The notes under the pieces: generated by a model
Database searches by the model: none
What the model saw: the letters and a program-made list of their open reading frames with translations, nothing else
Told to the model about the DNA's origin: nothing
Made by a program: the position numbers and the translations under genes
Shown: in pieces, positions 1 through 64,000 of the stretch
Numbering within the stretch: position 1 is the first letter of the stretch
Layout of the letters: each line of letters starts with the position of its first letter
Origin: Wickerhamiella versatilis
Taxonomy: Eukaryota
NCBI GenBank assembly: GCA_030867685.1
Contig: JAQOWU010000008.1
Location: 1,426,001 to 1,490,000 of the forward strand
Direction of reading: 5' to 3'
Length of the DNA: 64,000 nt

Positions 1-1347
1 ATGGGGGCGGTACTCTCTGTGCCGTTGATTCCAATCCAAATGGGTGCCAGTGCAGTTTCGAGCTGCATTGGGGCTGGAATTTCCAGCTGCATATGTAGTG
101 GTCTAGGTACAACCTTCACTTCAAGTATAGCCGCCCGATTGCTGTACGCGATAATTTTCATTATCAACAGTCTGATATCTTGGATATCCCTGAGCTCATG
201 GGCAATTGGAAAACTAGATCTTCTTAAATATGCATGTGGAAGTGATAATTGTACTGGATTCACCGCTGTCCATCGTATCAATGCTGGATTGGGATTCCTA
301 CATCTAGCGCTAGCTGGCATTTTATTAGCCCTCCCGGCAGCTACAAGACCATCCCAAAGACATTCAATACAAAATGGCTGGTGGCGTGCCAAAATCGTTT
401 TTTGGATGTCCGCAGTCGTGCTCGGTTTCTTCATTCCCCCAGGAGCCTGGGTGGTGTGGGGAAATTATTTCTCACCGGCATTCTCTTTTATCTTTATCTT
501 TATTGGTCTGGTATTATTGATCGATTGTGCGTATAGTTGGGCTGAGACGTGTATCGAAAATGTGGAGACAGCTGACGACACCAATACAGTTCGGACCTGG
601 CAGAGTATCCTCATCAGTTCCACTCTAGGACTTTACATTGTTGCACTAGTACTCACCGGTGTCATGTGCTGGTTTTTTGCGAATACAGGCTGTTCGATGA
701 ATCAAGCTGCTATCACGATCAATGTTGTTTTGGCAATCATCATATCAGTCATTAGTGTGCATCCCACGGTTCAGGATTATAATCCAAGAGCAGGCCTTGC
801 CCAAAGTGCTATGGTAACGGCATACTGTACCTATCTCACGATGTCAGCAGTTGCCAGCGAGCCAGACGATCGTAATTGCAACCCACTTGTGAGATCAAAG
901 GGTACGAGAAAACTATCTATAATTCTTGGTGCAATTTTCACTTTCCTGGCCATTGCATACACCACCACCCGAGCTGCTTCTTCTTCTTCTTCCGGTGAGT
1001 ATGCCTTGCCGGAAGACGAAGACCAGAACATCAGGCGTCGGGCATTGGAAGAAGCTGTACAGGAAGGAACTCTTCCTGCCTCTGCATTAGAAATGCAGGA
1101 ATACGAGGATGACAGTCAAGAGAATGATTCGTATAATTATGTCCTATTCCATCTGGTTTTCTTCTTGGCCACCCAATATACGGCAACGTTGCTCACCATG
1201 AACGTGGAAAAGGATCTCAATGATCACTTCATCCCTGTGGGGCGCACGTATTTCTCAACCTGGCTTAAGATTGTTTCCAGCTGGTTGTGCTATATGCTCT
1301 ATGCTTGGTCGTTGGCTGCACCTTGCTTGATGCCAGACAGATTCTAA
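1..1347 (+). CDS. TMS1: SERINC/TDE-family multi-pass membrane protein (Tms1)
   Basis: 448-aa ORF starting MGAVLS with a Cys-rich N-terminus, many TM segments, and motifs IQNGWW, AYCTYLTMSAVASEPDDRNCNP and C-terminal WSLAAPCLMPDRF typical of SERINC. Confidence 0.93.
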   Translation: MGAVLSVPLIPIQMGASAVSSCIGAGISSCICSGLGTTFTSSIAARLLYAIIFIINSLISWISLSSWAIGKLDLLKYACGSDNCTGFTAVHRINAGLGFLHLALAGILLALPAATRPSQRHSIQNGWWRAKIVFWMSAVVLGFFIPPGAWVVWGNYFSPAFSFIFIFIGLVLLIDCAYSWAETCIENVETADDTNTVRTWQSILISSTLGLYIVALVLTGVMCWFFANTGCSMNQAAITINVVLAIIISVISVHPTVQDYNPRAGLAQSAMVTAYCTYLTMSAVASEPDDRNCNPLVRSKGTRKLSIILGAIFTFLAIAYTTTRAASSSSSGEYALPEDEDQNIRRRALEEAVQEGTLPASALEMQEYEDDSQENDSYNYVLFHLVFFLATQYTATLLTMNVEKDLNDHFIPVGRTYFSTWLKIVSSWLCYMLYAWSLAAPCLMPDRF

Positions 1348-1389
1348 ATTATATTTATATGTAACGTGCGTATGCGAATATGTAAGCAG

Positions 1390-3393
1390 ATGCCTATGGA
1401 CAGGATCTTCGTGAAGAGATTGGTGCTTCGGGCACTTGTAGGCAAAGATGCTTGGTTTCGCAGCATTCCTCAGCCAGTAAATATTAGTTTTTCAATCCAA
1501 AAATCCCTGAAAGGGCCGGGAGTTCGTGATGACATTGAAGGTAGTGTGGACTATGATATGATATCTCAGAAGATTCAGAACATTTTGGAGAAGAATCATC
1601 ATTCATCTATTTTGAACGCTGCTAATTCAGTCGTTTCAGAGCTTCCTCCTCGATCTATTGTTCAATTGTCCATGCCAAAGGCAGTTCTTCGGGCGAAAGA
1701 GATTGAGGTGGAGCTACCTAGCAACTTGCTTACGATTCGTGGACTGGTGGTTGGTTGTATTGTGGGACTCAATTCTGTTGAGCGTGAACACAAACAAAAT
1801 GTGGTTGTAGACGTTGAACTAAGTCCAATCCCGGATGACCCACACTCAGTAGTTGAGAGTCTCGTCCAGAAAATAGAGCAGAGCTCATTCCTCACCGTTG
1901 AAGCGCTCTCCGAATTCCTTGCTTCATTCGTAATTCGGTCCAATATTGGAAATAAAGTGAAGGTACGAGCTTGTAAGCCGAGTGCTCTAGACTTGGCGGA
2001 ATTTGCCGGAGTAGAAGTGTGTCGTGACCAAGCAAATTCAAAATATGACGACTTTGTGTATATTGCCTTCGGCTCCAATGTTGGAGACAGTGTTGATGTC
2101 ATTAGAAATTCGATCCATGAGCTCAGTAAACGTGGTATCGATGTTGTGAGCACCTCTCGACTATACGAGTCTGCCCCTATGTACTATCAAAACCAGCCCC
2201 CTTTCATAAATGGGGTCTTTTGCTGCTCTACTGATTTAAGTCCACATGATTTGTTGAGGGCTTTGAAAGACGTTGAGTACAAAGTATTCGGGCGTGACGT
2301 CTCCACCGAAAGAAACGGTCCAAGATCTCTGGATTTGGACATATTACTGTATAAAGGACAGTATATCCTAGAGAGCGATTTGATTATACCCCACAATGAT
2401 CTGAAGAATCGCTCATTCGTGCTGAAGCCCCTAAGTGATGTTGCCCCACACATTCAGATTGATGGTTGTAGTGTCGAAGATCATCTTAAAGAGCTCCCTA
2501 CCTCCACTAGCGATCAATCCTCGTCGTCTCTAACTACCTTGTCTCCATTGAAACATGGCAATTTTGCAGCCTCCGCGACAGATGTTATGGCTATTATCAA
2601 TGCCACCCCTGACTCTTTCAGTGATGGTGGTAAGACACATTCAGTGGGTATATTGGAAACTGCTAGGCGTTGTGTTGCTGAGGGAGCGACTATACTTGAT
2701 GTCGGTGGACTTTCAACCCGGCCAGGGTCAGTAGCTTGTTCTATAGAGGAAGAGACCAAAAGAGTACTTGAAGTTGTGGAATCTCTACGCAAACTTCCAG
2801 AATTTGATAGGATTCCAATCTCCGTTGATACTTATCGAAGCGAGGTCGCATCTGCAGCTCTTGCTGCAGGGGCAGATATAGTAAACGATGTTTTTGCAGG
2901 TATGCAGGACCCCAAGATCTTAGATCTTGTAGCCTCCACGGGTGTACCAATCATTATGATGCACTCCCGTGGCGATCCTTCGAATATGAAAACACTGACA
3001 GACTACCCTGAGGGAGTCATAAAAGGAGTAGCCACAGAACTAGCTGTCCGTGTTCGTGAGGCAGAATCTAAAGGTATTTGTCGGTGGCAAATATTCCTTG
3101 ATCCCGGTCTCGGCTTTGCTAAGACGCCTCAGCAGGATGCAGAATTACTTTCTCACCTCTCATCGGTTTCGTCACATGAACCTATACTCTCCGGTCTACC
3201 TTGGCTGGTTGGCCCTAGTCGTAAGAGCTTTATTGGAGCCATAACGAATGTTAAGAACCCTACAGAGCGTGTTCCTGGAACAATTGCCGCTGTCACTTGT
3301 TCCGTTCAACAGGGTGCAGCAATTGTTAGAGTTCATGATGTGGGAGCCGCCAAGCAAGCAACAATGGTAGCCGACGCTTTTTGGAGAAGTTGA
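1390..3393 (+). CDS. FOL1: Trifunctional folate synthesis protein (DHNA x2, HPPK, DHPS)
   Basis: Two FolB-like domains, HPPK motifs (YIAFGSNVG, NGPRSLDLDILLY, PH) and DHPS motifs (INATPDSFSDGG, STRPG, DPGLGFAK, SRKSF, VRVHDV). Start is uncertain (ATGs at 1372, 1390, 1396). Confidence 0.95.
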   Translation: MPMDRIFVKRLVLRALVGKDAWFRSIPQPVNISFSIQKSLKGPGVRDDIEGSVDYDMISQKIQNILEKNHHSSILNAANSVVSELPPRSIVQLSMPKAVLRAKEIEVELPSNLLTIRGLVVGCIVGLNSVEREHKQNVVVDVELSPIPDDPHSVVESLVQKIEQSSFLTVEALSEFLASFVIRSNIGNKVKVRACKPSALDLAEFAGVEVCRDQANSKYDDFVYIAFGSNVGDSVDVIRNSIHELSKRGIDVVSTSRLYESAPMYYQNQPPFINGVFCCSTDLSPHDLLRALKDVEYKVFGRDVSTERNGPRSLDLDILLYKGQYILESDLIIPHNDLKNRSFVLKPLSDVAPHIQIDGCSVEDHLKELPTSTSDQSSSSLTTLSPLKHGNFAASATDVMAIINATPDSFSDGGKTHSVGILETARRCVAEGATILDVGGLSTRPGSVACSIEEETKRVLEVVESLRKLPEFDRIPISVDTYRSEVASAALAAGADIVNDVFAGMQDPKILDLVASTGVPIIMMHSRGDPSNMKTLTDYPEGVIKGVATELAVRVREAESKGICRWQIFLDPGLGFAKTPQQDAELLSHLSSVSSHEPILSGLPWLVGPSRKSFIGAITNVKNPTERVPGTIAAVTCSVQQGAAIVRVHDVGAAKQATMVADAFWRS

Positions 3394-3956
3394 TGAAAGG
3401 CATTCAGGTGATATTAGCTGTAGCTTATATATATCTTGACTATAGAACTTGCGCATTGATGTGATCGATCTCTGATGTAGAAATATATATCATATCACCA
3501 CTGTGTCTGTGAATAACTTCCTTTCCCGGTAGCCATGCTAATTCATTCTCAGGTTAGAAGGACTATATTGATAAATTAACCCAGTGGCTGCGTTTCTATC
3601 ATTGCCACACAATGAGCTCAGTTTCTATGTCTTTAGCTCCAATGATGTCAAGTCACAATTTGACGACATGATGATTTTAATGACTTACTCTTTTCTTTTT
3701 TTTTAAAAAAAAAGGAAGAATACGAAGAATGGGTAGATTATAGCTTACTGTCGCTATACGGTTAGTAGCGACCTATGTAGCCTTACTGCTATGATATAAC
3801 GTCTGATTAGTACTTACATGAGGATCTTGACAAGAATGAGATCACAATGTCTAAGTCGATATTTCTTCATATTTACAAGCATGTGGAGGTTTAGTGTGCC
3901 CATGGAATTGGAAAGATAATAAAAGATAATCTATATTCGAAATCTTCAAAAGTCAT

Positions 3957-5393
3957 TCAACAGTTTAGATTTTTCACCCGTTCATATAAGCCACGGTACA
4001 ACCAAGGTTGGTGGTATGAATAGTCGGTTGCTAAAGCCAAACAGCGTTTAGCTTCTCGGGGAAATTGGCTGTCGGCCCACTCACGTGAGGCTAAGATTTC
4101 CCAAAATGCAGCCTTGCGAAAATATGGGCGAGGCGATGCTTTTGTATATGCATGTGCTACGCGCTCCATGAGAAGAGCGTAACTTAAAGGTCCAACGAGC
4201 CGCTCATCCAGAGCACGGCGGAGCCACTTGGAGGCTCCCAATGCCGCATGTTCATCTGCAAGGAGCTCTCCCACCACGACAGCGCACCTTAGGGCCCGAA
4301 TTGGGGTGTGGCAACGGTGAATAGCAGTGTAAACCGAGCTATCGGTGTTGGCATCTACTGTCGCGGCTAGGGCAACTGTACCAACCTTCCCTAGCATTAG
4401 CTGCGTTATAGAACTAGCCTGTTGAACTGCAGCCAGGTAAGGCCATGCTTTGTCTGCAAGGAATTCTTTTTTCAGCGACTCATATGTTTGATTTGCGAGA
4501 CGGTAATCGCGGAGGAAAAATGCGAAGTCTGCAAGTTGACGTGCTTGTGCTTCAGGAGATATAGCAGAGTAACCGGATGCTCCACGATATTCACGAGATG
4601 GACCTGCCATCCGTTCTTCGTCATTTGCTATTAGCTGTCTTTGTTGTACTATAGTCACATTAGCAAGAATATTTGTTTCAGGTCGAGGCGGAGATGTGGT
4701 GCCGATATATTTCTTAGAGAAACTAACAAGGCGTCCTGCGAACCCCCCGCTTTGTTTTTGTGTCTCTTCATGCCACGCTACGAGGCATTGTTCCATATAA
4801 GGTATTAATGATTGTCGCACAAATCGTCGAATTGCACTACCTAAGGATTCGAAGGTAATTTTCTCATGATGAATTCCAAATAAAAATTTAACATGCGGCA
4901 TTATTTCAGGTTCTTGGCCTTCATTGTCTAGTACGAGACAGTATCGAAGATAATTCCTGTTGACGAATGGAGGTAGAGCATTCCTACTTTCTTCGATTAA
5001 GTTTTCAAGGTCAGAAATTGAGTCAGATGCAGTAATTATGAGTAGACCAGCTACTGGATGGGCCAATGCTTCAAACGCAACAGGAACACCATCACCACCA
5101 AGCAGTTTTCTAATCCAAGTTTCATAGAAGTCAGGCTGGCCAAGACATTGCACCAAACTTTCTTCCAAATCATTTGCAGTGATAGATGACCCAAAGCCAA
5201 ATGTAACGCCAAACTGCGATGCTTCCCTGGATATCGCATTGGCGTCCTTAACTGTCACCGGTCCTGAGTAGGGGTTCCTTTCAAGATAGGCTAAAGAATT
5301 TAGCCCATACGTCTTCAAAAAGGCCTCATCGGCACGACCAGATGATTTGACATCCACGCGAGGCTGCAACGTACCCGCTATGAGAGCCTCCAT
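3957..5393 (-). CDS. TRS85: TRAPP III-specific subunit Trs85 (short form)
   Basis: Motifs FEALAHPVA, FVRQSLIPYME, SPEAQARQLADFAFFLRDY, RKAAFW. Divergent from a TM9 gene, as TRS85/TMN2 are in S. cerevisiae. Confidence 0.85.
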   Translation of the reverse strand: MEALIAGTLQPRVDVKSSGRADEAFLKTYGLNSLAYLERNPYSGPVTVKDANAISREASQFGVTFGFGSSITANDLEESLVQCLGQPDFYETWIRKLLGGDGVPVAFEALAHPVAGLLIITASDSISDLENLIEESRNALPPFVNRNYLRYCLVLDNEGQEPEIMPHVKFLFGIHHEKITFESLGSAIRRFVRQSLIPYMEQCLVAWHEETQKQSGGFAGRLVSFSKKYIGTTSPPRPETNILANVTIVQQRQLIANDEERMAGPSREYRGASGYSAISPEAQARQLADFAFFLRDYRLANQTYESLKKEFLADKAWPYLAAVQQASSITQLMLGKVGTVALAATVDANTDSSVYTAIHRCHTPIRALRCAVVVGELLADEHAALGASKWLRRALDERLVGPLSYALLMERVAHAYTKASPRPYFRKAAFWEILASREWADSQFPREAKRCLALATDYSYHQPWLYRGLYERVKNLNC

Positions 5394-5867
5394 TCAGGAT
5401 CAGCTTAGATCAGCCAAGGACAACCAACCATTACGCGGTGAGATATGGCATGGCATATGGCACCTCAAAGTCTTGTGCTTTTTTGGTATATTAATACACG
5501 TATATTTTAGAATTATGAAGTAGAAAAGGTTCATCTCATCCGGATTGAAATTATTTATTGAAACGAACTCGATGGGCTTAAGCTACACGTCATGGACTAC
5601 CAATGCAATAGTAACTAAGAGCAGCAACAGAAGAGCTTGATATTTATTCCGTTGGGTCAATATGATAACAGCTCCAGATCGATAAACACAGATCAAAAAC
5701 GAGAACTTTCTGTGTCATACGTCTATCGGCGACAAGATTTACAACCCATTTCAACATACATACATGGTCGATATGAAGGACGCAAAGTTTCAAATCCGCA
5801 TTTATTGTAACTAAAAAAGCCTGAATCAAACTGCAATCGAGAGGCACAGTTTACAGGTTACTCAGCG

Positions 5868-7751
5868 ATGTTAGCTGCGTTGGTAGCTGCCCTTGGCAGT
5901 GCTTCGGCATACTACCTACCGGGCCTGGCTCCCAAAGACTTTTCGGTAGGCGAAGAAGTTCCTGTTCTTGTCAACCGGCTCACAAGTGAAGGTGGAGGTG
6001 ATATTCAAGGTAGTGTCATGGGATATGATTATTATAATCCACATCTGAAATTTTGCGAGCCGGAGGGCGGTAAAAAGTCAGTAGGAGGGTCTCTTGGAGC
6101 CATTTTTTTCGGTGATCGTTTATACACCAGTCCCTATAAGCTGGAAGTGCTCAAGGACCAAGATTGCAACTTCGTTTGCGAAACAACGTATAACGCACAA
6201 GACCACGAATTCATGACTCGAAAAATAGCTATGAATTTCTATCATTATTGGCTAATCGATGGATTGCCAGTATTTGGGCGGGAAAAGTCGACCTCGGACA
6301 ACGACGATAATGTTCAGTATCAGAATGGGTTCCCACTTGGTGCAATTATCAATTCTGAAAACGAAAACTCCGACATCTATGCATTGTTCAACCACCATGA
6401 GATTACAGTAGAGTATCACCAGACTGCCGATGGCAAGATCCGTATTGTTGGTGCAACAGTGATTCCACATTCGATTAACAATAAAAATATTCCCGATTTC
6501 AAATGTGACCAAACTTCAGATCATGTGGAAATGAGGCCAGACGATCTCAATGAGATTAAAGTTGTATTTTCATACTCTGTAAAATGGGTTGCTTCAGAAA
6601 CATCGTGGGCTACTCGATGGGACAAATATTTGAAGCCCGCAGAATCTCGTGTCAGTTGGTTCGGGCTCACGAACACGATGCTCTTAGTATTCTTTACGTT
6701 GGTTTTTGCAGCATTGACACTGACACGCATGGTGCGTAAGGACATTGCCCGTTATAATGAGATTGATCTTGCAAATGACGACATACCTGAAGAGCATGGC
6801 TGGAAAATTGTGCATGGCGATGTATTCCGACCTCCTCGTGGTACTATGTACCTCGCAATATGTATAGGGTCTGGTGCACAAGTTTTAGCAACGTTCGCTG
6901 TGACCCTGTTTCTAGCTGTACTGGGTTTTCTTAGTCCAGCAAACCGGGGCGCATTCCCGACAGTTTTACTATTGAGTAACTTCCTCGGTGGTGCTATATC
7001 GGGCTATGTAAGTGCTCGTGTCTATAAAACCTGGGGAGGACAAAGGTGGAAGACAAATCTGCTATTTACGCCAACGATCCTACCAATGATTATTTTTGGA
7101 ATGTTCATCTGTATCAATTTTCTGCTAGTATTGAGTCAAGCCTCCGGAGCTGTTCCAGTAGGTCAAATTGTTGAGCTCGTGGCTATATGGGGCCTAATTG
7201 GTGTGCCACTGTCCCTCGGTGCTGGCTTCTATGCACTGAAGAAAAAGGTTCCTGAGCCTCCTGTCAGGGTCAACCAAATTCCTCGTCAAATTCCACCCAA
7301 GAAATGGTATTATCGTACCCCGGTATTCATGTTAATCGGTGGTATCCTTCCGTTTGCCACAATAAGCCTTCAGCTACACTACATCATGACCGCGATTTGG
7401 TTCCAGCGCATATATTATATGTTCGGCTTTTTGTTCGTGTCAGTTGCGGCACTCGTTCTATTGACGGTTATAATAAGTCTTCTGGCCCTTTATTACTCTT
7501 TATGTGCTGAAGATTATAGATGGCAATGGCGTGTTTTCTTTGTAGCTGGCTCTCCAGCAGTCTACGTCTGGATATATACATTGTATTATCTCGTACACTA
7601 CATGAATCTTGCATACACATCAGGCAAGCTACTCTATATTGGATATTGTTCATTGGCAAGCTTCCTTTGTTTTTTGGCTCTTGGCTGTGCTGGATCTCTT
7701 GCTTCTCATTCATTCCTACGCTACATATATGCGTCAATTAAAACTGATTAA
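5868..7751 (+). CDS. EMP70: Transmembrane 9 superfamily protein (Emp70/Tmn2)
   Basis: Signal peptide then YYLPGLAP; motifs GWKIVHGDVFRPP, PVRVNQIPRQIP, EDYRWQWR; C-terminal KxD (IKTD). Confidence 0.93.
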   Translation: MLAALVAALGSASAYYLPGLAPKDFSVGEEVPVLVNRLTSEGGGDIQGSVMGYDYYNPHLKFCEPEGGKKSVGGSLGAIFFGDRLYTSPYKLEVLKDQDCNFVCETTYNAQDHEFMTRKIAMNFYHYWLIDGLPVFGREKSTSDNDDNVQYQNGFPLGAIINSENENSDIYALFNHHEITVEYHQTADGKIRIVGATVIPHSINNKNIPDFKCDQTSDHVEMRPDDLNEIKVVFSYSVKWVASETSWATRWDKYLKPAESRVSWFGLTNTMLLVFFTLVFAALTLTRMVRKDIARYNEIDLANDDIPEEHGWKIVHGDVFRPPRGTMYLAICIGSGAQVLATFAVTLFLAVLGFLSPANRGAFPTVLLLSNFLGGAISGYVSARVYKTWGGQRWKTNLLFTPTILPMIIFGMFICINFLLVLSQASGAVPVGQIVELVAIWGLIGVPLSLGAGFYALKKKVPEPPVRVNQIPRQIPPKKWYYRTPVFMLIGGILPFATISLQLHYIMTAIWFQRIYYMFGFLFVSVAALVLLTVIISLLALYYSLCAEDYRWQWRVFFVAGSPAVYVWIYTLYYLVHYMNLAYTSGKLLYIGYCSLASFLCFLALGCAGSLASHSFLRYIYASIKTD

Positions 7752-7783
7752 GCAGGGAACGGCTGGGGTGACTAAAAGCTGGT

Positions 7784-8275
7784 ATGGCTTTAAACGCCGC
7801 TGCCAGGGCAGCTCTTCGTAAACAGAAGGACGGAAAGACGTCTAAAGTTACCATTAAAAGTGATGTCGAAGAGATGCGAAGTGCAGGCCGCTCTAAATTG
7901 GAAGAGCTAGCTGGAAATAAAGAATTGGCCTGCGAAATTGAAGAAGAAATGTTTAGATGTTGCGGTGGCGTGACACAAAAATATCGAACTGCATTTCGCA
8001 GATTGTATATATGTTTACGCAACCCAGATACAAAGGCCAAAGATCGTTTAACGAATGAGGACTTGTCTCCATCTGAACTTGTACACTTAGCTGTCGAAGG
8101 CAAGACAGATGCGTTAAAAGCAGATTGGCAACTCAAAGCAGATGAGAAGATGAAGGAGGTTGGATTGAAGCAAACAGTAGGAAAGAAGCTGGTACCCGCG
8201 AGCCTCGAAACATTAATGGATGGTCGCGAAGCATCTAAATGGGGTATGGGCAAATCGCAAGCAGCAAAAGATTGA
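7784..8275 (+). CDS. Small protein with a TFIIS central (TFIIS_M)-like domain
   Basis: 163-aa ORF; the segment EIEEEMF...QKYRTAFRRLYICLRNP...RLTNEDLSPSELV resembles TFIIS domain II. No zinc ribbon or PHD. Confidence 0.6.
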   Translation: MALNAAARAALRKQKDGKTSKVTIKSDVEEMRSAGRSKLEELAGNKELACEIEEEMFRCCGGVTQKYRTAFRRLYICLRNPDTKAKDRLTNEDLSPSELVHLAVEGKTDALKADWQLKADEKMKEVGLKQTVGKKLVPASLETLMDGREASKWGMGKSQAAKD

Positions 8276-8514
8276 ATATTATGTAGTTATTTTCAAATAC
8301 AGATGCTGTTGCAAAAAAAAGCTTAATTTACAACCCCCCGACCCCCTCTAAATGCAGTAAAGGCTAGATGTGTGTCAACCCCACAGTCACGCCTTTTGGT
8401 ATATACACATCACTACTTAAACAATAAATTGATTACTCATTTTATATCATAATACATTATACTTGGGGACATTATATCTCTGGTAGTTCCCTGTGTCGCT
8501 GGCTATCGGAGATG

Positions 8515-11500
8515 CTATTGATTGATTGCTTGTTGCATGTAGTTCTGTGTATCAGATTGCAACTGCGAAGCTGAATCAGACTCCGCATTTGATGTGTTCG
8601 GTTCTCCTTTGCCTCTAATTTCCATGGGAATCTCAAGGTCTTCGATCTTGTTTAAACGTGCTTGCAAAGGTCTCATTGACTGCTGAGCAGCTAGAAGAAC
8701 ATCACGCCGTAGGACTCGTTTGGATGATTGTGATTGATTTGGAGAAGAATCAAAAGTCTTGCGTTCCTCCAGTAGCATCCGCAGATAAAGGCAGATTACA
8801 AGGTCATCTGGGGCAGAAGGTGGACCTTGGCCATTGTTTAATCTTTTGATTTCCAAGGCGTAATGCAATGCCAATACCCAGGGTTGCCAAATAGGGGACT
8901 CAGATTGACCCAGTTCCTTCAATTGTACCTCAATTTTTCGTTTGAGCACGTCAAACTCGGCACTGTTAAGTGAGAAGATTTCTCGATCACTAAATCGCGG
9001 CAAAAAACCTATGACATCCCTGATCAATGAGACGCATCGGCTGCAGATATATTCCCAAACGATTTTGCTATCATACATGGCGGGAAATCGTCGGAACTTT
9101 CTCAAAAGCATAAGAAGACCTTTATCATCTTTAGACCTGAACATTAGATCTGCTAAATATTTGACATATTCAGACATATAAACGAGACGTTGTCCAGGTC
9201 GTTCTAAATCTGTACGCCAAATCTGTAGAGGCTTTGTTGACTTAGGACCAACAAGATTCATCATCTCCAGCCGTGCACTATTGATATCGCCTTGATGTTC
9301 GTATATCTTAGCCAGATAGTAATGCGGTCTATGAAGCCACTTGCGTTTTTCGACAAGCTTTTTCAGGGCTCTAATAGCCGTCTCATCAACAGTGTCACCG
9401 CCATCAGCAAATGAAACGCTTTGAATATAGTTTTTAGCTTCTTCGGACGTTATTTTACCCTCATGATAGTAAAATGTGGAAAGTGTTACTATACATTGAC
9501 TTGCCTCTGGCATCGGGTCAGTCCCTGCGTCGCAACGCACAACGGAGGAGTAAATTGCTTGTTTTAGAACATCGTGTGGGGGTAAGCCCAGAGCAAACCC
9601 AATTTTAGCCAGGAGCCACTCAACAGACCAGTCAGACTGAAACTTCAATGAATGTTCAAGTGAGCATATAGCCAATCGCAGGCAAAGTTTGCGTGAAGCT
9701 CTGGGCGGCATACTTTCACTTATCGTTGTGTTATCACTTGCTACCCAAGGTAGAACTGGTCTGAAATAGTCAAGGGGGCGCTCGTTGAGTGGCGAAGTTA
9801 CGCTGAGCCATAGTAAACGACCAAAATGAGACCACACACCTGGCACTAGTGATTTGCTAAATCGTTCAGGAAGGCTAGCCTTCCCTGGTCTCCGAAGACA
9901 GGACACAGCATATGCTGCGGTCACAAGTGCATGATGAGACCACTGTCCAGTAATGGAATCTGGTTCATACACTGCTACATGTTCACTGATAAGATCATAA
10001 GTCTGGGAAAGCGCGAACCAAGATTCGAAGCGCAAAGGCACCTGGCCAAGATCTAACTCAAAAAACTTCACCGCATCCTGTAGTTCTTCCACTTTTATTG
10101 CTTGTGTTTGACGGGCTCTAGATTTAAAGTGAGTGAGCTGAATCCAGCCTAATGTAAACCATAGATCATTTTGTTGTTCACTCCTGCCCCAGGTAGGAAC
10201 AAGATACCCTTGCCATGCTTTCTTGAAAAATTCACTTGATAGCTTTTCATGTTCTATTGTGTGAGATACTCGCAAAGCCAAATCATTTGATTTCGGCGGT
10301 ACACCTAAGGCTTCCTGAAACTGGGTCAAAACTTGACGTACATCTGTACGCATTAGGGAGGTTCCTACATTGCGTCTTCCCAATATTAAACCCAGTGTGA
10401 ATGGTAAAAGTTTTTGTGCTTCTTCTAAGGTTAGCGTTTTGGCCTTCGTATGATGGTCGACAACTGTGCCCCCTTCAACAACAGCAGAGAGGTTAAAGCC
10501 GTAGCAGCAATGGAGGCATTGAGCCATATCCAGATCAGAACCATGCCAGGAAAGCTTAAGAAGTTCTGAAATGTGGAATTTTACCAGTATGTTATCGCAT
10601 AGCATACAGTAGCCCTGAACCCCAAGACGCTCGTGGACTATACTTAAGAGGTCGTTCCAGATATCTGGAGTGGTATCACGAGGTAGTAGCTCTCGATATG
10701 CGATCAAGAATAGCGTCCACCAATAGATAACCAGCTCCCTGAATTTGACCGCTGCACTTTCCCATGAAGGATGTTGGGACGCCTGGATCACATTGTCGTT
10801 TACAGCGCTATCGAACAGTAAAAATGCTTGCAATGTTGGGAGTAGCCGAAGAGTTTGGTGTAAGAGTTTGCTTGCGACCTCGAAGGTGACCAGCTCTCTA
10901 GATTCTGTTAGCAAAAGTATCAGTCGCCGAGAAACATTATGTGCAACACTCAAGGTATTTAGTGAAATAGTTGGAGCATCAAGAGCAGTATCCATGATTT
11001 CCAGCAAGCCCTCAAGTGTTTTAAGAGGCTCATTAATGCTTTCGTATCTGTCCAGCAGTAAGTACCAGAGATTTAAACGAAATTGAGGAGATGCAGTATT
11101 AAGAAACTGGGCAATAGCCGCATGCTCAGGAATATCTGTAGGATGTTGATCTGGCATTAGTATTGCTTCAAGAAGTGAAGTGTTCTCATGTAGATTGTCT
11201 TCACTTGACTCAAAAATCTTAGAAAACACCGATGCAGCTTTAAACTTCGAAATTTGAGTGTGACAACTGGTTCTACTGAGAGTAGGTAAGTATGCATAAT
11301 TTGGAAATTCTATCTCAAACTCATCGACATGTTCAAGTATTGTTTCAAACCTTTGCATACTTATATCTGGATTTAATTCGTGCATTTGATCAACCAAAGC
11401 ACTAACCCATGCATGTCGGAGTACTATGAGTTTGTCGACAAGTAGATCACTCGATAAGACGCGCCATCTATTCAAACTATCCAGCAATTCGAGAGCATGA

Positions 11501-13041
11501 GCTCGTCTTTTAGGTGATTCGCCAAGCGTTCTCATTTCACGTTCGGCACCTATGTAGAAGTTGGCAAACAATTCATACACGCCCTCAGCCAGTTGTGGGT
11601 AAGACCTTGCTATTGTCACCAGAAGTGGCTCAATTTGATAGACAAGAGACTGGAGGGAACCAAACAAGGATTCAGGCCAATGGTGGGATAGTATCAAGGA
11701 ATTTACCCCAAATATACGCACTATGAGCTCCACCCTGACTTCCTGAAAATGTGATCCTGTCACTGTAGCCAAGAAGTCACCCAAACCACGTGCATCCGGT
11801 AACTCACTACACGAAGTTGGGTTAACATCTGCGCCACGGGCAGCAAAATCCAGCATCTGCATGACCGGTTGTTCTGCGGAGAAATCAAGATTTGAGTCGA
11901 TAGATAGGAATTGATCAGCCTGCTGATCATCCCATTGTTCAAATGTCTCCCGGTGGAGACGGAACTGATTTTCAACTAGGTTCTCAAAACCCAGGTCCTT
12001 AATCGGAAGCAGGTCCAGGTACTGTTTCATTTGATCGAAAAAAGTGAAATCATGGAGAAAAAAGCCGCTAGGAAAGCTATCCTGTGCACGAAGCTGTCTA
12101 TTTCGAGGTTCCTCAGAGGTGGATCGTTCTTCCACATGTTCCGGATTAGGTGTGGGTTTTGGGGAATCTATCACCATTTCCGCTGGCTCCTCTTCAGCCT
12201 CGTGCTCTGTTTCAGCCTCGGAATCTGATACGTTACCAATAGGGACGGCTTCGCCATGTGGTGCTGTGAACACAACGCTGTACGCGCTTTTTTCGGCAAA
12301 CGAGTAAGGATCTATCCCGAGCCTTTTCTGACGACTCCCAACACCAAGTGATCGCAGGGCATCTTCCAGTCCATATATAACAGATGCCCAGGTCTTTGAA
12401 GTGATTTGAACCTCTAATTTTTCATTTTCAGAACAGGTTGATTTATTATCATACGGAAACCGGTCAAGCAGGGCATTGGGAATCTTTGCATTATCTTCAA
12501 TTCGCATAAGTAGAACTTTGTATGCATTAAGCAAATTATGACCACTTGGACCTATCAAATGTGCTGAGTTGGTGCTGCGCGACTTCTCGTATAATGATAA
12601 AACCCCATCGCTTCGACTCAACAGTTCCTCAAGACCCAGTCTTGCTATATGTTGCCAGCCCAAAGAGAGAGCTATCTGAGACAATGTAATAATTGTGGAT
12701 TCATCTTTGGAGTCGTCTAATTCAAGTGAAGAAACTAGCATGGGCACAACCTCTTTGAGATCACCACCATTTTCTGCTTCCAAAATGGCCCAATTTTTTA
12801 AGGCGACAGCTTTAAGCTTGCGACCAGCGGGTGGAGCATTCGACTCTGCAGCGCGTCTCATGACACCCATTTCAAATAAATCCTGATATCGGTTCCTTGC
12901 GTCATTGACATCGCCATTTCCCTGTAATTTCAGAATGAAACAGAAATCTTTAATAGCCTCTTCCAGCTGGTGCTCCAGAGTCAGCAACTCCTTCTCAGCT
13001 GCCAAATCAGTTTCATATGAATTGAGAGCCCGAAAGGGCAT
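8515..13041 (-). CDS. HIR3: HIR complex subunit Hir3 (CABIN1 ortholog)
   Basis: ~1500-aa helical/TPR protein with N-terminal FRALN...EHQLEEA, LHCCYG, RFESWFAL, WLHRPHYYLA and IWRTDLERPG. First ATG at 13041; neighbours match the S. cerevisiae HIR3 block. Confidence 0.9.
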   Translation of the reverse strand: MPFRALNSYETDLAAEKELLTLEHQLEEAIKDFCFILKLQGNGDVNDARNRYQDLFEMGVMRRAAESNAPPAGRKLKAVALKNWAILEAENGGDLKEVVPMLVSSLELDDSKDESTIITLSQIALSLGWQHIARLGLEELLSRSDGVLSLYEKSRSTNSAHLIGPSGHNLLNAYKVLLMRIEDNAKIPNALLDRFPYDNKSTCSENEKLEVQITSKTWASVIYGLEDALRSLGVGSRQKRLGIDPYSFAEKSAYSVVFTAPHGEAVPIGNVSDSEAETEHEAEEEPAEMVIDSPKPTPNPEHVEERSTSEEPRNRQLRAQDSFPSGFFLHDFTFFDQMKQYLDLLPIKDLGFENLVENQFRLHRETFEQWDDQQADQFLSIDSNLDFSAEQPVMQMLDFAARGADVNPTSCSELPDARGLGDFLATVTGSHFQEVRVELIVRIFGVNSLILSHHWPESLFGSLQSLVYQIEPLLVTIARSYPQLAEGVYELFANFYIGAEREMRTLGESPKRRAHALELLDSLNRWRVLSSDLLVDKLIVLRHAWVSALVDQMHELNPDISMQRFETILEHVDEFEIEFPNYAYLPTLSRTSCHTQISKFKAASVFSKIFESSEDNLHENTSLLEAILMPDQHPTDIPEHAAIAQFLNTASPQFRLNLWYLLLDRYESINEPLKTLEGLLEIMDTALDAPTISLNTLSVAHNVSRRLILLLTESRELVTFEVASKLLHQTLRLLPTLQAFLLFDSAVNDNVIQASQHPSWESAAVKFRELVIYWWTLFLIAYRELLPRDTTPDIWNDLLSIVHERLGVQGYCMLCDNILVKFHISELLKLSWHGSDLDMAQCLHCCYGFNLSAVVEGGTVVDHHTKAKTLTLEEAQKLLPFTLGLILGRRNVGTSLMRTDVRQVLTQFQEALGVPPKSNDLALRVSHTIEHEKLSSEFFKKAWQGYLVPTWGRSEQQNDLWFTLGWIQLTHFKSRARQTQAIKVEELQDAVKFFELDLGQVPLRFESWFALSQTYDLISEHVAVYEPDSITGQWSHHALVTAAYAVSCLRRPGKASLPERFSKSLVPGVWSHFGRLLWLSVTSPLNERPLDYFRPVLPWVASDNTTISESMPPRASRKLCLRLAICSLEHSLKFQSDWSVEWLLAKIGFALGLPPHDVLKQAIYSSVVRCDAGTDPMPEASQCIVTLSTFYYHEGKITSEEAKNYIQSVSFADGGDTVDETAIRALKKLVEKRKWLHRPHYYLAKIYEHQGDINSARLEMMNLVGPKSTKPLQIWRTDLERPGQRLVYMSEYVKYLADLMFRSKDDKGLLMLLRKFRRFPAMYDSKIVWEYICSRCVSLIRDVIGFLPRFSDREIFSLNSAEFDVLKRKIEVQLKELGQSESPIWQPWVLALHYALEIKRLNNGQGPPSAPDDLVICLYLRMLLEERKTFDSSPNQSQSSKRVLRRDVLLAAQQSMRPLQARLNKIEDLEIPMEIRGKGEPNTSNAESDSASQLQSDTQNYMQQAINQ

Positions 13042-13219
13042 CGTCGTTAAGTAAGCTGTCGAATATTGGAGAGAAAGTATAAAACCAGACAAAGCACGCT
13101 CAACAAAAATAGCTAGGTCCTTCTTTCAATATACTAAACCCCGTGACATTCAGTTGCTGACAAGAAACTGCGCATTGTGTTTGGTATTAGGTAGTTATTG
13201 AAAGTGAGAAAAAAAAAGT

Positions 13220-14131
13220 ATGCTCTTTCTTGCTGAATATCTTTCTCGCATAGCATCTATATCGGTAACATCTGATGCAGAAAATGTTCCAGTCGAATGG
13301 GATAGAAGTAGAATACGTGTGAATGATTGTGAATTTGCTCTTCCTGCGAAGGTTTTTCCGGGCAAAGCTAGACAAAAAGGATGCCTTTGCCTAAGAATAC
13401 CAGTTAAAGAGGAGCTGTCCGAAAATTTCACTCATAGTGCCTCAGACTGGAGTGCGAAAACGTTTTCTTCTTGTAGAGAAGTGCAATGTATAAAATGCGA
13501 TAAGGTGTTACTGAAAAATCCACTAAAATGGCACCAGAAACCATCCGAGTATTGGACAGAATTGATGGACCTATGGCACTGTCATAAGCCAACGCATGAC
13601 GAAATGCCTGCCGCTGAGAGTATGTATTCAAAACCTTTGAATCTGATACCTCAGCCTGGGCTTGTTTTAGTTGGAGAAACTTATATTCAACCACATTCTC
13701 AGGATATTGCAGCATGTAGGCACTGTTATAATACTGATAAAATTTGGATGTGTGATATCAAGACTGACGATGGAAGAACAATGAGCCCAGAGGTACTTAT
13801 CTCTTCTATATTAATGGGGCTTGTTGATTCTCATGCCATCTACTCCTTTTTTCTTAATTCCAGACTACTTATTTGGATATTTAACGCAGATATCCGTTAT
13901 ACAACTTCTTCAATTGCCGGTCGAGGACTAAAGATTCTCTTCGCTGATGATCGAAGCAAAATTCATGACTTACGTCAAACTCGGTCAGAAATTGAAGATA
14001 TAGATCTTCCAGAGGAGATTTTTCAGAAATTACTGGCTAGATTACAAGAAAGTTTTGTAGAACTCCCGAAACTTTCACAATGGCTTGGGCAATGGAAAGT
14101 TGGCTTTCTCTCTTATGAAACTCTCTTATGA
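13220..14131 (+). CDS. IPA1: HECT_2 / UBE3D-like protein Ipa1
   Basis: N-terminal FLAEYL, CxxC pairs and the PSEYWTELMDLWHCH signature; divergent from HIR3 as in S. cerevisiae. Confidence 0.85.
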   Translation: MLFLAEYLSRIASISVTSDAENVPVEWDRSRIRVNDCEFALPAKVFPGKARQKGCLCLRIPVKEELSENFTHSASDWSAKTFSSCREVQCIKCDKVLLKNPLKWHQKPSEYWTELMDLWHCHKPTHDEMPAAESMYSKPLNLIPQPGLVLVGETYIQPHSQDIAACRHCYNTDKIWMCDIKTDDGRTMSPEVLISSILMGLVDSHAIYSFFLNSRLLIWIFNADIRYTTSSIAGRGLKILFADDRSKIHDLRQTRSEIEDIDLPEEIFQKLLARLQESFVELPKLSQWLGQWKVGFLSYETLL

Positions 14132-14147
14132 TAATATTATCTAATCT

Positions 14148-14154
14148 TGACTCA
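14148..14154 (+). promoter_or_regulatory. Gcn4/AP-1-type site TGACTCA upstream of HOM6
   Basis: Exact TGACTCA in the 32-bp spacer ahead of an amino-acid biosynthesis gene. Confidence 0.4.
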
Positions 14155-14163
14155 TAGACGACA

Positions 14164-15207
14164 ATGGTAGTTTCAGTTGGTATTGTTGGTACAGGCTTGG
14201 TAGGCTCTGCTTTCATCAAGCAGCTTGCTCCTCTTGTAGAGGACTTGGGTGTTAAGGTAATTTTGATTGCTCGTATATCCGGGTTTTCAAAAAATGTTGA
14301 TGGCTTGGATCTTACCCAGGTGAATAGTTTGCCCCAAGAACCACATACCCTATCACCAAAAGAAATAGCACAATACTTGTCTGAGCATGCCCCTTCAGTG
14401 GTAGTTGATAATACCGCAAGCGAGAGTCTTGCAGAGGCATACCCCGAGTTCATCAACCGGAATGTTTCTATTGTTACACCCAACAAGAAAGGCTTTTCCG
14501 GTAGTTTAGATCTTTGGAAGAAAATATTCAATCCGGAATCGAAGTCTTTGGTTTACCACGAAGCCACAGTGGGTGCTGGTCTGCCCATCATCGGCCCCTT
14601 GAAAGACCTGACGTATACAGGCGACAAAGTGAAAAAGATCGAAGGTATTCTCAGTGGTACCCTATCCTACATTTTCAATGAATTCAGCACCTCGAATTCG
14701 TCCTTCAGTGATATCGTTGCACAAGCAAAAAGCCTGGGTTACACGGAACCGGATCCTCGCGACGATCTTAACGGAATGGACGTGGCACGCAAAATCACGA
14801 TTCTTGCCAGGCTTGCAGGAGCACAAGTTTCAAGTCCGACCTCATTTGAGGTAGAGTCACTGATTCCAGCTGAACTTAAAAATGTTTCGTCGGCAGACGA
14901 ATTCTTGCAAAAGCTTCCATCGTTTGACGAGAATATCGCAAAACGTAAAGCAGATGCTGCAGCGCAGGGTAAAGTACTGCGGTTTGTAGCGAAGGTTGAG
15001 TTCCCCAGTGGTAAGCCATCCGTTGGTATTGAAGCTTATGACAATAGTCATCCTTTTGCTTCGTTGAAAGGCTCCGATAACACTGTAGCCTTCACGACTG
15101 AGCGCTACCCCAGTCCTTTGATCATTCAGGGTGCTGGTGCTGGTGCAGAAGTTACGGCTATGGGCGTGCTTGGGGATTTCATGAAGGTGGTTCAACGTCT
15201 CTCTTAA
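14164..15207 (+). CDS. HOM6: Homoserine dehydrogenase
   Basis: Rossmann GTGLVG, VTPNKK, EATVGAGLP, GYTEPDPRDDLNGMDVARK, GAGAG. Confidence 0.97.
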   Translation: MVVSVGIVGTGLVGSAFIKQLAPLVEDLGVKVILIARISGFSKNVDGLDLTQVNSLPQEPHTLSPKEIAQYLSEHAPSVVVDNTASESLAEAYPEFINRNVSIVTPNKKGFSGSLDLWKKIFNPESKSLVYHEATVGAGLPIIGPLKDLTYTGDKVKKIEGILSGTLSYIFNEFSTSNSSFSDIVAQAKSLGYTEPDPRDDLNGMDVARKITILARLAGAQVSSPTSFEVESLIPAELKNVSSADEFLQKLPSFDENIAKRKADAAAQGKVLRFVAKVEFPSGKPSVGIEAYDNSHPFASLKGSDNTVAFTTERYPSPLIIQGAGAGAEVTAMGVLGDFMKVVQRLS

Positions 15208-15439
15208 GAACAGTACATAAACTAGTCAAATGGGTGTTTAATTGACTTTAGCTGTCAATATTTTTTCTTGTTTGAAATATGCAATTCAGATGTGACAATT
15301 TACCTAGTTGTTGTCATGGTTGTGCACATTCATACATTCATGTCTTGCATAAGTAAAATAGTAACAATTTAATTATAACCGTTCAGTCATGAGTTCATTT
15401 AACAAACAATCTAATCGTAATAGCAACATAAATAATATT

Positions 15440-18400
15440 CTAGGACCTCTTTTTTCGCAAGGCTGCCTCAAACATATTCTCAGTAAATTTCTTATCTTGA
15501 CAGAGAGCCTTTAACTCATCAATTATTTTATCGGCCTCACTCACAGCAGCAGCACTTGGATTGAGCATGCTAAGCCTGGAAAAGTAAAGTATATTGATAG
15601 CCATACATATACTACCATCTTCCATTACTTGAGCGAGAACGGTTCCACTGTTGTGAATATACTGAAGATTTTCAATAGGCCCCCAAGAATAACCTATGCC
15701 AATATTGGATGACTCCACTTCGTCAATATCGCATACGAATCCATTTGTAACCAAAAAATAATGTTGAACGCTATATTTACTCTCCATAACTGGTGGTGGA
15801 TAGCAAAATTCAAGTCTTTGCACGCTTCGGAAGGGTGACTTGCCTAGCGATCGACTGACTTCAGCCACAGATATTTGAACCATTTTCAAACCGTAGCCTT
15901 GTGCAATACGGCCAAGTCCCGTGAACATTTCGTCAACCAAGCGAGGCGTAGCATTAAGCCATTCAACATGGAAATGAAACGCGTGCTTAGGATTATGAAC
16001 TCGGTCAATGTGCACATTTATATGCTCTTGACGCTCGCTTAGATTCTTTGGATCGACATCAATACGCACAGATTCAGAGAGTAATATTTTGCCGCGACTT
16101 TGTCTATCATCTTGAGATTTTCGGTTTGGTGTGTTTGCCGGATTAGAGTCATAAGGGGATAGCAAAGTGTAAAAATAGTGCCCATTCATAAATTCATGCC
16201 TACGCTCAACATGGCTGAAAAGTTCCATTTTTTCCAAGTGTCTTGCATAGTCCACTGCTTCTTCATAATTATTGATGTCTCGGAACGTACGTACAAGCCA
16301 GGTAGCAAAGTCATGACCCAAGAATGCTTGATGAAAAACTTTCCAGTGCCATCTTCTGTCTCGAAAGGGCACACCCATCCTTCCTTTCATTTCTTTTGCA
16401 AGATCAGACAGGGATATATCACGCGAAAGCCGGTCATTCTGTAGACTGACTGCAGAAGAATTACCACTTTCAAGTAGTTCATCAACAGCTCGAGAAAGGC
16501 TCCCTGTATAGAAATGTACTGGAAAGTTTTGCGCTTTCTCTGGGGGATACTTGTTCTTTAGGAGTACCTGAACTACTCGAGAGATTCCTTCAACTCGCAA
16601 TTCTTCAGGCGTCAGTCCTTGTATTTGTATTTCGCGATCACCCTCAACAGGAATTAATACGTATCTTGTCTTAACAAGATTATTAGGGTTGTCCAAGGGA
16701 TCTTCAGAACCTGCCAATTGTTGATCTAATTGACTCCAGTTCAGATGACTGAGCCATCGCATATCGACAAATTTCGCATCGATCGGTCTGTATGTTTCAT
16801 CATATTTCGCTTTGACAAAAATGTTTTGTGAGGGATTAACTTGTTGCCTTGCTAAGGATTGATCTGGATCAACCCAAGTGTACAACTGCACGTTAATCGT
16901 GTTATCATAATCAAGTGCTATACGGTGTATAAGTCCCATACGAGTCAGATACAAGCGTAGTCCCAGAGGAGCGTTAGAATTTTCTGGCACCGTTTGACTT
17001 ATCATTCCTGGATTACCACGTGGCATAGTCGCTTCAACTCTCTGAACCGCGCTTCCTACTGCAATTTGAAAACCCAGTTGAAGACGAAAGCCCAGCATCT
17101 CTTCAATGAGTTCACCTGCAGTCATTTCATCAGTGTCAACAGCAATATCATAAAACTGGAACTTATAATTTTGACGAAACTCCTCGACTGTAGGGAAACT
17201 TTGGCTTGTAAGCGGTAGGCTGGCAGGTGACTTAAGTGATCTCCAGTTCACGCTACTCTGACGCTTTCCAGGCGGGTATACATTTGCCCAGCGCCCATAT
17301 GCTGTAAGACGCGATGGGTCATCAATCACAGACGGATTTCGCAGTATACGCCACATGTTACGATGGCCATTCTTGATTGCTGAAGATTTCTCAGATGCTT
17401 GAGACTTTTGGACTTTTTGTGCTTTTGTTATTGATACTGCTGAAGATTTTGCTTGATCAGTAGGAATTCTCGGCGTTGGTTCAAATATAGCAGAGCTGGA
17501 TGGTTTCATACGAGACATAGATGTTAACTGGGATACCCGCGTGCTAGGTGTGAGGCCGTTGAGGGATGGCATACTTCTACGGACGGGAATTGGCACAGAT
17601 GAGCCCGAGCTATGTGATTGATGCCGTGATTGCTGCTGTGTCTGCAACGGCGTCAAAACAGCATCTAAATCATCACCAAAAGCCGGAGATTGCTGTACGA
17701 AAGGTGTAAGCTGAGGAGATGACTCTGATGAAGAAACATGGCTCCTATTCCCAGCAAGAAGGGCACCCAAAGATGCACGAGCACTCATGTCTGTCTTAGA
17801 TCCGGGGAATCGAGATGCTGCTACAACTTTAGATGACGAGGCGCTTGATACAGCAGAAGACTGTCGCATCGCTGTATCCTTGGGTTTCAGCAAATTCGTC
17901 AATTTAGGATGTCTAGAAGCTTCTTCCACTTGACGTTGTAATTGCATCATTTCGACTGACTTGAAGACATTAGCATCATATGTACGCATGAATCGTTGCG
18001 AAAGACGCCCACTGTGTGTGGTTAATCCACGAATACTTATCATTTTTGCATCGTCATCTATGAGTCCCATCATTTGGATATCGTAAATTTTTGCCCTGGG
18101 AATCCATTCTTTTATGTATCTATCGGGTGTCCCCCAATAGCTCATATTAATCCAAGTGGGCACACAGTGAATTAGTTCCCCATCACTATTCGTAGATCGA
18201 AAGAGGGGTGTAAGATGAAGAGGCGGCCTTGCTAGACAGACAATTTCCGCACCTATTTCAACACTTAATAAAGTCTTCGATAACTGATAAAGTTGAGCTA
18301 AATTGACATCAAACAAGCCAGATCCTGGGGTCGCAACTACTATCTGGGTAGTCGTGCGACAGAGGTCCTTGTCTACAAATTTCGAAGTATTCAAAGTAGT

Positions 18401-19429
18401 AGCTAATGAGAATGCCTCTAGTATGTTACCCTTTGTGGAGGGCAGAATTGATCCCCTTAACTTTCCATTTTCATCATCTACCAGAACTTCGCGATTGAAA
18501 GTGGCAAACTCCTGCCGCAATGTACGCATAATATCTGTCCATTGCGAAATATGCATTTGGTCAACAACGACCCTATAGAAATTGCAACATTGAGTTTCAA
18601 GCTCACCTGCAACTAGTCTCGATCCACTATCACTGGTTCCAACGCTGGTAAATAAAATAATACTCACAAGATGATGGTCCCCATTACGACGCCATCGGTA
18701 CAACATTTCAGGGAAGAAGCTATTAACAAGTCGATGAAACATTATGTCTCCTGTTTCATCAAAGTTCCACATTTCTGAAGCCATTTGGATAAGAAGAATT
18801 AGGCGAGAGCTGTCGCTCCGAAATACAACACGCGTCTGGGGACCAACATAACCGCTGAAAACTTTGCGACCTTTCCGATACAGAACCTCAGTGGTGAAGC
18901 GTAAAAGCCCTCCAAGTCGGGTTAAACGTTCAGATGCATATAAGCAGGAATGTGTGAGGCCCTTAGCAACACGATATTCGTCAAACCGCGTCAAAAAAGT
19001 ACCTTTGAAATGAAGTTCAACAACATCTAATTGGACAGCAGCCTTTGAAACAAGACGCACATTTACTGTAGACCGCGAATAGATGCCTAGCAATGACAAA
19101 ATAGTGGTAGAAACGCTGATTTGTACATTACTTGATGTACCTAAATCTTCGACGAGAAAATATAGATTTTTTCGCTTTCCATCAGGATCTATGCACCAAA
19201 GTTCCGCCACAGAGCCCTCAATTGCTCCTGGGAGCTGAGTGATATCGATCAATACCGGCTTTCCATTGTATGTGTTAGGCTCATGTCCTCGCATTGTGAG
19301 CGACACATTCTTGTACTCTATCTGTTGATCCGGCTCAGATATTTCAGATATAGTCAATATTTTATCATTAGACGACTTCCCTGGCGGTTCCTTTACATTA
19401 TTACCACTCGGACCTTGCCATCGAATCAT
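15440..19429 (-). CDS. IML1: SEACIT/GATOR1 subunit Iml1 (DEPDC5)
   Basis: IQMASEMWNFD, KGNILEA, WRSLKSPASLPLT, a DEP domain (RRWHWK...FLGHDFATWL...GHYFY) and HIDRVHNP. Confidence 0.93.
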   Translation of the reverse strand: MIRWQGPSGNNVKEPPGKSSNDKILTISEISEPDQQIEYKNVSLTMRGHEPNTYNGKPVLIDITQLPGAIEGSVAELWCIDPDGKRKNLYFLVEDLGTSSNVQISVSTTILSLLGIYSRSTVNVRLVSKAAVQLDVVELHFKGTFLTRFDEYRVAKGLTHSCLYASERLTRLGGLLRFTTEVLYRKGRKVFSGYVGPQTRVVFRSDSSRLILLIQMASEMWNFDETGDIMFHRLVNSFFPEMLYRWRRNGDHHLVSIILFTSVGTSDSGSRLVAGELETQCCNFYRVVVDQMHISQWTDIMRTLRQEFATFNREVLVDDENGKLRGSILPSTKGNILEAFSLATTLNTSKFVDKDLCRTTTQIVVATPGSGLFDVNLAQLYQLSKTLLSVEIGAEIVCLARPPLHLTPLFRSTNSDGELIHCVPTWINMSYWGTPDRYIKEWIPRAKIYDIQMMGLIDDDAKMISIRGLTTHSGRLSQRFMRTYDANVFKSVEMMQLQRQVEEASRHPKLTNLLKPKDTAMRQSSAVSSASSSKVVAASRFPGSKTDMSARASLGALLAGNRSHVSSSESSPQLTPFVQQSPAFGDDLDAVLTPLQTQQQSRHQSHSSGSSVPIPVRRSMPSLNGLTPSTRVSQLTSMSRMKPSSSAIFEPTPRIPTDQAKSSAVSITKAQKVQKSQASEKSSAIKNGHRNMWRILRNPSVIDDPSRLTAYGRWANVYPPGKRQSSVNWRSLKSPASLPLTSQSFPTVEEFRQNYKFQFYDIAVDTDEMTAGELIEEMLGFRLQLGFQIAVGSAVQRVEATMPRGNPGMISQTVPENSNAPLGLRLYLTRMGLIHRIALDYDNTINVQLYTWVDPDQSLARQQVNPSQNIFVKAKYDETYRPIDAKFVDMRWLSHLNWSQLDQQLAGSEDPLDNPNNLVKTRYVLIPVEGDREIQIQGLTPEELRVEGISRVVQVLLKNKYPPEKAQNFPVHFYTGSLSRAVDELLESGNSSAVSLQNDRLSRDISLSDLAKEMKGRMGVPFRDRRWHWKVFHQAFLGHDFATWLVRTFRDINNYEEAVDYARHLEKMELFSHVERRHEFMNGHYFYTLLSPYDSNPANTPNRKSQDDRQSRGKILLSESVRIDVDPKNLSERQEHINVHIDRVHNPKHAFHFHVEWLNATPRLVDEMFTGLGRIAQGYGLKMVQISVAEVSRSLGKSPFRSVQRLEFCYPPPVMESKYSVQHYFLVTNGFVCDIDEVESSNIGIGYSWGPIENLQYIHNSGTVLAQVMEDGSICMAINILYFSRLSMLNPSAAAVSEADKIIDELKALCQDKKFTENMFEAALRKKRS

Positions 19430-19622
19430 GATTAGTAGTACTCCCTAGCGTAGCCTCTATGCCAAGTTCTTCAAGAATGAAGCACCGTACAAACCACTAG
19501 CAATGGGGTATTCGTTTTAAGTTGATTTAGGCATCCTTGCTCTAGAATAGTGGGGATCTAATTCAGCACACCTATATAACTCAGACACTCCTCATTGGCA
19601 ATGTAAAAACATCTTCGTAAGG

Positions 19623-21083
19623 TCAATTCTGTAAGTTCTGAGAAGAGTAGTCTGCAATCAGAAAAGCAGCATCTAACGCCTGTTCCACGCTTAAGCGTGG
19701 ATCACAGACCGTGTCATATCGAATAGTTAACTCTTCATCCTCAAGATTCTGTGACCCGCCAATGCATTCTGTTACGGGATCGCCAGTAAGCTCTAAGTGA
19801 ACCCCATTAAGTGCTGAATTACACTCCTTGTGAATCGAGAGGGCTGACTTCAATTCATTTATAATATCATCAAAATAACGAGTCTTCAACTTGGTGACTG
19901 GCGACGTCTTGGTATTGCCATGACAAGGGTCGCTCACCCACACTACACGGTGACCTGAGCTTTGTACAGCCCGAATTTGCGGTGGTAATTTGCTGGCAAT
20001 CTTATCAACGCCGTAGCGAGTAATTAGCGTGACGCGCCCTTCGACCTTTTCTGGGTCAACGATATCCAAAAGTCGAACAAGCTCATCAGTATCCATGGAT
20101 GGACCCACCTTAATACCAATCGGATTTGCCAGACCACGGAAAAATTCTACATGTGCACCATCAATTTGGCGCGTGCGATCTCCAATCCAAATGAAGTGCG
20201 CAGATGTGTCATAAAACTTTCCATCACTGTGGGGCCGGGTAAGGCTTTGCTCATATTCTAACATCAAAGCCTCATGACTGGTAAAAAAGTCAACGCCACT
20301 CACTACTTGTGAGCCATGTTCGCCAACTGTGTTCATGAAGCTAAGTCCATCAGAAATACGATTTACTATCGTCTCGTAACGCTCACGGGTACTGTCATGA
20401 TGGACATGGCTAAAATCCCACTTCTGCGGGTTGTGCAGGTTGGCAAATCCTGCATTTAAGGTTGCCCGAACATAATTAAGTGTCGCAGCACTATGAAAAT
20501 ATGCATCAACAAGGCGTTGTGGATCAGGAGTACGATTCGTTGCCTCAAAGCCGTTGACGTTGTCACCGCGAAAACTCAATACTTCACCAATCCCCTCGAC
20601 AACTTCTGTCTGTTTAGAGCGTGGCTTTGCGTATTGACCTGCCAAACGGCCTATGCGCAGAATGGGCTTTTTCATTCCCCAAACTAGAACCAAAGACATT
20701 TGTAGAATTACCTTGAGCTTGGCCTCAATCTGATCCTGATTGCAATAAGCGAAGAGCTCTGCACAGTCCCCGCCTTGAAGAACGAATCTTTCACCCCTGC
20801 TAGCCTCAGACAGTTGTGCCTGGAGCTTCTGGATTTCATAGGGATGAACTAGTGGGGGAAGAATCTCTAGTTTTGTGAGTGCATTCTCCAACCCAATAGT
20901 GTCTTCATAGATCACATCTTGAGTCACCGGCTTTGTTTGCCAAGATGCCGGATCCCAGTCATCGAATTTGGGTCTCTCAGTGAGTTCATTGGATTTAGAT
21001 CTCACAATAGCAGTACTTTTCGCACTTTCTGATGGTACTGTCTGGGGCGGATCCTGAAGAATTACTCGATGCCGATGATTCAT
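19623..21083 (-). CDS. Class II (plant/AroA-II type) DAHP synthase
   Basis: LQGGDCAELF, GRLAGQYAKPRS, FRGDNVNG, WIGDRTRQ, PIGIKVGP, DPCHGNT, GVHLELTG and CDPRL are class II signatures. Confidence 0.95.
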   Translation of the reverse strand: MNHRHRVILQDPPQTVPSESAKSTAIVRSKSNELTERPKFDDWDPASWQTKPVTQDVIYEDTIGLENALTKLEILPPLVHPYEIQKLQAQLSEASRGERFVLQGGDCAELFAYCNQDQIEAKLKVILQMSLVLVWGMKKPILRIGRLAGQYAKPRSKQTEVVEGIGEVLSFRGDNVNGFEATNRTPDPQRLVDAYFHSAATLNYVRATLNAGFANLHNPQKWDFSHVHHDSTRERYETIVNRISDGLSFMNTVGEHGSQVVSGVDFFTSHEALMLEYEQSLTRPHSDGKFYDTSAHFIWIGDRTRQIDGAHVEFFRGLANPIGIKVGPSMDTDELVRLLDIVDPEKVEGRVTLITRYGVDKIASKLPPQIRAVQSSGHRVVWVSDPCHGNTKTSPVTKLKTRYFDDIINELKSALSIHKECNSALNGVHLELTGDPVTECIGGSQNLEDEELTIRYDTVCDPRLSVEQALDAAFLIADYSSQNLQN

Positions 21084-21336
21084 TTACCTAAGTCACGTGG
21101 AACACGAGGAACTAGAATTAGGCGCAGACGTCAAATATGAACAAGAATCACAAAATCCCAGTTCTGGTCGTATATCATATGACAAAGCAGTCGTTGACTC
21201 CAGCCAATAATATCAAATCAATTAAACAGCGAATCATACTACTGTAAATAGCGTTTTATCAAAACGATTAAGGGTAGGGGCAGAATTCATTCGCTATATA
21301 TATACAGTTTAGATAGGATGAAAGTGCCATTGAATT

Positions 21337-21549
21337 ATGGTTTGCTGCAAGGGAGGAAATTCTGAATGTACCCACGCTAATGGTTCGCTTTGTGCCTGCA
21401 AAGCCAAGCCTGCTGGACAGTGTGATTGTCAACGGGCCGAATCTGCGCAAGGCGCCGAGAGTGGTCTATGCCCCTGTGGTAAACACTCAAAGGACCAATG
21501 TGACTGCAGTGCTCACTCCAACCAGGAGACTGACTTCACAAATGCTTAG
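21337..21549 (+). CDS. CRD2: Cys-rich metallothionein, Crd2-like
   Basis: 70 aa with CC and repeated CxC motifs (CAC, CDC, CPC, CDC) and C-terminal ETDFT as in Candida albicans Crd2; TATATA box upstream (~21295-21303). Confidence 0.8.
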   Translation: MVCCKGGNSECTHANGSLCACKAKPAGQCDCQRAESAQGAESGLCPCGKHSKDQCDCSAHSNQETDFTNA

Positions 21550-21885
21550 TTGAAATGTCATCATAAACTGGGCAGTGACCATACCATCTGCAGTATAACG
21601 GTGGTGGTCATGATGCATTGCAAAAGGATATTATCGACAGTAAAATAATAGCATATCGTATACGCAACAACATGTCTTGTACACGTCAGACGTCAGGCAT
21701 ACGATAAAAAGAATAACCTGATAGCTATGTTAGGCTTGACTAAAAATTGAGAGACGAGATTCTATCGCGGCTTATCACGCGAAGAAATTTAATTCTTCGA
21801 CTTTGGTTCATTGAAATAAACGTAAATGATACTCACAGATAGGTCCTCGAGGTGATAATCTCGACAACAGTGATGTGACTAAGTA

Positions 21886-23364
21886 ATGCGTGGCATTCTT
21901 GTTCTCGTAAGTGTAGTTTCAGCGCTGCCGCGTGGGGTAGCACCATCGGATGCAGATAAGTACCAGCCTGATTCCGAGGGCAACTGGGCCTGTACTGGAG
22001 ATCCATCCATAGTTATACCTTGGGAACAAGTCAATGACGATTACTGCGACTGTCCTGATGGCAGTGACGAACCAGGGACCTCTGCATGCTCCAATGGTCG
22101 TTTTTGGTGCATGAATGTTGGACATATTGGCCAGTTCGCCCCATCCAGAATAATAGACGATGGTGTTTGTGACTATTCTGTTTGTTGTGATGGTAGCGAT
22201 GAGGCACCCGGGCTATGTCAAAATAAGTGCTCAGAAGTGCATGCTGCATATTTAGAAGAACTTGAAAGGAATATGAATCGTCGTAAAGAGGGGTGGGAGC
22301 TTCGTAAGACTCTTGTTGCTGAAGCTGAATCACGTAGGTTACAATTAGAGCAGACTGTGAATTCGATTGATACAAATCAGCTACAAGCACAAGTACGCTC
22401 GCTTGAAGAAGATCTGGAGAGGATACAAAAGGAGGACGCAGATTTTGGAAAGGGTGTTGATGTGACGTCACTTAAACAGTTGGATCAAGCAAAGCAAGCA
22501 GTTAAACAGTTTGATGAAACTGAAAAAGTTTTGATTGACCTCGTTCAATCATGGAAATCTGCTTATGGAGAGCTTGAATCTGCCCTATCTAAAATGGCCA
22601 CCGATTACAATCCTAATTTTAATGATCCTGCCGTTAAGGAGGCCTTGAAAGTTTGGCGAGAACGAGAAACCCCATCAGAACATTTGATTCAACGCCTTGA
22701 TGCAGAAGGTTTGATCAATTCATTGGATAGTGTCAAGGTTGCTTCGTCCTCAGAAGGGCAAAATAGTGTGCCATTGATATATCGTTTTGCCAATAAACTG
22801 GGTCTCAGCACCGTTCTCGAACCATTGCTAGAGCTGTTAAATGATTATGGAATTGATCTTATACCCAAATATGACCATAATGGAAATGAAAAATTTGAGA
22901 GTCCTAGGGTCCAAGCGGCACGCGTTTCGTTAGAAAATGGTAAGAAAGAACTTGGCGATCGCGAAAATGAGCTCAGACAAGCACAAAACAAACTGAAACA
23001 GGAGTGGGGTCCTGATGAGATTGGGCGATCACTCGAGGGACAATGTGTGTCTAACAACATCGGCGAATATAATTGGCAAATATGCTTTTACGGTGATGCT
23101 GTACAAAAGGGCAATGGCCAAAATCAAAAAATAGGTTCGCAAAGCTCTTTGCTTGTGGAAGATGATCATCTCGTAGCTGAATTCACGGGTGGTTCTCATT
23201 GTTGGAACGGACCAAATCGCTCTGGACGAGCAAATATCGTTTGTGGTCTTGAGAGCAGGCTTCTTAGTGTTGAAGAGCCTGAGAAATGCCGTTACAAGTT
23301 TGAGATAAGCAGTCCAGCTGCATGCGCTGAAGTGTTGGACGATATCATTCATGATGAGCTATAA
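21886..23364 (+). CDS. GTB1: Glucosidase II beta subunit
   Basis: Signal peptide, LDLa-like VNDDYCDCPDGSDEPGTSAC, coiled coil, MRH domain (CWNGPNRS, EPEKCRY) and C-terminal HDEL. Confidence 0.95.
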   Translation: MRGILVLVSVVSALPRGVAPSDADKYQPDSEGNWACTGDPSIVIPWEQVNDDYCDCPDGSDEPGTSACSNGRFWCMNVGHIGQFAPSRIIDDGVCDYSVCCDGSDEAPGLCQNKCSEVHAAYLEELERNMNRRKEGWELRKTLVAEAESRRLQLEQTVNSIDTNQLQAQVRSLEEDLERIQKEDADFGKGVDVTSLKQLDQAKQAVKQFDETEKVLIDLVQSWKSAYGELESALSKMATDYNPNFNDPAVKEALKVWRERETPSEHLIQRLDAEGLINSLDSVKVASSSEGQNSVPLIYRFANKLGLSTVLEPLLELLNDYGIDLIPKYDHNGNEKFESPRVQAARVSLENGKKELGDRENELRQAQNKLKQEWGPDEIGRSLEGQCVSNNIGEYNWQICFYGDAVQKGNGQNQKIGSQSSLLVEDDHLVAEFTGGSHCWNGPNRSGRANIVCGLESRLLSVEEPEKCRYKFEISSPAACAEVLDDIIHDEL

Positions 23365-23499
23365 AAATTAAGCACGTAGAGCATTTGGAGCCTTAAACTG
23401 CATATAAGTTTCAATACAGATTAGATCTTTTTTATTTTCTTTTTTTTGCAAAATCCGGGTAATTTCCTTTTAAGCCAGTCCGAATGCTGAATAACGACT

Positions 23500-24615
23500 A
23501 TGGATATTTTTCGAATCTGCGCTTTTGAAACTAAGTCCACTGGGGCCGAGGAGGCCCTAAGAGTAGTTCTTGCTGCCGGATTACCTGTGAATCTTACACT
23601 AGGAGAACTTGATGAGTCCCCGCCCTCAGATTCCATTTTGTCCTCGTTGGATCAAGGCAGTGGATTTCTCCATGTGATTTGCTCATGCGTGAAGCCATCA
23701 GATGTAGGTATGGCCATTTCTTTTGTAGATATTCTGTTTGATTTTGGTGCCAACTGGATGCTTTTAGATGGGAAGTCTCGCACTCCAGGCTGCATTTGTC
23801 TTGAACGTGAGCTCCCTCAAGAACTTTATAACAAGTTCGTTCGTGCCGGTGTGCGTTCTGAGATTTTTCTCAGTAGAATGCTGGAGGAGGATGACGATGA
23901 TAATGAGAAAAATAATGGTGGTAATCAGGTTGGTCATGGCCCTGAAGATAACCAATCAAGCTTCCTCAATGATCCTTTGAAATACTCTCAAAACCTGCTA
24001 ACAACAAGCGCAAGCGATGGGGTTATGATGGAATGGGAGAGACCTATCATGAGAAAAAGTGCGGAGAAAATTACAACGCCTGGTGGGACCGTTTTGAATA
24101 TCGGTTTTGGTCTTGGCATAATAGACACATATATTCAAGAGAGAGCACCTGGGAAGCATTTTATAGTTGAAGCTCATCCTGCTGTACTGCAAAAAATGCG
24201 AGAAACAGGATGGTATGATAATCCAACTGTCGTGGTATTAGAGGGAACTTGGCGCCAGGTGCTACCGAAAATTCTTGAACAGGGAATTACATTTGATGGT
24301 ATTTATTATGACACTTTTTCTGAACACTATAGTGATATGAAAGACTTATTTGACTACATATGTGGCCTACTCTCTTTTGAGGGGGTATTTTCCTACTTCA
24401 ATGGACTAGGTGCCGATCGACAAATATGCCATGATATTTACAAAGAAGTTGTACGATTTGACCTTCACGACTTTGGCCTGGAGGTTAAGTATGAAACTTT
24501 TCCATTGGACATTTCGCCTTCCGAGTTTGAAGGTTTGAAGCGGTCTTATTACAAAATTAAGGAATATTCTTTGCCTTTGGTGACTTTCATGACCGACGAA
24601 GTTGACAGCGAATGA
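23500..24615 (+). CDS. RMT2: Protein arginine N-methyltransferase 2
   Basis: GANW..D...TPGC, GVRSE, GVMMEWE, VLNIGFGLGIID, FDGIYYDTF, SYFNGLGAD. Confidence 0.93.
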   Translation: MDIFRICAFETKSTGAEEALRVVLAAGLPVNLTLGELDESPPSDSILSSLDQGSGFLHVICSCVKPSDVGMAISFVDILFDFGANWMLLDGKSRTPGCICLERELPQELYNKFVRAGVRSEIFLSRMLEEDDDDNEKNNGGNQVGHGPEDNQSSFLNDPLKYSQNLLTTSASDGVMMEWERPIMRKSAEKITTPGGTVLNIGFGLGIIDTYIQERAPGKHFIVEAHPAVLQKMRETGWYDNPTVVVLEGTWRQVLPKILEQGITFDGIYYDTFSEHYSDMKDLFDYICGLLSFEGVFSYFNGLGADRQICHDIYKEVVRFDLHDFGLEVKYETFPLDISPSEFEGLKRSYYKIKEYSLPLVTFMTDEVDSE

Positions 24616-24751
24616 CTGGTCTCGAAAATATCTGAAAATCTGTTATATACTTGTGTATCATATGGTACCGTTGGCACTGGATTTGAGGTTTAAACAATAA
24701 TACCTTGGTGAATTGCTATTCTAAGAATGTGGCCAAGTGGGCAAGCCTCTT

Positions 24752-24844
24752 TCGTATATAACGATAGTAATTAAGTAAATAAATTAACGATACTATTGCC
24801 CCAACCAACGAATATGTGAACATTAGGGCAAGGGTTATCGTATC
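24752..24844. promoter_or_regulatory. Cluster of sterol regulatory element-like (Upc2/Ecm22) motifs in the ERG11 promoter
   Basis: TCGTATA at 24752-24758 overlapping an inverted TCGTTATA, further inverted TCGTT cores near 24786 and 24807, and TCGTATC at 24838. Confidence 0.6.
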
Positions 24845-24903
24845 TGTACTCAGATTTCATAAATAGGAATTTGTCGCGAGGAATAGAGGCTGATTAAGCG
24901 TAA

Positions 24904-26505
<1,602 letters not shown>

Positions 26506-26807
26506 ATACAACTCTTCACCTTTTCAGCCCCTTTTTTTTGTTCCATTCTTATCTTAACTACATCGTGTAGGAGCTAGAATTAAGTTTGTAGGTCAAGTAT
26601 ATCAAATAGTAATTGTTGAGCGATATCTATGAGAGGAGAACTTTACTACAGCAGCAGTCCACGAGCTCGTATCGATAAGATTAAAGTTTCCCAAGGGCCG
26701 CACTGGTGTGAATTTAGGTCGAAAAAGCTATAGTAGCTTAGTCTTTCAAGGTTTTCACGAGTTTTTTCGTACATATTTTTCGTCGTTCGGAACTTGCACA
26801 TCGTTCA

Positions 26808-27119
26808 ATGACACATACTCGATCACAATCAGAGCCGATTACATCTATAGGACAGATCTATGATACCTTCGAGAGGGAACAAGAGGGTCTTGTCAACCGA
26901 TTTCAACGCGAAATACGGAAACTAAATGACCACAGAATGATCGAACCTCCAAGAGATCGGCATCCAGTTTTTATGCCCAGGCATACGACATCTATAGACA
27001 TCGTCTCGGCACATCTGAGATTACAGCATGAAAATGAAAGGCTCCAACTGGAAAATGCAAGTCTAATTAATCGCCTTCGACATCTAGAGAGTCTATTAAA
27101 ACAGGAAAAGCAGTTCTAG
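26808..27119 (+). CDS. Small coiled-coil protein of unknown function
   Basis: 103-aa ATG ORF filling an otherwise empty gap, with two coiled-coil-like segments (FEREQEGLVNRFQREI; LQHENERLQLENASL). Confidence 0.6.
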   Translation: MTHTRSQSEPITSIGQIYDTFEREQEGLVNRFQREIRKLNDHRMIEPPRDRHPVFMPRHTTSIDIVSAHLRLQHENERLQLENASLINRLRHLESLLKQEKQF

Positions 27120-27255
27120 GTATAAGTCGAAGTTCGAAGCAATTCTGTTGTGATCACTTTAAGCAATAGACTAATTAGGAAAGTCACTTCAAAATAGAAT
27201 AGTTGTATGTAGTAACAAACTAATCATAGTAGCTCCCATTGCTTTTTCTACTTTC

Positions 27256-28200
27256 ATGTTGTTAATGCATATTCTGATTGGCTTCGACCTGGCATTGTCC
27301 CTCCCTACCTGGCCATGGAGGTCCTCAAAGTCCACTCACCGATCTCCGACTCGGAAAAAACAGGACTTAAAAAAAAGCTATGACAGAAAGCCAACAGGCA
27401 TGTTTCAAGAGACTAGTACCAAAGACGTTCCGGAATGGCTGGTAAAGTTAAGCGGGCACAAGGAGTGGCCAGGACCAGAACCACCGTTCATCAGCACAGT
27501 TGATCTGAGCGAGATACCTGACATTCCAATGCGGAAAATGGAGAATAACTGTGATTTTTCAGTACTCACTGAGAGCTCCTGTGCCTGGGACTGTGATGGA
27601 TGCACTGATCCTAGCGACATAACCGATTGTGAACAATATCTGGCGCAAACTTTCGACGACGGTCCGAATTCCGAAACTTCTTATTTATTGGAAATCTCGA
27701 AGAACCACCCTCTCACTTTTTTCGTGCTTGGAGCAAATGTAGTACGATTTCCAGAGATTTTTCGACAACAGGTAGAAGACGGCCACTTGCTGGGCACACA
27801 CACATGGTCGCATGAATTCCTTCCTTCTTTGACCAACGAGCAGATAGCTGCACAAATGCAATGGTCCATCTGGGCCATGAATGCCACAGGTGGAATAATT
27901 CCCCGCTACATACGACCACCCTACGGAGCAGTCGACAATAGAGTCCGAGCAATCGCTCGCCAATTTGGCCTCAACGTCGTGCTCTGGTCACTCGATAGCC
28001 AAGACTGGAAAATTAATTGCAACGAGATTCAAAAGAGCGAAGTCTTAGACACATTGAAGCTGTGGCAAGCCGAAGAGCGTACAGGCATTCTTCTTCAACA
28101 CGATTTGACATTAGATGCTATAAATGTCGCAAAAAATGCCAGTCTTTTTGGAAAAAATGCCACAATCGCAGAATGCGCAAACTCTCCATGGTACCAGTAG
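27256..28200 (+). CDS. Chitin deacetylase (CE4 polysaccharide deacetylase)
   Basis: Signal-like N-terminus; CE4 motifs TFDDGP, HTWSH, RPPYG, DSQDW, LQHD. Confidence 0.92.
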   Translation: MLLMHILIGFDLALSLPTWPWRSSKSTHRSPTRKKQDLKKSYDRKPTGMFQETSTKDVPEWLVKLSGHKEWPGPEPPFISTVDLSEIPDIPMRKMENNCDFSVLTESSCAWDCDGCTDPSDITDCEQYLAQTFDDGPNSETSYLLEISKNHPLTFFVLGANVVRFPEIFRQQVEDGHLLGTHTWSHEFLPSLTNEQIAAQMQWSIWAMNATGGIIPRYIRPPYGAVDNRVRAIARQFGLNVVLWSLDSQDWKINCNEIQKSEVLDTLKLWQAEERTGILLQHDLTLDAINVAKNASLFGKNATIAECANSPWYQ

Positions 28201-28213
28201 GCCAATAATCCAC

Positions 28214-30334
28214 TTAGAGAAACCTAACCAGGACGATATAAGAGACGACAGCGAAAACGAGCATCGATGCCATAATTCCATAGAACCAAACAAGTGAGTC
28301 CTCAACCCCTTGACCTGGGACGAGTACATTCATACCCCAGAGACCGGTTATAATGTTCATTGGTAACACAATGGTACCGAGAACAGATATCTTCCCTAGA
28401 ACATCGTTCAGATCATTGTTCGCCTTTGTCATGTCAATGTTAAGTTGAGCGAGATAATTTGAATGAGATCTGGCAAGAAGCTTCTCATAATGATTCAAGC
28501 TCTGGACCATTGTCACCAGGTGATCTTGGATATCACTAAGATACATTGCAATCTCCATACGGGGAGCTCCACTCCACTGCTCTGTTACTCGTTTGGAAAA
28601 TCCCTTTATAACGTCTGCCTTGTTTCCCAGTAATCCTAATATTGACATGACAAGTTTACGAGATTCTCCGATCATAAGCAACATGTCACCCTTTTTCCTC
28701 CACTCACGATAACCCGTAGAAGATGAGCCTCCTGAACTAGTAAGCCTGCTTGATTTTTCGTCTTCTTCACTTTCTGACTCCGAACCAGAATGTGAGCCAT
28801 GCATATGTAAAATCATATCCTCAATTGACGATACATCTTCGTCAACAAGGGCAATTAAGGGCCCAAATCCATCTGTAATATCATCAATGAGCGCATAAGA
28901 GATCCAGTCACTGGTCAGGTTTAAATAATCTCTGAGAAGACGAATTCTACGACGGACATTCACGGTGTGCGGTGTGGTACGATAGTGAACAGTGATAATG
29001 CCAGTTGGAAAGACAATCTGGTATACTGCCAGTGGCCGCAATTTCTGTCTATCCCTCGTCGCTGATTGGCGTGTCGTTTTTGATGATACGCTATTCGCAG
29101 ACGATGAATGATTCATGGTAGAGCCAGGAACAGTATCCTCCTTGGCATCTCGCCTCTTATTTTTTCGCCGCCTTGTATTCTTTGACTTCTCAATGTCTAC
29201 TGAAGTGAAACAGACGAAATAATAATTTCGAAATATCTCTACTTTCTCTCGAGTTTCCTGGAGAACTATATCTTCTGCTGTTAACGGGTGAACGCCGAAA
29301 CATTTTGAAATAACTCGCATTTCCTCCTCTGTTGGATTGAGAATATCCAACCAGAATGGCTCTTGTTCCTCTTCTGCACCATAGGCACTCGAGCCGGATG
29401 CCGGACGACTTGGAATACCTGCGCTTGGAGCACCAGTGGCTGAGCTTGAAGGCAGCGCTTGTCCTCCAGCAAAGCTACCTCCTACATTCGGCACACCAGC
29501 TACAGTTCCGTGAGCTGCTGCTGCTGCATTTACCTGTGAATTTGGTCGGGAAGTTATTCTTTCCGCAATAGGCTGCCCAGGTTGGTACGGACCTTCCGTG
29601 CGATTGTCGCTAATGAGAGGTGTACCGGCCCGAGAAACTGGTTTCGGGGTTCCAAAGAGATCCCTGAAAGTCTGACCATCTCGAAGAAGGCCAGATATAG
29701 TTGGGGAGTGAATTGTTGCGGGCAAGTCGTCTCGAAAATAAGTGAATCTCATATCTTTCGCGGGCAATCCAGCAGATGCAGAACTAGCCCATGGGACAAA
29801 CCGAGTGGGTCGGAGTCTTGCATTGGAATCTGCCTCATTAACTGCCATAGATGAAAGTCCGTTATGGGCAAGATGCGCCGCTTCTAAAGAAGCTTGATTT
29901 TCTACTTCCTTTTCTTTGAACTCCTCCAACACGGACAGATCAGGCCATCGCTTTCCACCGCTATCCTTATTTTCAGTCTCTGAGTCCGAGTCCAGTGGCA
30001 TACACACATCATCAATAGAGCTATCATTCGATGAGCGCCTAGTGGTTGGATTCGATTTGAGACTGTCGCTATCGTGAACAGCATCATCAGAAAAAGGATC
30101 AACAGGAATACCTACCATGTCAGGCTCTGATTCCCGTCGCCGCAACCACCTTTCGACAAAGGCTGAGTTACGGTTCCCGCCTGACCGCCTCTGAGTCGCA
30201 CGATGATCGAGCATGTTTGTTTCCGAAGTACCCTCATCATCTGTGACGGCTGCAGGATTATCCAAAGGTCCCCCTTCCACAGGAAGAGTAGACGCTCCTG
30301 AGAAAGTAGGTCTTCTTCGTCGAACTCTCCCCAT
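28214..30334 (-). CDS. ALR1: CorA-family Mg2+ transporter (Alr1-like)
   Basis: FWLDILNPT, FGVHPLTAEDI, DWISYALIDDITDGF, HYEKLLARSHSNYLAQL and the GMN motif (LWGMNV) with two C-terminal TMs. Confidence 0.9.
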   Translation of the reverse strand: MGRVRRRRPTFSGASTLPVEGGPLDNPAAVTDDEGTSETNMLDHRATQRRSGGNRNSAFVERWLRRRESEPDMVGIPVDPFSDDAVHDSDSLKSNPTTRRSSNDSSIDDVCMPLDSDSETENKDSGGKRWPDLSVLEEFKEKEVENQASLEAAHLAHNGLSSMAVNEADSNARLRPTRFVPWASSASAGLPAKDMRFTYFRDDLPATIHSPTISGLLRDGQTFRDLFGTPKPVSRAGTPLISDNRTEGPYQPGQPIAERITSRPNSQVNAAAAAHGTVAGVPNVGGSFAGGQALPSSSATGAPSAGIPSRPASGSSAYGAEEEQEPFWLDILNPTEEEMRVISKCFGVHPLTAEDIVLQETREKVEIFRNYYFVCFTSVDIEKSKNTRRRKNKRRDAKEDTVPGSTMNHSSSANSVSSKTTRQSATRDRQKLRPLAVYQIVFPTGIITVHYRTTPHTVNVRRRIRLLRDYLNLTSDWISYALIDDITDGFGPLIALVDEDVSSIEDMILHMHGSHSGSESESEEDEKSSRLTSSGGSSSTGYREWRKKGDMLLMIGESRKLVMSILGLLGNKADVIKGFSKRVTEQWSGAPRMEIAMYLSDIQDHLVTMVQSLNHYEKLLARSHSNYLAQLNIDMTKANNDLNDVLGKISVLGTIVLPMNIITGLWGMNVLVPGQGVEDSLVWFYGIMASMLVFAVVSYIVLVRFL

Positions 30335-30590
30335 TATCCTTCTGCAGGTTAGTAATAACTGACGTAATTATCACATTAACAATTGCAAAGCTTAATTTTG
30401 CTCCAGGCGGAAGTGACACAAAACACACCTATCGTCATAACTGAGCACATTGAAAACTATAGTTATACAGAAAAACAAATAATCCCTCAATACGTGCATA
30501 CTCATAATAATTATTTACTTCGCTTTTTTTTTCGTTCCTTTGGTACTTTTGCTGCGAACCAGGCCCCTGCGGTAAATTTCTACATACAAA

Positions 30591-31847
30591 TCAAGATAAA
30601 AAGTGACGAGAACGTTCAGTACTCGGCGACCTCTCGATAAAAATCTGATTCAAAACTCTACTGCGCGATGATGAGCGAACGCTTGATGATGAAGAACGGC
30701 GGTGTCTCCTTGCTGTCTCCGGATCCAATGTAGAGCCCGAGACACGAGCAACAAAATTCAAAATGTCTGTCAAAGACACAACGCCCACTAGCCGACCACT
30801 GGTAATATCAGTCGGATTGATAGGCTGGTTTTCCTCGGTAATCCACAAGCGATGCGACCTGGTAGCAACCAGTTTGGCGACTACACGATATAGCCGAGTT
30901 CGTCTGTGCACATAGAATACAGGCACACTTTCATTACCTCCTTCCCGAATTCCTCGCGAATCAAGAACAACCGTAAGGAAATGCTTACACGATTCATGGA
31001 GGAGTCCTATCTGCCAGGCACGAGTCAATAGACTGACATCCACAACACTGATATTTCCCAGCAAGTTGAAGTCACGATCAACAACAGCAACACTGCTTAC
31101 GGCTTGGTCATGCATTAATTCCAGTGCTTCAATAACAGGAGCATCCCCTTGAACAGTCACCATATCACCATATGTTCCTATTTGCAGCTCCTCCAGCGAA
31201 CGATCGTATAGTTGCTCAACCGCTGGAAATCTTCGGATATGGCTATTAACATAGGTTACAAGGCGACGCTGGGAGAGCATGCCGATAACATGGCTAGGTG
31301 CATCAACACCAGGCACTACAGCTATCCGATGCACACCCGACCCAAATTTCTGAATAGCCGCAGAGAGGGGGGTATCCGCAGTCATACGTACGAATGGGTC
31401 ACGAGCACCGAATTGAGCGGCAACTTCAACTGGAGCTGGCTTCCCCATACGTGCACGCTTTATCGCTTGCTCAAATTCTGCCGCCACAGGCTCTATAACT
31501 GTGAGATGACCAAGCACTAAAAGCAAATATCCGTTGAGATCCGCGAAGTCAAAGGTATCATAGATTTGTCCATCACGCACTACCGGGATACAGGTCAGGT
31601 CCTTTTCATGCATTAGATTGAAAGCCTGCTCAACCGTCGTATGACAATCAATCGACACCAATTTCGAGGAGTCAACCAACTCCCCGACCGTGGATACTGG
31701 CGTTGCTGTTCGAGTACTCAATGGTGTCGAAGCAACACTAGCAGTAGACACTGCATCACTGTCACTCTCGGATGTTACATTACGTGTGTCTGAAGCCACA
31801 ATACGTGGCACCTCGCGAGCACCAGACAGTGACCTGTCTCGTGTCAT
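30591..31847 (-). CDS. SDS23: CBS-domain protein Sds23/Sds24
   Basis: TFDFADLNGYLL, FGSGVHRIAV, SQRRLV, GNISVVDV, AKLVATRSHRLWI, GVVSLTDIL. Confidence 0.9.
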   Translation of the reverse strand: MTRDRSLSGAREVPRIVASDTRNVTSESDSDAVSTASVASTPLSTRTATPVSTVGELVDSSKLVSIDCHTTVEQAFNLMHEKDLTCIPVVRDGQIYDTFDFADLNGYLLLVLGHLTVIEPVAAEFEQAIKRARMGKPAPVEVAAQFGARDPFVRMTADTPLSAAIQKFGSGVHRIAVVPGVDAPSHVIGMLSQRRLVTYVNSHIRRFPAVEQLYDRSLEELQIGTYGDMVTVQGDAPVIEALELMHDQAVSSVAVVDRDFNLLGNISVVDVSLLTRAWQIGLLHESCKHFLTVVLDSRGIREGGNESVPVFYVHRRTRLYRVVAKLVATRSHRLWITEENQPINPTDITSGRLVGVVSLTDILNFVARVSGSTLDPETARRHRRSSSSSVRSSSRSRVLNQIFIERSPSTERSRHFLS

Positions 31848-32131
31848 GTGTAAGTGTGCAGAGAGTTAGCTAATTCGTGTACGAGACGTTGGGCCAAACA
31901 ACGTCTTTGTCATATGATTTGTGGCGCAATGTTACGTAGCAACGGTATATTGATGCTACTAGAATCTTTTTATCCAGCCTATAAATATCAGCTTTCAGAC
32001 TGTATATAACTTGTTTTAACCGCAAGACTATTAGCTGTGCTTCCATTAACCTTGGTATACCCCCTACAAGTAATTAAATATGTTTGTCATCAAGCTTTAG
32101 CGTGAAGGTGTATCCGCAAAGCAATTCAAGC

Positions 32132-33508
32132 ATGAAGCGTTCCCGTCAAGATGAGGTTGATCCTGCTCCTCCAGGTCAGCTATTTTACCATTTGAAGGAT
32201 GACAAGGAGGTTTTTGACTTAGTAGAAGCAGAAGCTCACCGACAAGCACATTGGCTGAATCTAATTGCCTCCGAAAATTACGCACCTCTAGCTGTATTAG
32301 AAGCTGAAGGATCGATAATGATGAACAAGTACTCAGAGGGATACCCCGGTATCCGTCATTATGGAGGAAATGCTATAATTGATATGATGGAACTCTTGTG
32401 CCAAAAACGAGCATTAGAATTATTTCACCTTTCTCCAGATGATTGGTGCGTGAATGTGCAAACATTAGCAGGTACTTATGCGAATGCACAGGTTTATCAC
32501 GCGTTGATGCGACCACATGACCGTCTTATGGGACTTAGCTTAAAGCACGGGGGGCATATGTCATTTGGTTACCAGACCGAGAAACTCAAGGTCAGTGCTA
32601 TAAGTGAGTATTACGATACTCTACCGTATGAAATTGACTTGGAAAGTGGGAGGATCGACTATGACGATTTAGAGAGATTTGCCACACGTTTCAGGCCCAA
32701 GGTAATCGTTGCAGGGGCCTCAAGCTATTGCCGCTTGATCAATTACAAGCGCCTCAAAGAAATTTGCATAAATGTTGGAGCATATTTGGTTGTGGATATG
32801 GCACATATCGCTGGCCAAGTTTCTGCAGGCTTATTACCGTCACCTTTCGAAACAGCCGACGTCGTAACCTGTGCTACACAAAAAACACTTAGAGGGCCAC
32901 GTGCCGCTATGATCTTTTGTCAAAAAAATCTGGAAGCCTCTATAAATTTTTCAGTCTTTCCTTCGTCCCAAGGCGGTCCTCATAATCATACTATAGCTGC
33001 GTTGACCGTGGCATTGGGACTTGCCAACACGCAAGAATTTCGTGATTATCAAAAACAGTTAATGAAAAATGCAGCAGCGCTTGAGGATGCATTGCTAGAA
33101 CGTGGATTTTCCCTCGTTAGTGGAGGTACAGACATTCACATGCTCGTCGTCTCCCTGACAGACAAAGGCGTCGATGGTTCTCGGGTTAGCGCAGCTTGCG
33201 ATCGTAGTCATATCGCCATCAGCGCTACGGCTGTTCCTGGTGATAAATGGAATTTACCTCGGGCAGTACGTATTGGTACCACACCAATGACCACCAGGGG
33301 TTTCAAGGAACAGGACTTTGTGCGGGTTGCGGAACTGATCAGTAGAATAATTCGTATATCTGTGCAAGTCCAAGGCGCGTTGCCTAATCATGCAAATAAA
33401 TTGCGCGACTTCAAAGCTGCACTCAGTGCGAGGCCAGAATTCGACGAAATCATCCGTGAGATATCCGAATGGACGGGACCTCTACCCCTTCCTGGAAAAG
33501 AAATATGA
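32132..33508 (+). CDS. Divergent serine hydroxymethyltransferase-family PLP enzyme (Shm2-like paralog)
   Basis: LIASENY, NKYSEGYPG, DMAHIAG, KTLRGPR and QGGPHNHTI are present, but several signature motifs are altered. First in-frame ATG at 32132. Confidence 0.9.
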   Translation: MKRSRQDEVDPAPPGQLFYHLKDDKEVFDLVEAEAHRQAHWLNLIASENYAPLAVLEAEGSIMMNKYSEGYPGIRHYGGNAIIDMMELLCQKRALELFHLSPDDWCVNVQTLAGTYANAQVYHALMRPHDRLMGLSLKHGGHMSFGYQTEKLKVSAISEYYDTLPYEIDLESGRIDYDDLERFATRFRPKVIVAGASSYCRLINYKRLKEICINVGAYLVVDMAHIAGQVSAGLLPSPFETADVVTCATQKTLRGPRAAMIFCQKNLEASINFSVFPSSQGGPHNHTIAALTVALGLANTQEFRDYQKQLMKNAAALEDALLERGFSLVSGGTDIHMLVVSLTDKGVDGSRVSAACDRSHIAISATAVPGDKWNLPRAVRIGTTPMTTRGFKEQDFVRVAELISRIIRISVQVQGALPNHANKLRDFKAALSARPEFDEIIREISEWTGPLPLPGKEI

Positions 33509-33653
33509 ATTTTTATTTGAAATTTGCGTCATAATGCTAACAAGTCAGCAAGCCCTCTATAATCCAGCCTAAAAATTACACAAAATTCAGCCAGACAAAA
33601 TAATTCCAAAAATGATTGTCTTTATTCCTACACTAGAGAGATCCATACAATAA

Positions 33654-36600
33654 CTAATTCATTTGTTCGATAGATAGATTTGCTGTAGTCCCTCCACCAA
33701 AGGAGGCCGTCTTCTCGCCATTACTCAACTCCACCGAGCTTTGACCAATATCAGAGTGCCGACCCAATGACTTTATAGACAAAAGCTTTAGACCAAGTGT
33801 CGACTCAGGTAAAGCCTTGACTTCAAAAGTTTCACCAACTTCAACCTCACCTTCCTCTAACTTCAATGACTTGGATTTAAATACTTCTTTCTCTTTTTTG
33901 CCAAGAGTAAAGCATCTAATTTGAACTGTCTCACCCTTCGAAACACCCTGTATATTTTCTACAGAGATGAGATATTTCTTCGTGTTCGCATCTTCGTCAG
34001 TGCTGGCTAAAGATGCCTTGTCAGAGCCACCGAATTTCTTGAATAATGATCCACCATGGCCAACCACGGCGCCAGCGGCACCACCAGCTACCCCAGCACC
34101 AGCACCAGCTGCACCAAGAGCCATTTTTCCACCACCCATTGCCAATTTACCTGCGCCACCTGCGACCTTCTGCACTGATTCCAGTCCTATGATGTCCTCG
34201 CCCTTCTTCTTTTGTAGGAATCCTGGTGCAAATCGCATCCGCAAGTAAAGAACACCACCAACCTCCTTCTCATGTTTGACCTCCTTATTTGGCTTCAGGT
34301 TCAAAAGATTCACAGCATAATCTTTCCATTCCAAAGGTTCAAGTTCCGAAATATTGAATTTGTGACCACCAAGCAAATCATCTGGGTTACCCATATCCCA
34401 GTCATAAACCATTGCCTTGAAAAAGGTATTATGTGCATCAGCAATATCAAATGAAAATCTTTCATTCCACTCTGGATTCAAAGTTTCCTTCTTCACCTCC
34501 GAGGAATAAATACGGTCATCGTCATTGTTGACGTATATTCTCACATATGGATCCGAAAGCCCTGAACGATCCGCAGCCGGAACATTCTCCGCGCGCAATA
34601 ACTCCACTTCAACCGTACCGGTGTTCGTCATGTCCTCATCCTGGTCAACGACGAGGTCTGGCAACGGGAACATCCTACACTGGACTTCTAACGTGCTATT
34701 TCCGATCTTGTAAGATTGAGGCTTCGTGAATGCTTCACGCATCATCTCGAAACAGCCAACAATCTTCTCACTGATCGGTGCACTTCCATCATCACTTTCG
34801 CATAGGATAAACCTCAGATTGCTAAAGTTCAACTGACCGGAAACGAAATCACCAGAGTCACCTTCAACCTCGACACGACGTCCTCTGGCCGGGGGACTAA
34901 CATATATAGGTAGTTCAATGTTATTGGCCAAAACAACAAGTCGACAACCGATAGGAACATTAGAAAGTGACAAGAACGAAACAGCGAAAACGCCACTATT
35001 GAATTCAAGCTGCTTCTCGACCGGCATGTCAATACCCGCAAGTGCCAAACGATTCTCGCGCAATTCCAGTTCATTCCTCTTATTCTCATCAAGCTTCTTA
35101 CCGTCGACGGCCTCCTTGCGAATGCGGTCAATTTCGACCTTCTCACGACACATACGATCTCTTTCATCAGGAGATGCTACAGGGATATTCGGATAGAACT
35201 CCATAGTGTAGGTGAGATTACCTTTAGGACCCCTACCAGGCATCACAAGCTTGTTCGTAAAGTGCTTGTCACTAATAAACACCTTATAGTTTCCTTCCTC
35301 ATTCTTTTGAATGATGGAAGACAAATCAACTTTGAAAGCACCAAGAGACCTATCTTTACCGCGTCTCTCAACATCCATTACTTCAAACGTAACATCTTGC
35401 AATTCATTCTGCACAGGAATGTACTTAATTTCGTTCCACTGAGGAGAAAGCTCACCCTTGAAAAATTCGGTACGAGCAACCTCTCTACGCCCAAGCAATA
35501 CCTTGCAATATGGATCAACCTTTCCAACATGTTCCAAATTGCGGAGATCGTCTGCAGATACTATGCGCAACCTCAGAACACCGATGGGCTCAATGTATGA
35601 ATCCACAGTAGATCCTAGAACCGTGGCGGGCTTCCACTGCGTTTCAATGTTTATCTCACCAGCGCCATTCTCTAGCTCGAACCAGTTGATTCCCTTCTCG
35701 TTGTCCACGAGCAGTTTCATCAATCGAGTCTTATATATTCCAACAACGGGCGAATTTCCTTTACGATTATCACGGATGCGGAATACCACTTGTGCTGTGA
35801 TTTTATTGGAAAATATATGTTCTTTACCATAGCCCCACTCAGGGTCATTAGTGCCCTTCGTCAACTTGGTAGAATCCAATAGCTCACCATCCACTTCAAT
35901 TTCACAATATGGACTTAACTTCGCAACCTTAGACTTCTTTGGGTCCAGACTTCTAGCCGATATGACACGAAGGCCTAAGATTCCAGACTTCGAATCACCA
36001 GAAGATTCACTCTCATCGCCATCTTCAGAGGTGGCCATTTGAACCGGAGAAAATTTCGCGAATAATTCAAGTTTTCCAGAAGGTCTCCCTCCACTGATGA
36101 TAGTTTGGGTGACAGCATCGGGAGAGAGCTTATCCACACGTTGTGCAGTTGATCCAATACTGCGATCAAACGCGCTTTCCTGGAAATCCATAACTTCTAC
36201 GATCACAGACTCAGACAGATTGGTAATGATAGCATGCAGATATTCATTCCACACAGGTTCATTCGTATTTTGCTTGATCTTCGTGCGACAGAGTTCCTTC
36301 TTGTCCTTATTGAGCAACCTAACATAAGCATCCACTCGGCCATCTGCGTCAATTTTCAGGTTATGCGCACGGTTAATCCGAACGGAAAGAACACCAACGC
36401 CACTCATGACACCAACACCAGCCATGAGCTGTTCAACGTTAACCTGGAAGGCATTAGGCGAATAAAACATCGGCCCAAGATTTGCATCCACCATCTCCTT
36501 GATGAACTTCGATAATCCTGGGATAATGTTGATATCAAACCCGAGCTTTTCACCGCCAATTGGTTTAAGAACAAAATCGATCTGAGGAGGCTCCAAAAAC

Positions 36601-38444
36601 GAAAAATCTACTGTCTGGATATGAGGGAATTTGTCCATCATCTTAATTCGTAGGCGCATATTTCCGACAAAGCTCATGTCCTCGACCAAAATTGGCATAT
36701 TCTTTGTCAAAGGACCTTTTCCAAATCGAACACCAAGTTGGACCTTAGGATTTACCTTAGTCTCCAGCTGTCGCGACGTCAAATCCTGGGTATCGTTGGG
36801 CGTGAAACTGGCTCCTACATCAATGACTGCAACAGTTGGGTCTGTCTTAGGAAAGCTTCTCATAAAGTCAATGCGGGGAGCCTTGGTGCCTAGGGTGAAT
36901 TTATCAAGCTTCAATGAATCTATGAAGCCTGGCGTCTGGTCAGCAAGTACATCATTTGCGATATCCGTGATCATAGCACTCAAAGAGGGTTCATAGATTA
37001 GCCAGAACTTCACCATAAACGAGTTCAACCATTCCATGGTTTCTGCATCATTCTCAAGGTCCCTGACAGATTGATCGCGTACCAAATCATCGCGGAGATT
37101 ACGACGAAGGCGGCGAATAGAGGTGCGATAAGCAGTCGCTGAGAAGAGCAGCACAATTGACAACCATGATACACTGAATCCAAAGTGTCCAAGAAGCCAT
37201 GCAGCAGTGGCTGTGCCAATAACGAGTATGGTATTTTGGTACCAATCTCCGATATACTTATCACTCACATAATGCTCAAGCAAAGTGGATCGCTGCAGCA
37301 TGTCCTCTGCCTCTTCCTCCGTGGAAGCCCCCTTATCGTTATCCCAGCCACCAATTTGCCGCCAACCAGTGAATTCGGCCTGCAACTTGCGCTGACGCGA
37401 TAGCGCCTGCTTGCGAGTTCCATACTTTTTCTCCACGACCTTAGCATCTAAGTTGGGAGTGACTTCAGGCTTCTTTGCAGTTTTACCCTTCTTCTTAATC
37501 TGTCCTGGGAACCCAGGATCACCCTTACCTACTTCCAATCCAGGAACCTGACCAGATTCAAGCTGGCGGTGGTACTCCTCTGGCTGCTCTTCTTCTTCAT
37601 CATCATCTGCCTTTTTACCATCTGTGACAGGCAAAGGTGTTGTGGCAATTCTGTCGACCCCACCACCAAAGAAAGCAGCTGTAGCATCTTGCTCAGAGGC
37701 TCCTGCAGATTTGCCAGTAGAGCCCTCTGTACCAGAGGTTGCTGTGGCTCCCGCTGGGGCTCCTGCTGTCGCTGCTGCAGATTTTGTATCCGATGCTGCG
37801 TCGTTTAAAGTTTCACTAGCATCCTTAAACGTTTCACCTGAGTCTTGCAAACTGGACTGAACTCCAGCATAAAATTGACGAGGGTTGGACGCTACATTGC
37901 CGGGCGACTGAACTTGTTGCACCGAGCGAGGTTCTTCATTAATATGGGCTATGACGCATTTACTCCTTTCTTCTTGAATCGATGAAGTCGCGAAGATCGT
38001 TTCCGTGTCCGCAATTCTAAGGTGCTTCGGGGACGATGCTGAACTCTTGCTACCACTCAAAGAGCTATGAGGCTGTTTACCACCGCGGCCAGAAGCTCCA
38101 GAACCACTTAAGGATGGCAGATTCAGCCTTTTCCCATGGCTGCTGCGAAAACTCATACGTCCAGTATCAGTGCTCTTGCGACCACCTGCTGTAGCACCAG
38201 CATTAACAGCTTTGTTATCAGCTCTGTCTGCAACAGGAACAGAAGTTCCAGCGGCGCGATCAGAAGATGACGGCCCTGGGGCTTCTTCCTCATTAGCAAC
38301 AGCCGTGTGGGGTCGCAACTTATCCCCCGCATTCCTCAGCACATCCTCAGGATCTTTGTTAGCGAATGATTCTGCTGCTTCTTTTTCTTTCAGAGCGTCT
38401 ATTTTGGGGTCAGATATACCTTTTCCAGCTGGTTTTTCTGGCAT
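33654..38444 (-). CDS. Tricalbin (ER-PM tether; TM hairpin, SMP and multiple C2 domains)
   Basis: Disordered N-terminus, hydrophobic hairpin, SMP start ETMEWLNSFM, FTLGTKAPRI, several C2 domains (ADRSGLSDPYV...KETLNPEWNE). Confidence 0.93.
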   Translation of the reverse strand: MPEKPAGKGISDPKIDALKEKEAAESFANKDPEDVLRNAGDKLRPHTAVANEEEAPGPSSSDRAAGTSVPVADRADNKAVNAGATAGGRKSTDTGRMSFRSSHGKRLNLPSLSGSGASGRGGKQPHSSLSGSKSSASSPKHLRIADTETIFATSSIQEERSKCVIAHINEEPRSVQQVQSPGNVASNPRQFYAGVQSSLQDSGETFKDASETLNDAASDTKSAAATAGAPAGATATSGTEGSTGKSAGASEQDATAAFFGGGVDRIATTPLPVTDGKKADDDEEEEQPEEYHRQLESGQVPGLEVGKGDPGFPGQIKKKGKTAKKPEVTPNLDAKVVEKKYGTRKQALSRQRKLQAEFTGWRQIGGWDNDKGASTEEEAEDMLQRSTLLEHYVSDKYIGDWYQNTILVIGTATAAWLLGHFGFSVSWLSIVLLFSATAYRTSIRRLRRNLRDDLVRDQSVRDLENDAETMEWLNSFMVKFWLIYEPSLSAMITDIANDVLADQTPGFIDSLKLDKFTLGTKAPRIDFMRSFPKTDPTVAVIDVGASFTPNDTQDLTSRQLETKVNPKVQLGVRFGKGPLTKNMPILVEDMSFVGNMRLRIKMMDKFPHIQTVDFSFLEPPQIDFVLKPIGGEKLGFDINIIPGLSKFIKEMVDANLGPMFYSPNAFQVNVEQLMAGVGVMSGVGVLSVRINRAHNLKIDADGRVDAYVRLLNKDKKELCRTKIKQNTNEPVWNEYLHAIITNLSESVIVEVMDFQESAFDRSIGSTAQRVDKLSPDAVTQTIISGGRPSGKLELFAKFSPVQMATSEDGDESESSGDSKSGILGLRVISARSLDPKKSKVAKLSPYCEIEVDGELLDSTKLTKGTNDPEWGYGKEHIFSNKITAQVVFRIRDNRKGNSPVVGIYKTRLMKLLVDNEKGINWFELENGAGEINIETQWKPATVLGSTVDSYIEPIGVLRLRIVSADDLRNLEHVGKVDPYCKVLLGRREVARTEFFKGELSPQWNEIKYIPVQNELQDVTFEVMDVERRGKDRSLGAFKVDLSSIIQKNEEGNYKVFISDKHFTNKLVMPGRGPKGNLTYTMEFYPNIPVASPDERDRMCREKVEIDRIRKEAVDGKKLDENKRNELELRENRLALAGIDMPVEKQLEFNSGVFAVSFLSLSNVPIGCRLVVLANNIELPIYVSPPARGRRVEVEGDSGDFVSGQLNFSNLRFILCESDDGSAPISEKIVGCFEMMREAFTKPQSYKIGNSTLEVQCRMFPLPDLVVDQDEDMTNTGTVEVELLRAENVPAADRSGLSDPYVRIYVNNDDDRIYSSEVKKETLNPEWNERFSFDIADAHNTFFKAMVYDWDMGNPDDLLGGHKFNISELEPLEWKDYAVNLLNLKPNKEVKHEKEVGGVLYLRMRFAPGFLQKKKGEDIIGLESVQKVAGGAGKLAMGGGKMALGAAGAGAGVAGGAAGAVVGHGGSLFKKFGGSDKASLASTDEDANTKKYLISVENIQGVSKGETVQIRCFTLGKKEKEVFKSKSLKLEEGEVEVGETFEVKALPESTLGLKLLSIKSLGRHSDIGQSSVELSNGEKTASFGGGTTANLSIEQMN

Positions 38445-38929
38445 TCCCCTTAATCTTTCTTGCTACTCCTCCGATTACAAAGAGGTTAAGTGGAATGTAC
38501 CTATTAAGCACATTACAAATATGGTTGCATGACGCAAGTGTTCTCGCCTGAGAAGTCCTGAATTTACTAGATGAGAATTTAAAACTGATTCTTTGAAATT
38601 TATTTTATCGCGTGTATTTTACTCGTTATACAAATATCATCGTCCTGCAAGTAAAGATCTTATCATAAACCCAGGGATGCACAGGTGATTATTGGCTTGC
38701 TATCTAAGCCTCTTATGTCTGAAACTTGATCTTCGTGTACGTTGGGAATTGAACAGGATTAAATAGGATCAGTTCTCTATTTGGAGTATCGAAGTGAACC
38801 TAAAAACCATACAAAGACATTATTTAAATTTCTGATACAAAAAATGTTCACACTATTTAACGTAGAATCGAAGCAATCGCTTTCCACTTCATTTAGAAGG
38901 TCAAAAGAAATTAGGAGAAATATCTATCA

Positions 38930-39412
38930 TCACAAATCTACTTTTCTGTTCTCACCACAAAGTTCTCGTAAATGCTGGCGTTTTTCTGGCGGCATAGGTA
39001 AGGTTTCCATTAAGGATTCTGTTAGCAAGCCATCCAGGTAATGTTGTGTTGAATTTTCGTCAAAATCAGAGTCAGTGTCAACTGTTTCGTTAAAATCGAA
39101 CGTCATATCAGGTGGGTTCGAACCTGGAGTTAAAGCATTTCCACTACTAGGCTGCTCAGAAGCATCCATGTCCATGACATGCTCCTTGCTAGACCCGAAG
39201 TCGTAAAATGGTGTGCTTTTGGGTCCGCTTGACGCGTCGTCACACTCGTGACTCGCTGAATCTATGTGGTTTTGCCCAGGGAAATCTGATGGGTTTAGTG
39301 ACTCACTTGCAAAGTTCAATCTTTCGGGAGTAATCGGATGTATATTGCCATGTTTTGGAGGCTGAAGGGGTGTATAGCTCGGGCTGCTGCTTGGAACTTC
39401 CCCAGACGGCAT
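38930..39412 (-). CDS. Hypothetical acidic, Ser/Pro-rich protein (~160 aa)
   Basis: ATG at 39412 avoids overlap with NEO1; the ORF fills the gap; low-complexity sequence with a short C-terminal helical segment; no family recognised. Confidence 0.55.
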   Translation of the reverse strand: MPSGEVPSSSPSYTPLQPPKHGNIHPITPERLNFASESLNPSDFPGQNHIDSASHECDDASSGPKSTPFYDFGSSKEHVMDMDASEQPSSGNALTPGSNPPDMTFDFNETVDTDSDFDENSTQHYLDGLLTESLMETLPMPPEKRQHLRELCGENRKVDL

Positions 39413-39518
39413 TCTGCCGACTAGTTGCCAGCTATTAGTAATAAAATGAGATTTATGTGATGAATTAACCGTGCTATATTTATATGAGAACCATAGGCTA
39501 GTAAATCGTAAAATGAGG

Positions 39519-42506
39519 CTAAACTTGGACTTTAGCATAACTCGGAGGTTTGATCTTTCGGTTAATTGCCTTAGCAAAGAATGGTGGCAGGACTGCAACT
39601 GCCGTAATAGCGGCTGTTTTCCAATAGAAGGACAAATCTTTTAGAGTGCTGAGATCAAAATAATCGCCTAGGAAGGGAACGCTGGCAATAAAAACTCCTG
39701 CAGTAACTAGGAGAGATACCAACATAATGATATTCCAGGTACGAATCTCAATTGCTACCATGCTCAATTCTGTAGCGATTAATGCACTGAAGGATACCAT
39801 TACCATAAGCTTGGATAGGACCTCTGTAAGGCCAACAAATAATTGACTTAACCCCTGAACAACACAACCTTGATAAAGAGAAACCAGGAACCACGCAGCA
39901 AATGATCTGTATGATAATGATCTCCCAGTTTTAAGCTCCTGGTATAATTCGGGATACATGTGAGCCACCCGCTCGTCTACATCAAAATCAGTAACAAGTG
40001 CAAATACGGGGGCCATTGTATAAATGGTCGCGTATCCTACCATCAACCATCCTTGGTACAAAGCTAGGGGCTCAAAATGAGATGAAATGCTATAAACAGC
40101 TTGAGCCACTGATATCAGTAGACCTCGGTGGATTATTACCTGGGAGAGTTTTGCTGAGCGCTTGTATGAGTTCCTTCCGTGCCAAAGAAGAAGCCGGGTG
40201 AGATGGCAAAACTGCGTTACACTGAAGTCAGCAGCTAAAGATGCCTGTCGTCCTTCCTTACCAACTATACCAACCCCCACATCCGCTGCCTGGATCATCG
40301 AAACGTCGTTTCCACCATCACCTATTCCGCATACACGCTTTTTGGCAGTTGTTTTTACTATTTTTGTCAAATCAGCCTTTTGCTGAGGGGTACAGCGACA
40401 AGCGACAACAACGGGAAGTTTGAGAGCAATCTCTGCGAATTGCGCTTTAAGATTGTCCAAAAAGAAAGCTAACGATCCACCATCAACTAGCAGACAGGAT
40501 TCAGGAACCTGAGATAAGAAGTCTAGGTGCTGATGGGCAGCGGTGATACTAGAGAGTCCTTGCACAGTATGAATGAATTGGCCACGACTCACTAATCGTG
40601 CGCTGACCGCAACGCACCGAGCTGTTTCAACTTTATCCCCAGTAAGCATCCAAACGCGGACACCAGCGTGTCGTAGAAGTTCTAAGCTGGGCTTAACGTC
40701 ACGCTGTAATTTGTCTTCCACCCCTGTTATTCCTAGAACTTCCAGGTCATGCTCCAGTTGTCGAGCAACAACTTGAGAAAGTGCCTGGTCTCTACCATGC
40801 ATTAGAAGGCCTGCTTTAGAGTATTCATCTGAGAAACTATCGAGCTCAGCAGGTTCAAGTTTCTTTCGTGCTACAACCAAGGTGCGCAATCCCTCTCGAG
40901 CCATATTACCCACCTCCTCATCAAGCCACTCTGTGGGGGTGACTAGTTGGCCCATGACAGTATCTGCCCCTTTACAATAAAACCATACTTCTTTACTTTC
41001 TTGAGAACGAACGATTATTCCCATTCTTTTCGAATCTGAATTAAATGGAAAAAGATAAAGGATCTCATAAGTCACTTCTTTACCAGTGGCTTTGTGACTT
41101 AATGTCATTGACATCCGATCCCTTTGAATCAGTTCAATACCCATTTGTGCTGTCCAAGCAACAATTGCTATCTCATCAGGAGACACCGCCTGGAATCCTC
41201 CTTCGTCCGTTGGTGTTACCGAATGACAAACGGCTAAACATGTAACTAAGTTCCACACGCGCTGTGCAGATTCTCGCTTAGACTTCCTTCCCTGCGTGAG
41301 TCCGGCGACTCCTTCAGCTACAATTGTGGCGACGTCCTCCATAGAGTCACCATAGAAAGCCATTTGTCCAATGTGTATTTTCTTCAGGTCCATATCGTTC
41401 TGCGTAATAGTACCTGTTTTATCCGTCAAAAGGTAATCTATCCTTCCAAGATCCTCTGGGATTGTCGATGTGCGAACTATAGTGTCCGGAATGGCCTTAT
41501 CATGTTCGATTTGATGAGCATATACTGTCTTAGCCATATCCAAGTTTACACGAAGCGAAACAGGGATGATAGTGCTGAAAAGGATAAGAAACCGCATCAA
41601 ATCCACATACCAATATTTGCCGAATCCATTAGCTGCCACCAATACAAAACTCAATCCAAAGACTGCCACACAGAGGATCTTGGATATGCTGTTTACTTCT
41701 AATTCAAGTAGGCCCACCTTGTTTCGTGAAGGCGATAGGTTCATGGCCATGCGAGTCTCTATACCAGTGTAAGCCACTATTCCTTCAACGGTTCCAGCGG
41801 CAACAACTGTATTGGCCCACATGGTATTATCCACAGACAAGGCAGCGGATACACCGTTGTTCTCTATAGTACCAACAAAATGGTGAAGTGACTTATCCGG
41901 TGGGGAAACCTCTAGCTCCAGGTCCTCCCATACTCCACTTTGTTGGGTGAGGGGGCATGCCTGACGAAGCTTCCAGTCCGTTTCACCATCAAGTTGGTCC
42001 GTTCGTATGAAACTTTCTCCTGAGGCTTCACTTGACTTGAGCACAACCACATCAGCTGGTACTCTCTCATTCGTATGGAGCACAACTATGTCGCCTACTC
42101 TCAAGTCCTGGGACTTTGCTTTGCCACCACCTTTAAGTTCATAGATTTCAGAGTTGGCCTCAGCATCCCTTCGGCGTCGTTGAATATCATCCCATGCCTC
42201 CTTTGCCATAGTTACACTGAGAACGAAGGCAAGTGGGACAATATAAGAGCTGAGGTATCCAATGCGTAAAGCAGGCCATGCCTGGCTTAATGCAACAATA
42301 AGGAAATAAAGGTTGAAGAAAAACTTAAACTGCTCGTATAATATGATAGGCACGAACGTCACTGCATTATATTTGGCATTAGATATAGCATTTGATGGAA
42401 ACTTATATCCACTTTGGCGCTGTGTATCTGGGCCGAATCGACGAACACGACCTGAGCTTGTGGGGGACAAAGGCATTGTCATTAATGGAATTCCCTGATC
42501 GCCCAT
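39519..42506 (-). CDS. NEO1: P4-ATPase phospholipid flippase Neo1
   Basis: NAISNAKYN, DQLDGETDWKLR, IIPVSLRVNLD, phosphorylation motif DKTGT, GDGGNDVSMIQ, C-terminal PPSYAKV. Likely ATG at 42506. Confidence 0.95.
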   Translation of the reverse strand: MGDQGIPLMTMPLSPTSSGRVRRFGPDTQRQSGYKFPSNAISNAKYNAVTFVPIILYEQFKFFFNLYFLIVALSQAWPALRIGYLSSYIVPLAFVLSVTMAKEAWDDIQRRRRDAEANSEIYELKGGGKAKSQDLRVGDIVVLHTNERVPADVVVLKSSEASGESFIRTDQLDGETDWKLRQACPLTQQSGVWEDLELEVSPPDKSLHHFVGTIENNGVSAALSVDNTMWANTVVAAGTVEGIVAYTGIETRMAMNLSPSRNKVGLLELEVNSISKILCVAVFGLSFVLVAANGFGKYWYVDLMRFLILFSTIIPVSLRVNLDMAKTVYAHQIEHDKAIPDTIVRTSTIPEDLGRIDYLLTDKTGTITQNDMDLKKIHIGQMAFYGDSMEDVATIVAEGVAGLTQGRKSKRESAQRVWNLVTCLAVCHSVTPTDEGGFQAVSPDEIAIVAWTAQMGIELIQRDRMSMTLSHKATGKEVTYEILYLFPFNSDSKRMGIIVRSQESKEVWFYCKGADTVMGQLVTPTEWLDEEVGNMAREGLRTLVVARKKLEPAELDSFSDEYSKAGLLMHGRDQALSQVVARQLEHDLEVLGITGVEDKLQRDVKPSLELLRHAGVRVWMLTGDKVETARCVAVSARLVSRGQFIHTVQGLSSITAAHQHLDFLSQVPESCLLVDGGSLAFFLDNLKAQFAEIALKLPVVVACRCTPQQKADLTKIVKTTAKKRVCGIGDGGNDVSMIQAADVGVGIVGKEGRQASLAADFSVTQFCHLTRLLLWHGRNSYKRSAKLSQVIIHRGLLISVAQAVYSISSHFEPLALYQGWLMVGYATIYTMAPVFALVTDFDVDERVAHMYPELYQELKTGRSLSYRSFAAWFLVSLYQGCVVQGLSQLFVGLTEVLSKLMVMVSFSALIATELSMVAIEIRTWNIIMLVSLLVTAGVFIASVPFLGDYFDLSTLKDLSFYWKTAAITAVAVLPPFFAKAINRKIKPPSYAKVQV

Positions 42507-42585
42507 CCGAGCTTCCCTTACCTTACGCCAAACCGCCTTCACGAGTGCACCTGTCACTCTGAATATGATTTGTAATCCTGTCAAT

Positions 42586-43443
42586 ATGGCGACTGAGAAG
42601 ATTTTAGCCGAATTCAGGTATGAGGAAACTCTCAGTGATGATGCCACTCTTAAACAGACTGCCTACCTTGGTACATTCCAAGGAAAGCCCTGTGTTGTAA
42701 TCCTCACAAGAAATCACATTCCGTTCATCGTCGATCAACCAGGTAATAAGCTTCCTGTACAGCACTTTTCGCGGATAGATAGTAATGATGTATTTACTTG
42801 GGGAACCGTTGATGTACCTGGTGGTGCCAAGGTTGATCTTATTTATCCTGCAAGTGAATATCTTATTGAAAAGCATCGTAGCAAGCCAAAACGGGTTATC
42901 GTTGAAACTCCTGATATTTATCAACGCATTGTGAAGCCCTACATAGAAACCATGTTAGATTCTCACGATTGGGTTCGCCAAATCTTGTATCATGGAGCTG
43001 AGGCGGACAGTGTATTTTATAACGATGATGACTTCATTCTAATACCGAATTGGAAGTGGGACAGGAAAACCATGTCAGCCTTATACTTGCTGGCTATTGT
43101 GAAGCGTGACGACTTAAGATCTATTCGTGATCTCTCCACTAATGAACTTCCGCTTTTGGAGCGTATGAGACAGCGGATTCTAGAAATCGTGCAGGAGAAT
43201 TATGGTTTAGATCCATCACAATTGAAATTATACTTTCATTATCAGCCATCCTACTACCATCTTCATGTGCATGTTGCATATGTAGGTCTTGAACAATCTG
43301 ATTTTGGGCGATCGATTCTATTCGACAACGTGTTGGACCTTATAAAGGGTCGTGGGATGCAACAGGCGACCTTGAGTTATATCGTGTCAGAAGGCCATAA
43401 ATTGTGGTCGCTGATTAGCGCGGACAATCAATCTAGGTCTTAG
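42586..43443 (+). CDS. DCS1: Scavenger mRNA decapping enzyme (m7GpppX diphosphatase)
   Basis: NDVF.W, IYPASE.LIEK, ETP, PNWKWD and HIT motif HYQPSYYHLHVH. ATG at 42565 or 42586. Confidence 0.93.
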   Translation: MATEKILAEFRYEETLSDDATLKQTAYLGTFQGKPCVVILTRNHIPFIVDQPGNKLPVQHFSRIDSNDVFTWGTVDVPGGAKVDLIYPASEYLIEKHRSKPKRVIVETPDIYQRIVKPYIETMLDSHDWVRQILYHGAEADSVFYNDDDFILIPNWKWDRKTMSALYLLAIVKRDDLRSIRDLSTNELPLLERMRQRILEIVQENYGLDPSQLKLYFHYQPSYYHLHVHVAYVGLEQSDFGRSILFDNVLDLIKGRGMQQATLSYIVSEGHKLWSLISADNQSRS

Positions 43444-43640
43444 AATTTTGTTTCTCAGCTGCAGTAAATTATATATTCTCAGCTTGGGTAAAATAACATA
43501 AATCACTCGAGAATCGCTTATAACTAACTTGGATAAAGTAATCCTCTGAATAGACTGTTAAAAGTAGACGAAAATAATGCTAAGAGGGTTAGCACGTGTG
43601 CTGTTGCATCAGTCGCTCGGTAAGTAAGCAATCTACCAAA

Positions 43641-45927
43641 ATGCATTTCGCGCAGTAAGTATTCCATCGGTTTTTATTGGGCAAGATGTGGCTAACGCAG
43701 GCTACTGGCTGAGGGGGAATTACCAGAATGGAGTGACAAGTATATCGATTATAATCAAGGCAAGCGCCTAATCAAAAGATTAAAGTCAGGTAAACCAATC
43801 GCGAAAAAAGATAGCTTCTTGTCAGAGAACTTAGGGAGCCTGGCACTACCATCACCAGCTATCCCTGCGAATCAGAGCTCATCTTCGTCCTCGTCAGTTC
43901 ACCGTTCTCGAGAAACGATTACCGACAGATCGCCGCTACTATCTACACGGAGGCCATTATATACTGTCTTAGATGCCACACCAAATGATAGTGCGTCACA
44001 ACAGTTGACGAGCCCGAAGTTAGCTGATTTTTTTATATGGCTAAGCTCTGAAGTTGAACAAGCTGATAAGTTCTACATTGAGCAGGAGGCTGATGCTTCA
44101 CGCAATGTCCGTATGCTGGAGACTCAGGTGGAGCATTTCTTGCAACACAAAGCACCAGCGAGACAAAGTAAACGTCGAAGCTTTCTAGCCTCACTTGATC
44201 TTCCCAGTTTGCCGTTGGCATTGCGACCCAATGGCCCAAGACCAAGGCAATCCGGTTTGTTTTCTGACCATGAAGATGATGGTCATGTTTCCTACTGGCA
44301 GGCAAAGCATATGTTGCGCACAGCACTGCGTGAGCAATACGCAGCTATTAAACATCTTCAATCATACAGAGAATTTAACCTGACCGCTGTTCGTAAAGTG
44401 GTGAAAAAGTTTGATAAAACGCTAGGAACCACGACTCTTCCTCGCATAATGAATGAGCTCAAACACATGCATATCGAATCAAGCAATAAATGTGGTCAGA
44501 TGATCTCAAGCGTTGAAAACATGTACGCGAAAGCTTTTGAACAGGGTAACCACAAACATGCAGTTGAAAGCCTTACATTAGATCAGTCCAGCCGATCTCA
44601 TAACGTTGCTATCTTAATTACCGGAATTTTACTTGGCTTATCCATTCCACTGCTTGTCAGGGCTACGTACGTAGGCTTGCACTCTGTCTTAAATGGCAGA
44701 TCTTCCTTCATGCCATTGCTCCAAATTTGGGGTGGAGCTTTGCTATTAATACTTATGCTATTAGGTATGGCTTTGAACGTCATTATTTGGCGAGTATTTC
44801 GTATCAATTACCCGTTTATATTCGAGTTTGATCGCTCTACAATGCTTGATTGGCGTCAAGTAGGCTTACTTCCTTCAATGCTACTTTTTCTTATGTGCTT
44901 TTTTGCATGGTTAACCTTTGATGCTGGAAATATGCTTCCAGACTCTAATATTAATCGTTACTTTTTTTGTATCTTTCTTGGGGTGGCTATCATTGGGTTT
45001 TTGGTACCAGTTCCCTGCTTGCTTTACCCATCTCGTAAATGGCTTTCTCATGGAATTTTTCGGCTTATTTTGAGCGGAACATATCCGGTAGAATTCCGTG
45101 ATTTCTTCCTTGGTGACCTAGGAATCAGCTTGAACAATCCAATATCGAATTTTTCCTTCTTTATTTGCGTCTATAGTCATCAGAATTGGGGGTCTGGATC
45201 GGATATTTCATCTTGTGGCTCTACCAGATCTCGCTCCGTCGGATTTCTCACAGCATTACCAGGCATATGGAGGTTTTTGCAATGTCTGAGACGTTTCGGT
45301 GATAGCTATGACTGGTTTCCACATCTTCTAAATGCTGGAAAATATACTTTCACCATTTTGTACAACGTTACCTTGAGTCTTTTTCGGATTTCGCCACAAA
45401 GCACTTTCCTCAAAGTGATTTTCATAACCTGTGCTGCGATAAACGGTGTCTATAGCGCTTCATGGGACATTTTTATGGACTTTTCATTGGCTGGTTGGGA
45501 ACTTCGCGAAACTTGCATATATCCAAGCTGGGTATATCGGGTCGTTTTGATTCTTGATCCTTTGATGAGACAAAATTGGTTGATCTATCTGCTTCTCTGG
45601 AACAATGTGAAATACAATCCTTGGGCTAGCTTCATTGTGAGTCTGGTCGAGGTTTCAAGAAGGATAATGTGGGCAAATATTCGAGTAGAAAATGAGCATG
45701 CAGCAAATGTCAGTCGATATCGTGCATTCAGAGATTTGGAACTACCTTATGGCGAAATCTCAACACCGCTGCAGCCTATGGGTCCTCCTTCTGGTGGAGT
45801 CACACAGCGAAGGTCCTTTCTGGAGACACCAAGATTTCGAATCTTGCAATCCGCGCATGTTCGTGACTTTCAACGACGTACGCTCGATGATGAGGAAGAG
45901 GAAGACTCCGATGCTGACAGTAACTAA
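43641..45927 (+). CDS. SYG1: SPX-EXS protein Syg1/XPR1; two exons (43641-43654, 43701-45927)
   Basis: Splicing gives MHFAQLLAEGELPEWSDKYIDYNQGKRLIK, a typical SPX start. Also NLTAVRKVVKKFDK and EXS motifs INYPFIFE, VEFRDFFLGD, RFLQCLRR, HLLNAGKY, RVENEH. Confidence 0.92.
43655..43700 (+). other. Spliceosomal intron (46 nt) in SYG1
   Basis: GTAAGT donor, GCTAAC branch point, CAG acceptor; removal joins ATG 43641 in frame to the long ORF. Confidence 0.88.
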
Positions 45928-46443
45928 GTCTATTCTTCGTTATCCTAAAATTCGTGCTGGCGACATCCATGATATTGCCTACATTGTATTTTTAAACCAT
46001 TCAATGTATTAGCTCTCGGCTTGTTTACCTCTTATAGAAGGCTTGATGTGACATAGTCTGCTATGTTGATACATTTTGTTGGATGAAAATGACAATGAGG
46101 CTGCGACTCAGGGACTCTGAGAAGGGTGTAGCTATCATGAAACATTCAGCATTCATTGTAATCTTTTACACTATATATTTTAATTTCTAGATTTTCATAC
46201 ATAAGTACTAAACATGGAGAGATAAATATGATGTATGATTTATTATCTCATCGATATCTCGACTATAAAAAAGGTGCAGCAAACAATACATCCAATATTT
46301 TTCCCCAATGACACTTCAACACTGGCTTATATTTTTTTTGTTTCTTTGGGGAGGCAATATACATATAAAACGGCGCGGAATTAAGCAAAACCATCATCAT
46401 AAACATATTAGGTAAGACGCATTTCAGTTGTAAGAAGATTTCT

Positions 46444-49400
46444 ATGGCTGACCCAGAACTTGCGACGCTGCTGGCAGCGTTGCAAACCGCAGACAGAGGG
46501 ACGAGACAACAGGCTGAGAATTTCCTGGCGCAGGTGGTGCAGAAGGGCCCGGAAGCCCAGGCAAAGCTTCTCGAGGGCTTTGCAGCACTAGCCACAACTG
46601 GAGAACCTGGCCTTCGTAGCTTCGCAGCATTGCTTTTGCGGCGTTATGCAATGACATTCTGTGGTAGTGGGATGACACGAGTTATAGATGTTGTCCCCGC
46701 TGAGTCTCGTGCATCTATTCGCCAAGAAGCGCTAAGAGGAATGACATCTGATGATACAACACTAGCACGGGATACTCGTCATAAGCTTGCTGATGCTGTT
46801 GCAGAGCTTGGTCGTTGCCCTAACTCACATAGTGAAGCCTGGAATGAGCTGCTGCCTTCACTCGCTGAAGCATCGATGAGCCATAATGAAGATATTAGGG
46901 AATCTGTTTTCCGTGTTTTATCGGCAGTCCCAGAAGTCATCGATTCAAGTAAGCAAAATCATATTGACGGAGCAGTAAGTATTCTGAGACAGGGGTTTAG
47001 TGATCCGAGTGATAGAGTACGAGTTGCAGCGACTGAGGCTTTCACAGCGTTTTTCCGCCATCTCCCGAAACAAGCCTGGAAAGAGCTCAAGACACTGTTG
47101 CCCTCAGTTCTACGCGTAATGGAACCTCTTCGTGATGATGGCCGTAGTACGGAGTTGCAACAGGTACTTGAAAGCCTAATAGATCTTGGTGAGATGGCGC
47201 CAAAGATGTTCGTAAGTGTTTTTAGTGAAGTCATCGAATTTTCGTTGAGCGTTGCAGGCGATCGTGATCTTGATGAGGCTACAAGGCTCAGTGCCCTAGA
47301 GTTCGCAACTGTTTTTTGCGATGTGGCTCCGAATATGTGCAGTCAAGAGTCGTCCTATGCTCCAAAACTAGTGCTATCATGTCTTCAGCTTTTGATGGAG
47401 GTGGGAATGGATGACGATGACGCTGCTGAATGGAATAATGAGGATGATGTTGCAGTGTCCGAGGAAGATGAGGAAATCCACCTGGCTGCGAGGAGTTCTC
47501 TGGATCGTTTAGCCCTTAGTTTGGGTGGTCAAGTGTTGGGTCCTGCTCTTTTTCACTGGCTGCCAGACATGGTTAACTCGGTTGACTGGCGAGGTCGTCA
47601 TGGTGCTCTTATGGCTATATCTAATGTTGTTGAAGGATGTCGTGATGTTTTACTCGATGAGCTGAACCAACTAGTGGAAATGGTTCTGCCGCATCTGCAT
47701 GATGCACATTCACGTGTACAATGGGCTGCATGCAATGCTCTAGGACAAATGTCTACCGACCTTGGTCCAGAAATACAACAGCAATATGGAACTCAAATTC
47801 TTCCAGCTTTGATTTCAAAGCTAACCCTTGAATCGGTTCCTAAGGTCCAGGCGCACGCCGCTGCAGCTGTGGTCAACTTCAGCGAAGATGCCACACAGTC
47901 GGTTATGGAGCGGTTTATGGACGATCTTCTATCACACTTGCTGCAACTGTTGAGCTCCCCTAAAAGATATGTGCAGGAACAGGTTCTGACTACTATAGCT
48001 ATTGTAGCAGATAGTGCTCAGGGCCGATTTGCTAAGTATTACGATACTTTAATGCCCTTGTTGCTTCAAGTGATGCGTGCTCCAGATGAGCGCTTCGAGT
48101 ATCGCATGCTTAAAGCCAAAGCAATTGAATGCTCAACCTTGATTGCATTGGCAGTCGGCAAACAAAAACTTGCACCACATTTGCAGCAGTTGGTAGAATC
48201 ATTCGCTGCTATTCAGACTTCCCCTATTGCTGAGGGCGATGATGATCCCTGTCAACCCTATTTGGTTCAAGCATGGGGAAGGTTATGTCGCACAATCGGG
48301 CACGATTTCTTACCGTATCTTGACGGTGTTATGCCACCCCTACTACAAAGTGCAAAAGCTCGTGCAGACTGCCAGTTGCTGGATAAAGAGCAGGCCCAAG
48401 CTGTGGATGCGCAGGAGGGTTGGGAAGTGGTTCCGATGTCTGGTCAATATGTCAGTGTCCACACAGCAGCTTTTGACGAGAAGCAAAATGCTCTTGAACT
48501 TTTGGCTGTTTATGCATCACAGCTGGGTAAAGATTTCCACCCGTATGTGCATGAGGTAGTCACAGACGTGGTAAAGCCAAGTCTAGTGTTTTACTGGAGC
48601 GTTGAAGTGAGATGCGCAGCTGCGAGGCTAGTTCCTCATCTCATAGCAGCCGAACAGCAATATAGTGGTGCTAAAGCCTCTCCAGATGTTATAGCTTTGT
48701 GGGGTTCAATATTCGAGCCACTTTTACAGCTCCTCGCTAAAGGTGAAACTCCCGGTATGGCGGCGGAATTCTTCAGGTGTATTTATCAGTGTTCGTTATT
48801 GATAGATAAAGATGCTATCCCTCCAGCTTTCGTGCCTATTATTGTGAGGCAGGTGGAAAATCAGATCGTTAGTCTTGCAAGCATCCTGGCTGAAAAGGGT
48901 GAAATAGATGATGAATTCGACGAAGGAAGTGACGACGAGGATGATGATATGGATAATGAATACCTAGTTGAGACCGCAAATGAAGTTATTCACGCTGTTT
49001 TCAAAACGCATAGGGATCAGGTTTTGGATGCTGAAGGAGAACACCTTATTCAACTTGCTGGACAATTTGGTGTCGAGGGGAATCCTGATGACTTGAGACA
49101 GTGGTCCCTAGGAGTTTTCTGTGATCTTTTGGAGTTCTGCACTAGTTCTCCGCGTTTTGCTTCCGGTGTTGGTCCGTTAATTGTCTCGGCGCTAGTGAGT
49201 CCTGCAGCTTCGGTTCGTGAAAATGCTGCATATGCAGCTGGCACTGCAGCAATGCATGGGGGATCCGCTTATTCTGAATATGCTCTGCAGTCGTTGCAGC
49301 CCTTATTCCAAATGGTAAGCGGCTCTCAGGCTCGGCAAAGAGGTGAGATCAGTGCAACTGAGACCGGTATTGCTGCGATAGCCAAGATCCTAAAACGTCT

Positions 49401-49737
49401 TGGTGATCAGTTAGGTGACAAATTGGATATTGCAATCAATGAGTTTATTCAAACAGCTTTCCCTGTCACAATTGATACTGAGTCCGCTGCTTTTACATAT
49501 ATGTTTGTCGTGGAACTGGTGGCTAAGAAGCATCCAGCGGTTTTTAACAATATTCCCAAAGTGTTTTTATCTGTCTCAGAGTCGCTATATACGGGTGCGC
49601 TTTCAGGAAAAGCAGCCGAAGCTACGATTGTAGCTACCAAGCAGCTACTAGGTTCACTACCAGAGGGCAAGGCGTTCGAGCTATTAGGAAGTCTATCACC
49701 AGAGCAACAGAAATTCATCACAGAACTGTTCTCTTAA
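46444..49737 (+). CDS. PSE1: Importin beta-3 / karyopherin Kap121
   Basis: 1097-aa HEAT protein with LDRLALSLGG, WRGRHGALMAIS, RVQWAACNALGQMSTD, KAIECSTLIALAVGK, DFLPYL..VMPPLL. Confidence 0.93.
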   Translation: MADPELATLLAALQTADRGTRQQAENFLAQVVQKGPEAQAKLLEGFAALATTGEPGLRSFAALLLRRYAMTFCGSGMTRVIDVVPAESRASIRQEALRGMTSDDTTLARDTRHKLADAVAELGRCPNSHSEAWNELLPSLAEASMSHNEDIRESVFRVLSAVPEVIDSSKQNHIDGAVSILRQGFSDPSDRVRVAATEAFTAFFRHLPKQAWKELKTLLPSVLRVMEPLRDDGRSTELQQVLESLIDLGEMAPKMFVSVFSEVIEFSLSVAGDRDLDEATRLSALEFATVFCDVAPNMCSQESSYAPKLVLSCLQLLMEVGMDDDDAAEWNNEDDVAVSEEDEEIHLAARSSLDRLALSLGGQVLGPALFHWLPDMVNSVDWRGRHGALMAISNVVEGCRDVLLDELNQLVEMVLPHLHDAHSRVQWAACNALGQMSTDLGPEIQQQYGTQILPALISKLTLESVPKVQAHAAAAVVNFSEDATQSVMERFMDDLLSHLLQLLSSPKRYVQEQVLTTIAIVADSAQGRFAKYYDTLMPLLLQVMRAPDERFEYRMLKAKAIECSTLIALAVGKQKLAPHLQQLVESFAAIQTSPIAEGDDDPCQPYLVQAWGRLCRTIGHDFLPYLDGVMPPLLQSAKARADCQLLDKEQAQAVDAQEGWEVVPMSGQYVSVHTAAFDEKQNALELLAVYASQLGKDFHPYVHEVVTDVVKPSLVFYWSVEVRCAAARLVPHLIAAEQQYSGAKASPDVIALWGSIFEPLLQLLAKGETPGMAAEFFRCIYQCSLLIDKDAIPPAFVPIIVRQVENQIVSLASILAEKGEIDDEFDEGSDDEDDDMDNEYLVETANEVIHAVFKTHRDQVLDAEGEHLIQLAGQFGVEGNPDDLRQWSLGVFCDLLEFCTSSPRFASGVGPLIVSALVSPAASVRENAAYAAGTAAMHGGSAYSEYALQSLQPLFQMVSGSQARQRGEISATETGIAAIAKILKRLGDQLGDKLDIAINEFIQTAFPVTIDTESAAFTYMFVVELVAKKHPAVFNNIPKVFLSVSESLYTGALSGKAAEATIVATKQLLGSLPEGKAFELLGSLSPEQQKFITELFS

Positions 49738-49984
49738 TTGAAGGTATCCCTAAAAGTTACAGACTAGCTTAGAGTCATATTCCACTCCTGTAAAAATACT
49801 ATGTCGAAGGCCAGCTGGGAGAGTCATGTGACATACAGTATAACCTCAAAATGGGTAATTTAAAAATCACTGAGCGGTGAAGGGGGCACATGTTCAAGCT
49901 TTAATTAGAACTGATCCCAAATAATTAGGTATATCATAATGTTTAGGAAAATTCAATGACGCCGAAATACGATGCCGAGAACCG

Positions 49985-50686
49985 ATGCTTATTAAGCACA
50001 TCAAAACGATGCCATCACGCGAGGTGACACCAGGCCAGGTTTTGCTGTTTGTGCCGAATCTAATCGGCTATAGCCGAATAATTTTTGCCCTCTCATCACT
50101 TGCCGTGATGAAGTACCACCCAAAAGTGTGCACGGCTTTGTATTGTGTCTCGTGTTTGCTTGATGCGCTTGATGGCCAAGCGGCACGAAAACTGAATCAA
50201 ACTTCCCAATTTGGAGCAATATTGGATATGGTTACAGACCGCTGTACTACAGCTTTATTATGCTGCTATCTCTGTGTAACATATCCTAGTTATGTGATAG
50301 CATTTCAGCTCTTGATTTCCCTCGACCTCGCTTCGCATTACATGCATATGTATGCCACATTGTCAACTGGTTCCACCTCTCATAAGAAAGTCGGGGGAAG
50401 GTCGCGTCTCTTGAAGCTGTACTATTCGAACAACAAAGTTCTATTTATTGTATGTGGTGCGAATGAGCTATTCTACGTGGGACTATACCTCTCTTCATTT
50501 AGCCTACGCTCACCGCCAAGACTAGGATATCTCTACGGCTACCCATTAAGTTATGCCACTTTGATAACCGCAGGCACATTCCCTCTTTGGGCACTCAAGC
50601 AATTGCTGAATATTATTCAAATGGTCCATGCAGGCCAGATTTTAGCCCAAAGCGATGCAGACCAAAAGAATCTGAAAAAACAGTAG
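49985..50686 (+). CDS. PIS1: Phosphatidylinositol synthase
   Basis: FVPNLIGYSR, CDP-alcohol phosphotransferase motif DALDGQAAR...GAILDMVTD, LDLASHYMHMY. Start at 49985 or 50009. Confidence 0.95.
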   Translation: MLIKHIKTMPSREVTPGQVLLFVPNLIGYSRIIFALSSLAVMKYHPKVCTALYCVSCLLDALDGQAARKLNQTSQFGAILDMVTDRCTTALLCCYLCVTYPSYVIAFQLLISLDLASHYMHMYATLSTGSTSHKKVGGRSRLLKLYYSNNKVLFIVCGANELFYVGLYLSSFSLRSPPRLGYLYGYPLSYATLITAGTFPLWALKQLLNIIQMVHAGQILAQSDADQKNLKKQ

Positions 50687-50749
50687 GTCATAGAATTCCG
50701 TAGCGTACCTAAGCGCACATTTGTCATATCCCGATTGTCAATACGACAA

Positions 50750-51412
50750 ATGTCGACAGAGAAATTGATCAATGCTATTAAAACTGAACAGTATAACAAA
50801 GGAGCCCTTGATGTAGATGAGGTTGATCGTAATCCAGCCGTACAATTCCAGAAATGGTTCAAGGAAGCCCAAGATGCTAAAATCACACTCCCCGAAGCAC
50901 TCAATCTTGCCACAGCCGAATTGCCAAGTGGCCGGGTTTCTAACCGGGTAGTTCTCCTCAAAGAATTGGACAAGGATGGACGTCTTGTAATTTATTCGAA
51001 CTGGGGGTATAGTCGCAAAGGAAATGATCTGAAGACGAATTCGTGGGTTTCCCTCTGCTTTTGGTGGAAGGATCTTGAACGGCAGGTCCGTGTCGAGGGC
51101 CGTGCCCAACGGCTTTCACTTGAAGAGTCCAGTGAGTATTTTCACCAAAGGCCACGTGGCTCGCAACTTGGTGCATGGGCCTCTCACCAAAGTCAACCAG
51201 TACCATCCCGCGAGGCACTAGAACAAGCCGCTCATGCTGCTGAAGAAAAGTATGGGGATTCAGATATTATACCCTGTCCCCCTTACTGGGGTGGTGTCGC
51301 CATAAGGCCAGAGCGATGGGAGTTCTGGCAGGGCCGACCCAGCCGACTTCACGACCGTCTAGAATACGTGGCTGATCAGGACAGTTGGAAAATAAACCGT
51401 ATCTGCCCATAA
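50750..51412 (+). CDS. PDX3: Pyridoxamine 5'-phosphate oxidase
   Basis: RVVLLKE, SRKG, RQVRVEG, YFHQRPRGSQLGAWAS.QS, WGG, EFWQGRPSRLHDR. Confidence 0.96.
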   Translation: MSTEKLINAIKTEQYNKGALDVDEVDRNPAVQFQKWFKEAQDAKITLPEALNLATAELPSGRVSNRVVLLKELDKDGRLVIYSNWGYSRKGNDLKTNSWVSLCFWWKDLERQVRVEGRAQRLSLEESSEYFHQRPRGSQLGAWASHQSQPVPSREALEQAAHAAEEKYGDSDIIPCPPYWGGVAIRPERWEFWQGRPSRLHDRLEYVADQDSWKINRICP

Positions 51413-51699
51413 CTCTATATCATTAGCCTCTACATGTCACTTAATTCATTTATGCCACCTATACAGACCGCAAGTACGGCAAGAACTCGCGTCCACCTAT
51501 CCTGGCAGTCATCGCAAAGTTGTTTCAAGGTCAGAAAGTATCTAGGCCTAAAACGTAACAAGGTAAATATGAAGGCCCTGCGTTCATAGTGCCACGATCC
51601 ACCAGAGGCAGAGGGCTACTCACAGATCATTTCATCACACCAAACAACTTTGGAAGGTCATTGAAAAGAAAAGTGTGACTAATAGGGCCCGGTATATAT

Positions 51700-52107
51700 A
51701 TGCCAACTGCGACAGTCACACCAGGTATAAGTAATGGTGTGGTACGTCTTGACAATGGAGTTGCAATAATTGAAATACAAGGGGCCCTAAATAGGGGCTC
51801 CGTTCCATTAGTAGCATCTGATACGGATCTCAACAGAGACTCTCAAGCAGATGATGCCCCGATCACAGCAACAGATATCGGTGAGATAGAACTTGAGGAA
51901 GGGGCAGAAAATGGTTCCTCGGCAACTATGATTGTGGGAAGACAGCAGCTTATGAGAGGCAAGGTGGTCAAGCTTGCAAATCCTCTAGCAGTCTTAGAGC
52001 TACCCACAAACTCAGGTGAAAACGAGGAGGTGAAAACACTAGAGGTGGTCACTCATAAAATTGTGTTCAATCAACGTCCAGAGCCCTACATTGCCGGTAC
52101 ATCATAG
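51700..52107 (+). CDS. CTF8: Ctf18-RFC subunit Ctf8
   Basis: IIEIQG, IG.I, MIVG.QQLMRGKVVKL..PLAVL and KIVFNQRPEP match the Ctf8 pattern. Confidence 0.85.
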   Translation: MPTATVTPGISNGVVRLDNGVAIIEIQGALNRGSVPLVASDTDLNRDSQADDAPITATDIGEIELEEGAENGSSATMIVGRQQLMRGKVVKLANPLAVLELPTNSGENEEVKTLEVVTHKIVFNQRPEPYIAGTS

Positions 52108-52515
52108 ATATGCATGTACCATACTCGTTACGATCACCTCACTCCGCATTATACGTAAATCAGCATTTAGAATTAATCATTTGGGTGTACATGGCAGTCA
52201 AGAAGTCACTTATTTTCCTCTGAGAATTTGTTATTCCTCTTCCTATTTGATTGATAGCTTGTTCTCGGCCGACCACCGGGTAGCCCACAATCCGCTTATG
52301 AAATATATATATTGCATTCCTGCGAAACATGAGAAAGATGACCCAGATAAATGAATTAAATAATTTGATCGATGAATTTACTAACGTCTGCATGGTTTCC
52401 AAACTGTCGCCTCGCTCGTAAGTGGTTTACCCCTTACCCCGCAGGTGAGCCCAGAGGGCGGATTACCCTCGCCCTCCGGTTTAAGTCTAACTAAGACTGT
52501 CGTCAGGCCACCAGC

Positions 52516-53835
52516 ATGGTAGTCGTGGCTAGTGATCCCCACTGGAATAAAATATGTATTGTGATGGTGGGTCTTCCTGCTCGAGGCAAAAGTCTCATGG
52601 CACAAAAAATTGTTCGCTATATGAGCTGGTTGACCATTAAAGCGAAGGCGTTTAATGTTGGCAGTTATCGTCGTTTGGTTGAAGCACACCCTGATGCTAG
52701 TTTCTTCGAGATGGGCAATGAAAAAGGTCAAGAGCTACGTTTCAAGTCCGCACAGGCGGCAATCAATGATATGCTCCACTGGTTCATGACTGAGGATGGA
52801 CGTGTAGGGGTTTACGACGCCACTAATTCTACTAGGGAGCGTCGAGCTTGGATAGTTCAGTGCCTTGAGCCTTATCATATTCACCCCCTCTTCGTTGAGA
52901 CAGTATGCGATGACGAGGAGTTGGTGTTGCATAATGTTCTAGATGTGAAGACGAACTCGCCCGACTACAAAGGTTTTGACCCCGCAAAAGCGGCTGAGGA
53001 CTTCGTGCACAGAATTGCTTATTATCGTGATGCTTACCAGACCATATCCACAAAAGAGAACCTCACGTTTCTCAAAATTATCAATGTAGGCACTCAGGTT
53101 GTGGTGAACCAAATTCGTTCCTATCTTGAAAGCCATATTGTCTACTATTTTATGAATCTTCATACCCGACCACGCAGGCTGTGGCTCTCGCGTCATGGTG
53201 AAAGCATGTACAATCTCAGTGGTAAGTTGGGAGGAGATGCTGATCTTAGTCCCCGGGGACAGATGTACGCAAAAAAATTACCTGAGATGGTAGCCGCTGC
53301 CGTTCAGAACCAGCCGCTCACCATCTGGACGTCAACCCTGCGTAGAACACAACAAACCGCACACTACTTACCTTTCCCGAAGATCTCCTGGAAGGCATTG
53401 GATGAATTGGACGCTGGTGTTTGTGATGGGTTGACGTATGAGGAAATTCAACGAAAGTATCCTGATGACTTTGCTGCGCGTGATGAGAATAAGTACGAGT
53501 ATCGGTATCGCGGTGGTGAATCATACCATGATGTGGTCACTCGCCTTGATCCTATAATTATGGAACTCGAGCGGCAGCAGAATATCATGATAGTCACTCA
53601 TCAAGCTGTTTTGAGATGCATTTATGCCTATTTTATGAATGTTCCCCCAGAAAAAAGCCCCTGGATGGAGGTACCACTCCACACGCTTATCTGCCTCGAA
53701 CCCAGGGCGTATGGAACAGTTGAAACACGCGTTAGCGCCAACATTCCTGCAGTTTCGACATTTAGGGCCAAAGGAGAGGTACCTATGACACCAAAGGACG
53801 TTGAGGCGACAGCTTTTGCATCCCCTGAGCGATAA
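52516..53835 (+). CDS. FBP26: 6-phosphofructo-2-kinase/fructose-2,6-bisphosphatase (Fbp26-like)
   Basis: P-loop MVGLPARGKS, DATNST, histidine phosphatase LSRHGES, LDELDAG, YRGGESY. Confidence 0.9.
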   Translation: MVVVASDPHWNKICIVMVGLPARGKSLMAQKIVRYMSWLTIKAKAFNVGSYRRLVEAHPDASFFEMGNEKGQELRFKSAQAAINDMLHWFMTEDGRVGVYDATNSTRERRAWIVQCLEPYHIHPLFVETVCDDEELVLHNVLDVKTNSPDYKGFDPAKAAEDFVHRIAYYRDAYQTISTKENLTFLKIINVGTQVVVNQIRSYLESHIVYYFMNLHTRPRRLWLSRHGESMYNLSGKLGGDADLSPRGQMYAKKLPEMVAAAVQNQPLTIWTSTLRRTQQTAHYLPFPKISWKALDELDAGVCDGLTYEEIQRKYPDDFAARDENKYEYRYRGGESYHDVVTRLDPIIMELERQQNIMIVTHQAVLRCIYAYFMNVPPEKSPWMEVPLHTLICLEPRAYGTVETRVSANIPAVSTFRAKGEVPMTPKDVEATAFASPER

Positions 53836-62569: not shown

Positions 62570-64000
62570 TTATTTGAGAGAAGTAATATCAGAGCCTGTG
62601 ATCACACCAGTAGTTCCTACCAAAACATTAAGTGGTCGCTTTTGGTTTCGAGAGATGATATTCTTAACGGCTGCTACCTCGTTCAGGGTGCACCCGCCAA
62701 CAAAGACAACCATAACGAGTGGATGCTCATACCCTGGTGTGTTACGCAACAATGTTCGACGCAATTTTGCTTCTTTTGGATCTTCGCCAAGCTGAGGTTC
62801 GTCGAAGTAGCCGTAAGAACTCAAATCTGCTTTAAATTGACCAAAAGCTGCCTGTGCAAGCCTTGCTAAGACGGGAATACCTTGCTCAAGCTTCAAATGC
62901 CTCTCTACACTTGAATATGAGAAGAGCAAAGTTCCAAGTAACTTATGCTTTTCCAATGATGTCAGGAGGGCCAAATTCCAGGGCCCATAGCATTTCAATA
63001 TTTCTTCGTAGAGCTGATGCAAAAGTTTCTCCTTTAGACCTCCCTTGACAGAGCACAAAAGACAAGAAAGTCGGAGGACAGTGCTAAGAGACGCTCCCCG
63101 GTACGCTATATCGCAAGTAGAAGCTATGGCTTGTGACGTACCCATCTGGGACAATTGAGATTGAAGGTCAAATGCCTGTCGTTCTTGCTCTAGTTGAGCC
63201 ATTGCCTCACTTGCTAATTGAGTGTGCACATCAACACGCCGTTGTGCGTTTTGAAGAGTGCCTAAGCGCGCTACGATAGCACGCATTTCATTGACGGAAC
63301 CACCATTCTCTGCCGAGTTCTCATTAATGTACTCTGCCTGGACTTGCTTTGCTGCGGTATGAATGCGTTCACAGGCTTCAGCAAATCCGACATCCCAAAG
63401 ATCTTTAAATAGAGAATCATCCTTGACAGTCGTACTCTTATTAACTACCCCGCCAGCAGATAAACCTAGGTACTCATCAATCACCCCGGCATAAGTTGTT
63501 TGCGTTTTTAGCAATTCAACCCAATCGCATGTGCGATCAAGCAGTACCACATGGTCAATAACAGCCCCGCTGTAAACATGACCAAAGCGCCTATCAAACT
63601 CATCATTCCAGGGTCTATTGTTTAACCCCTGAACAATGTCCTTTATATGCTTTGATGTTTTCCCGAATCCTGATATTCGACCGAAAGGCCCATATTTCTT
63701 CTGCAGGTTGTCTAGTGCTGTTGCAACAGACCAAGCGGTTTCGTCCTCCAAAGTGGGCAAGCCACCGTGGGGCAAGACAAGAGACACTAAATCTTCAATT
63801 GCCGTTTGGATGAACCCTACATTCCATTCCAAGACTCTAACGTCTCCAAAAAGCCCTTTATCCACCAGAATTTGCTCAGAATATAATGATTTGCCTGGAA
63901 CAAAAATCAATGCAAGCGTCCCATCAATAGATGCTGGTAATGCACACTTCACTATATTAGCCAGTGCAGATGGTGTGGGATACGAAAGAACTACAGTATT
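62570..64000 (-). CDS. VPS33: Sec1/Munc18-family protein Vps33 (5' end outside the window)
   Basis: Frame is open to the window edge; motifs VLLDRTCD...LKTQTTYAGVIDE, VLRLSCL, MVVFVGGCT..EVAA, VGTTGVITG. Confidence 0.88.
   Translation of the reverse strand, partial: NTVVLSYPTPSALANIVKCALPASIDGTLALIFVPGKSLYSEQILVDKGLFGDVRVLEWNVGFIQTAIEDLVSLVLPHGGLPTLEDETAWSVATALDNLQKKYGPFGRISGFGKTSKHIKDIVQGLNNRPWNDEFDRRFGHVYSGAVIDHVVLLDRTCDWVELLKTQTTYAGVIDEYLGLSAGGVVNKSTTVKDDSLFKDLWDVGFAEACERIHTAAKQVQAEYINENSAENGGSVNEMRAIVARLGTLQNAQRRVDVHTQLASEAMAQLEQERQAFDLQSQLSQMGTSQAIASTCDIAYRGASLSTVLRLSCLLCSVKGGLKEKLLHQLYEEILKCYGPWNLALLTSLEKHKLLGTLLFSYSSVERHLKLEQGIPVLARLAQAAFGQFKADLSSYGYFDEPQLGEDPKEAKLRRTLLRNTPGYEHPLVMVVFVGGCTLNEVAAVKNIISRNQKRPLNVLVGTTGVITGSDITSLK

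Follow-up and report, generated by a model that had tools for sequence, protein, structure and literature searches.

A transcribed gene in the window (the whole 64 000-nucleotide stretch of DNA that was analysed) encodes a divergent SHMT paralog. It keeps the predicted PLP site, but the side chains predicted to hold folate have been exchanged for a new, equally conserved set. The same changes were found in 10 further protein clusters, 60–87% identical. Because the PLP site is intact and the folate pocket rebuilt, a different job is probable. We favour, with slightly less than even confidence, a PLP enzyme that works without folate and is probably aldolase-like; it would be a lineage-specific paralog descended from cytosolic Shm2.

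Gene structure, family and transcription

The gene and its upstream region comprise the following features (window coordinates):

31980..32009, + strand: two TATA-like elements (tataaata, 31980–31987; tatataa, 32003–32009), read from the sequence
32086..32114, + strand: transcription start zone, 18–46 nt 5′ of the ATG, from RNA read ends
32132..33508, + strand: divergent SHMT paralog ORF, 458 aa, stop included, from the ORF list, the PF00464 match and RNA-seq coverage

The ORF had been described as intact in the initial annotation, and this was confirmed with the ORF list using the standard code. The 458-aa protein matched the Pfam SHMT family PF00464 over profile positions 4–399 of 399 (E 8e-158), and its best solved relative among the PDB sequence matches was 5z0y_A (E 1.2e-158). 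The only Pfam matches were PF00464 and PF00155. PF01212 (Beta_elim_lyase, the GLY1-type threonine aldolase) was absent from them, so any threonine-aldolase role would be analogous to the GLY1 type and not homologous. An AF2 monomer model (pLDDT 81.8) gave TM 0.85–0.91 against solved SHMTs, which places the protein in the SHMT-family fold. The active-site loops had a pLDDT <50 in this model, which makes it unfit for judging pocket geometry.

Transcription was followed in raw-read RNA-seq runs picked by species label (two samples). Reads were continuous across the ORF, with every bin covered and no splice joints. Summed depth was ~75–160 per bin in the ORF interior versus ~0–10 in the upstream intergenic bin 31874–32007 (X21–X23). 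The 5′ read ends accumulated at 32107 and 32114 (X21–X23), and loose read ends with library oligo were found at 32086 and 32089 (X24). Both TATA-like elements sit in the 284-bp divergent intergenic region and are putative promoter elements. No variant position was seen inside the SHMT-like ORF in the RNA reads of the two samples, which rules out a sequencing artefact; the neighbouring CBS ORF had 7. The initial annotation had named an unexpressed duplicate as the case against it, and the presence of transcripts speaks against that case.

Origin, conservation and genomic context

The 11 clusters formed a monophyletic clade (SH-aLRT 100) inside budding-yeast (Saccharomycotina) Shm2, with a median within-clade identity of 73%. 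The C-terminal ANKLRDFK had been taken as a sign of origin from cytosolic Shm2; it does resemble the ANKLKDFK of Shm2, and the tree agrees. Searching with P0011, the member that diverges most, yielded no additional clade member in its best 120 matches. The clade profile was run against 1.84 billion representatives and retrieved no clade-like one, the best being a Sporothrix cytosolic SHMT cluster (624 bits). A search of the ESM Atlas returned SHMT clusters only, and a metagenome scan for close relatives gave 7 loci, all just 39–43% identical.

Departures from canonical SHMT were counted over 284 columns, each with ≥95% conservation across 109 canonical Shm2 sequences. The protein departs at 77 of these and its 10 relatives at 69–89; in canonical Shm2 the median is 1 and the maximum 11, other long-branched yeasts included. 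The departure is far beyond chance. Each of the substitutions listed previously was seen in residue-by-residue alignments: RYYGG to RHYGG, LSGSPAN to LAGTYAN (112–118), GLDL to GLSL, GGHLSHG to GGHMSFG (140–146), TTTTHK to TCATQK (246–251), NKN to SAT (364–366) and GAPA to GTTP. The D of GLDL, which had been regarded as near-invariant, is not so, since Saccharomycetaceae Shm2 have F, Y or H there (alignment A1). The same combination of changes occurred in none of 150 diverse SHMT representatives.

These numerous departures at conserved positions could be read as those of a decaying duplicate without function, an explanation to which we give almost no credence. The gene is transcribed and the ORFs are intact in 11 clusters. 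Twenty columns are fixed to a single new residue in 11/11 members (including Y76H, L143M, H145F, T248A, N364S, N366T, G377R and G378A), and 153 of the 284 conserved columns are unchanged in every member. Between sister species the SHMT-like protein is 87% identical, on a par with the neighbouring importin (85%). The earlier proposal that the gene is a working, though diverged, SHMT descended from cytosolic Shm2 rather than a pseudogene agrees with this conserved, transcribed clade. The best explanation is a paralog kept by purifying selection in a group of Wickerhamiella/Starmerella-type yeasts.

Conservation extends to the N-terminus:

32132..32152, + strand: MKRSRQD N-terminus, from alignment A1

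MKR was found in all 10 clade members having an N-terminus (alignment A1) and K-R-x-R in 7 of the 10. P0011 has KRRK instead; P0008 and P0009 are without the K-R-x-R pattern but carry a second basic patch (KKP) further downstream. In the orthologs MKR is followed by a linker of variable length, ~190 aa in P0005. The conserved basic MKR, set ahead of a variable linker, hints at a targeting signal, perhaps a nuclear one (a putative NLS).

Names of the neighbouring genes in the window were inferred from Pfam family and gene order. Gene order in the window follows the GTB1-ERG11-MNR2-SDS24 block of S. batistae and not its TEL2-SHM2-SNC2 locus. In the S. batistae table a gene without S. cerevisiae ortholog directly adjoins SDS24, and SHM2 lies between TEL2 and SNC2 (PMC12983215). 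The SHMT-like gene fills the slot beside SDS24 in an otherwise collinear window and is, by position, the putative counterpart of SBAT_0A21930. A second S. batistae gene without S. cerevisiae ortholog adjoins TCB1. The W. sorbophila ortholog of the SDS24-adjacent orphan was not among the 120 best matches of either SHMT search. According to the S. batistae supplement, almost all of ~29 Starmerella genomes have SHM1 and SHM2 orthologs, located elsewhere in the genome (PMC12983215). Synteny with these relatives suggests that the SHMT-like gene is an extra paralog beside SHM1 and SHM2. No description of a third yeast SHMT turned up among the publications listed in literature searches.

The gene might instead be the sole cytosolic SHMT of the organism, that is, a fast-evolving SHM2 ortholog moved to a new locus. 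The lineage is indeed very divergent, since the importin shares just 48% identity with the closest named relative, and no canonical SHMT of this organism was encountered. The stem branch of the clade, however, measures 3.09 versus a median tip of 0.089, which sets it outside a short-branch SHM2 orthogroup. The 69–89 deviating columns and the position in the GTB1-ERG11-MNR2-SDS24 block also argue against a relocated SHM2, which we regard as very unlikely.

Active site and folate pocket

The motifs concerned, all placed by alignment, are:

32354..32368, + strand: RHYGG, residues 75–79
32465..32485, + strand: LAGTYAN, residues 112–118, PLP-phosphate loop
32549..32569, + strand: GGHMSFG, residues 140–146
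32867..32884, + strand: TCATQK, residues 246–251
32924..32929, + strand: point between Lys265 and Asn266 at which the 15-residue flap is deleted
33221..33271, + strand: S364-A-T366 ... W373 ... R377-A378-V-R380, pterin Asn replaced and gating loop remodelled

Ser47, Tyr67, Glu69, Tyr77, Gly114, Asn118, His142, Ser197, Asp222, His225, Lys251, Arg257 and Arg380 were invariant in 11/11 members. The PLP-binding set (Lys251, Asp222, His142, Gly114/Thr115, Ser197) was invariant or conservative in all of them. The initial annotation had proposed that the PLP site was kept while the folate-site and flap motifs were remodelled, which holds for 11/11 members. It had also noted retention of the Schiff-base Lys251, YSEGYP, DMAH and Arg380 of VRIG, in agreement with the alignment. 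The protein keeps the set predicted for PLP binding, for an external aldimine with an alpha-amino acid and for acid-base chemistry at C-beta. The Glu equivalent to Glu69 is proposed in PMC11323337 as the acid-base catalyst for both reaction types.

Around this set, the PLP-phosphate loop retains Gly114 and Asn118, with Ser replaced by Ala113 and Ser by Thr115. GGHMSFG retains the PLP-stacking His142 and carries L143M and H145F in 11/11; H145F replaces the partner of the Asp holding PLP N1, and Phe was found at this position in 0 of the 144 diverse representatives with a residue there. Roles of Tth Leu123 (folate PABA contact) and His125 are described in PMC11323337. In TCATQK the Schiff-base Lys251 is retained; Thr is replaced by Ala248 in 11/11 (Ala in 0 of the 146 diverse representatives with a residue there) and His by Gln250 in 10/11. 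T248A, H250Q and H145F adjoin PLP and could slow catalysis rather than retune it.

The folate-contacting side chains were swapped in 11/11 members (Tyr to His76, Leu to Met143, Asn to Thr366), and canonical Shm2 retains the folate-contact positions in 109/109 sequences, Tyr at position 76 included. A 2009 study by Pai et al. is said to have concerned Asn341, Tyr60 and Phe351 and THF binding. Tth Tyr60, which corresponds to the Tyr at position 76, is described as stacking on the p-aminobenzoyl ring of folate (PMC11323337). Folate-contact roles of the Asn (bridging pterin N1 and N8), the Tyr (PABA stacking) and the Leu of GGHL are described in PMC11323337, PMC4257618 and PMC9570156. Further along, N364S, N366T, G377R and G378A were found in 11/11 and K365A and S373W in 10/11. 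The gating loop has been rebuilt and is shorter by one residue, with the carboxylate-binding Arg380 retained. The pterin contact of Asn342 (Tth)/Asn410 (hSHMT2) and the role of the gating loop are described in PMC11323337.

A gap of 15 residues follows Lys265, at the place of the flap in K. phaffii Shm2, so that the eukaryotic flap had rightly been called lost. The 15 contiguous columns are empty in 11/11 clade members and filled in >90% of the 109 canonical sequences. Between alignment anchors the flap region has a length of 8, as in bacterial-type representatives, versus 21–23 in canonical eukaryotic ones. For human SHMT1, the flap is described as contacting RNA and the polyglutamate tail, and His135, Arg137 and Glu168 as tetramer residues (bioRxiv 10.1101/2023.03.17.532973). 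By alignment, His129 and Arg131 are retained in the clade, and Glu is replaced by Asp162 in 9/11.

The protein might still be a THF-dependent SHMT, specialised as an isozyme (e.g. nuclear, serving thymidylate synthesis). It would bind folate via the backbone and His76/Thr366/Trp373/Arg377, and perhaps prefer the monoglutamate or another folate form. All catalytic residues are retained, including Glu69, the basic N-terminus is conserved, and most of the pterin contacts described in PMC11323337 are backbone contacts. Asn at position 366 is also not universal: of the 125 diverse SHMT representatives in which the position is occupied, 95 have it, and those annotated as the Cryptosporidium enzyme have Ser. 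Weakened folate binding could persist, since His76 may stack on the ring, Thr366 may give one hydrogen bond and the pterin backbone contacts would be unaffected. We nevertheless consider a THF-dependent isozyme rather unlikely. All three folate contacts made by specific side chains were altered together with the gating loop and the flap, and the changes were then fixed in 11/11, at positions that canonical Shm2 keeps in 109/109; relatives already have SHM1 and SHM2 orthologs.

T248A and H250Q beside the Schiff-base Lys and the loss of the Asp-supporting His (H145F) would also suit a non-catalytic or ligand-sensing protein, which would act as a scaffold or regulator with PLP and an amino acid bound. 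The N-terminal motif with its variable linker and the missing RNA- and polyglutamate-contacting flap point the same way. SHMT2 in the BRISC complex is a comparable case. Plant MSA1/SHM7 offers a precedent, being described in PMC5021336 as nuclear and without SHM activity in vitro. A pure scaffold, however, would not need the full PLP, carboxylate and acid-base set, which is invariant in 11/11. In the SHM6-like representative from plants, neither the PLP-stacking His nor the DxAH His remains; the yeast clade keeps both. A non-catalytic role thus appears unlikely.

Possible function and comparison with known systems

For the folate-independent enzyme that we favour, the SHMT dimer would most likely still form. 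The enzyme would carry out retro-aldol/aldol-type chemistry at the C-alpha–C-beta bond, using either a beta-hydroxy-alpha-amino acid or glycine together with an aldehyde. Instead of folate, the remodelled pocket (His76, Trp41, Trp373, Arg377, Phe145) would accommodate a new co-substrate or side chain. The hydroxy-trimethyllysine substrate put forward in the initial annotation found no support in the analysis. FOL1 lies within the window, so folate metabolism is present in the organism. GLY1/YEL046C has no occurrence in the one-to-one ortholog table of S. batistae, another species than the host; SHM1, SHM2, AGX1, GCV1, GCV2, MIS1, THR4, CHA1, CAT2, HOM6 and FOL1 have one occurrence each (PMC12983215). 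Since GLY1 is missing from the table of this relative, a threonine or allo-threonine aldolase can be put forward as a speculative candidate role. A fuller scenario would be a new PLP enzyme of single origin in Wickerhamiella/Starmerella-type yeasts, in which the folate pocket of Shm2 was converted for a new substrate or co-substrate. It might be a folate-independent beta-hydroxy-amino-acid aldolase replacing a lost GLY1 for glycine formation from threonine, or catalyse a reaction new to the SHMT fold, and the MKR signal may set its location (possibly the nucleus). Taken whole, this scenario is doubtful.

SHMT is among the most conserved enzymes of central metabolism. The carrier yeasts are sugar-loving, have uses in food fermentation and in making biosurfactants, and have a metabolism known as rewired. 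With its chemistry half kept and its folate half swapped, the paralog amounts to a natural experiment on the acquisition of new reactions by PLP enzymes. If it is truly a folate-independent aldolase, it could explain glycine formation in these yeasts and might find biocatalytic use with beta-hydroxy amino acids.

Fungal cytosolic Shm2 (e.g. K. phaffii Shm2; nearest structure 5z0y_A) has the same fold and family, with 49–62% identity. The PLP, substrate and acid-base residues, His129, Arg131 and the C-terminus ANKL(K/R)DFK are shared. The yeast clade differs by the change of TTTTHK to T(T/C)A(T/A/S)QK, by replacement of the Tyr, Leu and Asn folate contacts, by a shorter gating loop with a new Trp and Arg, and by the absence of the 15-residue flap. 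It also differs by the new N-terminal MKR with its linker and by its chromosomal context. Bacterial-type dimeric SHMT (T. thermophilus, E. coli) likewise has its flap region reduced to a loop of length 8, equal to that of the clade, but keeps Tyr, Leu, His, Thr-His-Lys and Asn where the clade has changed.

Folate-independent enzymes of the SHMT fold exist in bacteria and are distantly related: the L-threonine transaldolases (ObiH, LipK, fluorothreonine transaldolase) and alpha-methylserine aldolase. The likeness would be one of concept only, namely an SHMT scaffold and PLP aldol chemistry with THF dispensed with. ObiH-type L-threonine transaldolases were absent from the best 60 of 88 PDB sequence matches.

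The plant nuclear SHMT class (Arabidopsis MSA1/SHM7 and SHM6; structures 7qx8, 7qpe) also consists of a diverged paralog with an N-terminal extension beside canonical isozymes, and its SHM6-like representative is also without the folate Asn (Ile there). Its origin is independent, since the yeast clade nests within Saccharomycotina Shm2. In the plant representative P0301 the PLP-stacking His is replaced by Asn and the DxAH His by Gln, and the flap is long, whereas the yeast clade keeps both His and is without the flap. Should the yeast protein prove to be a regulator in the nucleus, fungi would have a parallel to plant MSA1/SHM7.

Divergence and origin of the SHMT-like protein

The SHMT-like gene has 458 uninterrupted codons at 32132-33508 on the forward strand. 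The Pfam SHMT family PF00464 matched the ORF end to end (E 8e-158, profile 4-399 of 399), and the best solved relative was the yeast-type SHMT 5z0y_A (E 1.2e-158). By family profile and predicted model, the protein has an SHMT fold. Motif changes were checked in printed alignments and in a 19-sequence alignment (A1) that included eight named canonical Shm2 proteins. Each SHMT motif substitution listed in the initial annotation was found in place, among them TCATQK at residues 246-251 (32867-32884). The deletion of the flap, also proposed there, corresponded to a 15-residue gap after Lys265, at the flap position of canonical fungal Shm2. The change in the GLDL motif was present as well; the near-invariance attributed to its Asp did not hold, since this residue varies among canonical yeasts (A1).

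The 120 best matches of the sequence search were split into 11 clade members (the window protein and relatives P0002-P0011) and 109 canonical Shm2. Among these matches, the ten relatives were 60-87% identical to the window protein and ranked above the canonical sequences, which reached a plateau at 53-58%. A search seeded by the most divergent member returned the same eleven, with no further clade member among its best 120 matches. A scan of metagenomes for close relatives returned only loci of 39-43% identity. P0241, a 751-aa entry titled 'serine hydroxymethyltransferase 2 [Artemisia annua]', reached 678 bits against P0011, more than true clade members, although the two were only 49% identical; a fused or duplicated model may be the cause.

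Departures were counted at 284 columns, each at least 95% conserved among the 109 canonical Shm2. Canonical sequences had a median of 1 and a maximum of 11, the window protein 77 and its ten relatives 69-89. Sixty-one of these columns were altered in at least 9 of the 11 clade members, 153 were retained in every member and 20 were fixed to one new residue throughout the clade.

Residues fixed in 11/11 clade members (canonical residue, position, clade residue)
First half: S41W, Y76H, L143M, H145F, I154V, L186R, T196A, A198S, A212C, T248A
Second half: S252T, V310L, S335I, L339V, N364S, N366T, G377R, G378A, P384T, Y402L

Residues at key positions were also counted in 150 representatives of diverse SHMT clusters, and the combined residue set of the clade was found in none of the 150.

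Residue counts among 150 SHMT representatives
Position 76: Tyr 109, Phe 15; clade residue His 2
Position 145: His 137; clade residue Phe 0
Position 248: Thr 140; clade residue Ala 0
Position 250: His 129; clade residue Gln 6
Position 366: Asn 95 of the 125 with a residue; clade residue Thr 4

The folate-binding Asn was independently replaced in other SHMT lineages (P0300, P0353, P0301). A trematode (Calicophoron) protein has S-A-V where the clade has S-A-T, and at the Asn position Cryptosporidium SHMT has Ser and a plant SHM6-like protein Ile.

For the 120 sequences, a maximum-likelihood tree was inferred by quick search under LG+C20 PMSF. The eleven formed one group (SH-aLRT 100) attached inside Saccharomycotina Shm2, in agreement with the Shm2 ancestry first suggested. 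The clade stem was 3.09 substitutions per site long, whereas the median tip was 0.089. The stem branches off past the Lipomyces group, at a fork that leaves the order relative to Nadsonia, the Dipodascales-type sequences and the remaining ones unresolved; branches of this length are difficult to position, so the exact origin within Saccharomycotina Shm2 is uncertain. Median identity inside the clade was 73%. The SHMT-like protein of the window shared 87% identity with that of the sister species; the importin, whose gene lies at 13 kb distance, shared 85% with its best match. Judged by these alignments, the clade is conserved and a dying copy is rejected; a decaying duplicate is scarcely credible.

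Active site

Residue roles were taken from T. thermophilus (Tth) and human SHMT2 structures, as given in excerpts of PMC11323337. N-terminal of the deleted flap, positions were mapped by motif register, which was self-consistent (offsets +16 for Tth 51-61, +20 for 117-125 and +25 for 197-226). Tth Asn342 and Arg358 were equated with Thr366 and Arg380 from the motifs NKN and VRIG, allowing for the differing length of the gating loop. Retained in 11/11 clade members were Ser47 and Arg380 (substrate carboxylate), Tyr67 and Gly114 (phosphate), His142 (PLP stacking), Ser197 (O3') and Asp222 (N1), with roles according to these excerpts, together with Tyr77, His225 and the Schiff-base Lys251.

The Tyr at position 76, which stacks on the aminobenzoyl ring of folate, is His76 in the clade, and the Leu at position 143, in CH-pi contact with the same ring, is Met143 (roles from the PMC11323337 excerpts). 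The Asn at position 366, which bridges pterin N1 and N8 (PMC11323337) and is named as a folate contact in excerpts of PMC4257618 and PMC9570156, is Thr366; the flanking Asn364 and Lys365 are also replaced. The gating loop, described as closing on folate (PMC11323337), has one residue fewer in the clade and carries a new Trp373 and Arg377. The flap, which the clade lacks, contacts RNA and the polyglutamate tail in human SHMT1 (bioRxiv 10.1101/2023.03.17.532973), where a supporting role for the tetramer, for PLP binding and for THF affinity is ascribed to it (same excerpt; PMC11323337). Of the tetramer residues named for human SHMT1 in that bioRxiv excerpt, His129 and Arg131 are kept and Glu is Asp162 in 9/11 members. 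Near PLP, the His that partners the Asp on N1 has become Phe145, a Thr is replaced by Ala248, and a His near the phosphate by Gln250.

Residue by residue, the comparison indicates that the PLP and amino-acid site is intact and the folate site replaced. The E. coli SHMT mutants T226A and H228N are reportedly still partly active, and in B. stearothermophilus SHMT the loss in N341A and Y60A is said to be confined to THF-dependent activity. An altered isozyme that is still THF-dependent is a possible but doubtful reading: the His and Thr could preserve part of the folate contacts, and Cryptosporidium SHMT is also without the folate-binding Asn.

Transcription and genomic neighbourhood

Reads from four RNA-seq runs (X21-X24; two samples, two studies), labelled with the species of the assemblies that contain this DNA, were aligned to 30400-34400. 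Every bin of the ORF was covered, showing that the gene is transcribed. Summed depth over the ORF interior was ~75-160 in X21-X23 and ~33-48 in X24, the CBS-domain neighbour had ~200-620 across its ORF (X21-X23) and the intergenic bin upstream of the SHMT-like ORF ~0-10. Molecule ends accumulated at 32107 and 32114, and loose read ends, which we take to resemble template-switch oligo, lay at 32086 and 32089. Together these ends put the transcription start 18-46 nt upstream of the ATG giving MKRSR. No joints were reported in the RNA reads, and the gene is therefore without intron. A short upstream ORF of 6 codons (32080-32100, ATG at 32080) immediately precedes the mapped 5' ends and would therefore be absent from most transcripts. 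Variant positions in the reads numbered 0 in the SHMT-like ORF and 7 (single-base differences) in the CBS ORF. Another single-base difference was seen just past the CBS ORF stop codon at 30587; in the T-run at 30523, just downstream of that gene, reads from the other strain or strains had one or two T more.

Other genes in the window were as follows.
1372-3393 (+), FOL1-like trifunctional gene (FolB-HPPK-pterin-binding), 30 kb from the SHMT-like gene
8515-13041 (-), ORF of 1508 aa, no Pfam family at E 1e-5
19623-21083 (-), class-II DAHP synthase, 486 aa (PF01474, E 2.8e-190)
38930-39538 (-), ORF of 202 aa without Pfam match, overlapping the last 20 bases of the P4-ATPase ORF in a different frame
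39519-42506 (-), P4-ATPase (flippase) ORF
50750-51412 (+), pyridoxamine-phosphate oxidase (PDX3-like), 17 kb from the SHMT-like gene
59805-61331 (-), ORF of 508 aa, no Pfam family at E 1e-5

The presence of FOL1 implies that the organism makes folate. The nearness of the FOL1-like and PDX3-like genes, both concerning SHMT cofactors, is probably a coincidence in a yeast genome. S. cerevisiae DAHP synthases are class-I (ARO3/ARO4); the class-II enzyme may have been transferred into the lineage or may serve there as an alternative entry to the shikimate pathway. The 202-aa ORF could be a small gene or spurious. Window DNA was also found in food-fermentation metagenomes. By the importin, the closest named relatives of the organism are Wickerhamiella sorbophila (48%) and Trichomonascus (47%).

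Gene order in the window was glucosidase-II-beta, unknown ORF, P450, deacetylase, CorA-type, CBS-pair protein and SHMT-like gene. The excerpted S. batistae one-to-one ortholog table (PMC12983215) has the block GTB1-RMT2-ERG11-REV1-MNR2-SDS24, then SBAT_0A21930. In that excerpt, this orphan has orthologs in W. sorbophila and all listed Starmerella genomes, adjoining SDS24 in nearly all, and none in the table's ten model or acid-tolerant yeasts, Saprochaete ingens or Sugiyamaella lignohabitans. The same excerpt lists SHM1 (SBAT_0A07320) and SHM2 (SBAT_0A24860, flanked by TEL2 and SNC2), with orthologs of both in nearly all of ~29 Starmerella genomes and in W. sorbophila. The gene order of the window matches this S. 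batistae block, and the SHMT-like gene sits where S. batistae has the orphan; yeast gene names for the window were assigned from Pfam family and order. Given this collinearity and the separate SHM1 and SHM2 of relatives, an extra, lineage-specific paralog, equated with SBAT_0A21930 by position alone, is the most economical reading; that the gene is the organism's sole cytosolic SHMT is very unlikely. A second orphan, beside TCB1 in S. batistae (same excerpt), weakens the slot argument, and the expected W. sorbophila member was not among the best 120 matches of either SHMT search.

Proposed function and known SHMT paralogs

The SHMT dimer would still be formed, because Tth Tyr51, Glu53 and Tyr60, which reach into the partner active site (PMC11323337, excerpt), are kept or specifically replaced (Tyr67, Glu69, His76). 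Most likely, the protein would bind PLP and an alpha-amino acid and perform C-alpha-C-beta chemistry without THF, and the new His, Trp, Arg and Phe residues would shape the pocket for another group. In the excerpted S. batistae table (PMC12983215), the threonine aldolase gene GLY1/YEL046C has 0 occurrences against one each for eleven control genes, although this is another species and one-to-one tables can miss duplicated genes; ADE3 likewise has no entry there, related genes being present. The missing GLY1 makes a threonine or allo-threonine aldolase role a candidate lead.

All 10 clade members having an N-terminus start with MKR (A1), and the linker after this motif is ~10 to 190 residues long. 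The basic doublet after MKR is x-R in seven members and RK in P0011, and the two members without it have a KKP patch downstream. This arrangement fits a putative nuclear signal.

A non-catalytic regulator like plant MSA1/SHM7, which is without SHM activity in vitro (PMC5021336, excerpt), is an unlikely reading: the representative of the plant class has lost two PLP-site His residues, whereas the clade keeps both. In limited literature searches, none of the papers listed described a yeast paralog of this sort. SHMT-family paralogs with lost or changed folate use are already known; the substitution combination, fungal origin and conservation of the present clade appear undescribed.
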